NCBI RefSeq assembly: GCF_018350175.1
Contig: NC_058382.1
Span: 3,844,001 to 3,908,000, forward strand
Reading direction: 5' to 3'
Origin: Felis catus
Lineage: Eukaryota
DNA length: 64,000 nt
Below the pieces are notes generated by a model. That model was not told the DNA's origin, searched no databases, and saw nothing but the letters and a program-made list of their open reading frames with translations. Both the position numbers and the translations under genes were made by a program. The stretch's first letter is position 1. Each line of letters opens with the position of its first letter. This document shows, piece by piece, positions 1 through 64,000 of the stretch.

Positions 1-11
1 GCCCGGGGTTG

Positions 12-165
12 NNNNNNNNNNNNNNNNNNNNNNNNNNNNNNNNNNNNNNNNNNNNNNNNNNNNNNNNNNNNNNNNNNNNNNNNNNNNNNNNNNNNNNNNN
101 NNNNNNNNNNNNNNNNNNNNNNNNNNNNNNNNNNNNNNNNNNNNNNNNNNNNNNNNNNNNNNNNN
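12..165. other. Assembly gap (N run)
   Basis: Run of N directly visible. The other gaps are 17059-17253, 29390-29611 and 43740-43943. Confidence 0.99.
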
Positions 166-1300
166 GGCCTATGATTGCTCCTGCGGCACGTCGCTCTTGC
201 CCCTCGGACGCGCTCTATTGGCTCTTGGCAGGGATGCAGCCGGCCCCCTCTTGCCGAATGGGCAAGCTCTCCAAGGCGCGGCGTTCGATTGGCCTCCCGC
301 GCAGACTGCTAGGATTGGCTCTGGTTTTCTTCCCCGCTCCTCCTCCTCCCCGCCTCAGGGCACAACACGCCAGCGCGAGGGCCCGTGCGTCAATCAAGAG
401 ACCATTGGCGTGCTGATTGGATACACCCGCCCCCCTCTCCTAAACTAATTGGTCGGGGGGAGGAGCTAGGCTGATCAGGGGCGGGAAGTCGTCCGTCAAG
501 TTTAGAGCCATTTTTAATTGGTTCTGAGGGGATATTCGACCCCGCAGCCATTGGTTGGCTCCGGAAGTAGGCGGGGAAAGCGGAGGAAGGCATGGAGCGT
601 GGGCGTTAAAGGCCGAGCACCTAATGAGAGAGAGACAGGTACCTTCAAGCAGGGGCCGAGCTGGAGCCGTCTGCCACTCAAAACAGCCCTGGGGCCACCG
701 GGGAGGAGCTGGGCAAGAGGGCCCACCCCCTTCCCCTCGTTGGCCCTGGCCGTTGCCATTCGCCCCAGCGTATCGTGCAACGCCGAGAGGGGGTTGGTAC
801 CCGCCCCTGAGGCGTGTGAAACGGGGCGTAGCAGGCAGCGTCGACTCCTGGACACATCCTTCCGCATCCCTTGTGTCCCAGCTGCGTCGTCTTCCTGCAA
901 GTGTCTGTTGGGCATATCTCTGAGTCTCTGTACGGTGAACGGAGGGAAGGAAGCAGTGGCCAGTGCCCCAAGTCACTGGCACCTCGCATACCCATGGCAG
1001 GGGCATGGCGTTTCTGTCCTGCCTCGGCCTAGTTGTGCGGTTACTGTGGGGCACTGTCCTCCGCAGCCCGCTTCCTCGGTGTTGTGGGTACGCTGCAGAA
1101 GGGACAGAGGGGGCTACCCCGTCCTCTCCCGCTCTCTGCTCTGCGCTCCAGCGGCGAAGACTTGCCGACCTCGCGTGCAGGATCCACTTTTGCACTTCTA
1201 CCGTCGTTTCCACGATAATTCCAGTTTGCCCTTCCGGGGTTTGCATTCGCAGAAGTACAGTGACTTGTTTGCTGAATGAATACGAAGGATGAAGTGTGGT
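166..1300 (-). promoter_or_regulatory. CpG-island promoter with CCAAT cluster; inferred CNOT3 promoter (gene continues off the left edge)
   Basis: CpG-rich. Eight ATTGG (CCAAT on minus) at 217, 288, 314, 404, 416, 448, 517 and 550, an ETS site CCGGAAGT at 561-568, and GC boxes. The gene identity rests only on synteny: CNOT3 follows PRPF31 on the same strand in human. Confidence 0.6.
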
Positions 1301-1399
1301 TGACGACTCGGTAGGCAGTGGTACCCGAACCACCCACGAGGTATTTGCTCCGGGTCACATAGTCAATACATAAAAAAGATAAACCCAAGGAAGATGCAA

Positions 1400-2110
1400 T
1401 TAAGAGCCGCATCTGAATCATCTGACAAGGGGAGATGACTAAAAATGCAGTGGTCTTAGGCCCACACGGACCTGAGGAGTGAAGCCTAGAGATCTGCGCT
1501 TTTACACACTTCCCTGGGTGATTCCCATGCTTACTGGGGTTTGAGAGTCATTCATCAAGAGCTTCGCTCTTCAAAGTGTGGCCCTTGGATGGAGCAGGGC
1601 CTCTCAGAGGTCTTGGGAACCATTTGAAGACTTGCTAAAATGCAGATTCTGGTTCAGGAGATCCCAGATTCTGGTTTTTGACAAGTTTCCACGTGATGCT
1701 GATGGTCCACACTTGGCACTTTTGAGTAGCAAGGATTCAGATCAGTGGTTCTCAAACTCAGCTGCAATTAGAATCACCTGGGTGGCTTGGAAAAAAAAAG
1801 CCAGACACTCAGGGCTTACCCTAAATGAATGAAATCTGAATTTTCGAGGATATGAACCAGATAGTAATTTTTAAATCTGCTCAGATGATTCCAACATGCA
1901 GCTAATCTAACAGAGAATTTTATGGAGCAGTGGGTTCTCAGTGACGTACCTGGACCAGCAGCATAAACATCACCTGGGAACTTATTAGAAATGCACATTT
2001 TTTAGCTCCCCCATAGACCAACTGAATCAGAAACTCTGGGCCCTGAAACCCTGGTTTTAACAAGCCATCCAGGTAATTCTCAAGCATGTTCAGTTTTGGG
2101 CATCTCTGTT
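1400..2110. mobile_element. Cluster of about four MER5A/MER5B-like hAT-Charlie MITE remnants
   Basis: Recurrent cagtggttctcaa termini and internal motifs (atcacctggg, tagaaatgca, ctgaatcagaaactctggg, ttttaacaagc..ccaggt) resembling the MER5A consensus. Boundaries are approximate. Confidence 0.7.
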
Positions 2111-3298
2111 CTAAGACTATGCAGGACTGCTGCACCAGGTGATGCCGATTCTTTCTTGACTCTGGTCACGGAGGTGGAGGCTCTGAAGAGGGCGGGCAGA
2201 GCGCCCTCCCCCGGGCAGACCCATCAGCAGAGATCAGCAAAGGCTGTCACTTCTAAACAAGGCTCATCTAAAGACTCCAGGATAAACGTGGGGACACAGC
2301 TAAGCGACCTAGGTAATTTGGCCAGCCACTAGAAGGATCCCCCGGGGTGATGTAGACTCTGATGTGAGAGAGGAGACTCAGAGAGCTGCTAAGGTCCACA
2401 GACTGAGCCCTGAACTGAGACACACTTAGAACAAGTGTGATGGGGGGCGGCCCAGAGAGAGGAACAGGAAGGGAGATCTCAGCTAGGACCCAGCCGGCTA
2501 GAGCCCCAGGGAGAGAGCGAGAGATGGAGGGGGGAAGGTGGGCACAGGTGCAGGGCGGGCTGTGCACCCACCTCCTGGGTAACTAAGAGGGGCACTGCCC
2601 TCACGCGTCAGTGACCAGGCTCTGGCACTCTGTGGAGCCCGGCTCCAGAGCACAGCAAACGGCCCCCGTGTGGGGCTCTTCCTGAATTAGCTCTTGCAGG
2701 GTAGCTCCTGGGACTGCTTCTGCTGCCAGCGTTGTCCCCACCTGCCTATAGGCCACGTGCCCCTCAGCCAAAGTGAAGGAGACCTTGGCTGAGCCCCGGT
2801 TCCAAGACAGCCTGGGGGCTCCACTTGCTGAGCTGGCAGGAACTCTGACAGCACTGAGTCCCTGCCAGCAGGGAGCCTGTGTGCTCGGTCCCATCGGGGC
2901 TTGGCTCACCACACCACACACTGGACCCTGACAGGAAGCCTAACACCGAGCAGGTCCTGGGCGTCCTTCGCGTCCTCACGAGGGACCTGTGGCATGGAGG
3001 CCTGCACACCTGAGACCCCACAGCCACCCCGGCTGGCCTGTTTTCAGGGCTGGGGCTTTGGGCAGCCATATCACTTGGGAGCATCAAAACAATGGACGTT
3101 CTCCAAGTGGTCTGGAGACGGAGAGGGCTCTGCTCTTCCTGGAATCCAGGACAGGGAAGCAAAGGGCCAGGGTGGGGCCCAGACACCACCTGGATCGGGA
3201 GCCCCAGCTTTGTCCCCCAAGCCCCACAGCGGACTCCCCCAGTCGTGCAGGTGTTTGACAAATGATCACTCCCCAGGAACAGAACCTGATAATGTGCT

Positions 3299-3304
3299 TT
3301 TAAT
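3299..3304 (-). terminator. PRPF31: Probable PRPF31 polyadenylation signal ATTAAA
   Basis: tttaat on plus, about 240 nt past the stop codon. Confidence 0.6.
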
Positions 3305-3543
3305 TGCACTTTTTCCAAAAGTATCTCCCTTTCTAGGTAAAAAAGATGAAGCGTGATGAAGACTGGCTCTATCCCCCAAGATGGGGAGGCCGTCTTGGCG
3401 CTCAGGGGGCCGGCTCCTCCCATGCCTCCTCGGACAGTCCTGGCACGGGGCTGCTGAGGGACACTCCCAGCCCGATCCTGACCCGGGTCCCTTCAGAAGG
3501 GCAGGGCCCGTAGCTTCAGGGGCAGCCACCTGGGTACAGTCCC

Positions 3544-6500
3544 TCAGGTGGACATGATGCCGCTCTTCTCGCCCTTGACCTTGAGGAACTCGGCCATGCT
3601 GGAGAAATACTTCTGGTTGGCCTCGGCCACCTTCTTCTCGGCTGCTTGCGGGTTCACAATCTCCAGGCCCTGGGCAGGCGGGGGAGGTGACGATGGGGTG
3701 GGGAGCTGGGCTGGCCGCTGACAGGTTCCCCCCCACCCCGCCTCCCGGCCCAGTGAGAGGATCATGAAATGTCAGGGAGCCCTTCTCAACGGTCCTGGGG
3801 CTCCAGGTGATGAGGACAGTTTGCCAGTCACCAAACTGCCCCCGCCCCAAAGGAGGACCTGGGCATCTGAATATTTAACAGGTCCTCCAGGTGATTTTAA
3901 AAACACAGTTTCAGAACAGCCAACCCGGTTTGGTTCCTGAGTAAGGAAACTGAGTCACAGAGTGAAGCGGCTCCCCTGCCGCCATGGTGCGAATCACACC
4001 AACCCCGGTAGGGACAGTGACCCGCGCTGGGGGCCCCACAGTGGCTGGCACTTTTCCCAGCATCCTCCACACGGTAATCCTCACCTTGCGGCTGAGGCCT
4101 CCCTGGTGGCCTCCAACTTGACCCCTCGCCCCCTCTTCTCCATGCACTTTCCACTTTCCGACAGGCTGTGTATCTTACCTACCTGACCTGCCACCCCATA
4201 AGGTCCACAAAGGCAAGGCTTACTGCCTGGTGTCTGTGGTTTTACCCCCGGCCCTTCCAACGGTGCAGGGGACTTAGGTGCTCAGCAGACCCTTGCTGAC
4301 AGAGGAAAGCTGTTCTGTTCGATGCCGTGGGACACACCAGCCCTCTTTTGTGGGCGCGTAAGCCAAGGAAGGGACGGACGCAGTGGCTCCATCCTGTGCA
4401 CTGGCCGGGCTGGGACCTCACCCTCCCAGCCAGCTATGAACCTTCTTAGGAGGGCCTGCGGTTGTCCCAACCACCCAGCACCTCAAGGAGGGGCTGAGCC
4501 CGCTCGAGGTCACAGGGTCGCCCACAGCCTGAGTCTAAAGCCAGCCTGGGCTTGCTGGCAGGACCGTGTCCCTTCTGTCCCTGCTAACTTGAGCACCGGG
4601 GGGCCATGCCCTCCAGGGGCTTCACTGATGCCCCGTCCACACCAGCCCCGTGAGGAGCTCGATCGTGTGCCTGTCTCACAGGAGAAGAGGCTGAAGCCCA
4701 GGGCTGCTGGGAAAGCTGGGAGTGGAGCCGCCTGACTCCGGTGTCCAGTACCTGGAGTGGGGTGAAGGCCACACTGGAGGCTGTCCCTGAGGAACGGTCG
4801 CGGATGGTGGACTTCCCTCCGTACACCACACTCTGCTTCTGCAGTGTCCGCTGTGGGGAGGTGGGGGCAGGGGACGTCTGGGCTTGCCCCGGACTTGCCC
4901 ACCGGTGCCCCCTCACCCCTGGACCCGCCCAGGCCTGGTCTGTACCTGCAGTGTCTTGGAGATCCTGGCTTTGGTGGCCTCGTTCACCTGTGTCTGCCGT
5001 ACCCGCCCGCTGCCTGATTTGCCCAGATGGCCCAGGCTGAAGCCCAGGTCCTCCTGGTAGGCGTCCTCCTCGATCTGGTGGGAGGAGAAGGCATCCCGGA
5101 GTTAGCCATCCCCCGTCAGCTAGACACCCAGGCATTCACCTGATTCAGGTGCCTGCGGGGCCAAGATGACCCCCGAGAGGGGCCGTGTGTGCACGCACAC
5201 GCGCGTGCACCACGTCAACAACTGAAGCCGGGCTCGCAGACCAAAGGACACTCGAGCTAGTTCTTGCAGGACCAGCAGGGCGATGCTCAGAGAAGAGAGT
5301 GGCAGAGGTGAAGCCAGGGGAAGGACATGTACGGAAGGGCGGGGGGCAGGGGGGGGTAGGGCCGGCACAGAGTGCTGTGTAGGGGTGCATGGATGTGGGG
5401 GAGAGACTGGAGGTGGGCGTAGTGCCCCAGCAGAGAGGAGAAACGTGGCAGGGGACAGAGGGACAGCACTTGTGACAAAGACGACCCCTGAGGCCCCGCA
5501 GTGGGAAAGGGCGAAGTGTCTGGGTCAGGGTTCTGACCTCTCCAAAGCTCATGCGGTTGGCCTGCTTCCGGATCTCGGTCAGCCCCAGCCGCTCCTTCAT
5601 CTTGCGGTACCTGGGGATGGGCACCAGGGGTCAGCTGGGGGGTGAGCCCCTTCCTTTGCCCTCCCCCTGACCCCAGGCCTCGGGACCCACCTGCGGCCGC
5701 CTCGCTTCTTGCGCTGCCCGTCCAGGGGCGCAGGCAGCGGCTTTACCTGCTTCACAGGGGGTGGCTCCTGCCACTTGTCAAACTTCCGCTCGATCTCGTC
5801 CTTCAGCTCGTAGCCCACCTGGGGAGGGCGCGAGGGTCCCATCAGGGCCTGGGGGACCCGTCCGCTCTCGGGCCCAGACTCCTCACTGCACTACACACAC
5901 AACTGTCTCCTCGATGGGGGTGCAGGCAGCCCCTCAAATGCAACACAGCCAACCCCAGGCCCGCGCCTCCTCCCCAGCCTTTGGCCCCAGCCTCTGCAAG
6001 TGGGGTCACCTGGGAGCCTCACCTCCGTGCTTTCTCTCCCAGCAAGCTCTTCCTTCAGAGAGACCCCAAATGCCACCCCCCTCCAGCACCTCTGCCGCAG
6101 CGAGGTCTCTGCAGGACCCACCCCGCCCCACCGCCAGGCTGGGGCCTGCGCACTGGCCGCTCCCTCCTCTTGGGTCTCTTCCCCCAGGCACTCACGGGAG
6201 CTGCTTGCTAGCGTGACCCAGGTGTACGTGCGTTACACCTTCACCTCTTCAGAGAAGCCCCCCGCCCCCGACATCCTGGTTAAACAGCGCCCACCTCCCC
6301 CACCAGCCCGGCACCCTTTGACCCCTACTCAGCAGTGACACGGCACCCCTGGACACAACACAGATGTCCCTGGCCCCCTCGCCCTGCCCCCAACCAGAAC
6401 GTGCATGCGCACACAGGGCTTTGGTCTGAGCGGCTCACTGCGGTACCCCCAGCATCTCGACCAGCGGTTGAGAGGAAGAGAGAAAGGAGGGAGATCACAA

Positions 6501-9500
6501 CCCTGAACGCTGTGCCAGGCTGGGTGTCTGGACGCCAGTGCACAAGACACAAAACACATCCCCTTTCACAGAGCGGGTCTGCTGAGGAACACAGAGGCGA
6601 ACTGAATGACGGTCTGGATGGTGACAGGTCCCGGTGCAGCAGGCAAAACCGCCCCACCAGGGTGTCCACATCCTTGTCTCCGCTCCGGATGGAACTTTGT
6701 GGGTGTGATCACGTGAGAGATGTGAAGACGGGAGACGATCTAGATGGCCAGCGTGGGCCCCACGTCATCACCGCTTCCTTAAAGGAGTCAGAGGAGGACC
6801 CGTGGAGACAGGCCTCGAGTCAGGGAGAGACAGAAGACGCCACGCTGCCAGCAGTGTGGACGGAGGAGGGCTGCGAGCCCCGGGCAGCAGGCGCCTCCAG
6901 AAGCTGGGAAAGGCAGGGGGCGGATCCTCCCCAAGAGCCTCCAGAGGGAACACTGTGCCAGCACCTGGATCTCAGCACAGCGGGACCCTCGGCGGACTTC
7001 TGACCCACAGGGCTGGACGACGACACTAATACACGACACACCCCCCTCCACACACTTAGAACAGTGCTCGTGTGTGCTGGGTCCCCTGATGGTGCCTCCC
7101 CACCAGGACACAGGACACACCACAGACCCACACAGACGCCCGCCTGTGCCTCACCTTCCCCTCTGTGCTCTCGTGGAAACTGTCCACGCGGGCTGCCAGC
7201 GTGCACTTGGCGGCCACCAGCCGGGCCGCTTTCCGTCGGAGATCCTGGAGCGGCAGGAAGGGGCAGCGTCAGTGAGAGAATTCGTTTGAGAGCCCTGAGC
7301 ATTTCAGAAACCACAGGCACCAGGGCTCACCCTCTGCCCACCAGCACTTCACCGTCCCTGCCACGCGTTACTGTGAAAACCTGTAATAATGTGTTACCAC
7401 AACAAACTATCATCATTGCTGGGGCGCCTGGGTGGCGCAGTCGGTTAAGCGTCCGACTTCAGCCAGGTCACGATCTCGCGGTCCGTGAGTTCGAGCCCCG
7501 CGTCGGGCTCTGGGCTGATGGCTCGGAGCCTGGAGCCTGTTTCCGATTCTGTGTCTCCCTGTCTCTCTGCCCCTCCCCCGTTCATGCTCTGTCTCTGTCC
7601 CAAAAATAAATAAACGTTGAAAAAAAAAAAAAAAAAAAAAAAAACTCTCATCGTTGCTGTTTTCTTTCAGCCCACTTTTCAAAAACTTGAGCCCCTTTGC
7701 ACAGACATCTATGTTACTGCAGTGGAAGACTGTCACACACTAAAAAGAAAGTGATTGCAATAGAACACATGCATCTGTGCATCAGAAAATTGTGTCCTGT
7801 GCCACGAAAGGCAGGTGGCCCACGATCTGAGATGCACCAAGATGGCGCACGTAAGCCCACAGCCACGTCCCGATGAATAACGATAACAACGTTGGCAGTG
7901 GCCTAAGAGTTCCGGCCTGGCCCTCAGCTCTGGGAGGTAACCTTTGTGGGCCTGGGACCTTGGACAAGGCAGAGACCAACCATGTGAGACGCTCAGGGGG
8001 GTGTCTGGGTTACAGGATCTCAGTCGACCTGGAACCCAGATCAGCCACCTGGGCTACCCAGTCAGGTCTACACAACTCAACCCCAGAGAAGACTCCCAAC
8101 TTGGAGACTCAGTGGGGCTTCCCTGGTGGCGGTTCCCCCGCACGCTGTCACGTGTGGAGGCCGGGAGCGACGTGGGCAACGGGGAGAGGAGGTCTGGAAG
8201 TGCCGTGGCTGCTACTTCTGGCTCCGACCCCACCCACTTCCTCCCTTGGCTGCTGGGAGTCTGTCCTTTCGTGACAAACCACAATTCAAGTGCGTCAGCT
8301 CAGTGAGTCTGTACCTCCCTCTAGTGGGTTATTGAAGCTGGGGGTGGTTTGGGGACCCCTGCACCTCACAAGCTAATGCTTATGTTGCTTCTTATGTGCA
8401 AGCGTGACCTGAAAGTGTTGCATACATAAGAGTCCTCATCACAACCCTGGGAAGCAGGTTCTATCCCCCCCATTTTACAGACAGGGAGACTGAGACACAG
8501 AGCTCACATCTCTTGCCCCGTCGTTAATCCCAAGCCCAGCACATCTGCTCCAGGGCCCTTGTTCTTACGCTCCATGTGACCCTGTCGACCGAGCTCCTGA
8601 CCACTGTTGTCAGCTGTGACCAGTGGGAACCGGGGAGCAGAGGGGCAAGTTGCTGAGGCTCACACTGCCCCCCGGACAAGGCTGCTTCTGCCACAGCAGA
8701 AGATTCCACGGGGACCACGTGTCGGGGCGGCTCACCGGGGGCAGAGACTGCACGATGTCGCTGTGGTAGATGTAGCCAGTGTGGGGCAGCACAGAGGTGG
8801 ACGAGAAGCCAGACAGCGTCTTGCGCTGGGCCCCAAGCAGCATGATGTTGCAGGCGGGCATCTTGGAGAGGTTGGTCAGGCCCCCAGCCACCCCTGCGGC
8901 AGGAGAGAGGGAGGGAGGAGGTCAAAGGAAACACGGCACTTGTTTGGGGGCTCACCGCACACTTAGCGCCTTAACCTGAGCGTCTGGTTGAGTTCCCGAG
9001 CTGGCCCTGCTAGGGAGGGCTGATGGGTCCCGCTTCGGAGGGAGGACTCAGAGGAGGCCCAGAGAGGTGAAACCACCTGCCTGAGGGTGCACAGTGCGGA
9101 GGCGGCCCAACGGGAGCCCCCAGAGTCTACAGAGCTGCACAGCCCCTGCTCTGTGTTAGAACAGCGGCCACCAGGCTGGGGACGCTCTGATGACGGGGCC
9201 TGGTATCAGTCACCCCTGGGCTCCCGTGGGCTTGTCTCCAGGCCCAGCGCAGAGAAGCTGCAGATAAAAACGTTTACCTTTCACGGGGGACTGCTGTGTG
9301 CCAGGCTCCGCACTAGGTGTCTTTAAGGATTAGGTAAGCGATCAAGGCATGGTAACTCGCAAGTGAGCAGAGCGCCCCCCGCCCAGAAGCTGACATCAGA
9401 GTCCCCAGAACCTTCGTGCTGCCTTATAGGACCGAAGGGACTTTGCAGACACAGTTAAGGACTTTGAGAGGGGCGGGAGGGAGGGGAGGATTCTATGAAG

Positions 9501-12500
9501 CACAAGGGTCCTTGTAAGCTGAAGGGAGAGGCAGAGAGTCACAGGGATGGGAGACAGGAGACTTTACATGGGGAAAACCCGGAGCCAAGGGTGCAGGCAG
9601 CCTCTGGAGGCCAGGAAAGGCCCGGAAGCGGACTCCTTCCACTCCTTCCTCCTAGAACCTCCATAAAGCAATGCAGAAGCCGGCCGACACCTTGATTTCA
9701 GCCCGGAAGTCACAGGCAAGTGGCACACCGTCAATCACCACTGGGGAAACTGAGGCACGTGAAGATGGGAGGTCAGTGAGGGGGAGGCAGGATCCACACC
9801 TGAGGTGATCTCGCCCCAAAACCACCACAGCCCCGCACACACCTGCCACTCCAGGCTGCGCTAGGAGCTGAACCGTCTCCCCCCAAATTCCTGTGTCGAA
9901 GCCCCACGCCCACGACCTCAGAATGTGGCTGTGTTTGGAGACGAGGCCACGAAAGAGGGGATTCAGGGGGAATGACATCACTGGATGGGCCCTGACCCAG
10001 CACGACCGGTGTCCCCACAAGAAGAGAGGACAACACAGACGCGCAGAGGAGAGGCCAGTTGGGCAGACGGCCCCCTGCAAGCCGAGAACCCAGCCTGCCA
10101 ACACGCTGCTCCCGCCTTCTGGCCTCCCAGCCTCCAGGACCCCGTGACAACGAACCTTGGTTTTTAAGGCCCCCACTGCCTGCCGCCCCCGCCTGTGCTA
10201 CTTTGTTATGGCAGCCGAGCAACCTAGCACACAGCTGCTCCACCCAGGTCCCCAGAGAGCCCCTCAGCTGAAGGGGCTAGGAGCCTGAGGGGGCGCCTGC
10301 TCGGAGACCGCAGGGAGTCTGAGGAGGCCCACCCTTCAGTCCCAACCCGTCATCAGGACTGCTGTCCCCATCTCATGGATGAAACCGTGGTCCTGATGGC
10401 TCACACCGCCTATGCTGGGCAGCCCAGGGGTCTGTGCGGAGCCGGGAGCTGCCGGGACGTGCTGGCCGAGCAGTGCTGGGGTCCCCAGCAGCCACACCAC
10501 CTCCTCCGGGCTGGTCAGGCCAGCCCTCCTCAGGGCCACCATTCTTTCTGCGGGTCTGCAGGACAAGCAGGCTGGCCGACCTCTGTGATCTCCAGGAGGG
10601 ATGACAGGGAGAGAACAGGGCACTGGGGCCCTGGGCCAGATGCCCCGTTTCATACACGAGGGGTGTGGCTTCTCCATGATCACACTGTCCAAGGTCGGCC
10701 CTTTGCCCCCACTCTGCCCCAGGACCTCACCCATGATCTTTGCGGCTGTGGACGCCCCGATGATGATGGAGAGGTTGGGCGCGATGAAGGACATCCGAGA
10801 CTCCACGTACTCGTAGATGCGGTGCTTGGAGGCGTTTAGCTCCAGTGCCATGTCACAGGCCTCCTCGAGCCGCTCCAGCTCCTCCTCCGACAGCTGCTGC
10901 CTGTGGTGGTTCGGGACTTAGGGATGTGGCTGGGACGGACCCGGCCCCTCCTGGGTACCCTACCTGACGGGCACGGGAGCCCTGTCCTTCTGGCTGTGTG
11001 CTCATGCGCACACGCACGTGTGTGCACACGTGCACATGTACGCATAGCGTATATGCATGCACGCACGTTTGCACCTATACACGTGTAGCCACAGCATATA
11101 TGCATGCGTGCACATGTGCACATATATACATGCACGCACGCATATATGGGTGCACACGTACATGCGTAGGTATGACATGTATGCATGCACGTACGTGCGC
11201 GCGCATACACATGTAGGCACAGCATATACACGCGCACGCACACGTGTGCACATGTACACACAGCATATATGCATGCATGCACATTGTGCACATATACATG
11301 TGTAGGTGCAGCATATGTATGTGCACGCACACGTGCACATATACGCACATAGACACAGCACATACACGTGCATGCACGCATGTGTACATATACGTGTGTG
11401 GGTATGGCATATGTGCACACACGTGTGTGTGCACATATACATGCGTAGGCACAACATATATGTGTGGATGCATGTGTGCGGCCTCAGGGCTACTGTAAGT
11501 GCTATTAGCCTGGAAGCGAGGGCTGCTGGGAATCCTAGGTTTTCAGTCAGCACCGCTTGTCAGCCTGGGCCGGGCCCTTGCCCACGTGCCCCGGCCGGCC
11601 CCTCCTCATCCTCCAGGCCTCAGCCTCGCCGAGCACCAAGGTTCCTGCCCTGCTGCTTCCCTCGGGCACCATCACCAGCTGCGATCCACCGAGCCTCCCG
11701 TCCACCTCTGGCGCTAGACAGCAGCCCCCCCAAGGGCACCCCACCCCAGATTCTCAGCAGCGTGCCCAGCACACCCTGGCACACGGAAGGTGCTGAGCTA
11801 GTATTTGCTGAAGGAAACCACAAAGGTGGGCTGTCATCACTGTCACTTTACAGAGGGGACCCAAGGGCAGGACGGCGAAGGGACCCGGCGGCCACAGAGC
11901 TGCGAGCCGGCAACCAAACCGGGCCATACCCCTCCCTCCCTCAGTTGCCCTGTCGCGCTTATGGCGCACAGACAAGGGACCATGGAGCCCGCCCTAGGCC
12001 CCTACAATCAAAGCCCAGTGGGCTGAGGGTCAAGGCTGCTCCCCCCAGTGGCGAGCTAAGAGCCCAGCGTTCTCCCACTAGAGACCCTGGCCCCTGCATG
12101 AGGCTGAGTCATCACCTCCTCCAGGAAGCCACCTGCCCCAGTCTGGAGAGGTGCCCCTCCTCTTGCGCCCCAGGCCACTCGGCACCTGTCTGCACTCTGA
12201 CACTCGCCCTCCAGCCTGTGACCTGCATGTACACCTGCCTCTCCCCAGACAGGAGCTGCTTTGCTGAGTTCTCTATCTCTGTCCTCAGAACAGTGCCTGG
12301 TGCTCGGTCAGCATTTATTCAGTCAAAAGAAGTGCAGCCCGAGGGAGGTCTCCACGCCACAGGGCTGTTCTGGAGCCAAGGACACGTCCTTCTCTTAGAC
12401 ACGGCACGGATGCCACAGGGGCAGGCGGGCACCAAGGGCCCCAAACCAGGTCCCTGCCTTTACGGACACCTTCATCCCAGCGAGGGGGAACGTGCCCGAG

Positions 12501-15500
12501 ACAAACGCTTGTAACCCAGGCTGGCCCTCTGCCTCACCACTCAGGACCCCCAGGCCCCACACTCACTCCACACGCGTGGGACGGAAATGAGCTGTCCTCC
12601 TGAGACAGACACCCGCCCACTGGGACCCTGAGATCCTCCTCGGCCATTAGATGGGCCTGCGGGGGCCCCGGTGACTCCTCGCCTCTGAGCACGCACCCCT
12701 GGGTGGTGGAGGCAGTGACGCTGACGACCATGATGGTGGCGTTGGTCAGGATCTGCTGCAGGTTCTCGTTGTTCTTGCACTTGTCCAGGCTGTTGCCCAG
12801 CTCCTGGGGGCGAGAGGGCAAGAGAGGGGAGGCCCGGAGACTCAGGGAGGCCCGAGAACCTCTCCTGCTCATGCAGCCACCCGGGTCTCTTCTGGGGACA
12901 CTGGCAAAGCTGGGCTCTGTACACAGAGGACCTCCTACCAGTTCCAAGAACTTCCCCGCTGAGGGCATCAGCACCACACTGCTGATCCAGAACCGGCCAC
13001 CCAGGGAGGCCCCGCCACCCACGTCAACTCGGAGCGCAAACACAACCATGCTGCTTCCCTGCACGGACGGCCCCCTACCATCCTCCTCCCCTGGACTCAC
13101 GAGGGAGCCTCCTCGCCCGTGTCCCTGCCTCCACCTGGGCCTGACCCTCCCAGGGCTTTCCCGTAAGGCCCAAAGCCTTGGAGGTCAGATGGCATCCGGC
13201 CTCACCAACTTTGTCTCCCCACCGCCGACCGCCTTGGGGTCTTGGTGCTCATAAGTTCCCCCAAGTCTCTGCATGGCTTCCCCTGCATCAATCTTCAGAT
13301 CTCCACTCAAATGCCACCTGCTCCAAGCACGGCCAGAGAAGCGCTGGCCGACACGGGGCACACCCCCTCATCTCCCTCCCTGCTTCCTCGGCCTCAACCA
13401 GCTCCGGCCCTTCTTGGGAGGCCCACCCAGGGAAGGAGTGGGCCTGGAGGTGGGCAGAGCAGCCTTGAGAACATTCCTTCCAGGCTCCACCCGTTTCTTG
13501 CTGGGAAGCCTAGAGCAGCTCCTGGCCTCAAGAGAACGGGGAGGGCAGATGAGCCCTCAGGAGCCGTGGCTCCAGGCCACTCACCTGCTCTCTGTTCCCA
13601 GTGGCCGAAGGCTGACTGAGGGGAGCCTTTCCCCTTAGACCCGGGGGTCCAAGGGCAGGGCCCTGCCCCCCATCACTCAGTTCTTCCTGAGTCCCCACTT
13701 TGGTGCACTCACCTTGACTGTGCGGATGTAATCCAGTGCGTTGGGGACCAGGGACTCCAGTTCGGGGAATCGCTTTGAGTACTTATCCCGGATGAACTTG
13801 TGGATGATGTCTGAAGTGGACAGAGAGGCGAGGTGTCTGATGAGGGGGCAGGCGGACTCCACTGACTGTCCCCAACACCCACTGCCCCTCTTCCCTTAGT
13901 GACCGAAGCCCTGAATTTAGCGGGGCTCACGGCCACCCAGCAAAAACGCCGTTTCCCTGCTACACGCAGCCACGTGAGTTAGTTCTGGTTTACGACACGT
14001 GATCTGAAGTGACATGCAATTTCCAGGATACCCCTTAAAGAACTGTGCCCTCCTCCTCCTTCCTCTTTTGCTGGTGGGATGTGGAGGTGGGCAGTCACCT
14101 TGGACCCTGACACAGGTGGCAGATCAACAAGACAGAAAGGGCCTGACACCAGATGCCGCGACTTTAGGCCTGGGGTCCTCACCCAGACTCTCACATCACA
14201 GGAAAACACACTTCCTTCTCAAATAAGCCACTCTGCTACAGCAGCCGAACCTGGCCTTGAACTAAATGAGGAGTCTGGGGGCAGGACCCTGGAGAGGCCA
14301 GTGGGGAAGGCGACCAGGATCCTGCCTCTGCCCTCCTTGGGGACTGGAGGGGACCGTGAGGGACGCCAGGCAGGGCCATCTCTGCTCGCCCTTCAGGGCA
14401 CTCACTCAGTTCGTTCTCGATCTCCACGGTCAGGTTGTTAGCGTCCACGATGACCCGGTATTCAGGGGCCGCCTCGACTGGTCCCATCACTGTGAGGGGG
14501 AAAAACAGCCTGGGGGTATGTGTCTAGGCTCCCACAGCTGGGGGGAGACGGGGTGTGGCTGGAGGGGCTGGAGGAGTAAGCCTGGAGGTGGGTGTGCATG
14601 TCTGCAAACCTCCCATCTCTCCCCCTCCAGTGCGCCCTCCAGGCGTCACGACCCCATCTTGCCCTGGAACTAACCCTCCGGCGGCTCCCCACACCACGAG
14701 GCCACGGGCCTAGCTCCCCAGACTGCCGTCTGAGGCTCCCAAAAGACAGGAAGCCCTGGGAGAACAAGAACTGCATCTGTTTCCCAGGGCTGCCCCCTCC
14801 CTGTGCCCAGAACAGCGCCTGGCACATTGGTGCCACTCCGGGGTATCCGCCGGCCTCTGCACTGTCCAGCCCCACCCTCTCATGACGCCCCAAAGGGCTG
14901 ACTGCAGTGCCTGAGCACCCAGGGCTGCTTTGCTCTCCTCTGGGCCTCTGCATATGCTGTTCCCTCCCCCTGGTACATCCCTTCCTCACATCGGTTTCTG
15001 AAACGTTCCTCTCCAGGTTTCAACAACGATCACAACAACGATGGTGAAGGTATCACCATCAGCAGCAGGAGCAGCGGCTGACACACACAGGACTTACCGT
15101 GTGTCTCCCACCGTCCCAAGCATCTTGCAGGCATTAACCTCTTACCCACAACCAGCCAGAGGTGTGGGCGTCAAACTAGACCAACGTTGCACAGAAAGAA
15201 ACGGAGGGACATGGCCTGATGTCACAGAGCCAGCAGATGGCAGAGCTGAGATCCGGCCCCAGAATCCACATTCTTAACCCTGATGGCTCAAGTGTCTCTA
15301 TGTCCCTAGGACTCGGAAGGCACCCCGGAATCCTCTCTGCTCCCTCGGCACCCCCGCGTATCCATTAGACACAACCGCCACCCAGTGCTGAGATGTCCCG
15401 TGCCCGCCTCCCACTCTAGACGCCCGGTGACATCAGGTCTGACTTAACCCTGAGCCTGACCCGACACGTCACTTTCACTGCTCCCCACAGCTCGTCAGAT

Positions 15501-17682
15501 GGAGACGCCCCCTAGCCTGGTGTTCAAAACCCTGCAGGATCTGGCACTTTCTTCTGCCGCCATGAGCACAGCAGATAAGCGAGGCTCTACACACACGGCT
15601 CCTTCCCAGGGCTCGCGGCCGCTGTTCTCCATCTGGTGTGTGTATTCACACTTCAAAGTCCGTTTCAGGTACTGGCTCTTCCCTGGCCCCAGAGCTGGGG
15701 TCAGCCCGCCCCTCCAGCGGCTCCAGCGTCCGGAGCCCCCTCCGTCCCAGCAGGTGCTGCCCACCAGCAGCTGCCTGGACCTGCCTGTCAGCTCCGCCAG
15801 AGCCTGAGCTCAGAGCGGAGAGCTGGGCGGATTCCCCAGGGCACCCGGTGCCTCCAGGGGCCCGCCACTGAGTGCCTCAGGAAAACTTTAAAGGAAAGAA
15901 GCAAAGAGCGGGGAGCAGGTCTGACCACACCGCTGCTGTGCCTGACAGCGTCCCGTGGCCGCTTCAGCAGTAAGTTCCATCCCAGAGCTCCCCCTTGGCA
16001 AGAAGACCGTGCGGCAACATGAGCAACCTGTCAGAGCTGGGCTGAGCGCTCGAGACACCCCAGCACTCCCGGAAGCTGGTGCTCCGATAACTGCCCGCTG
16101 CAGGGTCACTCACTACTTACCGAATGATACCAGTTTTCCACACACAATAGCAGTAATGTTCCTTCTCTTTCTTTTTAAAAAAAATTTTTGTTACATTTAT
16201 TTATTTTTGAAAGACAGAGAGAGACAGCACAAGTGGGGGAGGGGCAGAGAGAGAGGGAGACACAGAATCCGAGGCGGGCTCCAGGCTCTGAGCTGTCAGT
16301 ACAAAGCCTGATGCAGGGCTCAAACTCACAGACCGCAAGATCATGACCTGAGCCAAAGTCAGACGCTTAACCGACTGAGCCACCCAGGCACCCCACCTTC
16401 TTTTTTTTTTTTTTTTTAATATTTATTTATTTTTGAGACAGAGAGAGACAGAGCATGAATGGGGGAGGGACAGAGAGAGAAGGAGACACAGAATCGGAAG
16501 CAGGCTCCAGGCTCCGAGCCACCAGCCCAGAGCCTGACGCGGGGCTCGAACTCACAGACCGCGAGATCGTGACCTGGCTGAAGTTGGACGCTTAACCGAC
16601 TGCGCCACCCAGGCGCCCCGGCACCCCACCTTCTTAAGTAAACTGAAGGAAAAAAGCACGCTGGTTTAGAGAAAAATGTAAAGTAAATAACGAAACGAGT
16701 GGTTTACGGAGGTGGCAAAACCCTTAACCGGACACGTGAATCACTGACACTTGAGAAGCCTTGAGGGGAGTCCTTCTGCAGCAAGTAAGCGCTTGGCAAG
16801 AACTTAAGAAGTGTCAGCTTCATGATGCAATGTATTCTCAGGAGAGAAGGGAACCGGGTTGGGATGCAAAAGAAAAAGAAAGGGGCGCCTGGATGGCTTA
16901 GTCAGGTAAGCGTCCGGCTCTTGGTTTCGGCTCAGATCACGATCTCCCAGTTTTGTGAGATTGAGCCTCGTGTCAGGCTCTGTGCTGACAGTGTGGAGCC
17001 TGCTTGGGATTCTCTCTTTCTCTCTCTCTCTGTCCCTCCCCTGCTTGTGCACTCTCTCNNNNNNNNNNNNNNNNNNNNNNNNNNNNNNNNNNNNNNNNNN
17101 NNNNNNNNNNNNNNNNNNNNNNNNNNNNNNNNNNNNNNNNNNNNNNNNNNNNNNNNNNNNNNNNNNNNNNNNNNNNNNNNNNNNNNNNNNNNNNNNNNNN
17201 NNNNNNNNNNNNNNNNNNNNNNNNNNNNNNNNNNNNNNNNNNNNNNNNNNNNNGAGAAGGAGGCAAGCCGAACTTTCAAAGCTACAAGCAGCAGAGGAAC
17301 CAAGGGGCGGGGCAGGGGAGGGACGTGGGAGGGGGAAGTTACCTTCTGAAGCTTTGGCTTGCTTGCTGATATACTCCTCGATCTTCATCATGATCTCAGC
17401 AAACTGCCCAGGGAAGACAGGAGAGTCGGAACTCGGAACTCTTCAGGAAAAAGAGCTACTGCGCACATCACCCCTGCGGGGAGCCCCTATTTACAGCCCG
17501 CTCACCATCTTGCTGTCCCACAGCTTGGCGATGCTCTTGACCGAATCCCCGGAAAGATCCAGCTGTGTCTCCTCCTGCACATCCTCGATCGCCGGCTCCT
17601 CTTCTTCCTCCCCATAGCTTCCTCCTTCCTCCTCTTCCGCCGCTTCCTCAAGGTCAGCCAGAAGCTCATCTGCCAGAGACAT
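3544..17682 (-). CDS. PRPF31: Pre-mRNA processing factor 31 (U4/U6 snRNP protein), 499 aa, 13 coding exons
   Basis: Coding exons on minus: 17682-17506, 17403-17343, 14489-14406, 13810-13713, 12803-12697, 10900-10731, 8893-8736, 7244-7155, 5818-5691, 5610-5538, 5074-4946, 4850-4752, 3669-3544. All junctions are GT-AG and the total is 1500 nt. Translation MSLADELLADLEEAAEEEEGG...NOSIC/Nop domain...EFLKVKGEKSGIMST is nearly identical to human PRPF31. Confidence 0.99.
6690..6975 (+). mobile_element. MLT1-type (ERVL-MaLR) LTR remnant in PRPF31 intron 9
   Basis: Typical MLT1 motifs (gcaggcgcctccagaagctgggaaaggcagg, gagcctccagagggaacac, ccagcacctggatctcagc). Confidence 0.6.
7421..7644 (+). mobile_element. 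Young felid CAN-SINE in PRPF31 intron 8 (antisense to the gene)
   Basis: ggggcgcctgggtggcgcagtcggttaagcgtccgact head, CT-rich body and a long pure A tail. Near-TSD aaactatcatcattgct / aaactctcatcgttgct. Confidence 0.95.
9390..10230 (+). mobile_element. Two MLT1-type LTR remnants in PRPF31 intron 7 (about 9390-9705 and 9855-10230)
   Basis: MLT1 hallmarks such as ccccccaaattcctgtgtcgaagcccc, gacctcagaatgtggctgtgtttggagac and the 3' end tactttgttatggcagcc. Confidence 0.65.
10996..11480. repeat. About 480 bp alternating purine-pyrimidine (CA/TG/TA/CG mixed) low-complexity repeat in PRPF31 intron 6
   Basis: Almost uninterrupted RY alternation (gcacacgtgcacatgtacgcatagcgtatatgcatgc...). Confidence 0.95.
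16170..16620 (-). mobile_element. Two tandem CAN-SINEs in PRPF31 intron 3; the younger (about 16403-16619) is inserted at the head of the older
   Basis: Both have the SINE head, CT body and T-tail on plus. Perfect 16-bp TSD ggcaccccaccttctt at 16387-16402 and 16620-16635. Confidence 0.93.
16881..17058 (+). mobile_element. CAN-SINE running into the assembly gap
   Basis: ggggcgcctggatggcttagtc head, then a CT-rich body, then N. Confidence 0.85.
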
Positions 17683-18889
17683 GCCGAGACCTATGGGAAG
17701 GGAGAGCGAGGTCCCCCCTTCATTAACGAGAGGGGGCTTCTCCCCAAGAAGGCCCTGGTACTTATTGGATCGACCCCACAAGCAAGCAAGCTCCATAAGG
17801 ACAGGTGTTTTCATCTGCTTTGTTCTTCAGCTTCTAACTGTGCCTGGCATATAATAGGTGCTCAATAAATACCCAGTGAATCACTCCATGAACAAACCTC
17901 CCAGAACCAGGTGGTCTCCGGTCACAGCTCCCACCACCTACCCTTCTCACACTCACGTCACTGGGCAAGACACAGCACGCCCTTCATGCCACCACCTAAG
18001 ACTTAAAAAAAAATTCACATCCTCTCTTTGAGATTGGACGTCTCCTAGGATCCTTTTTTCTCCTATAACAGAGACCCCTCCCCAAAACTGTAGGGACCCA
18101 AAAGAGTGACAGATATCCTAAAATATTGATCTCCCTAGACATCAGGGCAACCAGGTGGGGCCTAAGGTGTCTAGAGCCCCCAGGCCGGTCCCCTCTGGCC
18201 ATGAGCAGCCTCCTCACGTACTCCAAGCGCTGGACAAAATTAGTATTTTGAGTCCCAGAGGGTGGGAAAGAATGGGAAACACTACTCATCAAGATACAAT
18301 ACCACTGTTTTTTTTTTTTTTTTTTTTTTTTTTAACGTAAAACACCTCTCCTCCTTCCCGTTCCTCCTTCCTTTCCATAAAACAACCCCCCTTCCTCATT
18401 TCCTTCTCTTCTACACTGCCGTCCCTGGAAGGAAGTATAAAAACAGAGGCTGCATGGGTAATGTGTCGAGTGAAGCACGCTGGGGGCTGGGCCCCCGGGA
18501 GCAGCGGGACTCGGACACCGAGGGCCTCACCGCCAATGTAAACGCGCAGCCGAGGCGCAGCTGCAGACACGCCTGGCCAAGCGGCCAAACATGTTGTCAG
18601 GTGCTCTTTCTTCAACAAAAGAGATTCAGAACTTTGATGCAGAATCTCTGTTTCAAAGTTTCCATGCGATCATTTAAGTGGATAATTTAAAACTATAACC
18701 CCCCGAAATCCCCGCAATACAGGCCAAACCCAACGGATCACGGGACAGATTTGGCCCCTGAGGCGGCAGTTGGGGACAAGCCTCAGAAGTCCAGTTGCGC
18801 GTATGAGACCCTCCTGCCTCCCTGCGCACGCCTGCCCCTGGCCCCAGGAATCAGGGCTCCCGCCCTCCCCGCGTCCGCAGCGCACACAC

Positions 18890-19300
18890 CTCTTCCCAGC
18901 CGGCAAGACGGTTTCTAGGCGAGTCGCTTCCCGACAGCGGTTGACGCTCACCGATGACGTCTCAGCTTCGCGCCATCGTCGCGGCAAAGCTGCGCTCTGA
19001 TTGGCTCCCGCCCCGGGCTACCTTTGGAACAACAACTTTATTAGCTCCTGCCGCTAGGCGGAGAAGCGGTGAGTCCGAGAGGAGACGGATCTGTCCGGTT
19101 TACGGCCTGCCGAGGACTGAGGATGCTAAGCGGAGAATCGCCGTAGCCGGGCGAGAAGGTGCCGAGACAAGAATAAAGACGGGGGTAACTCGGACGACTA
19201 GGAGAGGAGTGCAACGAGAAAGCAAGGCCTTTAAGTCGGGACTCGGGGTGGAGGTGGAGGGGGTGGGGAGTGAAGCCGGAAATAGGGAACTACAACCCCC
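18890..19300 (-). other. PRPF31: PRPF31 non-coding exon 1 / 5' region (upstream boundary uncertain)
   Basis: Donor GAAGAG|GTGTGT at 18890. The sequence resembles human exon 1 as recalled (acgtcatcggtgagcg, ctaataaagttgttgt, ttaaaggccttgctttct). Exon 2 starts at 17690, 8 nt before the ATG. Confidence 0.7.
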
Positions 19301-19600
19301 AGAAGGCCTAGCGGCTAAGTCCCGGATGCCTTGGCCGTAAAGCCTGATGGGACAAGTAGTTTTGCGAAAGACTTAACCTGGAGGTTTGCGAGGTTGGAAG
19401 TTCTGAGACCCGCGGCGTCCGGAGAGGGAGACAGACATGGAACTGGAACAGAGAGAGGGGTGAGTGGCTTTGCATAAAACTACGACTCCCAAGAGACATT
19501 GCGGTTGCAGCACGTGCAGCCGTCTGCGCTTTTAGCTGAGGGTGGATGGGTATTGTAGTTCATGCAACTGCTTTCGCTTAGCGCTCTTAAGGGACCAGGG
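18900..19600. promoter_or_regulatory. Bidirectional CpG-island promoter of PRPF31 and TFPT
   Basis: Head-to-head genes about 550 bp apart. Four ZNF143/SBS-like motifs (19289-19307, 19342-19360, 19479-19497, 19547-19559), a CCAAT box near 19000 and a TGACGT CRE half-site near 18956. Confidence 0.85.
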
Positions 19601-22600
19601 TCTGTGCTGGGCCATCCGCGGGGAGAAAGCTACGGTCTGGAGTTTTGGATCCTAGGACCAGGGGTCGGGAGCCTGGGCTCCTGGATCCTGGGACGAAGGG
19701 CTGGGGGCTTGAACTCCTTCGGATCCTCGGGGAGCAAGAGTCTGGAGGTCTGGATCCTGGGACGAAGGGATGGGGCTCGGACTCCTGTGGGACTCTAGGA
19801 TCTGAAGGATCCGGAGGGGGCTGGGGACCGGGAGTTCAGGGTCCCTGAGCCCCCTGACCTTGCAGGACCATGGCAGCCGTGGGCTTTGAGGAGTTCTCAG
19901 CGCCGCCAGGCTCAGAGTTGGCGCTGCCTCCGCTGTTCGGTGGTCACATCTTGGAGAGCGAGCTGGAGACAGAAGTGGAGTTCGTGTCTGGGGGTCTGGG
20001 CGGCTCTGGGCTCCGGGAGCGAGATGAGGAGGAAGAGGCCGCCCGGGGACAGCGGCGGCGCCAGCGAGAACTAAATCGAAGGAAGTACCAGGCGCTAGGT
20101 CGGCGCTGCCGGGAGATCGAGCAGGTAGGTGAGTGCCGATTCCCCGGCTTGGGGGCCCCTTGGCCTAAATAACCACCCCTTCCCCGTCTCTGCCCATATG
20201 CCAGCTTTCCTTACCTAGCTGAATGAACCTTTCATTCATTTATTCATTCATGGTTCGTTTGCTCTGCGCCTGTTACCTGTCGGGTACATGCAAAGCACCT
20301 GGAGAGCGGTGTGCTCACCAGCGACCCTGACCACCCAGATCAGCTCACTGATGTTTCCTACGTGCCTCTGGTGCTCCCGCTGATCAGGCTTTTCAAGTCC
20401 CCCTTACCCCTCACATCAGGCTCTCACGTCCTGTTCATCCTGCCTCTTCAATCCCACTTGGATCCTTCTCCTGTCCATCCCCATGGCTCCTGCCCCAGAC
20501 ACAGGTTCTATACGCAGCATCACAGCATCAGCTTCCTTGGTGAGAATGAGGAACGCACCTTTGGCAGGGACCAGATCTAGAAAGGCCAGGAACACCAGGG
20601 CACAAAGTTTGGGTTTGGTTTTGTTTTGAAGGGAGGAGGAGCTCCTGAAAGTTTTCAAACGGAGGGAGGAACAGGGTCAGATCTGGGTGTTTGAAAGACT
20701 GAGCTGGGTTGTGTTAGTGTCACAGGCCTCCTGTCACCAGGTACTAAGTAACGGAAATGCACCCTCCCGTAGTTATGGAGGCTGGAAGGGCAAGGTCACG
20801 GCAGCGGCGGGCTTGCTTGCTGGCAATCATGGTGTTCCCTGACCGGTGGATCTCTGCCTTCATGTGGTGTTCTTCCTGTGTGTGCCTCTCTGTGCCCCAG
20901 CTTCTTCCGTTTGGAAGGACACAGTCATGTTGGATTAGGGCCCACTTAGTGACCTTTGACTCCAACACCTCTGTGAAGACCCTATGTGCCAAGGTCATGT
21001 TCTGCAGTACTGGGAGAGTTAGGACTCCACCCACACCATCCAACCCCTCACACTGGTGATGGGGAGCGCTGGAAGAGGGGCGGCTGGTGTAGTGGCCTGG
21101 GCAGGATGGGACGAGGTCTGAGCTGGAGCGGGGGGTCAGGAGGCGGCAGATGGAGACCGCGGGTGGGCGTTCAAGCCGTCTTAGGATGAGGAGTGCGTCA
21201 GGCTGCCTGGAGCAGGACCTCGGTTCACCCAGGGCTGGCTGGATGTGTGCTCTGACAGGAGGTGTTGGAGGACCACAGGGCAAGTGGGAGGGAGCAATCA
21301 GCCCCGTGTACTAAAACGTCCCCCCTGAAGCTGCACTAAAGCCCAAGCTGTGTACGCCCAACGGCAGCTAGGATGTGCACAGGACACGAAGAGCCATTTG
21401 GTTTTATGTATGTGTGCGCGCGCAGGCGTGCACTAGATGGTTTGTGGACAGATCGGGTGTAACGTACACGAACCAGACAGCATACATCTCGAACTAGACC
21501 GCGGTTGCCTCCACGCCATCCTTCAGCTCACCCCGACCTTCCTCCCTCCTCCACCGCTGCTTTCTTACTCTTCCCCCTGGGGACTCCTCTCGGGGATTCC
21601 ACAACAGCAGTGACAACATTTCATCCCGGGAATCCTGCGTTCACAGGGCTTTTCAGTACCCGGGTGGTGCCATCAGAGCGACCGTGTCACAGGGGAGCAC
21701 CCACCGTGTGCCAGGCTCGCCCAAGGCTTTCCGCACAGGGCATCTCCGGGCTCCCCGCTGTCTCCACCCACTCCACGCCCCACCCCTGCACTGCCCCAGC
21801 TGGCAGTGGGGACCCCAGCCCTGTTTAACACGTCATGCTGGGGTCCACAGGGACTCAATCGTCTGCTTAAATGGAGCTGGCATTTGAGCTTCTGCTCTTA
21901 GCCCCACCTCCCCGCCCCACTCCCCATTAGGAATAGGTGGTGGTGTTATTCCTGTTTTTACAAATGCAAACACCTGAGGCTCAGGGAGGTTCTAAGGAAC
22001 TGGCCCAAGGTCACCCAGCAAAGTGGCAGGCTGGGGTCCGAGCCCACATCTTCTGACCCAGGGGCGGAACCTGCTCATCTGTGTCTCTCTGATGGCGCCG
22101 AGGTAGCCAACTCCTGCCGAATCTCCAGCAAGTTGGCCTGTTTGGTGTTGCCCGACACTTGACATGACAGAAAGTCACGCATTTATTAGCAAGTATGCGT
22201 GGAGCACCGCCTCTGCCAGGCTCTGCTCAAGGCACGGGGACACAGGCACAAGTCCCTGTCCTTCGGAGCTTATGTCCCGGTGGGGGAGACAGACGGTGAG
22301 CAAGAAGAAAAGTGGGTGGGCGAGAAGGCAGTGAGGAGTGTGGGAAGGAAACGAGCCGAGGAGGGGCTGGGCGCCCAGGTTCTGGGGGGCAGGGAGAGGG
22401 TGGTGCAGTGTAGTGGGAGGTCTGGGTGGACTCCCTGACTGGGAATGTGTGAGCTCAGACTTGAGGGAGCGGTGCAGGTGTGTGGGGGAGCCCCCAGGAC
22501 AGAAGGAGGCCCACGGGAGTGGAGGGGATGGAGGGAGAGGGGCAGGAGAGGCGGCGGGGGGTGCTGTGTGGCCGCTCCCGGGTCACGCCACGGCACGTGT

Positions 22601-25600
22601 GGAGTAAGCGACGGGAGTCCCGGTGACCCGTGCGCTCTGCTGCCTCCCTGCAGGTGAACGAGCGGGTCCTGAACAGGCTCCACCAGGTGCAGAGGATAAC
22701 CCGGAGGCTTCAGCAGGAGCGGAGGTAACCCCTTGCATGTCAGGCCGGGCCCCCTGCCTCCGCTCCCCGCTGTTGCTTCCGCCACCTCTCGGGCTGCGCT
22801 TGCCCCCAGCGCTTGCCGCTGGCCACGGCCAGGAGTGGAGTCGGCCGGGAGTGGAGTCGGCCTGGCGGGGGAGAGGTGGGGCCGGGGGCGAGGAGAGGCG
22901 GGGCGAGAACGAAGGGGCGTGGCGTGAAGCCGCGGGCTTGGCTTCGGGCAGTGTTGCTGGGGGACTCTGAGCCTGCTTCCTGTCTCAGTTGAATACCCAC
23001 AGGTGGCGACTTCACCTGAAACTTCATTAAAGTTGAAATTTAACATCTGTCAGGACACACTTAGTTCCTTGAAACGAAATAGAAAATTCGCAACATCAAA
23101 AAGTCCGTTCCTGTGTCACTGTCACCACATGCCAGGTGCTTCCCAACAGCAGCAGGTGGGCAGTGGTGACTACAGTGGATGGTGCAGGTGCGGGAAGTTT
23201 CTGGGTGCACTTCTGGAACACTTGTAACACCGTGGCAAGGCCACCTAAGCGCTGCCAACCCTCGATCCTGTCTGCAGCTCTGGACAGTGTCCACCCGCTG
23301 GACAGTGACTTCTGGTCACCTCACAGGCATCCAGAACTAACCCTGATCTCACCCCCCCAGTCCCCCCCCCCCGTCTGCTCGCGTCGGAGACTGAACCTTC
23401 CCAGCTGCTGCTTTCTGTCCCCCCCTCATCTGCTGCAACCTCAGAACAGACCCAGGATGCCAGCACCCTGGGCCCAGGGACATGGCTCCTTGTCCAATTC
23501 CTGCCACCCTCTCCCTGGCCTCTTAACCTCTCCCAGGTCCCCTGTCCCAACACCCTGGGTGAACCACTTTTCCTATCTGCACCAGTAGCCAACATCCTCT
23601 TTACAGTGGAACCAAGAGAGCTTACGAAGCCAATGGTGGCCTGCGTGGCTGCAACATCACAAGGTTGGGAAGGTATCTGTAGCTGGTAAACTCTCCTCAA
23701 CAATTCACATCAGTCAGGATGGTTCACCGTCTGAACCATCTATCTGGAGCTCAGCCCTGTGGTTCTCACAGTGTGGTCCCTGGACCAGCGGCGTGGGAAC
23801 TTGCTCTTGGCTCAGGTCATGATCCCAGGGTCAGGGGATCAACCCCCTGCATCAGGCTCTGTGCTGACAGTGCAGAGCCTGCTTGGGATTCTCTCTCCCC
23901 CTCCCTCTCTGCCCCTCCCCTGTGTGCACTCACTCTCTCAGAAAAAAAAAAAAAAAGTGCCACTATGTAAAAATGGTAAGGCAGTTCCCCCAAATTTAAG
24001 AACAGAATTACCATGAGATCTAGCAATTCCGTTTCTAGACGTGTCCCCAGAAGAATCGGAAGCAGGTCACTAGCAGAGGTGTGCACACCCAGGATCCTAA
24101 CAGTATTGACAAGAGCCTAAATGTGGAAGGCCCCAAGCATCTGGGTATGGGTGAGCAGAGGAACAAAATGTCTGCACGTGAGAGTATGATTCAGTCTTAA
24201 AAAGGAAGGAAATCCCACCACAGGCTACACCGTGCACGAGGACATTGTGCTTAGGGAAGCAAGCCTGTCCCAGAAGGACAAGATACCACATATACGAGGC
24301 ACTCAGTCAAGGTCACAGGGGCAGAAAGGAGAATGGTGGTTGTTTAATGGGGCAGGGTTCCTTTCTGGGAAGAGGAAGAGAGCCCCGGAGTCGGATGGTG
24401 GGACGGTTGCACAGCAGTGTGAATGTACTTAATGCCGCGAAGCTGCACGCTTAAAAACGGTTCCGCTGGCAAACCGTATGTTATGAATGTCTTAGCATAA
24501 TTCTTAAAAAACACTTTTTTTAGAAGTTAAAAAAAGATAAAAAGTAAGACGGACCAAGTCACTTCTCTGCTCAAAACCCTGCAGAGGCTCCCAGCTGAGT
24601 CCCCAGCGCACCCCCTGCTCCCGCCTCAGGGCTGCTGTACTCGCTGTGCCTTCAGCCAGAAAGGCTTTCCTGCCATTCCCTCGCCTCCGTGAGGCGGCCC
24701 CCACCGTCCACTTGAGGTTCAATCCCTCTTCCAAGTACCCTTGTATTCTCCTCCCTACTTTTCCAGCTTACTCTTTTTTTCTTATTTTAGAGAGAGCACG
24801 TGTGCGCTGGCGGGGGGGGGGGGGGTGGAGGGGGCCAGGGGGAGAGGAGAGGAAGAGTGAGAATCCCAGGAAGGCTCTCTACACTGTCAGCACGTAGCCT
24901 GACGCAAGGCTTGATCCCATGACTCTGAGATCATGACCGGAGCCGAAATCAAAAGAGACGCTTAGCGGCCTGAGCCGCCCAGGCGCCCCACAGCGTACTC
25001 TGCTCTGTTGATTGGCTGATGGTCCCCCTGCAAAACTGAGCTCAGTGTGCACAGGGGTTTCGTTTGGTTCCCCGATGTGTCCCTAGCACTGAGAACACGG
25101 GTGCAGAGCTGGTGTGGACACACCATGAGACTGCATGATAAACACTCCTCCGGGCGCCGGCCCACAGGTAGCATTCAGAGCTTAAACAAACAGAAGAACC
25201 CCAAAGGCCTGGAAGCCGAGACGGAAGCGGAGAAGGCGGCATCAGCAGGAGTGCCCTGCACCTTTCTCTAGCCCTTTGGTTCCTGGTAAAGAACTCAGCC
25301 GACGCCGGAATGTTCTCTGAGCCCGCACACTGAGCACTAGGAGACGCCACTGTCTAGCTGCAGGGTCACCCTCACGGCCACCCGCCCACACAGGGTTGTT
25401 GCATCCTGTCGACAGTTAACAGTGAAGAGAGGTCACCTAGTGCGGCCCAGGGTCCCACTGGCTGGGCAGGTATCAGGCACTCAGGTCTCAGATTTAGGAG
25501 CTCCGAACCCCTTTCCCGACCCACCGGACGCTGACGCTGTGCCCCTGGGGGCCTCTCTCCGGAGCAGGTTCCTCATGAGAGTGCTGGATGCCTACGGCGA

Positions 25601-26500
25601 TGACTACCGCGCCAGCCAGCTCACCATCGTGCTGGAGGTGAGCGTGGCCTCCTGGCGGGCCGGGCGGGCTGGGCGATGGGATGCAGCCTTCATCTGCTGC
25701 CCCTTCCCCCCACCAGGACGAGGGCAGCCAGGGCACAGATGCTCCCACCCCTGGCAACGCGGAGAACGAGCCCCCAGAGAAGGAGGGGCTGTCCCCGCCC
25801 CGAAGGACACCCGCACCCCCGGAACCCAGCAGCCCGACCCCTGGTGAGGGGCCCAGCGGGCGCAAGAGGCGGCGAGGGCCCCGGGATGGACGCCGAGCCG
25901 GAGCTGTGCTGACTCCAGAACTGGCCCCAGTGCAGGTGGGACCAGGGCTCCTGCTTTGTGACAGTGCTGTGGGAGCCGGGCCCTGCAGCCCATGCAGGCT
26001 CAGGGCTGGGGCAGCTGGAGGAAGCAGGTTGGGCTGCAGGGGCTGGGATGGGCAGGGAAGGAGAAAGCTGGAAAAAGCCAGGTGGGGACTTGGGTGGAAA
26101 AGGAAGGAGAGAGACCTGGAGAAAGGAGGGGTAGGAGGGGGGCAGGAAGGAGGATGGAGAAGGTTGGGAGAGACCTGGAGGAGGCTGGGTAGGGGGCAGG
26201 TCGGAGGACTGGAGCAGGTGGGGACAGAGGAGGAGGATCAGAGAACAGGGGTGGAAGGGAAGGCAGGGCTGTTGGGGTTCTCCCCGAGGTGCCTGAGGTT
26301 GTCTGAGGAGGCAGAATGGTGAGGCCAGCGGCCTTTCTCTAGGTCCCAGGCCTGCTCATGCCTGCCCCTCTCTCCCCCAGATTAAGGTGGAGGAAGACTT
26401 CGGCTTCGAAGCAGATGAGGCCCTGGACTCCAGCTGGGTTTCTCGGGGGCCAGACAAACTGCTGCCCTACCCCACTCTAGCCAGCCCCGCCTTTGACTGA
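19437..26500 (+). CDS. TFPT: TCF3 fusion partner (INO80 complex subunit F/amida), 253 aa, 6 exons
   Basis: Exons 19437-19459, 19866-20124, 22654-22724, 25568-25637, 25717-25935, 26381-26500. All GT-AG, 762 nt. [34 protein letters not shown]...[13 protein letters not shown] matches human TFPT. Confidence 0.98.
19646..19850 (+). repeat. MSR1-like about 36-bp minisatellite (5-6 degenerate units) in TFPT intron 1, upstream of PRPF31
   Basis: Units such as tggatcctgggacgaagggctgggggcttgaactcc start at 19646, 19682 and 19751. They resemble the human MSR1 unit tgggtctgagggaggaggggctgggggcctggactcc (recalled). Confidence 0.8.
20790..21010 (-). mobile_element. MLT1-type LTR remnant in TFPT intron 2
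   Basis: Reverse MLT1 motifs (ggattagggcccac, tctgtgaagaccctatgtgccaaggtcatgttctgcagtactgggagagttaggact). Confidence 0.6.
23757..24500 (+). mobile_element. Mosaic of MER5A 5' end, 5'-truncated CAN-SINE and L1 3' fragment in TFPT intron 3
   Basis: gtggttctcacagtgtggtccctggaccagc, then a SINE body and A tail to about 23957, then L1 3'UTR-like sequence (agaattaccatgagatctagcaattcc, aaaaggaaggaaatc). A minus-strand SINE follows at about 24770-24990. Confidence 0.65.
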
Positions 26501-26513
26501 CCCCCCTGCCTCC

Positions 26514-26519
26514 AATAAA
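26514..26519 (+). terminator. TFPT: TFPT polyadenylation signal AATAAA
   Basis: AATAAA 13 nt after the stop codon. Confidence 0.85.
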
Positions 26520-26605
26520 CTGACCCACAGACTTGCCTTGGCCACCGTCTACTGTTTCCACCTCTGATCACACACAAGCTCAGATTCTGGGGTCGCTTTT
26601 CACAT

Positions 26606-26611
26606 TTTATT
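26606..26611 (-). terminator. NDUFA3: NDUFA3 polyadenylation signal AATAAA
   Basis: tttatt on plus, about 40 nt after the stop codon. Confidence 0.85.
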
Positions 26612-26652
26612 GGCCACAGGGGAGGGGGCCTCCTCCATGTCACCGGAGGTGC

Positions 26653-28859
<2,207 letters not shown>

Positions 28860-29100
28860 CTTGGTCGCGTAGGCGGCGGCGGCAAGAGCGCGGAGCACTC
28901 TGGGAGTTGTGGTCCCTGCGCCGGAGGCTTCGCTGAGTCTGCGCGTGCGCATTGGCAAAGAGCAGCTGTCCTGGGCCGCGGCGAGGACGCGGAGTACTCC
29001 CGAACTTGTGGTCCCCGCGCGCGTCTCCGCAGTCTGAGCCCGCGCGTGCGCACTGCCGCAGAACCACTGTCCGAAGCGGTGGCAAGAAAGGAGGCGGCGC
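28860..29100 (-). promoter_or_regulatory. NDUFA3: NDUFA3 CpG promoter with a duplicated ZNF143-like + NRF1 module
   Basis: YY1-like CAAGATGGC overlaps the ATG. SBS-like tgggagttgtggt at 28901-28913, NRF1-like TGCGCGTGCGCA at 28940-28951, and a second module copy 100 bp further upstream. Confidence 0.8.
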
Positions 29101-29938
29101 TGCAGATCTAAGTGCAAACCTGTCTCTTTCGCCTAGGAGTCACTCCGGAGCTGTACTCCCAGTCCTCCAGCTGCGACCCATCTAAGGCAGAATGCAATAG
29201 TCTTCAGTTTAGAGTTTGCTCAGGAAAGCCCATTTTATAGATGGAGAAGCGGAAGCTGGGAGAGGACAAATGACTGAACTATCATTTGAGGTCGCGGCTC
29301 AACATCAGTTCGTCCTGGAAGCTTTAACTCTCATCCCAGAAGGGTTAAGGGCCTTCTGTGGATTCTCTTAGCGCCATATGTGTCCTCCANNNNNNNNNNN
29401 NNNNNNNNNNNNNNNNNNNNNNNNNNNNNNNNNNNNNNNNNNNNNNNNNNNNNNNNNNNNNNNNNNNNNNNNNNNNNNNNNNNNNNNNNNNNNNNNNNNN
29501 NNNNNNNNNNNNNNNNNNNNNNNNNNNNNNNNNNNNNNNNNNNNNNNNNNNNNNNNNNNNNNNNNNNNNNNNNNNNNNNNNNNNNNNNNNNNNNNNNNNN
29601 NNNNNNNNNNNCTCTCTTTACATCAGCCTGGGAGCTGCTCTAGGGCAGTAATAGGGTCTGACTCCTCTCTGTGCCCCCAGAATAGTGCAGCACAGGGTCT
29701 GGCACATAATAAGTGCTAGTTGTCTTTTTTTTTTTTTTTTTTTTAATTAGTGAACTGCCCATTCTCCCAGCTTTTTCCACAGCACCATGGGGCTGTGACT
29801 CTGTCACCCAGAGGCCCCCACTTCCCTCCTCTCTTCCTTAAACAGAGCTCTGACTTTCTGATATTGCATTTCCTGAGACGTTAGAGGGCACGGCTGTGCC
29901 CTGGCTCCTACTTCTGCTCCAGCCGAGATCTGCCCACC

Positions 29939-31868
29939 ATGATCCTGGTGCTGATCCTGCTGCTGCTGGCCCTCTGTGAGCTGCTCCCCCCTTCTCCCTG
30001 GGTCCCAGGCTGGCTGGGGTGCAGGGAGATAGGCTGTGTGGAGCAGGTGTGGGGCAAGGAAGAGGGCTACTGAGTCTCCCTGAGGGCAGGTACAGGATAG
30101 TCAGGCAGCACTAGCTGAGGGTCCCGAATTCTAGGCCAGAATAAGGGGACAGGGCAGGGGGGCCAGATCCTTGGGTCCTAAAGCAGGAGGACACATGGAC
30201 CCTGAATTCCTGTTCCTGGAAGGGAAGAGGAGGGAGTGGGGACAGGATTCGCTGGGTGTGGAGGCAGGAGGATGCTAGGGTACCTGAACTCCTGGGGATA
30301 GCAAGTGTAGAATCCTGGATTCTGATGTGGGAGGGGATGAAGCCAGACCACTCGGGTCTCTGGGGAGAAGGGAGCTGGGGGCCCAGACTCCTGACCCCCA
30401 GGGAGGAGACCCTGTGGGCTCAGATTACTGTCTCCTGGAAAAGGGGAAGGGAGTCCAAGGGCCTGAACACTGGGTGTAGAGGCAAGAGGGGGCTGGGGCC
30501 AGACTTCGGGCTTCTGAAGTAGGTGAGGACTGAAGTCCACAGTTATGGCTACCGAGAGAGGTAAGATCCTGTTTCCCAGAGGAAGGAGGGCCTGGGGACT
30601 TAGGTTCCTGGGTTCACAATGAGATAGGATGGCAGCAGCCTAGGGCTTTGAAAAGACTTAGCCCCTCCACCTTCCGCAGGGCCTCTGTGTAATGCAGACA
30701 TCACGCCAACTGGTGAGTAATACCCTCCTTCTGTTCACCTGTATGCTGCTGACAGCCCATTTCCAACTACTCAGATTTCCTCTTGGTGCCCAGCTTCACC
30801 CCAGATTTCCGTATTTTCCTCCCTCCCTCCCTTCCCTTCTTTCATCTTGTCTCCCCTCTCCTTCCTTTCTTCTAACCTCTTAGGTTACCTCTTAGGTAAC
30901 CTTCTAACCTAACTTCCTTCTAACCTCACTCCCTTTAGTGACCAGGATAGGTGAGTCAGCTAAAGAGATGTAAGCTTCACCATATTATTCATTGACAACT
31001 TTGAACAAATTACCGCTTGCTGTTTCCTTCTCTGTGAAATGGGCTTTCCTGTGGATGTAATAAAATCACCCACGTGTACGGGTCGCCTGTCTGGCTCAGC
31101 GGGAAGAGCACGGGGCTCTTGATGTCGGGGTCATGAGTTCGAGCTCCATGTTGGGTGTAAAGATTACTTTAAAAATAAAATAAGGGGCCCCTGGGTGGCT
31201 GAGTCGGTGAAGCATCTGACTTCGGCTCAGGTCATGATCTCACGGTTCGTGAGTTCGAGCCCCGCATCAGGCTCTCTGCTGACAGCTCGGAGCCTGGAGC
31301 GAGTATTTTAAAAATTAATTAAAAAAACCCTTGGCTCAGAGCTTGGCATAATGCAGGGCAAGAAATAGGATCTCTGGGGGCGCCTGGGTGGCTCAGCCGG
31401 TGAAGCATCTGACTTCGGCTCAGGTCATGATCTTACGGTTCGTGAGTTCGAGCCCTGCATCAAGCTCTGTGCTGACAGCTCAGAGCCTGGAGCCTGTGTC
31501 AAATTCTGTGTCTCCCTCTCTCTCTGTTCCTCCCCTGCTCGCACTGTGTCTCTCTCTCTCTCTCAAAAATACGTAAAGATTTAAAAAAAAAAAAAAAAGA
31601 AAAGAAATAGGATCTCTGGCAATGCCGAGTATTGCCCCATTTGGAACGCTACATCCACGAGAGTAAGATTCTCCACCCTGAGATAGCCTTGGGTTTCTTT
31701 ACAGGTTTTGTCTTTTCTTTTCTTTTTCATTCCTTTTCTTTTCCTTTCTCTTTCTTTCTTACCTTTTTTTACTTATTTATTTTGAGAGAGAGAGAAAGCA
31801 CGAGTCAGGAGAGGGGCACAGCGAGAGAGGGAGAGAGGGAGAGGGAGAGAGAGGGAGAGAGAGGGAGG

Positions 31869-31906
<38 letters not shown>

Positions 31907-32776
31907 CCCAAGCAGCTCCACACTGTCAGCTTGAAGCCCAATGCGGGGCTCAAACCCACAAACCGTGAGATCATGACCTGAGCCGAAGTTGGATGTTCAG
32001 ATGGCTGAGCCACCTAGGCACCCCTCTTTTCAAGTTTTCTGATGGGTGAGGTCTCTTCTTTCTCTGAAACCTCCCCCACCACATGACAACTTCAAACAAG
32101 AATCACCTGGAAGACAACTGATACCTTAGCTATCAATTTATTTTAAATTATTATTTTTTAATGATAAATCTAACATATATTCATGATTTAAAAATTATTA
32201 CCAAAGGACTTAGAAACTCCCTCTTTCACTTCCCCATCTTCCTTAAATAAGCTCTGAATCCTTATTTTAAAAAAATCCCCATGCATTCAGACACATGTAT
32301 GTATTTATATACTTCTTTGTTTTCTTGCTGAGGCAAAATTGATATTTCATAACCTACAATGTTCTGCCTCTCACATTTTTCACTTTACAATCTGTGTTGC
32401 AGATGTTTCCATATTATTATAACTAACTCTGCTTTTTAAAAAAAATACCGTTTAACATTTGCTGATGTATGGTAGGATTTATTTTATTGGTCCTATTGAT
32501 GTATATTTAGGTTATTTACAGTATCCTCCTCCGGCCCTACCCCAATCAATAATTCAGCGAGTGCTCCAGTATGAGCTTTTTGTGCCCATATAGCTACATT
32601 TGTGTAGGGCAGAACAGGAATTATTGGGTTGTTTGTCATTTCCTCTGTGTATTTTGATAGAAATGGACAAATTGCCTTCTCAAAAGGTGCACTTAAGTGG
32701 ACCTAACTACTCGTTTCACTCTGTCTTCACCCAAACAGGATATAAACCATTGTTTAAATTTTTGACAAGCTGATAC

Positions 32777-32819
<43 letters not shown>

Positions 32820-35800
32820 ACTGTTAATTTTTTTTAATGACTACTACTAACATTAAGCAACTTCCCCTCCCCCCGCCATGTGTTTTAATCGATTGGACTT
32901 CCTCTTCTGTGTACTGCCTTATTCATATAATTTGTCCAATTTTCAACTTGGCTGGGGTTTGGGATTTCTTTCTCTACTCCTTTTTAAAAAATGTTTATTT
33001 TTTTTTTCAACATTGATTTATTTTTGGGACAGAGAGAGACAGAGCATGAACGGGGGAGGGGCAGAGAGAGAGGGAGACACAGCATCAGAAACAGGCTCCA
33101 GGCTCTGAGCCATCAGCCCAGAGCCCGACGCGGGGCTCGAACTCACAGACCGCGAGATCGTGACCTGGCTGAAGTCGGACGCTCAACCGGCTGCGCCACC
33201 CAGGCGCCCCAAAAAATGTTTATTTATTTTTGAGAGAGAGAGAGAATGGGAATGCAAGCGGGAGAGGGACAGAGAGAAAGGCACAAAGGATCTGAAGCGG
33301 GCTCTGCACTGATAGCAGTGAGCTTGATGTGGGACTTGAACTCACCAACTGCAAGATCGTGACCTGAGCTGAAGTCAGACACTCAGTCAACGGAGCTACC
33401 CAGATCCCCCTCTTTCCATACTCTTAATGTCTGTGATTAATGAATAAGTCATTTCTGTCAGGGCTGCTTCTTCTAGCTTATTTCTTCTATTCTCATACAC
33501 AACTTTAAAAATTTGAAGTCATCAAATTAATTAACCTTGTCTCTCCTGAGTTTTTTGTTTTATGTTTTAAGATAGCTGTCTCTGCCCCCAGGACAAATAT
33601 ATTTTCCTGTATTTTCTTCTCATACTTTAACAGTAAAACAAAACAAAATAAAACAATGCAGGTCTTTAATTAACCTGGAGCTGGTTCTGGGGAATGGTCT
33701 CAGGTACAGATACAACTTTTTTTTTTTTTTCTACCCAAATAGATAGCGAGTTCTGGCAACTATTGAAATATGTTGACTATGTTAAAAATAGTCAAGAGCA
33801 ATTTGAAATTGCAGATTTCTGGGACCCAATCCCTTGACATTATGTTTAAAAACCATGGAGTAAGGGGCGCCTGGGTGGCTCAGTCAGTTAAGCATCTGAC
33901 TTTGGCTCAGGTCATGATCTCATGGTTCATGAGTTCAAGCCCTGCATCAGGCTCTCTGCTGACAGCTCAGAGCCTGGAGTGAGTATTTTAAAAATTAATT
34001 AAAAAACCCTTGGGGCGTCTGGGTGGCTCAGTCGGTTAAGTGTCCGACTTCGGCTCAGGTCATGATCTCGCGGTCCGTGGGTTCGAGCCCCGCATCGGGC
34101 TCTGTGCTGACAGCTCGGAGCCTGGAGCCTGCTTCGGATTCTGTGTCTCCCTCTCTCTCTGACCCTCCCCTGTTCGTGCTCTGTCTCTCTCTGCCTCAAA
34201 AATAAATAAACGTTAAAAAAAAATTTTAAAAACCCTTGGCTCAGAGCTTGGCATAGTGCAGGGCAAGAAATAGGATCTCTGGGGGCACCTGGGTGGCTCA
34301 GTCGGTGAAGCATCTGACTTCAGCTCAGGTCATGATCTCATCACAGATCATGAGTTCGAGCCCCGCATCAGGCTCTGTGCTGACAGCTTGGAGCCTAGAG
34401 CCTGTTTCTGATTCTGTCTCTGTCTCTTTCTCTGGGAAATGAACAAACATTCAAACAAACCATGGAGTAAAGCTTAGGAGTTGCCCTGATGCTCTGACTT
34501 GTAGCTAGTGTTGACAATCCTTGACTGGAGTCAGTGCGTCCTATTTTACAAGCAGGAAACCGAGGATGAGAAAGAAGCAGTGATTGCCCCAGGTGATTCT
34601 CTTCCCACCCCATCTCCTCGGGCTCTCAGGAAGCCCAGGGACCCAGGCAGCCCTGTTTATTCAGTCCCCCCAGCCTCATACCCCAAGCCGTGGCTAGGGG
34701 CTCAGCCTGCCGCAATTGTAACCCCTGGGGTCAACGTGACCTTGAGTTGCCGGGCACCTCAACCTGCCTGGAGGTTTGCACTCTTCAAGTCTGGAAGGAT
34801 CATCCCTGTGCTGTACCGGGGCGTGTCCATGGAGCTGGCAGAGTTCTTCCTGGAGGAGGTGACCCCAGCCCAGGGGGGCAGTTACCACTGCTGCTACCGG
34901 AGGCTAGGCTGGAGTCTGGGTGTCTGGTCCCACCCGAGTGATACGCTGGAACTGCTTGTGACAGGTGAGGTCCTGGGGTGGGGAAAAAGAAGGGACATTG
35001 GGGCAGGATGAGGGAGGGAAAAGGAGGGACGGACATACAGGGAGAGAGAACTGAAAGAGACATAAAGACAGGCTTCTACAATGACACAGAGGAAAAGAGC
35101 TACATGGGGAGAGAAAGAGAACCAGAGAAGCAGGGGTGATTCTTAACAGGGAGGACTGTGCCCCCCAGGTGATCTTTGGCAATATCCGGAGACATTTTTG
35201 GTCGCCGTGACTGGGGAGAGGTGTGCTACTGTCATCCAGTGGGTAGAGCGAGACCAGAGATGCTGCAAAGCACGGGGCAGCCCGCACCCTCCTCCCGTAA
35301 AACAAAGAATTATCCAGATGTATCCAAAATGTCACTAGTGCTGAGGTTAGGAAACCTTGGGAGAAACCCCGAACCACAAGGAGAAAGTATTGGGGAGAGA
35401 CTGCCTCTGAGATTCAGGACAGTAAAACACACGGGACGGGGAGGAGGGGGGGAGGGAAAAACACAGAATTTTGGTGAGGCAACAAGCGGAGAGAGAAAAG
35501 GGGACATCGAGGGAGATGGAGATGCGGAGAACACAGAAAGGCATACTTGGGGACGAAGACACAGGGGGAACACAGGGACAAGGACGCAAAGGGCACAGAG
35601 ATCCACGAGGAGGCAGAGAAACTGAGGGAGACACAGGCAGAGATTGAGAGGGACGGACAGACTGAGGGAGGGGAGGGGGGAGGGTGGATGAGGAGGGGAA
35701 GGGGAGGGGAGGGGGAGGGACGGAGGGAGGAAGAGGCCGAGGGCGGAGAGGGAAGGGGGAAACGAGGAAGGGGGAAGGGACCAGGGAGAAGAAGAGGGAG

Positions 35801-37265
35801 CCCAGGAGGGACCGGAGGGAGGGAGGCCGAGGCGGCAGGAGGAGGGGGAGGAGGAAGAGGGGCGAAAGCCGGGGAAGGCGGGGGGGGGGGGGGGGCGCAG
35901 GGCCGCGCCAGCGCTCGCCCCCGTCCGTGCCCCTCGCAGACGAGCTGCCGCGCCCGTCGCTGGTGGCGCTGCCCGGCCCGGTGGTGGCGCCCGGGGCCAA
36001 CGTGAGCCTGCGCTGCGCGGGCCGCCTGGGGGGCATGAGCTTCGCGCTGTACCGCGTGGGCGAGGCGGCGCCGGTGCAGTACCGCCGCTCGGCGCAGCCC
36101 TGGGCCGACTTCCCGCTGCGCGGCGCCCGCGCGCCCGGCACCTACAGCTGCTACTACCACACGCCATCCTCCCCGTACGTGCTTTCGCAGCGCAGCGAGC
36201 CGCTGGTCATCAGCGCCGACGGTGAGGGCTGCGCGCGGCCCCAGCCCCTGCTCCTGCTCCCGGACCCGCAGCCCCTCCGTGCTTTCCATCCTGGGGGTCC
36301 GGGCCCCCAGCCCCTTCTCATGGGACCCGGGGGTCCGGGCCCCTAGCCCCTCCCTGCTCCCCATCCTGGGGGTCCGGGTCCCCAGCCCCTTCTCATCGGA
36401 CCTGGGGATCTGGGCCCCAGGTTCCTCCCTGCTCCCCAACCCGGGGGTCCGGACGCCTAGCCCCTCCCTGCTCCCCATCCTAGGGGCTCGGGCCCCCAAC
36501 CCCTCCTGCTACCACCTGGGGGTCCGGGTCCTCAGCCCCTTCTCATCCGACCAGGGGGTCTGGGCCCCTAGCCCCTCCCTGCTCCCCAGCCCAGGGGTCA
36601 GGTCTCCCAGCTCCTCCCTGCTCTTCAACCCAAGGGTCCCGCCCCCCAGCCCCTCCCTGCTCCCCTGCATCCTGGGAGTCCGGGCCCCCAGCCCCTCCTG
36701 CTACTCACCTGGGGGTCTGCGCCCCCAGCCCCTTCTCATCTGACCCCACGGTTGGGCCCCTGGTTCCTCCCTGCTCCCCATCCTGGGGGTCCTGACCCCG
36801 GGTTCCTCCCTGCTCTCCAGCCCAAGGGTCCAGGCCCCTAGCCCATCCCTGCTTCCCAACCAGGGAGTCTGGGCCTCCAGCCCCTCCCTGCTCCCCACCT
36901 GGGGGTCTAGGGCCCTGGCTCCTCCCTGCTCCCCAACCTGGGGGTTCAGGCCCTATCCCCTCCTCCCCAAACCCAAGGGTTCAGGACCCCTGCTCGCACT
37001 GACCCACCTCAACTTTGAGACTGGGAATTGTGTCTGCAGTCTCACCCTGGAGGTTAGAGACCAGGAGGGCAGGGCAGGCCGAAACTGGGTTCGGAAGCTG
37101 AAGACCCCTCTTCCTCGCTGCCCTGCAGGCTCAGGCTCCTTGGACTACACACAGGGCAACCTCGTCCGCCTGGGGCTAGCCGGCCTGGTGCTCCTCTCCC
37201 TGGGCACGCTGGTCTTTTTGGACTGGAGCAGCCGGAGTCGCATCCCATGTAGCGTTCGGCCCTGA
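29939..37265 (+). CDS. OSCAR: Osteoclast-associated Ig-like receptor, 262 aa, 5 exons
   Basis: Exons 29939-29975, 30680-30712, 34665-34964 (Ig1), 35940-36221 (Ig2), 37129-37265 (TM/tail). All GT-AG, 789 nt. MILVLILLLLALWPLCNADITPTVPPASYPKPWLGAQP...YTQGNLVRLGLAGLVLLSLG with the conserved FcR-gamma-coupling TM Arg. Confidence 0.97.
30160..30640 (+). repeat. Highly degenerate MSR1-like minisatellite in OSCAR intron 1
   Basis: Recurrent ggagctgggggcccagactcctg / gggggctggggccagacttc / cctgaactcctgggg motifs with a period of roughly 35-40 bp. Confidence 0.55.
31075..31602 (+). mobile_element. Three CAN-SINEs inserted in a MIR remnant (OSCAR intron 2); source-like copy of a composite element
   Basis: Heads at about 31080, 31185 and 31376. 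The last has TSD aagaaataggatctctgg. Confidence 0.85.
31760..33410 (-). mobile_element. Minus-strand CAN-SINEs (about 31760-32025, 32990-33210, 33215-33410) flanking an old AT-rich L1-like fragment
   Basis: Reverse SINE bodies (gagagagacagagcatgaacgggggaggggcag ... cccaggcgcccc) with AT-rich L1-like sequence between them. Confidence 0.8.
33864..34456 (+). mobile_element. Composite SINE-spacer-SINE element flanked by a 14-bp TSD, with a later SINE inserted inside
   Basis: TSD aaaccatggagtaa at 33850-33863 and 34457-34470. The inner SINE has TSD aaaaacccttgg at 34002-34013 and 34228-34239. Confidence 0.85.
35140..35360 (+). mobile_element. MER20-like DNA transposon; further copies at about 52205-52420 (minus) and 55005-55215 (plus)
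   Basis: gtgatctttggcaatatccggagacatttttggtcgccgtgactgggga...gaattatcca...aaaatgtcactagtgctgaggttaggaaacc resembles the MER20 consensus. Confidence 0.75.
35665..35895 (+). repeat. Purine/G-rich low-complexity tract ending in a G16 run just upstream of OSCAR exon 4
   Basis: Many GGG/GGGG runs separated by A, with a pure G run at 35880-35895. Confidence 0.9.
36291..36995 (+). repeat. MSR1-like 36-39 bp minisatellite, about 19 units, in OSCAR intron 4 (C-rich strand on plus)
   Basis: Unit ctgggggtccgggcccccagcccctccctgctccccatc, with a variant ending ccccttctcat..gac. Tandem periodicity is directly visible. Confidence 0.93.
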
Positions 37266-37489
37266 GTCCTGGAGGACTGGATATAGACGCCCTGAAGCGT
37301 GAGAAGACTTTCCAGAGGTGGCGAGAAGAAGCAGGGATTCCCGGGGTTGGACCGGCCCTTGCAAGAGCCCCACAGTTGGGCTGAGCCCAGCTGCTGAATA
37401 AGAATCTGCTTCATACTGTGTGTTCTCCCTCCCTTCTGGGCCAGTACCTCCTAGATCCGTGGAAGGCGCTATCCGTGGTTAAGGCTTCC

Positions 37490-37705
37490 CAGTCACAAGG
37501 CCTGGGTTCGATTCCCAGTGCTGCTGCCTCCTCGCTGGGATACTAGGAAGATGACCTTTGCCAAGTCTCAGTTGCCTGGACTGTAAAATGGGCTCACTGA
37601 TAATACTCACTTCCTAGGATTATTGTAGGATTAAGTGGGCAATACGCACAAAGCCCTTAAAAGCGACTGGCCCATAGCAAACGCTCAATAAATGTTAGCT
37701 ATCGG
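37490..37705 (+). mobile_element. MIR element in the OSCAR 3' region, carrying AATAAA at 37687-37692
   Basis: ctcagttgcctggactgtaaaatggg...ggattattgtaggattaagt...cccatagcaaacgctcaataaatgttagct matches the MIR 3' end. Confidence 0.8.
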
Positions 37706-38564
37706 ATGAGTGTGGTTTCTACTCAAGGCTCAGGGCTGGAATGAAGTCACAGTCTTTTTTTCCATGGTGCCACCTCCAGCTCACCTTGTAAGCAATTCGC
37801 TGCCACTTCCTTCGTGACATCATTCCCGGTCGCCAAGCAAACCTCTTTCAAACCCCCTGCTCAGACCTTCCCCAAAGGTGGGCCAAGGTCAGATCAAGTG
37901 GAACTTCTCTGATTACAGCTTCATTTGCATGCACTGCAGACTGGTTTCTTGAGCCGTCATTAGGATTAAGAGGCATCCACTGCCAAGGCAACAGCAAGGC
38001 CGGTGTGCACAGTAGACCTTTGACGTGGACATTAACACATTGCACCTGGCCTGTTTCCCCGCTGGCTCTTGGCTGCCTTCGAGGTTGTCCAAATAACATA
38101 AACCGTTCCTCACGCAGGCCGCTTGCTCTCCCCTCTTACCTCTCTGGAAGGCCTGACTACATTCAAGTTTCTCCTGTAAAATGGAATGGAAAATGGTGGA
38201 ATAGAGGGGTGGCCTGAAGCTCCCCCCTAGTCATACGGGAAGTCAGTGGCGCATCAGGGAGGCTCCCCCTGACTTTGTGCTTCCACTCATTTCTGGTTCC
38301 TTTGCTTTTCAACCATTTCTCGTCATCCATCCACCTGCTCATTGATTCTCATCCTTCTTTCCTTCCATCCCTCCGTCCCCTTTGCACTTGCTCTCATTGG
38401 ATTTTCTATCCTTTCTTTTGCCCTTACCCATCATTCATTCATTCTTACACCCATTCCTCCCTTTATTAATCAGTTAATCAGCTTATTAATCCAGTCACCT
38501 ATTTACTATACTCATTCAGTATCTATCAACCAACCGATGCATTTAATTCCTTTTTAAAGATTTT

Positions 38565-39760
38565 GGGGGGCACCTGGGTGGCTCAGTCGGTTAAGCCTCT
38601 GACTTCGGCTCAAGTCATGATATCAGGGTTCACTGGTTCGAGCCCTGCATCAGGCTCTGTGCTGACAGCTCAGAACCTAGAGCCTGCTTCAGATTCTGTG
38701 TCTCCCTCTCTCTCTGCCCCTGCCCAGCTCACACTCTGTTTCTGCCTCTAAAAAATGAATAAAAAAAACATTTAAAAAATTAAAAAAAGATTTTGGGGCA
38801 CCTGGGGGGCGCAGTTGGTTAAGTGTCCGACTTTGGCTCAGGTCATGATCTCAAGGTTTGTGGGCTGGCACCCCGCATAGGACTCTGCGCTGACAGTTCA
38901 GAGCCTGGAGTCCCTCTCTCTCTCTGCCCCTACCCCCTTCGTGCTCTCTCTCTCTCTCAAAAAGAAATAAACATTAAAAAAATTTAATTCTTGGGGCGCC
39001 TGGGTGGCTCAGTCTTGGTTAAGCCTCTGACTTCGGCTCAGGTCATGATCTCATGGTTTACGGGTTTGAGCCCCACGTCGGGCTCTGTGCTGACAGCTCA
39101 GAGCCTGGAGCCTGCTTCTGATTCTGTGTCTCCCTCTCTCTCTGCCCCTTCCCCACTCGCACTCTGTCTCTCCCTCCTTCAAAAATAAATAAACATCAAA
39201 AAAATTTTTTTTAATTTAATTCTTCTGGGGCGCCTGGGTGGCTCAGTTGGTTGGGTGTCTGACTCTTGGTTTCAGCTCAGGTTATCATCTTACAGTTCGT
39301 GGGTTCAGTCCCTGCATCAGGCTCTGTGCTGGCAATGCAGAGCCTGCTTGGGATTCTCTCTCTCCCTCTCTCTCTCTATCCTTCCCCTGCTCGCCCTCTC
39401 TGTCTCTCTCAAAATAAATGAATGAAGTTAAAAAATGTTTTTAAAAATAATTCTTCTTTAAAGATTTTATTTTTTGGGGTGCTTGGGTGGCTCAGTCAGT
39501 TAAGTGTCCGACTTCGGCTCGGGTCATGATCTCACGATCAGTGAGTTCAAGCCCCGTGTCGGGCTCTGTGCTGACGGCTCGGAGCCTGGAGCTGCTTTGG
39601 ATTCTGTGTCTCCCTCTCCCTCTCTGCCCCTCTCCCACTCATGCTCTGTCTCTCTCAAAAATAAATAAACATTAAAAAAAAAGATTTTATTTTTTAAGTA
39701 ACCTCTACACCCAACGTGCCGCCCAAACTCACTCCACCGACTGAGCCAGCCCAGTGCCCC
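38565..39760 (+). mobile_element. Head-to-tail chain of five CAN-SINEs (chain A) inserted in the T-tail of an antisense SINE
   Basis: Heads at about 38565, 38795, 38993, 39227 and 39476. Antisense short SINE remnant at about 39672-39760. Confidence 0.9.
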
Positions 39761-40963
39761 AACTTATGCATTTACTTATCCAACAGGCCTGAAGAGTCCT
39801 TCTTCCTAAAGTGGGGAGAGGGGGAGGGGAAGGTGGAAAATGTAATAACAACAGAGAGGGATGTGTGCCTCACTGAAATCAGGCATAAAGCAGGAAAGGC
39901 ACATATGAGTGCTGAGTGGTGAGAAGGGCTTGGAGACGGAAAGTGTGCGTGGGAGGACGAGAAAGGCATCCAGGGGAGCCAGGTGAAAATAGAAGATTAT
40001 TGATGGCTAACGTTATTCATAGAATATTACTGAGTGAGCAGTCGTGAGAGTACTAACTGCATTCTCTACCAGTGACGGTGCCTCTGCACCGGTCGGTCCG
40101 CCGGGCAACCCCCATCATCACCACCAGCCCCCTACGGCCTGTGTGTGTGTCTGGTCTGGGACTTCAGAGGGCCCTTGCCGTCAGGCTGTGGGGTTTGTTC
40201 CCCGTGGTTGTGCCGCAGGACCAGGACAGCAACAGTGACGACAGCCATCCCTTCCAGTCTGTGGAGTCAAGTCTTCTTTGGTCTCCTGGGTCACTTCCAC
40301 TTCTGAATGAGGAAGAGGAAGGGGAACGTGATCACATTTAACAACTGCAAAGCAATTTACCGTCCCTGAGGCGGTGGTTCCTGGTATTCGTCACCCACAA
40401 TTGCTCAGCACTTACAAGGTGTTCCTAAGGAGGCCGTGACAGATCTGCTCCCCTCCTTCCTCCCTAGTTCCTCTGGCCGGGTCCACCACTCTCAGCCTTC
40501 TGGCCTCAGAGTAGATGCCATTTCAACTGCCAACTTTTGCCCGGCCCACGTGTGTTCCGTAGTGCCCTGTCGTCCCTGAATTGAGTACTTGGACCGTGTT
40601 CTGATTCTCTCTCTCCCAGACTAGACCACAAGATCCTCCCAGGAGTGGCCGGCCAGGTCGTTTCATCACTATGTCTCCAGCGCCTGGGAGGGGTCTTAGG
40701 AAGCACGCACGGTGTGGCTGGGTGAGCTCAGCACGCTGAAGATTATCTAAGCGGGCTCTGTACTTTTGCCCTTGGGCAGTGAGCAGAATGACGGGCCCCC
40801 CAGCACATGATGTCCAAATTCCTGTAGCCTGTGAAAATGTTACACATGGCGAAAGGGACTTCCCGGGTGTGATTACGTTAAGGGTCACGAGGGGAGGTTA
40901 TCCTGGACTATTCAGGTGGGTTCCATGCAGTCACGGGGGTCCTTATTAAAAGAGGGAGATAGA

Positions 40964-42100
40964 GGGGTGCCTGGGTGGTTAAGCGGCTGACTTCGGCTCA
41001 GGTCATGATCTCACAGCTCGTGGGTTCGAGCCCCGCGTCGGGCTCTGTGCTGAGAGTTCAGAGCCTGGAATCTGTTTTGGATTCTGGGTCTCCCTCTCTC
41101 TCTGCCCCTCCCTCACTCATGCTCTCTCTCTCTCCTTCAAAAATAAATAAACATTAAAAAAATTTTTTTTAATTTAATTATTTGGGGCGCCTGGGTGGCT
41201 CAGTCAGTTAAGCATCTGACTTCGGCTCAGGTCATGATCTCATGATCAGTGAGTTCGAGTGCCGTGTCGGGCTCTGTGCTGACAGCTCAGAGCCTGGAGC
41301 TGCTTCAGATTCTGTGTCTCCCTCTCTCTCTCTGCCCCTTCCCTGCTCACGCTCTGTCTCTCTCTCTCAAAAATAAATAAACATCAAAAAAAATTTTTTT
41401 TAATTTAATTCTTCTGGGGCACTTGGGTGGCTCACTTGGTTGGATGTCCAACTCTTGGTTTCAGCTGAGGTCATCATCTTGGAGTTCGTGGGTTCAGGTC
41501 CTGCATCAGGCTCTGTGCTGGCAGTACAGAGCCTGCTTGAGATTCTCTCTCTCCCTCTCTCTCTACCCCTCCCCTGCTTGCTCTTTCTGTCTCTCTCAAA
41601 ATAAATGAATAAATGAATAGTTAAAAAAATAAAAATAAAGAAAGAATTCTTCCTTAAAGATTTTATTTTTGGGGGCGCTTGGGTGGCCCAGTTGGTTAAG
41701 CGGCTGACTTCAGCTCAGGTCATGATCTCATGGTTCGTGAGTTCAAGCCCTGTGTCAGGATCTGGGCTGACAGCTCGGAGCCTGGAGCTGCTTTGGATTC
41801 TGTGTCTCCCTCTCTGCCTGTCCCCTGCTCGTGCTCTCTCTCTCTCAAAAAATAAACATTAAAAAAAATTTTCTTGGGGCGCCTGGGTGGCTCAGTCGGT
41901 TAAGCGTCCAACTTCAGCTCAGGTCATGATCTCACGGTCCGTGAGTTCAAGCCCCGCATCGGGCTCTGTGCTGACCGCTCAGAGCCTGGAGCCTGTTTAG
42001 GATTCTGTGTCTCCCTCTCTCTCTGACCCTCCCCTGTTCATGCTCTGTCTCTCTCTGTCTCAAAAATAAATAAATGTTAAAAAGAAATTAAAAAAAATTT
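40964..42100 (+). mobile_element. Head-to-tail chain of five CAN-SINEs (chain B) interrupting an MLT1 LTR (about 40800-40963 and 42110-42380)
   Basis: Heads at 40964, 41184, 41416, 41671 and 41876, with MLT1 motifs on both sides. Confidence 0.9.
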
Positions 42101-44019
42101 CTTTCAAAAAGAAGAGAGAGGCAGCAAGGTCAGAGTCAGAGAAGGGAACCTAGAGACAGAAGCAGAGGTCAGCATGAGGCAGGGTCATGAGGCCAGGAAT
42201 GCAGGCTCCTCTAGAAGCTGGAAAAGCAGGGACCTGGGTCTCCCCACAGCCTCCAGAAGGAAGGCAGCCTCTCCACCCATTTTGGACCTCTGACTTCCAG
42301 AACAGAAAGATAAAAATTTTATGTCATTTCAGGCCACGAGTTGGTGACAATCTGTTACAATAGCAAAAGCAAAGCTAATACTATTAGCTTCAGCGGAAAC
42401 CTCTTTTCCTTTTCTCGCAAACCTGGGCCTGTTCATCCTTAGGACGTGCATTTTCGGCCCCGAGCCCTGCTTCCCCCCCCCCCTCCAGTTCCCATTCACC
42501 CACTTGGGACACATCTGTCCAATGTCCACCTCGCGTGGGGCACTGTGCTGGTGCTTGGGGACACAGCACACACACCCTGCTGCCATGAAGCTCACCCAGG
42601 AAAGCACGGGCCAAATTGGTACTCGCCGTACTGATCAGGGAGCACTTTCAGCTGCTGTAACCAAGAGACCCCCCCCCACCCCCCGCCAAAGAAAAAGAAA
42701 ACCATGTAATTTGATTTCTCCCTCACTTAACAATATATAGAAGAAACAGTCTAGGGCTGTTTATCAACAGCTTTGTTTCTGTCAGTATGTAGCTTTCCTA
42801 GGTGGTTCTGAGCCAGCACGAAAGGAGGACCAAAGAGAGACAAAGAGAGACAGAGAGGGAGGGAGGGAGGTATCGCACACAATCATTTTTTAAAAATGGG
42901 AGGGGGTTTCTATTACTTAAAGGAAGACAGGAAAAGTGGATGCCGGGAAACCATTTGCCTCTCCATCAGTACAACCAGAGCAAAAACCAAGAGGGAGTTT
43001 TGAAAGCCTCTAATAGGATTTGATCCAATCAATGGAGATCTCTGATGGCTTTGCTGAAGAAGTGAGGTGAGATCTGAAAGTTGGGCAGACCTTAACTAGA
43101 CAAAGAGGGGCTGGAAGGGTGTTCTAAGCAGAGGGAACAGCCTGTGCAAAGGCTCCCTGCGGAGGAAGCTAGGGGGTTGCGGCTGGGAGACCGAAAGTCG
43201 TGTGCTGTTGCCACCTTGTGGTCACATCATGTGCCTTGATGGGTAAGGAAATCCCTGAACTCACCGGTGGCGTGGCACAGGACAATTCTGGCTGGACGAG
43301 TGTCACTTCCAAGCTGGAGCATTTAACTGTAAGAACTCCCTCCTCCCCACTGTGAGTTCCCTCTTGTCTCAGACACAGTGACCAGCAGCGTTTGAGATGG
43401 TGGCTGGTCCACTGGCCTGGCTGCCTGAGTGCCAAGGATGAGCCGGGCCACCCTGCAGGCTTTTTCTACACCTGTCTCCTGCCTCAGCTGGCTCCCAGGC
43501 CCTCCTCCTGGGAGCCCATCCGTGTGACCATCTTCTCGCACACCTGTCTCGGTCTACTCAGGCTCTTGTCAAATGCCACACGCTGGGTGGTTTGAACAAC
43601 AGAAACTTATTTCTAGCAATCCTGGAGGCTGGGAAGTCCAAGATCAGAGTGCCAGCATGGTTCCGGTGAAAGCCCTCTTCCTGGCTTACGGGTGCCCTCT
43701 TGTATCCTCACATGGCAGGGGGAGAGGGAGAGAGGGAAGNNNNNNNNNNNNNNNNNNNNNNNNNNNNNNNNNNNNNNNNNNNNNNNNNNNNNNNNNNNNN
43801 NNNNNNNNNNNNNNNNNNNNNNNNNNNNNNNNNNNNNNNNNNNNNNNNNNNNNNNNNNNNNNNNNNNNNNNNNNNNNNNNNNNNNNNNNNNNNNNNNNNN
43901 NNNNNNNNNNNNNNNNNNNNNNNNNNNNNNNNNNNNNNNNNNNGGAGAGAGGGAGAGCAGGGGGAGAGGGAGAGAGGAGAGAAGGAGAGACCTGATGTTT
44001 TCTCATGTCTCCTTTTCTT

Positions 44020-44062
44020 TTAATGATTTTTAAACAATTTTTTAAATGTTTTTATTTTTATT

Positions 44063-44106
<44 letters not shown>

Positions 44107-46184
44107 CATAAGCGGGGCAGGGGCAGGAGTGAGGGAGACAAAAGCAGGTTCCAGGCTCTGAGCTGTCAGCACAGAGCCCGACGCAGGGCTGGAACCCACA
44201 AACAGTGAGATCATGACCTGAGCTGAAGTCGATGCTCAACCAACGGAGCCACGTGGGTGCCCCTAATGTCTTTCTTTTTAAGTTTATTTTTGAGAGAGAC
44301 AGACTGTACTCTTTGTACAGAGACAGAGTACAAGCGGGGGAGGGGGAGGTAGAGAGGGAGACACAGAATCTGAAGCTGGCTCCAGGTTCCAAGCTGTCAG
44401 CACAGAGCCCAACGCGGGGCTCGAACTCACAGACTGTGATATCATGACCTGAGCCAAAGTCGGACGCTTAACCGACTGAGCCACCCAGGCACCCCAATTC
44501 CAGCCAATTTAGAACATGCATAGAAGCAAAAGGAAAAAAAAAATATTGAGCACAATTCCACCACTTGGAGGATTTACCCTTCTAGATTTCTCCATGCACA
44601 CGTCAGCTCCTGCCCATTGCCTGGGTCCACTGCCTGGGTTGTCTCTCTGTCTGCACCTCAGCCAGGGTCCCCGAGCTCTTCTTAAGAGCCCCTTCCCACT
44701 CAAGATCTAATGAGTAGAAGATTTCACAAGAGATTTCACCGAGGAGGGAGTTCAATCATGTCCCCACAGCAAACAGTTTTCAAACCCACCACAGAACTTT
44801 CTCTTCTTCAAATTCCTTGTTCGCCATGCTGCCTGCCAGTGAGGGTTCTTTTCTCTTACCTCCTCTCTGTAGGGCCTGTTGTCTCGTTCTCCCAGATCCT
44901 CATCCATCCCTGATGCCTTGTGACTTCTTCCCTCTCAGGGAAGTTGTGCACATCTCTTCTGCTTACATCCTATGACCAGAAGGACCTACGGTTCCCCAAT
45001 GGAGAGAAATGGGTCTCTTATTCTGGACTGCTGGGGGCCCAGCTCTTTTCAGCCACTTGGCAAAAGGGGACAAAGGCTAGCAATTTCTCCCATGCTTTGC
45101 ATATTCATGGACGTGCCTTAGCAGTGGATGATTGCTGTGCTGGGCATGAAGCCTGTGGGAAGTGGCTTGAGAGTGTGTTGCAATAGTCCTTTCCTAACAG
45201 AGACCAGAAGACACAACGTGTGGGTAGGTAGAACAGAGGTTTGAAAAACTGGGAGCAAAGCTGTTCCTGCCTGTCCTGGAGTCAAGAGAACGTTTTGGCT
45301 CACCACCAACAGCAAAACTCAAGGAATATCCTTGGAGGAGGCTTGGGGGCGCCGCCATGATGCCCCAGCTCCCGACCTGGCTCCGCACCGGTAAGCCCTG
45401 CGGGGGCAGATGGGCTGTGGCGGCAGCTGGAGTTGGTGGGACCTTCGGGGGCAGTAGTGGGGCGGGGGTGAATAAGCACAGACTAGAACCTTCCATTCCC
45501 TGAATACATGTTAGGTACAAGGACGCTTTACACACATTTTCCTGTTTCCCCAAACTCAGTCATCCCTGAACTGCCCAATGAATGACATTGTGCCCTATGT
45601 CTGTGACAGGTCCCGGGTTTTCACGTTAGTATTTTTATGCTCAACTCTATTTTATTATTTAAAAAAGTTTAAAAAATATTTTATATATTTTTGAGAGAGA
45701 GAGAGAGAGACAGAATTCGAGTGGGAGAGGGTCAGAGAGACAGGGAGACACAGGATCTGAAACAGGCTCCAGGCTCTGAGCTGTTAGCACAGAGCCCGAT
45801 GTGGGGCTCGAACCCATGAACTGTGAGATCATGACCTGAGTTGAAGTCGGACACTTAACCAACTAAGCCCCCAGGCACCCCTATTTTATTATTTATTTAT
45901 TTATTTATTTAAAAATTTTTTTTCAACGTTTTTATTTATTTTTGGGACAGAGAGAGACAGAGCGTGAACGGGGGAGGGGCAGAGAGAGAGGGAGACACAG
46001 AATCAGAAACAGGCTCCAGGCTCTGAGCCATCAGCCCAGAGCCTGATGTGGGGCTCGAACTCACGGACCGCGAGATCGTGACCTGGCTGAAGTCGGACGC
46101 TTAACCGACTGCGCCACCCAGGCGCCCCCCTATTTTATTATTTAAAAAAATTTTAAGTTTATTTGAGAGAGCAAGTGGGGGAGG

Positions 46185-46229
<45 letters not shown>

Positions 46230-46360
46230 CAAGTGTCCAAGCAGGCTCTGCACTGTCAGCTCAGAGCCTGGCGCACGGCTCAAACTCATGAACCCTGAGA
46301 TCACGACCTGAGCCTGAACCAACAGTTGGACGCTTAACCGACTGAGCCCCCCTGGCTCAA
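44020..46360 (-). mobile_element. Five minus-strand CAN-SINEs (about 44030-44262, 44280-44495, 45655-45885, 45905-46128, 46140-46350) around TARM1 exon 1
   Basis: Reverse SINE bodies with GA-rich tracts and cccaggc(a/g)cccc heads. Confidence 0.85.
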
Positions 46361-49300
46361 CTGTACTCAACTCCATTTTAAAAGATCTGTAAAACTCATG
46401 TATTAGTGGGAAAATCCGTGCCCCTCATCAAAAGCAGACCCGAACCGGCCCCAGTTTTCCCCGGTCTTGTTTCTGAGAGGTAGCAGCGAAGCCGGAAGCT
46501 ACGTTCAGCCGAGCACCCGGCTGTGGTATCTTCCAGGGGCTTGGTGGAGAACGAGCCAGGAACCGAGAAGAGAGAGACTTTCTCACACAGGCTCAGTGAT
46601 ACCCTCCTGTCATCATACGACCGGGAGTCACCTTCCATCTCTTAGAGAGCTTCTCCAAAATAGTCCTCTTCCCCATACTGCATTCGAGGAATCGGAAAAT
46701 CAGCCCTGAAGTCCATGCCAAGGCCACTCAGCTACTAAGCGGAAAAGCTGAGCTCCAATTCTGGTCTGCGCAGGGCCAAAGACCGTAATTCTCCATGGAG
46801 CCACACGAGGGAACTGAAAGGGTCCGGCGTGGGGGGGGGGGGCGGGGGGGCTCTGGGGTGGAAACATCTGGAGGCTGAACAAAGGGAATCATGGTCAGCA
46901 CGACCACAAGAAGGTAAGTGAACAGTGAATCCCTCTTAGGAAACGTCCGGCAACCTTTTCAGAAGGGCTCTGTGGCCACAGGGTGTTGGTCCCACTCAAC
47001 CGTTCAGAATGGCTCTCATCTTGCGACAAGTGTTGACGAGGATGTGGTGCAAAGGGAGCCCACGTGCTCTGTTGGCAGGAATGCACACTGGTGCAGCCAC
47101 TGTGCGGAAAACAGTTTGGGGGCTGGTTCCTCAGAAAGTTAAAAACAGAACCACCCGGCGATCATTCACCCCACTTCGGGGCTGTGTGTCAGAAGGAAAT
47201 GAAAACAGGACATTGAAGGGCTATCGGTGCCCCCACGTTCATTGCAGCGTTATTCACAAGGCATGGAAGTGACCTAAGTGTCCATCCACCGACAAACAAT
47301 GGAATAAGATGCAGCATGTTACATACAAGGGGATGTTATTCGGCCGTGAGAAAGAAAGAAATCCCACCATCTGAGACAACACGGAGGGGCCGTGAGGGCA
47401 TCGTGCTCAGTGAAACCAGTCAGAGGGAGAAAGACACTGGACTACTTGTATGACCTCACTTGTATGTGGCACCTAAACATGTTGACTTGTTGAAACACGA
47501 TGGTGGGATGGTGCTTGCCAGGAGCTGGGGGTGGTGGGGAGAGGGAGATATGGATCCAATGGTCCATGCTTGCAGTTCAAGGACGAGTGAGTTCTGAGGC
47601 TCTAACGTACAGCATTGTGACCACAGATGGCAATACGGTATTACGTGCTTAAAAAAAAGTCTCAAGATAGTGCCCAACGTCCCTGGTGTGTGTGTGTGTG
47701 GGGGGGTGCAGAACCACTGTTATACACTAATCAAACTAGAACACCTATAAGAATGTGCAGGAACATATTTCTTGGGGTCAGTTTGGTCTAGATCTGAAAG
47801 TAAGGCCCCCAGAGGGGAAAGGTGGGGGATATACACTTCATCTTTCCAAGTAATACCAATCTTAGATTTCTGAGATTTACTCTGGGGCACCAAGGAAATG
47901 ACTCATGGCCAACCGTAATGTCCGAGATGCATTTCGGTCATACCTTGAGGGCAGACAGAAGTATCTCAGCACAAAGGACTGTGCTCTCAGTGTCTAGATG
48001 TCCCCTATCATAGGGCAGGGATCTCCCCACCTCACTCCATGTCCTGACTCCCGGGAGCTGTGGATACCTTCCTTTACATGGCAGAGGAGATACACACAGG
48101 GTGGCAGGTGGAATTAAACTTATCAGTTGACCTTGAAGTAGGGAGCTTCTTCTGGATTACCTGGGTGGCCACAGTGTAACTGCAGGGTCCTTAAAATAGC
48201 AAAGCAGGCAGAAGAGGGTGCCAGTGCACCAACCATTGATAGTTTTAAAGTCAGAGGGAGGGGCGCCTGGGTGGCTCAGTTGGTTAAGCGTCCGACTTCA
48301 GCTCAGGTCACAATCTCGCGGTCCGCGAGTTCGAGCCCCGCGTCGGGCTCTGGGCTGATGGCTCAGAGCCTGGATCCTGCTTCCGATTCTGTGTTTCCCT
48401 CTCTCTCTGCCCCTCCCCCATTCATGCTGTGTCTCTCTCTGTTTCAAAAATAAATAAATGTTAAAAAAAATTAAAAAAAAAAAGTCAGAGGGAGACGCTG
48501 CCATGATGAGATGCAGGCATCTCTAGAAGTTGGAAAAGGCCAGGGAATGGATTCTTGTCTCGAGCCCCAGAGGGAACGCAGCCCCAAAGAGACCCTGGGT
48601 TTAGCAGTGAGACTGTTTTGGGGCTTTTCTACCCCACAGAACAGCAAGATAATAAATCTGTGTTGTCACAAGCCAAGTTTCTGACAATTTGTTAATGGCA
48701 GCCATAGGAAATTAACACAAGGTGCAAACCAATGCCCACGCCAGATGGGTTCCTGGGCAGCATGCTGGGACTGGCCGTGAGCGGGACCTCCAGGGTCTGG
48801 TCTCAGGGGCAGCCCCCCGGGAGGTCCCCTCAGGATGGGGCTCAGGTTCCACGGACAGACGGTTCTCTTGCAGGGCTGTGCGCTGGCCAAGGAAGCAGGG
48901 GGACTGACGGTGAGTGTTCCTTCAGTTCTTCAGTTCCTCCCTCCCCTTTGCTCCAAATTCCCCACATCCCTTCTCTTTCCTTCAAGGGGTTTCCTGACAG
49001 CAGGCAAGGGCACCAAATCCTGTCCCCAGTCTGCTTCCTTCCAGAGCCCCTTCCCAAGCCCACCCTCAGGGCCTGGCCCAGCTGGGTGGTACCTCCCAGA
49101 AGCAATGTAAGGCTGCAATGCCGAACTCCGACCAAGAATGTCAACTTTGCTCTCAGAAAGGGAAATATTCTTTTGGATTTTTCACGATCACCGGCTTCCA
49201 AGAAGGGCCTGGCTGAATTTCACTTCACTGGCCTAAGAACCAGCCATGCTGGAGACTACACCTGTGAGTGCTACAGACCAGGGGCCCCGGACATAAGATC

Positions 49301-49891
49301 ACCGCCCAGTGAGGTCATCCTGCTGCTGGTGACAGGTGAGGAGCAGGACGGGCCTGGGGGAGGGACCAGAGGAGGGGACAGAGAAGGTGGAGACACACAG
49401 CAACAGAATGACTTGGTCGGCCTCATCCAGGGCTCGTGGGGGGGGGGGGGGAATCTCCTTCCCACAGAGTCGAAAGAGGGTGACACCAGGGGTCTGTGTC
49501 CCACACTCAGCAGGAACCCCCCCGCGGGAGAACAAGGGTGAGTGGGGGACTCCAGGCTTCTCCCCGTGACCTCAGAGCCCCCCTTCTCTTCCAGGAGGTC
49601 TCCCTAAACCTTCCCTGCAAGCCCACCAAAGGGGTGTGGTGACCGCAGGAGACGACGTGACCCTGCAGTGCCAGAGGCCAGACAATATTTTCGGGCCCAT
49701 GAGGTTCGCCCTGCTGAAGGCGGGAGTGGCAGAGCCCATCAGGCTCCGGACCCCAGCCGGCAAGGAGGCGGACTTCTCCCTGCAGACTGTGACAGTCGGT
49801 GACGCCGGGAACTACAGCTGTGTCTACTTCCAGACCGGGACTCCTTTCTGGGCCTCACAGCCTAGCGATCGTCTTGAGATCTGGGTGAGAG
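45357..49891 (+). CDS. TARM1: TARM1-like receptor: two leader exons plus two Ig-domain exons
   Basis: Exons 45357-45390 (34 nt), 48874-48909 (36 nt), 49045-49335 (Ig1 EPLPKPTLRAWPSWVVP..CRTPTKNVNFALRKG..AGDYTCE), 49595-49891 (Ig2 GLPKPSLQAHQRGVVTAG..VTLQCQ..FALLKAG..PAGKEADFSL..GDAGNYSC..PFWAS.PSD.LEI). The frame is open, the sequence is clearly similar to human TARM1 as recalled, and the position next to OSCAR is syntenic. Confidence 0.92.
46990..47660 (+). mobile_element. L1 3'-end fragment in TARM1 intron 1
   Basis: gatgtggtgcaaagggagcccacgtgctctgttggcaggaatgcacactggtgcagccactgtg...gttcattgcagcgttattcacaa...aagtgtccatccac are L1 3'UTR motifs. Confidence 0.8.
48030..48720 (+). mobile_element. 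MLT1-type LTR interrupted by a young CAN-SINE (48261-48480)
   Basis: SINE TSD aaagtcagagggag at 48247-48260 and 48481-48494, with MLT1 motifs on both sides. Confidence 0.8.
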
Positions 49892-50559
49892 GTGAGGTTT
49901 TTACCATTGGGAGGACCCCAGCTGGATTACCTGCCCGCTCAGGTGCTGCCACAGTCTGCCTCCACAAGATTCTGCAGCTTGGAGCAGTCATTTGGGAAGG
50001 ACCGAGGGAGGGCCAGGATTCCGTGGAATAGAGCAGAGGATCTTCGCAGAGGATCTTCTGCTGAGAGAGAGGGAGCACCAATGGTGGAGATCACATAACT
50101 GGAGGCTGGGAGGGGGGCTTCCCACTGTAGGTGACCAACTGTGTTGTGAGGGGGCCAGGCCTGGAGGAGGAGGGATCTGTAATAATTGACCCCTGCCCTC
50201 ACCAGGAAAATAAGATGTAGACACAAAGTCATTGCTGTTCTCCTGGGAAGGGCACAATTCATTTAGACTCAAGTGTGGATGACACCTCCTGGGGTTATAC
50301 AGGAGGAGAGTCTAGCAAGAAGGCAGAGGAGGAGGGAGAGAATAACAAAGGGTCCAGGAACATCTTTCCGAGAAAGATTCAGACTCCAGGAAGATCTCAG
50401 TTTCATTTTAACCGGGACTCTAGCACTCTTGCCTTTAGCTCAACTGAATCGAGTTTTTCTCTTCCTGCTGAGACTTTTCCTTCTTTTTGAAAGGAATGAT
50501 TTTTACAAATTATGGCAAAACTGCATAAGGTAAATTTTGCCATCTTAAGTATTAAAAAA

Positions 50560-53455
50560 TTTTTTTTTAACGTTTATTTAAAATTTTTTTTTCAACGTTT
50601 TAATTTATTTTTGGGACAGAGAGACAGAGCATGAACGGGGGAGGGGCAGAGAGAGAGGGAGACACAGAATCGGAAACAGGCTCCAGGCTCCGAGCCATCA
50701 GCCCAGAGCCATCAGCCCAGAGCCTGACGCGGGGCTCGAACTCACGGACCGCGAGATCGTGACCTGGCTGAAGTCGGACGCTTAACCGACTGCGCCACCC
50801 AGGCGCCCCTTAATGTTTATTTTAGAGAGAGAGACAGAATCCAAAGCAGGCTCCAGGCTCTGAGCTGTCGGCACAGAATGCGACTCATGAGCTACAAGAT
50901 CATGACCTGAGCTGAAGTCGGATGCTTAACCAACTGATCTGCCCAGGCGCCCCTTAAGTATCTGCCTCCAGAATGCTCTGCATCTTGTAACACTGAAACT
51001 CTGTCCCCATCAAACAGCCTCTCCTCACCCCTCCTCCCCAGCCCCTGGCACCCACCGTCCTACACATCGTCTTAGTCAATCTGACGAATCCAACGACCCC
51101 ACATCATTGGAATCATTGAGTATGTGTCTTCTTATGTCTGGCTCATTTTGCTCAGAATAATGTCCTCAAGGCTCAGCCACACTGTAGCACATAACTGGGC
51201 TTCTTCCTTATTAAGGCTGATAACGTCCCATTTTATGGATAGACCGCATTTTGTCTCTTCATCAGCTGATGGACGTTTGGGTCGTTTCCACCTATTTGGC
51301 TGTCGGCCGGTCACCTACTGGCCATCGCTTCTTCCGGATGTATACTCAGAAAGGGGATGGGGCGCCTGGGTGGCACAGTCGGTTAAGCGTCCGACTTCAG
51401 CCAGGTCACGATCTCGCGGTCCGTGGGTTCAAGCCCCGCGTTGGGCTCTGGGCTGATGGCTCAGAGCCTGGAGCCTGTTTCTGATTCTGTGTCTTCCTCT
51501 CTCTCTGCCCCTCCCCCGTTCATGCTCTGTCTCTCTCTGTCCCAAAAATAAATAAACGTTGAAAAAAAATTAAAAAAAAAAAAAGAAAAAAGAAAGGGGG
51601 TTGCCGGATCATATACTACTTCTGCTTTTAATTTTTTGAGGACCCACCACCCTGCTGGTCTCCATAGTGGCCACACCATTCTACATTTCCACACCCAGTG
51701 CACACAGATTTCTGTTGGTGTGTTTCTGAAACAGATGTTTTTTGACCCTTGTGTAGTAGGGCCAGTTTTGAGGACTGAGTTTGTCCAGGACAAGAGGAGG
51801 GAGAGAGGCCAGCAGGAAGCAGGCATCCTCCCGGACGGGGGTACTGAATCCCCCAGGGTTGATATGGGGCCAGTCATAACTGCACAGGGCACTGACCAAT
51901 GAACCCAGATTCTCCCAAACCACACACGGGGTAGGCATTCAGGGCCTCTGAGAAAAACCACACGGGGTACGAGATTCTGAAGTCAGTGGACCCGCAACTC
52001 ACTTCTCTCGTCTGTCAAGTGGGGGGGGGGGGCAGTGATGCATACATCTGACCATGAACTTCTGTGAGAAGGAGACATAATAGTAATCAATTATAAAGGA
52101 GAGTTGGATGATTGTATTAGTCATGGCACTTGGTTCCAAGTGAAAAAAACACCGATCTCGAAGTGACCTAGAAAAGGTGAGGTCCTTGGAATTAAACGGG
52201 TCATTCAGGGCTGCCCAACCCGGCACTACTAACATTTGGAGTTGGATAATTATTCTGCGGGGCAGGTGAGGAAGAAAAGTGCCTCCTGTGTAACATAGGA
52301 TGTTTGCAGCATCTCGGATGTCTACCTACTCCACGTTCCCTTTCCCAGCTGTGACAACCATGGTGTCTCCAGACACTCCAGATGTCCCGCAGGGGGCCAG
52401 ACTGTGCCCGGCCAGACACAGCTGGGATCCAGAGCTAGTGAATCTTGGGAAGCATGAGGATACCACCTGGCTTCACAAACTAGAATGAGGGACTGGAGTC
52501 TTGCCCAGATTCTCTTCCTTTCTGACACTTGTGTCTTTATCGTACCTGTTTCATTCTCTTTTAAACTTTTTAAAATGTTTTTATTTTTGAGAGACACAGA
52601 GCGTGAGTGGGAGAGGGGCACAGAGAGAGAGAGGGAGACACAGAAGCTGAAGCAGGTGCCAGGCTCTGAGCTGTCAGCGCAGAGCCCGAAGTGGGGCTTG
52701 AACTCACGAACCGTGAGATCATGACCTGAGCCAAAGTCAGATGCTTAACTGCTTTACGGACTGAGCCACTCGGGCACCCCTGTTTCATTCTCTTTTAGTG
52801 GGGACCAGTTCCCTCTTTGGGGCAGAGAGCTTGGCTTTTAAAGCTGAGTTTCGTAGCTCATAAATTCTACTCCTGGAGAAGCATCCGGCTCTCCTTCCGA
52901 GACCAGTTCAAAACAGACAGATAGATAGACAGACTGGGGAGGGCTGTGAATAGTCCTGGTTAGCTCAGCCTCTAGATCGATCCTAGGAAATGCTCATGGA
53001 AGGATGCCATTCAAGAAAACCCAGCCCCATCCAGGGAGACTGGAATGTAGGAGGGTAATGAACAGTTCCTAAAAGAATGAGAGTTGCTACCCTTTGATCC
53101 GATCCTATGGGCTGAAGGTCTGTGTCAACCCCCCCCCCCCCAATTTCATGTTGAAATCCTGACCCCTAACGTGACAGCATTAGGAGGTGGGAGCCTTTGG
53201 GAGGAGCTTAGGTCATAAGGGCGGAGCCCTCATGAGATCAGTGCCCTTCTAAAAGAGACCCCAGAAACTCCCTTGTCCCCTTCCTCCACGTGGGGCTCTA
53301 GAAGTCTGCCGCCCAGAAGAGGGCCCTCCCTGGACCATGCTGCCCCCCTGGTCTCGAACTTCCCGTCTCCAGACCTGTGAGAAAAAGGCATCTGCTGTTC
53401 ATCGTCCCCCTAGCCTGTGGCATTTTGTTAGAGCAGCCCCAACGGACTAAGCCGA
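50560..53455. mobile_element. Repeat-dense block after TARM1 Ig2: SINEs (about 50560-50955 minus, 51359-51595 plus, 52565-52790 minus), L1 minus fragment, MER20, MLT1 (about 53105-53455)
   Basis: Recognisable SINE heads and tails, L1 3' motifs in reverse, and MLT1 ccccaatttcatgttgaaatcctgacccc. Confidence 0.75.
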
Positions 53456-53672
53456 CGAGGGAGAGGTACGCCCAGCAAGTGTGTTTGCTTCAGAGTCACA
53501 GACCCCCGAACAGAGCAAGAAAATCCCAAAGTCTGGATGTTGATCTGGAACCCATCGGCCACACGGGGTAGAGGAGAATGTTTGTCTCTGCCCCCTGCTG
53601 GGGCCATGGAGCCCAGGAGTGAGGCAGGGAATTCTCACATCTAGGATTCACCTGCTTCATGCTGTTTTCTAG

Positions 53673-54654
53673 GTCAGCGTGAAGGACATTCCATGTCCCC
53701 TCCAGGGAGAAGTAAGGCAACTGGGGGAAAGGGGAGAACAACCACACAACCAGGGATGGGCACCCGTCACTTGGGTACATGGCCCCACCGTCTCCAAGTG
53801 TGTGTACGGACTCTTGAGTTGCAGATAATTATAACCGCTTGGATTTGGGCTGGGGCCAGTACCTAACAAGCTACCTGCCTACACATTCCTTAGCTTCCCT
53901 CTGTCTCAGCTTCTGTATCTGTCAGGGGTTGATAGTAGTACCTACATAAGGGACTCGTGCTTGGGATTTTGAGGAGTTATTTTACCTAAATCCCTCCTAA
54001 ACTGTGTCCGGTGGACAGCAAAATATTATCTAAGGATCTGCCATTATTATCATTATGAAACACCCAAAACTTCCTCCTCTGACTACTGAAGCAGCTTTAT
54101 CAAGAACTCCATTCCTCAGGGGAGACTTTCCAGGAAACAGAGAGCCTGCATATCCCTCGGAAGGTACCGGTAAATATCCTTATCGTTATAATGAATGATA
54201 AATATTAGTGGAAAATTCCACGACCTGTTAAGGGCTTCCTGGTTCTAAAAAAGCCCATGGGTGCGTGTCTGTGTCTTTAACTCACTTCAACTGTACGTGA
54301 CACGGTTAAGCACCGATGAGATGGTCTTTCCAAAACAGGATGATAAAACAGAACGGAAAGAAAAATACCACGAGCTAGATTGGCTCTCTGTAGGAGGGGG
54401 AAATTTTACATAATTTTGGGTTCTTCCACAGCTAGTGAATCATTTTTTTTTCCCACTTCTTTATTTATCCTTGGCATATGAGGACACTTCTGAGTTTCTT
54501 CCTCGATGGTCATAAATATTGCTGCTTCTGACATGAATACATCAGTGACAGGACACTTCACCAAGAAGGACCCGGGAAGCTGTTGTCAAGTTCAGTGTCG
54601 ACCTTTCCTGTCTTCCTTCAGCCACGGTTCCAACCCTGGCAACTGTCGCCAAGG
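53673..54654 (+). CDS. Predicted small stalk exons of the TARM1-like receptor: 53673-53711 (39 nt), 54134-54169 (36 nt; or 54120-54169, 50 nt) and 54622-54654 (33 nt, GC donor)
   Basis: Pyrimidine-rich acceptors (gctgttttctag, attcctcag/ctttccag, ctttcctgtcttccttcag) and donors gtaagg, gtaaat and gcaaga. The phase-1 reading gives GQREGHSMSPPGR / RNREPAYPSEGT / ATVPTLATVAK. Prediction only. Confidence 0.5.
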
Positions 54655-56462
54655 GCAAGACTGAGGAAGAGAGGAGGACATCATGGCGGGGAGGGCGTGT
54701 TTGGCAGGCAGACGACTGGGTACAGGTGCATTGGCAGATTATTGAAAATGGAGCCCGAGGGTTTCCCTTTGGGATCCCCCAGAGCCTTTTACAAACCCTC
54801 ACAGTTTTACGTGGCTCTTGCAGGGGCCAGAACCGTGAAGCTGCAGCTACCCCCCCCCCCCCCCCCCGTGTTTGACTTGTGGGGACGTGAGCGTCACCTG
54901 ACTGGCCAAGGGCAGGAGGCGGGGAGAAGGTGGGCGGCAGGAATCCTGACAAAGGACAAGGAAAGAGAAGTCCCTCGCTTTCGGGTCACCTCTTATTTTC
55001 CTCAGGCCACTGGTTGTCCCCTGGGGGCGATTTTCCACTCGGCAGCATATGGCAATGTCTGAGACAGTTTTGGCGGTCACCGCTGGGGGCGGGGGATGCT
55101 TCTGGCATCTAGGAGGTAGAGACCACGGATGCCTCAAAACACCCTACGACGCAAGGACCCCTCCCCGCGAAGAATCATCTAGCCCCAAATATCAGTGGCG
55201 CCCAAGAGGAGAAATCCTGCTGTAGACCCGCCGTCTAGTTTCCAGTTAGACACCAGAGTTCTTGCAGGGATCTCACAGGTGGAGACCATACTCCCCTCCA
55301 ATTCCTGAAGCCTCGAATTACTTCAACTACGTGCCCCAGACCAGTAGCTGTTTCAGAAAATACTTACCAGTGATACCGGCATCACCTGTCTTCCTTGAAG
55401 GCCGCTTGTGATGTTTGGGGCTTTTTCTTTTTTTTTTTTCTCCCTTTATTCCGGTTTGATTTGTCTCCAGGCTCCCAGAGATTTCTTCGGAGCCAGACCC
55501 CAGGGTTTCGTGGGGTTTCCTCGTCATTTCCGAAGTTGGAACAAGACGAGTGCAGTCTCCGGTTCGGAGGAGAGCAGAATGCAGCTGGCGGTGGGGGAGG
55601 CTGAGTCGGCAGGAGGAGGCTGGGACAAACGGTGTCCCACCTCCTGACGGTGTGGCTGTGCAGGGCAGAGGTGAAGAACCATAGGCGGTACCACAGGGAA
55701 CAGAGGAGACAGTGGTCGGGAGTCAGCAGGCTTCCCAGGCTTGCCTTCTCTGAAGTGTAAGGCTGAGGGTAGGGGTCGGCTTCAGGCTCGAGGAGGCGGG
55801 GCCAACACAGCTGTGGATGATAAAGGCAATGAAGAGTCATGTGGTGTCACATCAGTAGAGCTTTGTGAAGCTCGGCTCTGCTACTCACTGGCTGTGTGAC
55901 CCCGGGCAACTCTGGAGCCAACAAGCTAGAGACCCCGGGAAGAGGTGATGTCGAATCTGAAGGCAGCCGGAAGCCGAATTCCTTCATCCTCAAAGGAGAT
56001 CAGTCTTGTCTCCTTGGACCTTTGACCTTTGATTAGAGGAGGCCCACCCACATGATAGAGCTTAATCTGCTCCGCTCAAACTCTACCGCCTTAGATGTTA
56101 AACACATCTTCTTTTTAATGAATTGACTTAAGATTGCATTTGCTTTATTTCACTGTAATTCCAGTGTAGTCAACGTAGAGCGTTATATTAGTTTCTTGTG
56201 CCAGCTTCCTGGCCACCATTCTAGGCTCGTATTAGACCCAAACAACTGGGTACCGCGGCCTAGTCGTGTTGACACATAAAATTAACCATCACACCCGCCC
56301 ACATAAGAGTCTTGGGATCCTTGAATGGGGTCTGGACATTTCTGGAATACACTCACCTTCCCTTTCTGCATTCCATCTTACTTGTTTCCTAGCTAAACCT
56401 AAAACTCACAAAAATTTCCCTCCAGAAACCAGCAAGACAACGGATGAGGATTAGCTTTCTTT

Positions 56463-57260
56463 TGGGGCACCTGGGTGGCCCAGTCAGTTAAGCGTCCGAC
56501 TCTTGATTTCAACTCAGGTCACAGTCTCACAGTTTGTGGGCTCGAGCCCCGCATCGGGCTCTGCACACTGTCCGTGGCACTGTCCGTGCGGAGCCTGATT
56601 GAAATTCTTTCTCTCTCCCTCTCTCTCTGCCCCTCCATCACTCTCTCTCTCTCAGAATTAAAAAAAAAAAAAAAAAAAAACCTAAAAAGAAAAGAAAGAA
56701 TTTCCTTTCTTTTGAGAAATCTGAAAAAGTACTATCTAGTAGAAATAACAAATAGCAGATACTCACGTATCCACCACTCATAATTATACTTGTTCACATT
56801 TTGTTGTATTTGCCCCAAAGCTGTTTTCTTTCCACAAGATAAAAAAAAAAGAAGTCCTTTTTCTCTCTCAACATTACTTCTGTTATTTTTCCCCTTTCCA
56901 GAACTTTCCGCCCTGAAGTTGGTGTTATTTCTGTGCAGGTCTTTACACTTTTACCACATAGACATGCCTTTGTAAACACAGCATAGAGTTTTACATTCTA
57001 TTTACAATTATTTAAGTTTAAAATTTAACTATAGGGGGCGCCTGGGTGGCTCAGTCGGTTGGGCAGCCGATTTTGGCTCAGGTCACGATCAGGTCTGTGA
57101 GTCTGAGCCCCACGTGCTGACAGCTCAGAGCCTGGAGCCCGCTTCAGATTCTGTATCTCCCTCTGTCTCTGCTCCTCCCCCTCTCACACTCTGTCTCTCT
57201 CTGTCTCTCTCTCTCAAAAATAAATATTTAAAAAAAATAAATAAATAAAATTTAACTCTA
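56463..57260 (+). mobile_element. Two CAN-SINEs (about 56463-56690 and 57034-57260); further SINEs at about 59110-59310 (minus), 60807-61042, 62215-62420 (minus), 63524-63735 and 63830-64000
   Basis: SINE heads, CT bodies and A/AT tails. Confidence 0.85.
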
Positions 57261-57732
57261 GAATTCTCTCTTCTAGATAAAACTGAAAGGAAATCACCCA
57301 AGGGAGCAGAAACAGGACTCGGTAGGAGCACAGATCTTACATACACTCATCCATGCGTGGGATGAGATATCCTTGTGACCCTGTGAACTGTCCACACCTG
57401 GGAAAGTTCTCAAGGATGTCTGTCTGTCTTGTGGTGACGCCTGAAGGCTGTGGCTCAGTGTGAGGTCTTTCGAGGTGGGTAGGATTAGGGGCGCAGCCCT
57501 GCCTAGTTACCTGGGCCACTTTGGAAAGGGAACTTCAAATCTCTGATGCCCAGCTTCTGCATCTGTGGAATAGGCATCACTCACTCTGTCGCTCTCCCGG
57601 GATACTTGTGTGAAGAGAATGTCGTGAGAGCTCCAGCAAGTGGTAGGAATGTGATCGACGGGGGACACAGTGAGGTGCCTCAGTGCACACTCAGGGAACC
57701 ACTGACCCTCTCACCTACTATCCTCTCCCCAG

Positions 57733-60656
57733 GGACCACGGGGATTCCCCCTCGCTGTGGTCTTTGCCCTTCTCTTCCTGCTTGGAGCCTTCCTCATCTA
57801 CAAATACACCCGGTGGGGCGAGTTCAGGAAAACAAGGGCTAAATACCTGGGAGGAAATGGGAGAAACAGAACGGGAAAGTAACATCACGGGGTCAACACT
57901 GTCTCTGTCTCTTTCATCCCCAGGGGCGGCTCCCGACAACATGACCAAACGGTAGAGCTACTCAGCGAATCCCCTCAGCCCATACCGAACCCTTCCCCCA
58001 CTATTGCCTTGACCACTCAAGACCCCCTTTCTTACCTGAACCTTTCATGTGCCCCCGACCAGCCCCGACGATCATCCCCAAGTGTCTCTCCACGTCCTCT
58101 CTTCTCATGACCACCTTCCACTTCTCGCTCAAGGTTCTTCCCTTGGATCCTCTCCTCGTGGACCACACTGTCCCCAACCACTTCTCCTCCTCAGCTCTCA
58201 AGACTTTGCTGAGCACCTGAATGACGTGGGGACCCTCGTGTGGGGTGTATGAGCGTGGAGGAGGTGGGGGGGGACTTTGGTTTACACATGATCTTGCTGG
58301 GCGCCTCACCTCCGCCTCCCCGCAAGGATCCTGACATCTCGCTCCAATTCCCTTTGTCTCCGGTGCCTCACTGTTTCTCTCTTTCAGCTCCTGCTCTTCT
58401 GAGAAAAAGTGGAGACAAGTAATCAGCCCGGGAAAGAGAGCGATGGTGGGTACACGTGTGTGTGTGTGTATTTGGATGCGTGTGGTGTTCTCAAATAAGC
58501 ATGTATATTTGAGTGTGTGTCTGTGAGTCTGCACGTGTAGGTGTGCAGGGATATATGTACGCGTGTGAACACGCATATGCACGTAGAGGTACGTGAATGT
58601 GTGCATGTGTATAGACGTGCATGTTTGTGTGTTGTGCGTGCACACGGGTGTGGTTTGCACGTCTGTTGCACGTGAATGTGGCGTATGTGTGTGTCACGTG
58701 CATGCCTTATTTGTGTGTGCACACACGTGCGTGCATGTGTGTGAGAGGGTGTGTAATGTGAATGTGCATGTGAGTGGGATTGTGTGTCCAGAGTTAACCC
58801 CTGGGGCCTGGGGGGGAAGCAACAGCAGGACCTTTTCCCTCCCAGATACAGCCACAGCCACGATGAGCTGTCCTCCTGCATCAGTGAGCGTCCCCTGTGG
58901 ACATTTCCCATCCCCTCCTTGTCCCAGGCTCTCCGTTCTTCCTGCCAGTTTTGTCAATGGTCTGGGCTCCCGCGTCCATCCACCGCCACCCTCACTCTAC
59001 ACTCCAGGAGAATCTGGTCTGAACCCTTCTGTGCCTTCTCTGGCCAGGGGACCTTCATCCCATGTCCTTTCTGAGGACATTATCCCAGGTGACTTGTGAT
59101 GAACATCACCTTTTTGTTTTTGTTTTTGTTTTACGTTTCTTTATTTTTGAGAGACAGAGAGCAAGCAGGGGAGGGGCAGAGAGAGGGGGAGACACAATCC
59201 AAAGCAGGCTCCAGGCTCCGAGCTGTCAGCACAGAGCCTGACATGGGGCTCCAACTCGTGGACCGTGAGATCATGACCTGAGCTGAAGTCGGACGCTTCA
59301 GGCACCCCCACATCACCTTCTCCCTGGGATTAACAGGGTGGTTTAATGAGCTCAGAGACACAGAGGGGTCAGTGAGATCTCAGGCACACCGTAAGCATTC
59401 AGTACCCTGAAGCTACTGCTATTATAAACCATTGGTCATAATCGCGGGTAAGTGACTCTCCCACCCTGAGCCTCAGGGTCTCCATGCGCACAATGGGGGT
59501 AATATGCCCCACCTGTTGGTGCAATTTAGGAAAACACGGTAAGAGCTCTCTGTAAAGCACGTACCGTGAAGTACCCACACAGCACACTTATTAATAGTAA
59601 CGTTTATTTTATCCTTTACAGTTCAGTTTCTTTTACAAAATTGTGGCGAAATGCACATAAGCCTAAAATCCACCATTTTAACCCGGGATATTCACAACTT
59701 TCGGAATATTCACAACGTTGTCCAATAATACCCCACGAATCCAGTTCGAGAACATTTTCATCGCCTCGAAGGAAACCCCACACCCTGTAAGCAGTCTTTC
59801 TGCACACCCACACCGCCACCCCAAGCCCCTGACAACCACTAGCTTCCTGTCCCTAAGGATTTGCCTACTCTGGACATCTCACATTCACACTAACATGATG
59901 GCTGTCTATTTGAGTTATCTGAAGTTTCATAACAAATCATCCCCAAATGCAGTTGGTTAAGGCAACACTTAGGATCTCAGTGTCTGCAGGGAGGGAGTCT
60001 GGGTGTGGCTCAGCGACGTGGTCTCTCGTTGGGTCTCACAAGGCTGGGACGAAGGCATTGGCTGCTGGTTCAGGCTTGAGTAAGAGAGGATTTGCTTCCA
60101 CACTCACTCAGGTGGCGGTTGGTGGGACTCAGGTCCTTGCTGGCTGTTGGCCAGAGACCACGTTGGCCATATGGACCTTTCCATACGGCAGCTCCCAACA
60201 CAGCAGCTGGCTTGATCAGCACGAGTGAGGGAAACAGGTGTGAACAAGATGGAAGTCATAACTTAGTCTTTCATAACCTAGTCTTGGACACGACACATGA
60301 CAGCCCATCCTTCTTGCTTATTCCGATTGACAGATGCAGGTCACTAGGTCCCGCCAACCTTCGAGAGGGGAAGGGACTGCACGAAGACTCGAAGGGCAGG
60401 AGGCTCTTCCTAACACAGCTGTCTACCACACTGTCATCACAAACGCTAAATCTCCACAATCTAACACTCTTTCCCGGGGGGACTTGATCCTTCTCTCCCT
60501 GCTTACCTTCAGGATGAAGCATCCCAGGTCTCAAGAGCTGAGGAACCCCACGGAGTGACATATGCTGAGCTGGACATCAGAGCCCTAAGTGAGGGTCCTT
60601 CCAGCCAGATGGAACAGCCCCTGGAAACCTGTGTGTACTTGACCCTCAAGACATAG
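57733..60656 (+). CDS. Uncharged TM exon plus VSTM1/LAIR1-like ITIM-bearing cytoplasmic exons (inhibitory receptor tail)
   Basis: TM exon 57733-57817 (..FPLAVVFALLFLLGAFLIYKYTRW, GC donor), 28-nt exon 57924-57951 (GAAPDNMTKR), candidate exons 58388-58418, 58846-58883 and 59048-59088, and terminal exon 60513-60656 DEASQVSRAEEPHGVTYAELDIRALSEGPSSQMEQPLETCVYLTLKT*. The terminal exon parallels human VSTM1 ADPQGVTYAELSTSALSE..EYAALKV (recalled). Confidence 0.8.
58449..58787. repeat. Alternating purine-pyrimidine TG-rich repeat within the receptor tail region
   Basis: tacacgtgtgtgtgtgtgtatttggatgcgtgtgg...gtgcatgtgtatagacgtgcatg. Confidence 0.9.
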
Positions 60657-61869
60657 CTGGGAGAGTGCCTGGAGCCCAGCAAACAAGATCTTCCGATGGA
60701 TGATGGAGAGCCCTTGGGGTGCCAGGCAAATGGGGATCCCTTTCCTCAAATCTGCAATGAAGACTCATTGCTTCTAAAAATTTATTTTTTACATGAGAGG
60801 TATCAGGGCGCTGGGGTGGCTCAGTCGGTTGAGCGTCTGACTTCGGCCCAGGTCACGATCATGATCTCATAGTTCATGAGTTTGAGCCCCACGTCATGCT
60901 CTGTGCTGACAGCTTGGAGCCTGGAGCCTGCTTTAGAGTCTGTGACTCCCTCTCTCTGTCTGTCCCTCCCCTGCGTGCTCTCTCTCTCAAAAATAAATAA
61001 ACATTAAAAAATTTTTAATAAATAAATAAATAAATAAATAAATGAGAGGTATCATTTGCAGAGTGAAATGCACAAATCTTGCACAGCTAAGTGACTACAG
61101 ATAGATGACTGACAGATATAGATATATAGATATCCCAGTAATCTATCTCTACCTATCCCCTTTGGTATAACCACCGTCCAAATAAACACAGTATTTCCAG
61201 AACTCCAGAAGGTTTCCCTGTGACACCCTCCAGTCAACCACCACGGCCCCAGAGACCCTTCCTTTTTCTGCCTTTTCACCACCTTTTCATCACTTTTCAA
61301 GCCTGTTCTTCATATGCCCTCACATACACGTGGCCACGCTATGTGTTCTCTTCTGTGTCTGGCTTCTTTCACCCAAATACATCGTTCCTGAGGTTTATCC
61401 CCGACGTTACATGTAGTTGTGTTTTCTTCCCTATCTACCGCTGAGCATCACTCCAATGCACATTCATGCCACGGTCACGGAGAACGGTCTCCAGGGGATG
61501 GACAATTGGGTTGTTTGCAGGCTGCGGCTTCTGTGGGCCAGCTTGCACGAACACTCTTAGCTATGTCTTTGCAGACATGGGCACATGTGCACACATTCCC
61601 CCTGGAATATAAATAGTGGGATGGCTGGGTCAAAGAACAGGTGTATGCTTAATTTCATTTGCTACTTCTGAACAGTTTTATAAGGGGGTTGTACTACTTC
61701 CTGCTTCCTTCCTGACAAGCGCTCAGTGTTTTTCTTGATAGCTGCTCTTCTGTTCACACTCCCTTCTCGCCACAAAGCTGCTCCATCACCTTACACAAGT
61801 TTGTGGCTGCGAGCAAAGCCTTCACTGTGACCTGTGACCTCCAACTATTCTCACTCCTGGTATTTGTGT

Positions 61870-63230
61870 CCCTGGGCCATCCCTCCCCTGGTTTTGTCAA
61901 CTTGCTTCTAACCTACAGAATATGGCAAAGGAGATAGGATGTCACTTCAGCGGTCATGCTACTGAAGAATACAACTGCCATCTTGACAGTGGGCTTTTTC
62001 TACCTTCCTTGTGCATTTGGATGATGATGTGGAATCCCTGTTTTGGGAAAAGCCCACTTGGCAAGGAACCGAGGGCCGTCTCCAGCCAGCAAGGAACTGG
62101 CTTCTTCCAACAAGCATGTGGGCTTGTGTTGTATAATAAAGAATTTGGCTGGTCGTTGTCCCTGGCTCCCGGGAGCTAATCTCTAAGCGCTTGGAATCTC
62201 TCACCCTTTTTTGAAGTTTATTTATTTATTTTGAAGAGACAGAGGCAGTGCAAGTAGGGAGGCGCAGAGAGAGAGGGAGAGAGAGAATCCCAAGCAGGTT
62301 TTGTGTTGTCAGCACAGAGCCCGATGTGGGGCTCAAACTCACAAACTGTGAGATGGTGGCCTGAGCTGAAATCAAGAGTCAGACACTCAACTGACTGAGT
62401 CCCCCAGGGAACCCCTTGGATCTCTTGGGTAACAGCAGCATCTTTATTATTCACAGCAGGCACCTTGGAACACACCTGAGTTTATGGCAGTGAGATGACT
62501 CAGGATGGGGGCTGGTGGTGCCAGAAAGACCATGTGATTACAAGGTTACAGCCTTGACCTCTGGGGATGAGAAGAGGCTGCAGATAGAGTCAATCATGTG
62601 GGCAATGCTGCAATCAATCATGCCTATGTGATGATATCCCCAAGAAAACTGTGCACACTGAGGCTCAGGGAGTTTTCTGGCTGGTGACACATCCTGAGAC
62701 CATAGGAAGCTTTGCTTTTGGGGCCCTCCCAGGCTTCACCCGATGTGTCTCTAAATCTAGATGGTCTTGATTTATATCCTTTATAATAGAAATTGTAATC
62801 ATAAATATAGTGCTTTCTTGAATTCTTTGAGTGGTTCTAGCAAGTTATTCAACCTCACGGAGTAGTGGGAACCTACAAAAATTTAGGTCATCTGTTCATG
62901 GGTGCAGGTGGCTCAGGAACAGCTGAGCACACAGCTGGTGTCTGCAGTGAGGACAGTCCTGTGGGCCCCTCACCCTTAGCCTGTGAAGTCTGTGCTCACT
63001 CTGGGTGACGCGTGTCAGAAGTGCAGCACGGAAGTGGATCCTTCCCCAGCTGAGCTTCCGGATTAGACCCCAGCCCCGGCTGACTCGACGACTGCAGGTC
63101 ACAGACAACCCTGCTCAGCGATGCTTCGGCTCTTGGCCCCCAAAACAATGAAATACTGAAGGTGTGCTGCTTAAGCTGCTACCTTCAGGGTAATGCTGTT
63201 ACAGAGCAATAGATAACTGAAACACTCACA
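61870..63230 (+). mobile_element. Nested LTRs: an MLT1-type LTR interrupted by a MER21-like LTR (about 62130-63110), itself interrupted by a SINE
   Basis: MLT1 motifs at 61900-62125 and 63140-63225. MER21-like tataataaagaatttggc..cacacctgagtttatg..gagatgactcagg in between. Family names are from recall. Confidence 0.6.
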
Positions 63231-64000
63231 CCATTGTGGGCATCATTCCACAGAATGGACCCAAGACACAGAGACACCTTCACCACTGGGGGCTGGGGGT
63301 GGGGAGCGTCATGTGATTTTCTGGAAAGGAAATGGGCTTTGGAGACAAAGCTGGGTTCCAACTCCTGCACCTGCCTCTCCTACCTCTGTGTCTTTGTGCA
63401 AGGGGACCTGCCTCACTGCCTCTCAGGTTACATATTCCCAGTTAATTTGCCCCCACCCGCCACATTTTACCAAGTACAATTTGGAATTTCGTCAAATACA
63501 ATTTGGTAAAAAATAATGGTTCAGGGGCGCCTGGGTGGCTCAGTCGGTTGAGCGTCCGACTTCAGCCCGGGTCACGATCTCGCGGTCTGTGAGTTCGAGC
63601 CCCGCGTCAGGCTCTGGGCTGATGGCTCAGAGCCTGGAGCCTGCTTCCGATTCTGTGTCTCCCTCTCTCTGACCCTCCCCCGTTCATGCTCTGTCTCTCT
63701 CTGTCTCAAGAATAAACAAACAAAAAAAAATAATAATAATGGTTCACCTATACCATGAAGTCAGCAAGTTGGTCAAAGTGTGGGTAAACTGGGATTTACA
63801 TTAAAAAAAAATTTTTTTTTTAATTAGGGGTGTGTGGGTGGCTCAGTCAAACATTGGACTTTGGTTGAGGTCGTGATCTCATGGTTCGTGGGTTCGAGCC
63901 CTGCAATCTCACGTTTGTGGCTTTGAACCCCTCGTTGGGGTCTGCACTGACAGTGTGGAGCCTGCCTGGGATTCCTCTCTCTGCCCCTCCCCACTCACAC

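Follow-up and report, generated by a model that had tools for sequence, protein, structure and literature searches.

The 64,000-nt stretch of Felis catus DNA analysed here (the window; NC_058382.1, positions 3,844,001 to 3,908,000, forward strand) contains a match to the Ig1 exon of fox OSCAR at 34661-34969 (87%) and, on the plus strand from 45357 to 60656, the ten exons of a second receptor gene. The leader is divided between exon 1 (45357..45390, 34 nt, MMPQLPTWLRT), which provides the ATG and a GT donor, and exon 2 (48874..48909, 36 nt), which is bounded by AG/GT, kept in meerkat and felids, and falls within the RefSeq cat model XP_019674419.3. Two open Ig exons of TARM1 type follow, both with AG/GT sites: Ig1 (49045..49335, 291 nt) and Ig2 (49595..49891, 297 nt), the latter exiting in phase 1. 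A conserved 45-nt stalk exon (57277..57321, phase 1 to 1, DKTERKSPKGAETGL) retains AG/GT in seven felids and meerkat, and matches Panthera XP_060508618.1 (P0001) as well as the meerkat models P0013, P0014 and P0018. The 85-nt TM exon (57733..57817), homologous to a 96-nt meerkat exon, has a GC donor and includes a T2C5 tract (57745..57751) that differs in length among felids and is the site of a frameshift. Three cytoplasmic exons come next: exon 7 (57924..57951, 28 nt, AAPDNMTKR in the proper frame), exon 8 (58388..58445, 58 nt; the meerkat homologue has 65 nt), and exon 9 (58846..58883, 38 nt, DTATATMSCPPAS in the proper frame). Exons 7 and 9 have AG/GT sites and the same lengths as their felid and meerkat counterparts (21628-21655 and 22504-22541 in meerkat). 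The terminal exon (60513..60656, phase 0) encodes VTYAEL (60555-60572) and CVYLTL (60630-60647) and ends in TAG. An earlier sequence-only reading had located the leader, two intact TARM1-type Ig exons, the TM exon, the 28-nt exon ending TKR, and the terminal exon with both motifs at these positions, and all were confirmed. It had also allowed that the tail might belong to a separate gene with its own leader; neither a second leader nor an activating TM exon was found in the stretch separating the Ig exons from the stalk exon of the cat locus.

That the Ig, uncharged TM and ITIM exons form a single gene, as had been proposed, is borne out by meerkat XP_029780521.1 (P0018), which maps onto ten GT-AG exons (34, 36, 291, 294, 45, 96, 28, 65, 38, and 270 nt) that align one by one with the window. 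The cat terminal exon is 89% identical in nucleotides to its meerkat counterpart, the two tail motifs are invariant in 11 orthologues, and Ig1 shares 97% identity with a Panthera ‘TARM1’ model, 85% with the cat TARM1 protein, and 69% with the meerkat orthologue. Open full-length orthologues that share this TM and tail are present in carnivores (meerkat, hyena, seals, sea lion, bear, canids) and beyond (horse, rhino, bats, manatee, elephant, beaver). Those of meerkat, hyena, dog, seal, bear, horse, rhino, bat, manatee, and elephant are RefSeq ‘TARM1-like’ models of 340-430 aa with the ten-exon layout. The idea of a lineage-specific, ‘signal-inverted’ TARM1 is not sustained, since Carnivora, Perissodactyla, Chiroptera, Afrotheria, and one rodent are all predicted to have this architecture. 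Out of 1.8 billion proteins, a profile built on the stalk, TM and tail retrieved only 33 (E <= 1e-3); the orthologues are computer predictions, and no paper naming or studying them was found in the literature searched. Intact copies in other mammals encode the leader in 34+36 nt, continue with two TARM1-type Ig exons and the 45-nt stalk exon, have three short cytoplasmic exons after an uncharged TM exon, and close with a terminal exon encoding VTYAEL and CVY(L/S)TL; the gene lies between OSCAR and the activating TARM1 on the same strand. The cat locus shares with the ‘TARM1-like’ genes (meerkat XP_029780521.1, dog/jackal, seal, horse, bat) the proximity to OSCAR, the ten exons, the stalk, TM and cytoplasmic exons, and the VTYAEL/CVYxTL tail, but the cat copy differs in its frameshifts in the TM exon and exon 8, its GC donor, and its degraded leader.

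The uncharged TM helix, followed by KYTRW, is readable in phase 0 only, and the gene enters this exon in phase 1, as all conserved upstream exons exit in phase 1. Because the T2C5 tract gives the TM exon 85 nt, and only 84 or 87 would preserve the frame, the cat helix is not read in frame. With conserved splicing the exon reads TTGIPPRCGLCPSLPAW... and translation stops after 276 residues. The ITIM-tailed cat receptor envisaged from the sequence therefore fails with the conserved exons, none of whose 32 3′ subsets places the TM helix in frame. Exon 8 contributes a TGA (58400-58402) in the frame set by the TM-exon shift; its length is 58 nt in cat, 60 nt in Prionailurus, 59 nt in the other five felids, and 65 nt in meerkat. 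The two cat indels sum to –3 relative to Neofelis, so that reading returns to frame beyond exon 8. All seven felids have GC rather than GT as the TM-exon donor; GC donors are sometimes functional. The leader core is degraded (MMPQLPTWLRT versus MMPQLLTLLCT in intact orthologues) by felid-specific changes common to the five felids aligned, with a maximal 8-residue Kyte-Doolittle hydropathy of 0.74 compared to 2.0-2.3 in hyena, meerkat, seal, and cat TARM1. A point against a broken gene is that neither the two Ig exons nor the ITIM exon is damaged in cat.

The same reading had offered one fully open model (1116 nt, 371 aa), which joins 39-, 50- and 33-nt mini-exons, enters the TM exon in phase 0, skips exon 8, and adds a 41-nt exon. 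Such an open frame can indeed be constructed, and the 39-nt candidate (53673..53711) has AG/GT-like sites in felids and meerkat. However, with the tail and the 39-nt, 85-nt TM, 28-nt and 38-nt exons fixed and AG/GT(GC)-bounded 50-, 33- and 41-nt exons varied, 1,981 different combinations proved fully open; an open 1116-nt model is therefore expected by chance, and its openness carries no weight. The model has neither the 45-nt stalk exon nor exon 8, each retained together with its splice sites in eight species (cat, meerkat, and six other felids), and its phase-0 entry depends on the invented 50 and 33 nt, in conflict with the phase-1 exit of the conserved upstream exons. It also relies on the GC donor of the TM exon. 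The 50-, 33- and 41-nt exons are absent from all retrieved models of any species, and several 41-nt candidates lie inside a carnivore SINE. The 39-nt candidate varies in length (38 nt for meerkat, 42 nt for Neofelis and tiger) and does not occur in any of the four meerkat isoforms or the other models retrieved; being frame-neutral, it cannot rescue the TM frame. We regard the 371-aa model as very improbable.

Comparison across felids extends the pattern of damage, with six of seven assemblies broken, at differing places. Cat and Leopardus have a TM-exon tract of 7 nt; it is 8 nt long in Prionailurus, Acinonyx, and P. tigris, and reaches 9 nt in Neofelis and 11 nt in P. pardus, with exon lengths of 85, 86 (Prionailurus and P. 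tigris), 87, and 89 nt (P. pardus). Leopardus carries further lesions (–1 in Ig1, +1 in the stalk, and an exon-8 acceptor changed to GG), as does Acinonyx (–1 in Ig2). With a TM exon of 87 nt and an exon 8 of 59 nt, the gene is open through exon 9 in Neofelis, suggesting that it may still work in some felids. Protein searches for this TM and tail recovered all other carnivores but no felid.

The cat breaks fall within short homopolymers (C5; a G/A run), where assembly errors or polymorphisms are possible. An intact gene in real cats, in which the additional C (57747-57751) and the lost exon-8 base are assembly errors or rare alleles and the GC donor is in use, would be compatible with this location, with the jointly in-frame sum of the two lesions, with the integrity of exon 7, exon 9 and the tail, and with the in-frame Neofelis sequence. 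Two independent errors in 5-base runs are nonetheless unlikely in a polished chromosome-level assembly, and the tract also breaks the frame, at varied lengths, in five further felid assemblies that come from separate projects and carry additional lesions elsewhere. Moreover, the degraded leader and GC donor are common to felids, and no felid has a RefSeq model with this TM and ITIM tail. Taken together, these considerations make an intact cat gene quite improbable. We infer instead that the frameshifts preclude a membrane-anchored inhibitory receptor in cat and most other felids. The occurrence of different breaks in most other felids suggests that constraint on the gene has probably been absent since the felid stem.

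The cat gene can yield at most a truncated two-Ig product lacking a TM, and this is a likely target of NMD. The RefSeq cat model XP_019674419.3 (P0025) is identical to a read-through product derived from the window that stops after Ig2 and lacks both TM and ITIM. Retention of this product as a secreted decoy that captures the TARM1 ligand, in the manner of LAIR2 or VSTM1-v2, with only the TM and tail exons dead, would fit the RefSeq model, the open Ig exons (95-96% identical to those of TARM1), and the TM-less isoforms of both the meerkat gene and human VSTM1 (PMC11848704). However, the hydrophobic core of the leader is lost and secretion is therefore doubtful, frameshifts occur inside the Ig exons of Leopardus and Acinonyx, and gene conversion from TARM1 alone can account for intact Ig exons in cat. 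A decoy thus seems unlikely, and a broken copy is the reading we retain.

TARM1 is an activating receptor that couples to FcR-gamma. True cat TARM1, with an Arg-bearing TM, is a separate gene ~10 kb downstream (C39:3915258-3917578), just past the window end, and TARM1 rather than OSCAR, as had been supposed, therefore fills the role of activating partner. Across exon 2 to Ig2 and the introns between them, the cat locus is 95-96% identical to two downstream TARM1 copies, and this homology ends ~10 nt past the Ig2 donor. In meerkat, the paralogue pair shares 89% identity versus 68% between species. The ectodomain is presumably kept near-identical to that of TARM1 within each species via gene conversion. 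The two genes are alike in LRC neighbourhood and in their two Ig domains (85-98% identical within cat), but the NxxR/Arg-motif TM and short tail of TARM1 (PMC6557307) are replaced by an uncharged TM and ITIM tail at the cat locus, which has no NxxR/Arg TM exon. Paired LRC receptors (KIR2DL/2DS, LILRB/LILRA) likewise place ITIM and charged-TM forms side by side, with near-identical ectodomains homogenised within species; here, by contrast, ligand sharing and signalling are putative, and the inhibitory member has decayed in felids.

The TM and tail half appears to be a paralogue of VSTM1/SIRL-1, an inhibitory receptor that recruits SHP-1/2 via a VxYxxL ITIM and an atypical HxYxxL. The terminal exon, single copy at E < 0.09 in a cat genome search, shares 56% identity over 32 aa (E 2e-8) with the tail of a one-Ig VSTM1-type protein. 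The stalk, TM, cytoplasmic, and ITIM exons are homologous, and both genes have an atypical second motif. Human SIRL-1 is encoded by a 9-exon gene with ITIMs VtYaeL and HeYaaL, the first identical to VTYAEL, and has a soluble TM-skipping isoform (PMC6109781, PMC11848704), as does the meerkat gene. VSTM1 differs in having one Ig of another subtype, instead of two of TARM1 type, and in being distal to TARM1. The tail homology and shared first ITIM (PMC6109781), together with one-domain grey seal and elephant isoforms of the gene that RefSeq calls VSTM1(-like) and a reported two-domain ‘VSTM1’ in armadillo (PMC6557307), could be taken to mean that the locus is simply the cat VSTM1/SIRL-1 orthologue in an ancestral two-domain form. 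This orthology was rejected, as it is contradicted by a separate one-Ig cat VSTM1 locus (C39:3959258-3970480) with its own Ig, TM and tail exons, distal to TARM1 as in the human gene order (PMC9695658). The Ig exon of that locus also fits a one-Ig VSTM1-type protein better (52%, E 8e-23) than does Ig1 of the present gene (40% over only 35 aa), and we find VSTM1 orthology scarcely credible. Loss of a SIRL-1-type inhibitory gene in one lineage has a precedent in rodents, although for canonical VSTM1, a different gene, and in another lineage: mouse Vstm1 is a pseudogene with stop codons and rat Vstm1 lacks the ITIM (PMC11848704).

The gene is neither TARM1 nor VSTM1. Judged from its exons and orthologues, it is an old mammalian immune-receptor gene with a TARM1-like outer part and a predicted inhibitory tail, intact in many other mammals. 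We consider it probable that the cat locus is the broken Felis catus copy of this unnamed LRC gene, conserved across eutherians and labelled ‘TARM1-like’ by RefSeq. In species with an intact copy, we infer that the receptor would bind the TARM1 ligand, and that phosphorylation of its tail tyrosines would recruit SHP-1/SHP-2 and damp the FcR-gamma/ITAM signal. If so, the gene would constitute the inhibitory half of a paired receptor with TARM1.

A protein search with the first Ig domain of the cat locus retrieved felid models annotated as 'TARM1' or 'TARM1-like' together with three meerkat isoforms; in one of these the Ig domains are followed by a tail carrying VTYAEL and CVYLTL. The meerkat protein XP_029780521.1 (isoform X1, 398 aa) is encoded on its own genome by ten GT-AG exons of 34, 36, 291, 294, 45, 96, 28, 65, 38 and 270 nt, and all ten align with the window, which defines the exon set of the cat copy (45357-60656). 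Splice sites in the cat are AG/GT at all ten exons, with the exception of the donor of the transmembrane (TM) exon (57733-57817), which is GC. The sequence-only reading, in which Ig exons, an uncharged TM and ITIM exons form one gene, is borne out to this extent, and every sequence feature that it named is present at its coordinates. It had further suggested that the inhibitory TARM1 might be specific to one lineage. However, searches with the TM and tail half returned open, full-length proteins of the same design from hyena, true seals, sea lion, bears, canids and a mustelid, and, outside the carnivores, from horses, rhinoceros, many bats and manatee. A profile built from alignment A1, which covers the stalk, TM and tail of 11 orthologues, matched only 33 proteins among 1.8 billion representatives, with elephant, beaver and marsupial entries among them. 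Judged from these sequences, the union of an ectodomain of TARM1 type with an uncharged TM and with ITIMs is an old gene family and not peculiar to one lineage. In the literature on TARM1 and VSTM1 we found no paper naming this gene, hereafter the TARM1-like ITIM gene; TARM1 is treated there as an activating and VSTM1 as a one-domain inhibitory receptor, and the inhibitory counterpart of TARM1 is given as LAIR-1 (mouse; PMC7782728) or, loosely, as VSTM1 (PMC9695658). The nearest statement found there concerns an armadillo 'VSTM1' with two domains (PMC6557307).

Alignment A1 shows a TM without a charged residue in all 11 orthologues, and V-T-Y-x-E and E-T-C-V-Y are invariant. The cat terminal exon (60513-60656) carries VTYAEL (60555-60572) and CVYLTL (60630-60647), within the family pattern VTYAEL ... 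CVY(L/S)TL. VTYAEL fits the ITIM consensus (V/L/I/S)xYxx(V/L/I), whereas CVYLTL has Cys at -2 and falls outside the consensus given in PMC11848704. The second of the two human SIRL-1 ITIMs (VtYaeL and HeYaaL; PMC6109781) is atypical too, yet contributes to inhibition. The cat tail ends after ...LTLKT at a TAG stop (60654-60656), a position at which the hyena protein also ends; in meerkat (contig L001:24129-24398) CAG replaces this TAG and the tail is ~45 residues longer, and extensions are likewise found in sea lion and in one bat model. Past its TM, the meerkat protein carries an Arg-rich insertion, and nine residues encoded by exon 8 (columns ~70-80 of A1) are missing in the bat and manatee orthologues.

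Like TARM1, whose known ligand is collagen, the cat TARM1-like ITIM gene has two LRC Ig domains of TARM1 type, but it has neither the NxxR/Arg TM nor the short tail of that receptor. A scan of the window for an activating NxxR/Arg TM exon found none besides that of OSCAR (37116-37247), and no activating TM exon or relic of one was found in the 7.4-kb intron that separates Ig2 from the stalk exon. Over exon 2 to Ig2, introns included, the gene shares 95-96% identity with each of the two cat TARM1 copies, and the match breaks off ~10 nt past the Ig2 donor. Ectodomain identity between the two meerkat paralogues is 89%, compared with 68% between cat TARM1 and the meerkat TARM1-like gene. Such a pattern is one of concerted evolution, which paired activating and inhibitory receptors typically show. 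TARM1, and not OSCAR as had been proposed, is the natural activating partner of the TARM1-like ITIM gene. Cat TARM1 proper, with an Arg-bearing TM (XP_006941100.1), lies at C39:3915258-3917578, ~10 kb downstream of the tail exon and a little outside the window, which spans C39:3844001-3908000 (C39 being the cat contig).

The other half of the gene resembles VSTM1 (SIRL-1). VSTM1 has a single Ig domain of VSTM1 subtype and a locus distal to TARM1, whereas the cat TARM1-like ITIM gene has two TARM1-type domains; its uncharged TM and its last exon, in which an atypical Tyr motif follows VxYxxL, are nevertheless matched at the level of homology, the homologous TM being present but out of frame in the cat copy. 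The stalk, TM and tail profile matched a one-Ig VSTM1-type protein (P0102) at E 2.3e-7 (library-wide), and the tail matched it in a pairwise comparison at E 2e-8. Short and hydrophobic as it is, the TM exon by itself could not be aligned with the VSTM1-type protein by BLASTP. Ig1 matched P0102 only weakly, though the tail is clearly homologous. The ITIMs of SIRL-1, the exon design of human VSTM1 (nine exons, ITIMs in the last exon, a TM-skipping isoform; PMC11848704), the RefSeq label 'VSTM1(-like)' on one-domain isoforms of this gene in grey seal and elephant, and the two-domain armadillo 'VSTM1' had led us initially to read it as a two-domain VSTM1. An orthologue of that kind was rejected, as a search of the cat genome with P0102 returned a separate, better-matching locus distal to TARM1; human gene order puts VSTM1 at the corresponding place relative to TARM1 (PMC9695658). 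With a TARM1-type ectodomain and a TM and tail half paralogous to VSTM1, the TARM1-like ITIM gene is therefore a third member of the group, neither TARM1 nor VSTM1.

The cat has its canonical one-Ig VSTM1 locus outside the window, at C39:3959258-3970480 (+), with an Ig exon at C39:3959258-3959539 (52% identity to P0102, E 8e-23), a TM exon at C39:3967355-3967510 and tail pieces up to ~C39:3970480. The last exon of this locus encodes GVSYADR... in one frame and ...PPGSCERTVL* in a different one, so that both ITIM contexts look lost or frameshifted, a state resembling that of rat and mouse Vstm1.

In the cat copy of the TARM1-like ITIM gene, the conserved exons up to the stalk (57277-57321) all leave phase 1, and the frame of the TM helix needs phase 0. 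Entered in phase 1, the 85-nt TM exon reads TTGIPPRCGLCPSLPAW... and the helix is out of frame; relative to the meerkat exon, its 3' end differs by 12 nt, in frame, and a T2C5 tract (57745-57751) holds one extra base. The shifted frame passes exon 7 (57924-57951) and hits a TGA (58400-58402) in exon 8 (58388-58445), giving a product of 276 residues without a TM; since this stop lies upstream of two further exon junctions, nonsense-mediated decay would be expected. Five conserved exons lie between Ig2 and the tail; of their 32 subsets none brings the TM helix into frame, and the few that reach the ITIM frame all do so without the TM. In addition, the cat leader, MMPQLPTWLRT, lacks the Leu-rich core seen in intact orthologues and in cat TARM1, and its maximum 8-residue hydropathy is 0.74, as against 2.0-2.3 in those proteins.

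A fully open model of 371 aa had been put forward for this locus. It attains phase-0 entry into the TM by swapping the 45-nt stalk exon for pieces of 39, 50 and 33 nt, leaves out exon 8 and adds an exon of 41 nt. However, when all other exons are kept fixed, 1,981 choices of the 50-, 33- and 41-nt exons with AG/GT(GC) borders yield a fully open frame, and the openness of the model is therefore not evidence for it; some of the candidate 41-nt exons fall within a carnivore SINE. The 39-nt piece (53673-53711) keeps AG/GT-like borders in felids and meerkat, is 38 nt long in meerkat and is used by no retrieved model. Being frame-neutral in the cat, it cannot rescue the TM frame; although very short, it may be what is left of an additional stalk exon resembling that of the elephant and manatee proteins (GIQS...TTPP...). 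Overall, the proposed architecture stands as the description of a gene family, and falls as an open cat receptor and as a lineage-specific trait. The cat locus is probably an ordinary decayed copy of a real, little-noticed inhibitory LRC gene.

The same exons were mapped in six further felid assemblies, without the tail exon in Neofelis and Panthera. The TM exon measures 85 nt in cat and Leopardus, 86 nt in Prionailurus, Acinonyx and P. tigris, 87 nt in Neofelis and 89 nt in P. pardus. Exon 8 is 58 nt long in cat and 60 nt in Prionailurus, compared with 59 nt in the other five felids. Leopardus has frameshifts in Ig1 (-1) and the stalk (+1) and a GG acceptor at exon 8, Acinonyx has a frameshift in Ig2 (-1), and P. 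tigris has a GC donor at exon 2. No other lesion was found in P. pardus, nor in Neofelis, which is open through exon 9 with the tail not reached. The tract lengths in the TM exon seem to disagree with the usual felid phylogeny, a scatter that fits slippage under no constraint. Homopolymer errors could also produce such lengths, but would have to have occurred in several assemblies, and we consider them the less likely source. An exact-match look-up of independent cat contigs, with five ORFs of the window that cross the T2C5 tract and exon 8, found none in the sequence collection. Searches that recovered every other carnivore group returned no protein of this TM and tail from a felid. All seven felids share a GC donor at the TM exon, as opposed to GT in meerkat; as this donor and the degraded leader are common to felids, constraint would have been lost in the felid stem, with lineage-specific frameshifts following.

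The cat TARM1-like ITIM gene is flanked on the same strand by TARM1 and by the exons of OSCAR (34.6-37.2 kb), namely Ig1 (34661-34969, an 87% match to fox OSCAR), Ig2 (~35945-36226) and the TM exon. An OSCAR-type gene also lies upstream of it in Neofelis, Prionailurus, leopard and tiger. A second, inverted TARM1 copy at C39:3942693-3945013 (-) has an Ig1 of the window gene's type and a TM that is a 100% match to cat TARM1 XP_006941100.1, and at C39:3926346-3926495 (+), between these copies, there is an isolated TM-type match to TARM1 (45% identity). Felid RefSeq models of the TARM1-like ITIM gene terminate by read-through past Ig2 or past the stalk exon. The cat 'TARM1-like' model XP_019674419.3 is the exact translation of 45357-45390, 48874-49335 and 49595-50031, in which intron 2 is retained (48874-49335) and the Ig2 donor is read through (49595-50031). 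The fox 'OSCAR isoform X2' (P0052, Vulpes vulpes) fuses the leader and Ig1 of OSCAR to parts of the TARM1-like gene next to it (Ig2, TM and ITIM tail), and is a read-through or chimeric prediction. Carnivore SINE copies (e.g. 59131-59361 (-), 60800-61007 and 48218-48453) are the source of many long intronic 'ORFs' (...AQSVKRPTSAQV...SLSAPPP...), and the window holds four N runs totalling 775 bases (12-165, 17059-17253, 29390-29611 and 43740-43943).

For cat immunology, these results mean that the proposed inhibitory receptor is not to be sought as a membrane protein. In felids, the RT-PCR and SHP-1/2 tests suggested for it would probably fail, and the dog, horse, bat and meerkat orthologues are the fitting subjects instead. 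The gene family in other mammals is a more interesting lead than the cat locus itself, which we regard as of low to moderate interest. In terms of annotation, dozens of RefSeq 'TARM1-like' entries ('VSTM1-like' for short isoforms) represent one distinct gene that deserves its own name. A joint reading of the locus and its neighbours, tentative and rather doubtful as it is, would be that many non-primate mammals have an inhibitory twin of TARM1, with a conversion-matched ectodomain and a SIRL-1-type ITIM tail, which the literature would have missed because human and mouse are without the gene. Felids would have lost this brake, and, with the cat VSTM1 tail seemingly stripped of its ITIM Tyr contexts and TARM1 duplicated, the outcome might be a lineage-wide tilt of the myeloid paired-receptor system, the Ig exons of the dead gene surviving only as gene-conversion partners of TARM1. 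For the evolution of the LRC, the felid decay would be a further case parallel to the mouse Vstm1 pseudogene, and in many mammals TARM1 appears, from the orthologues compared here, to be genuinely partnered by an ITIM receptor, whereas work in mouse was able only to propose LAIR-1 as its functional counterpart (PMC7782728).
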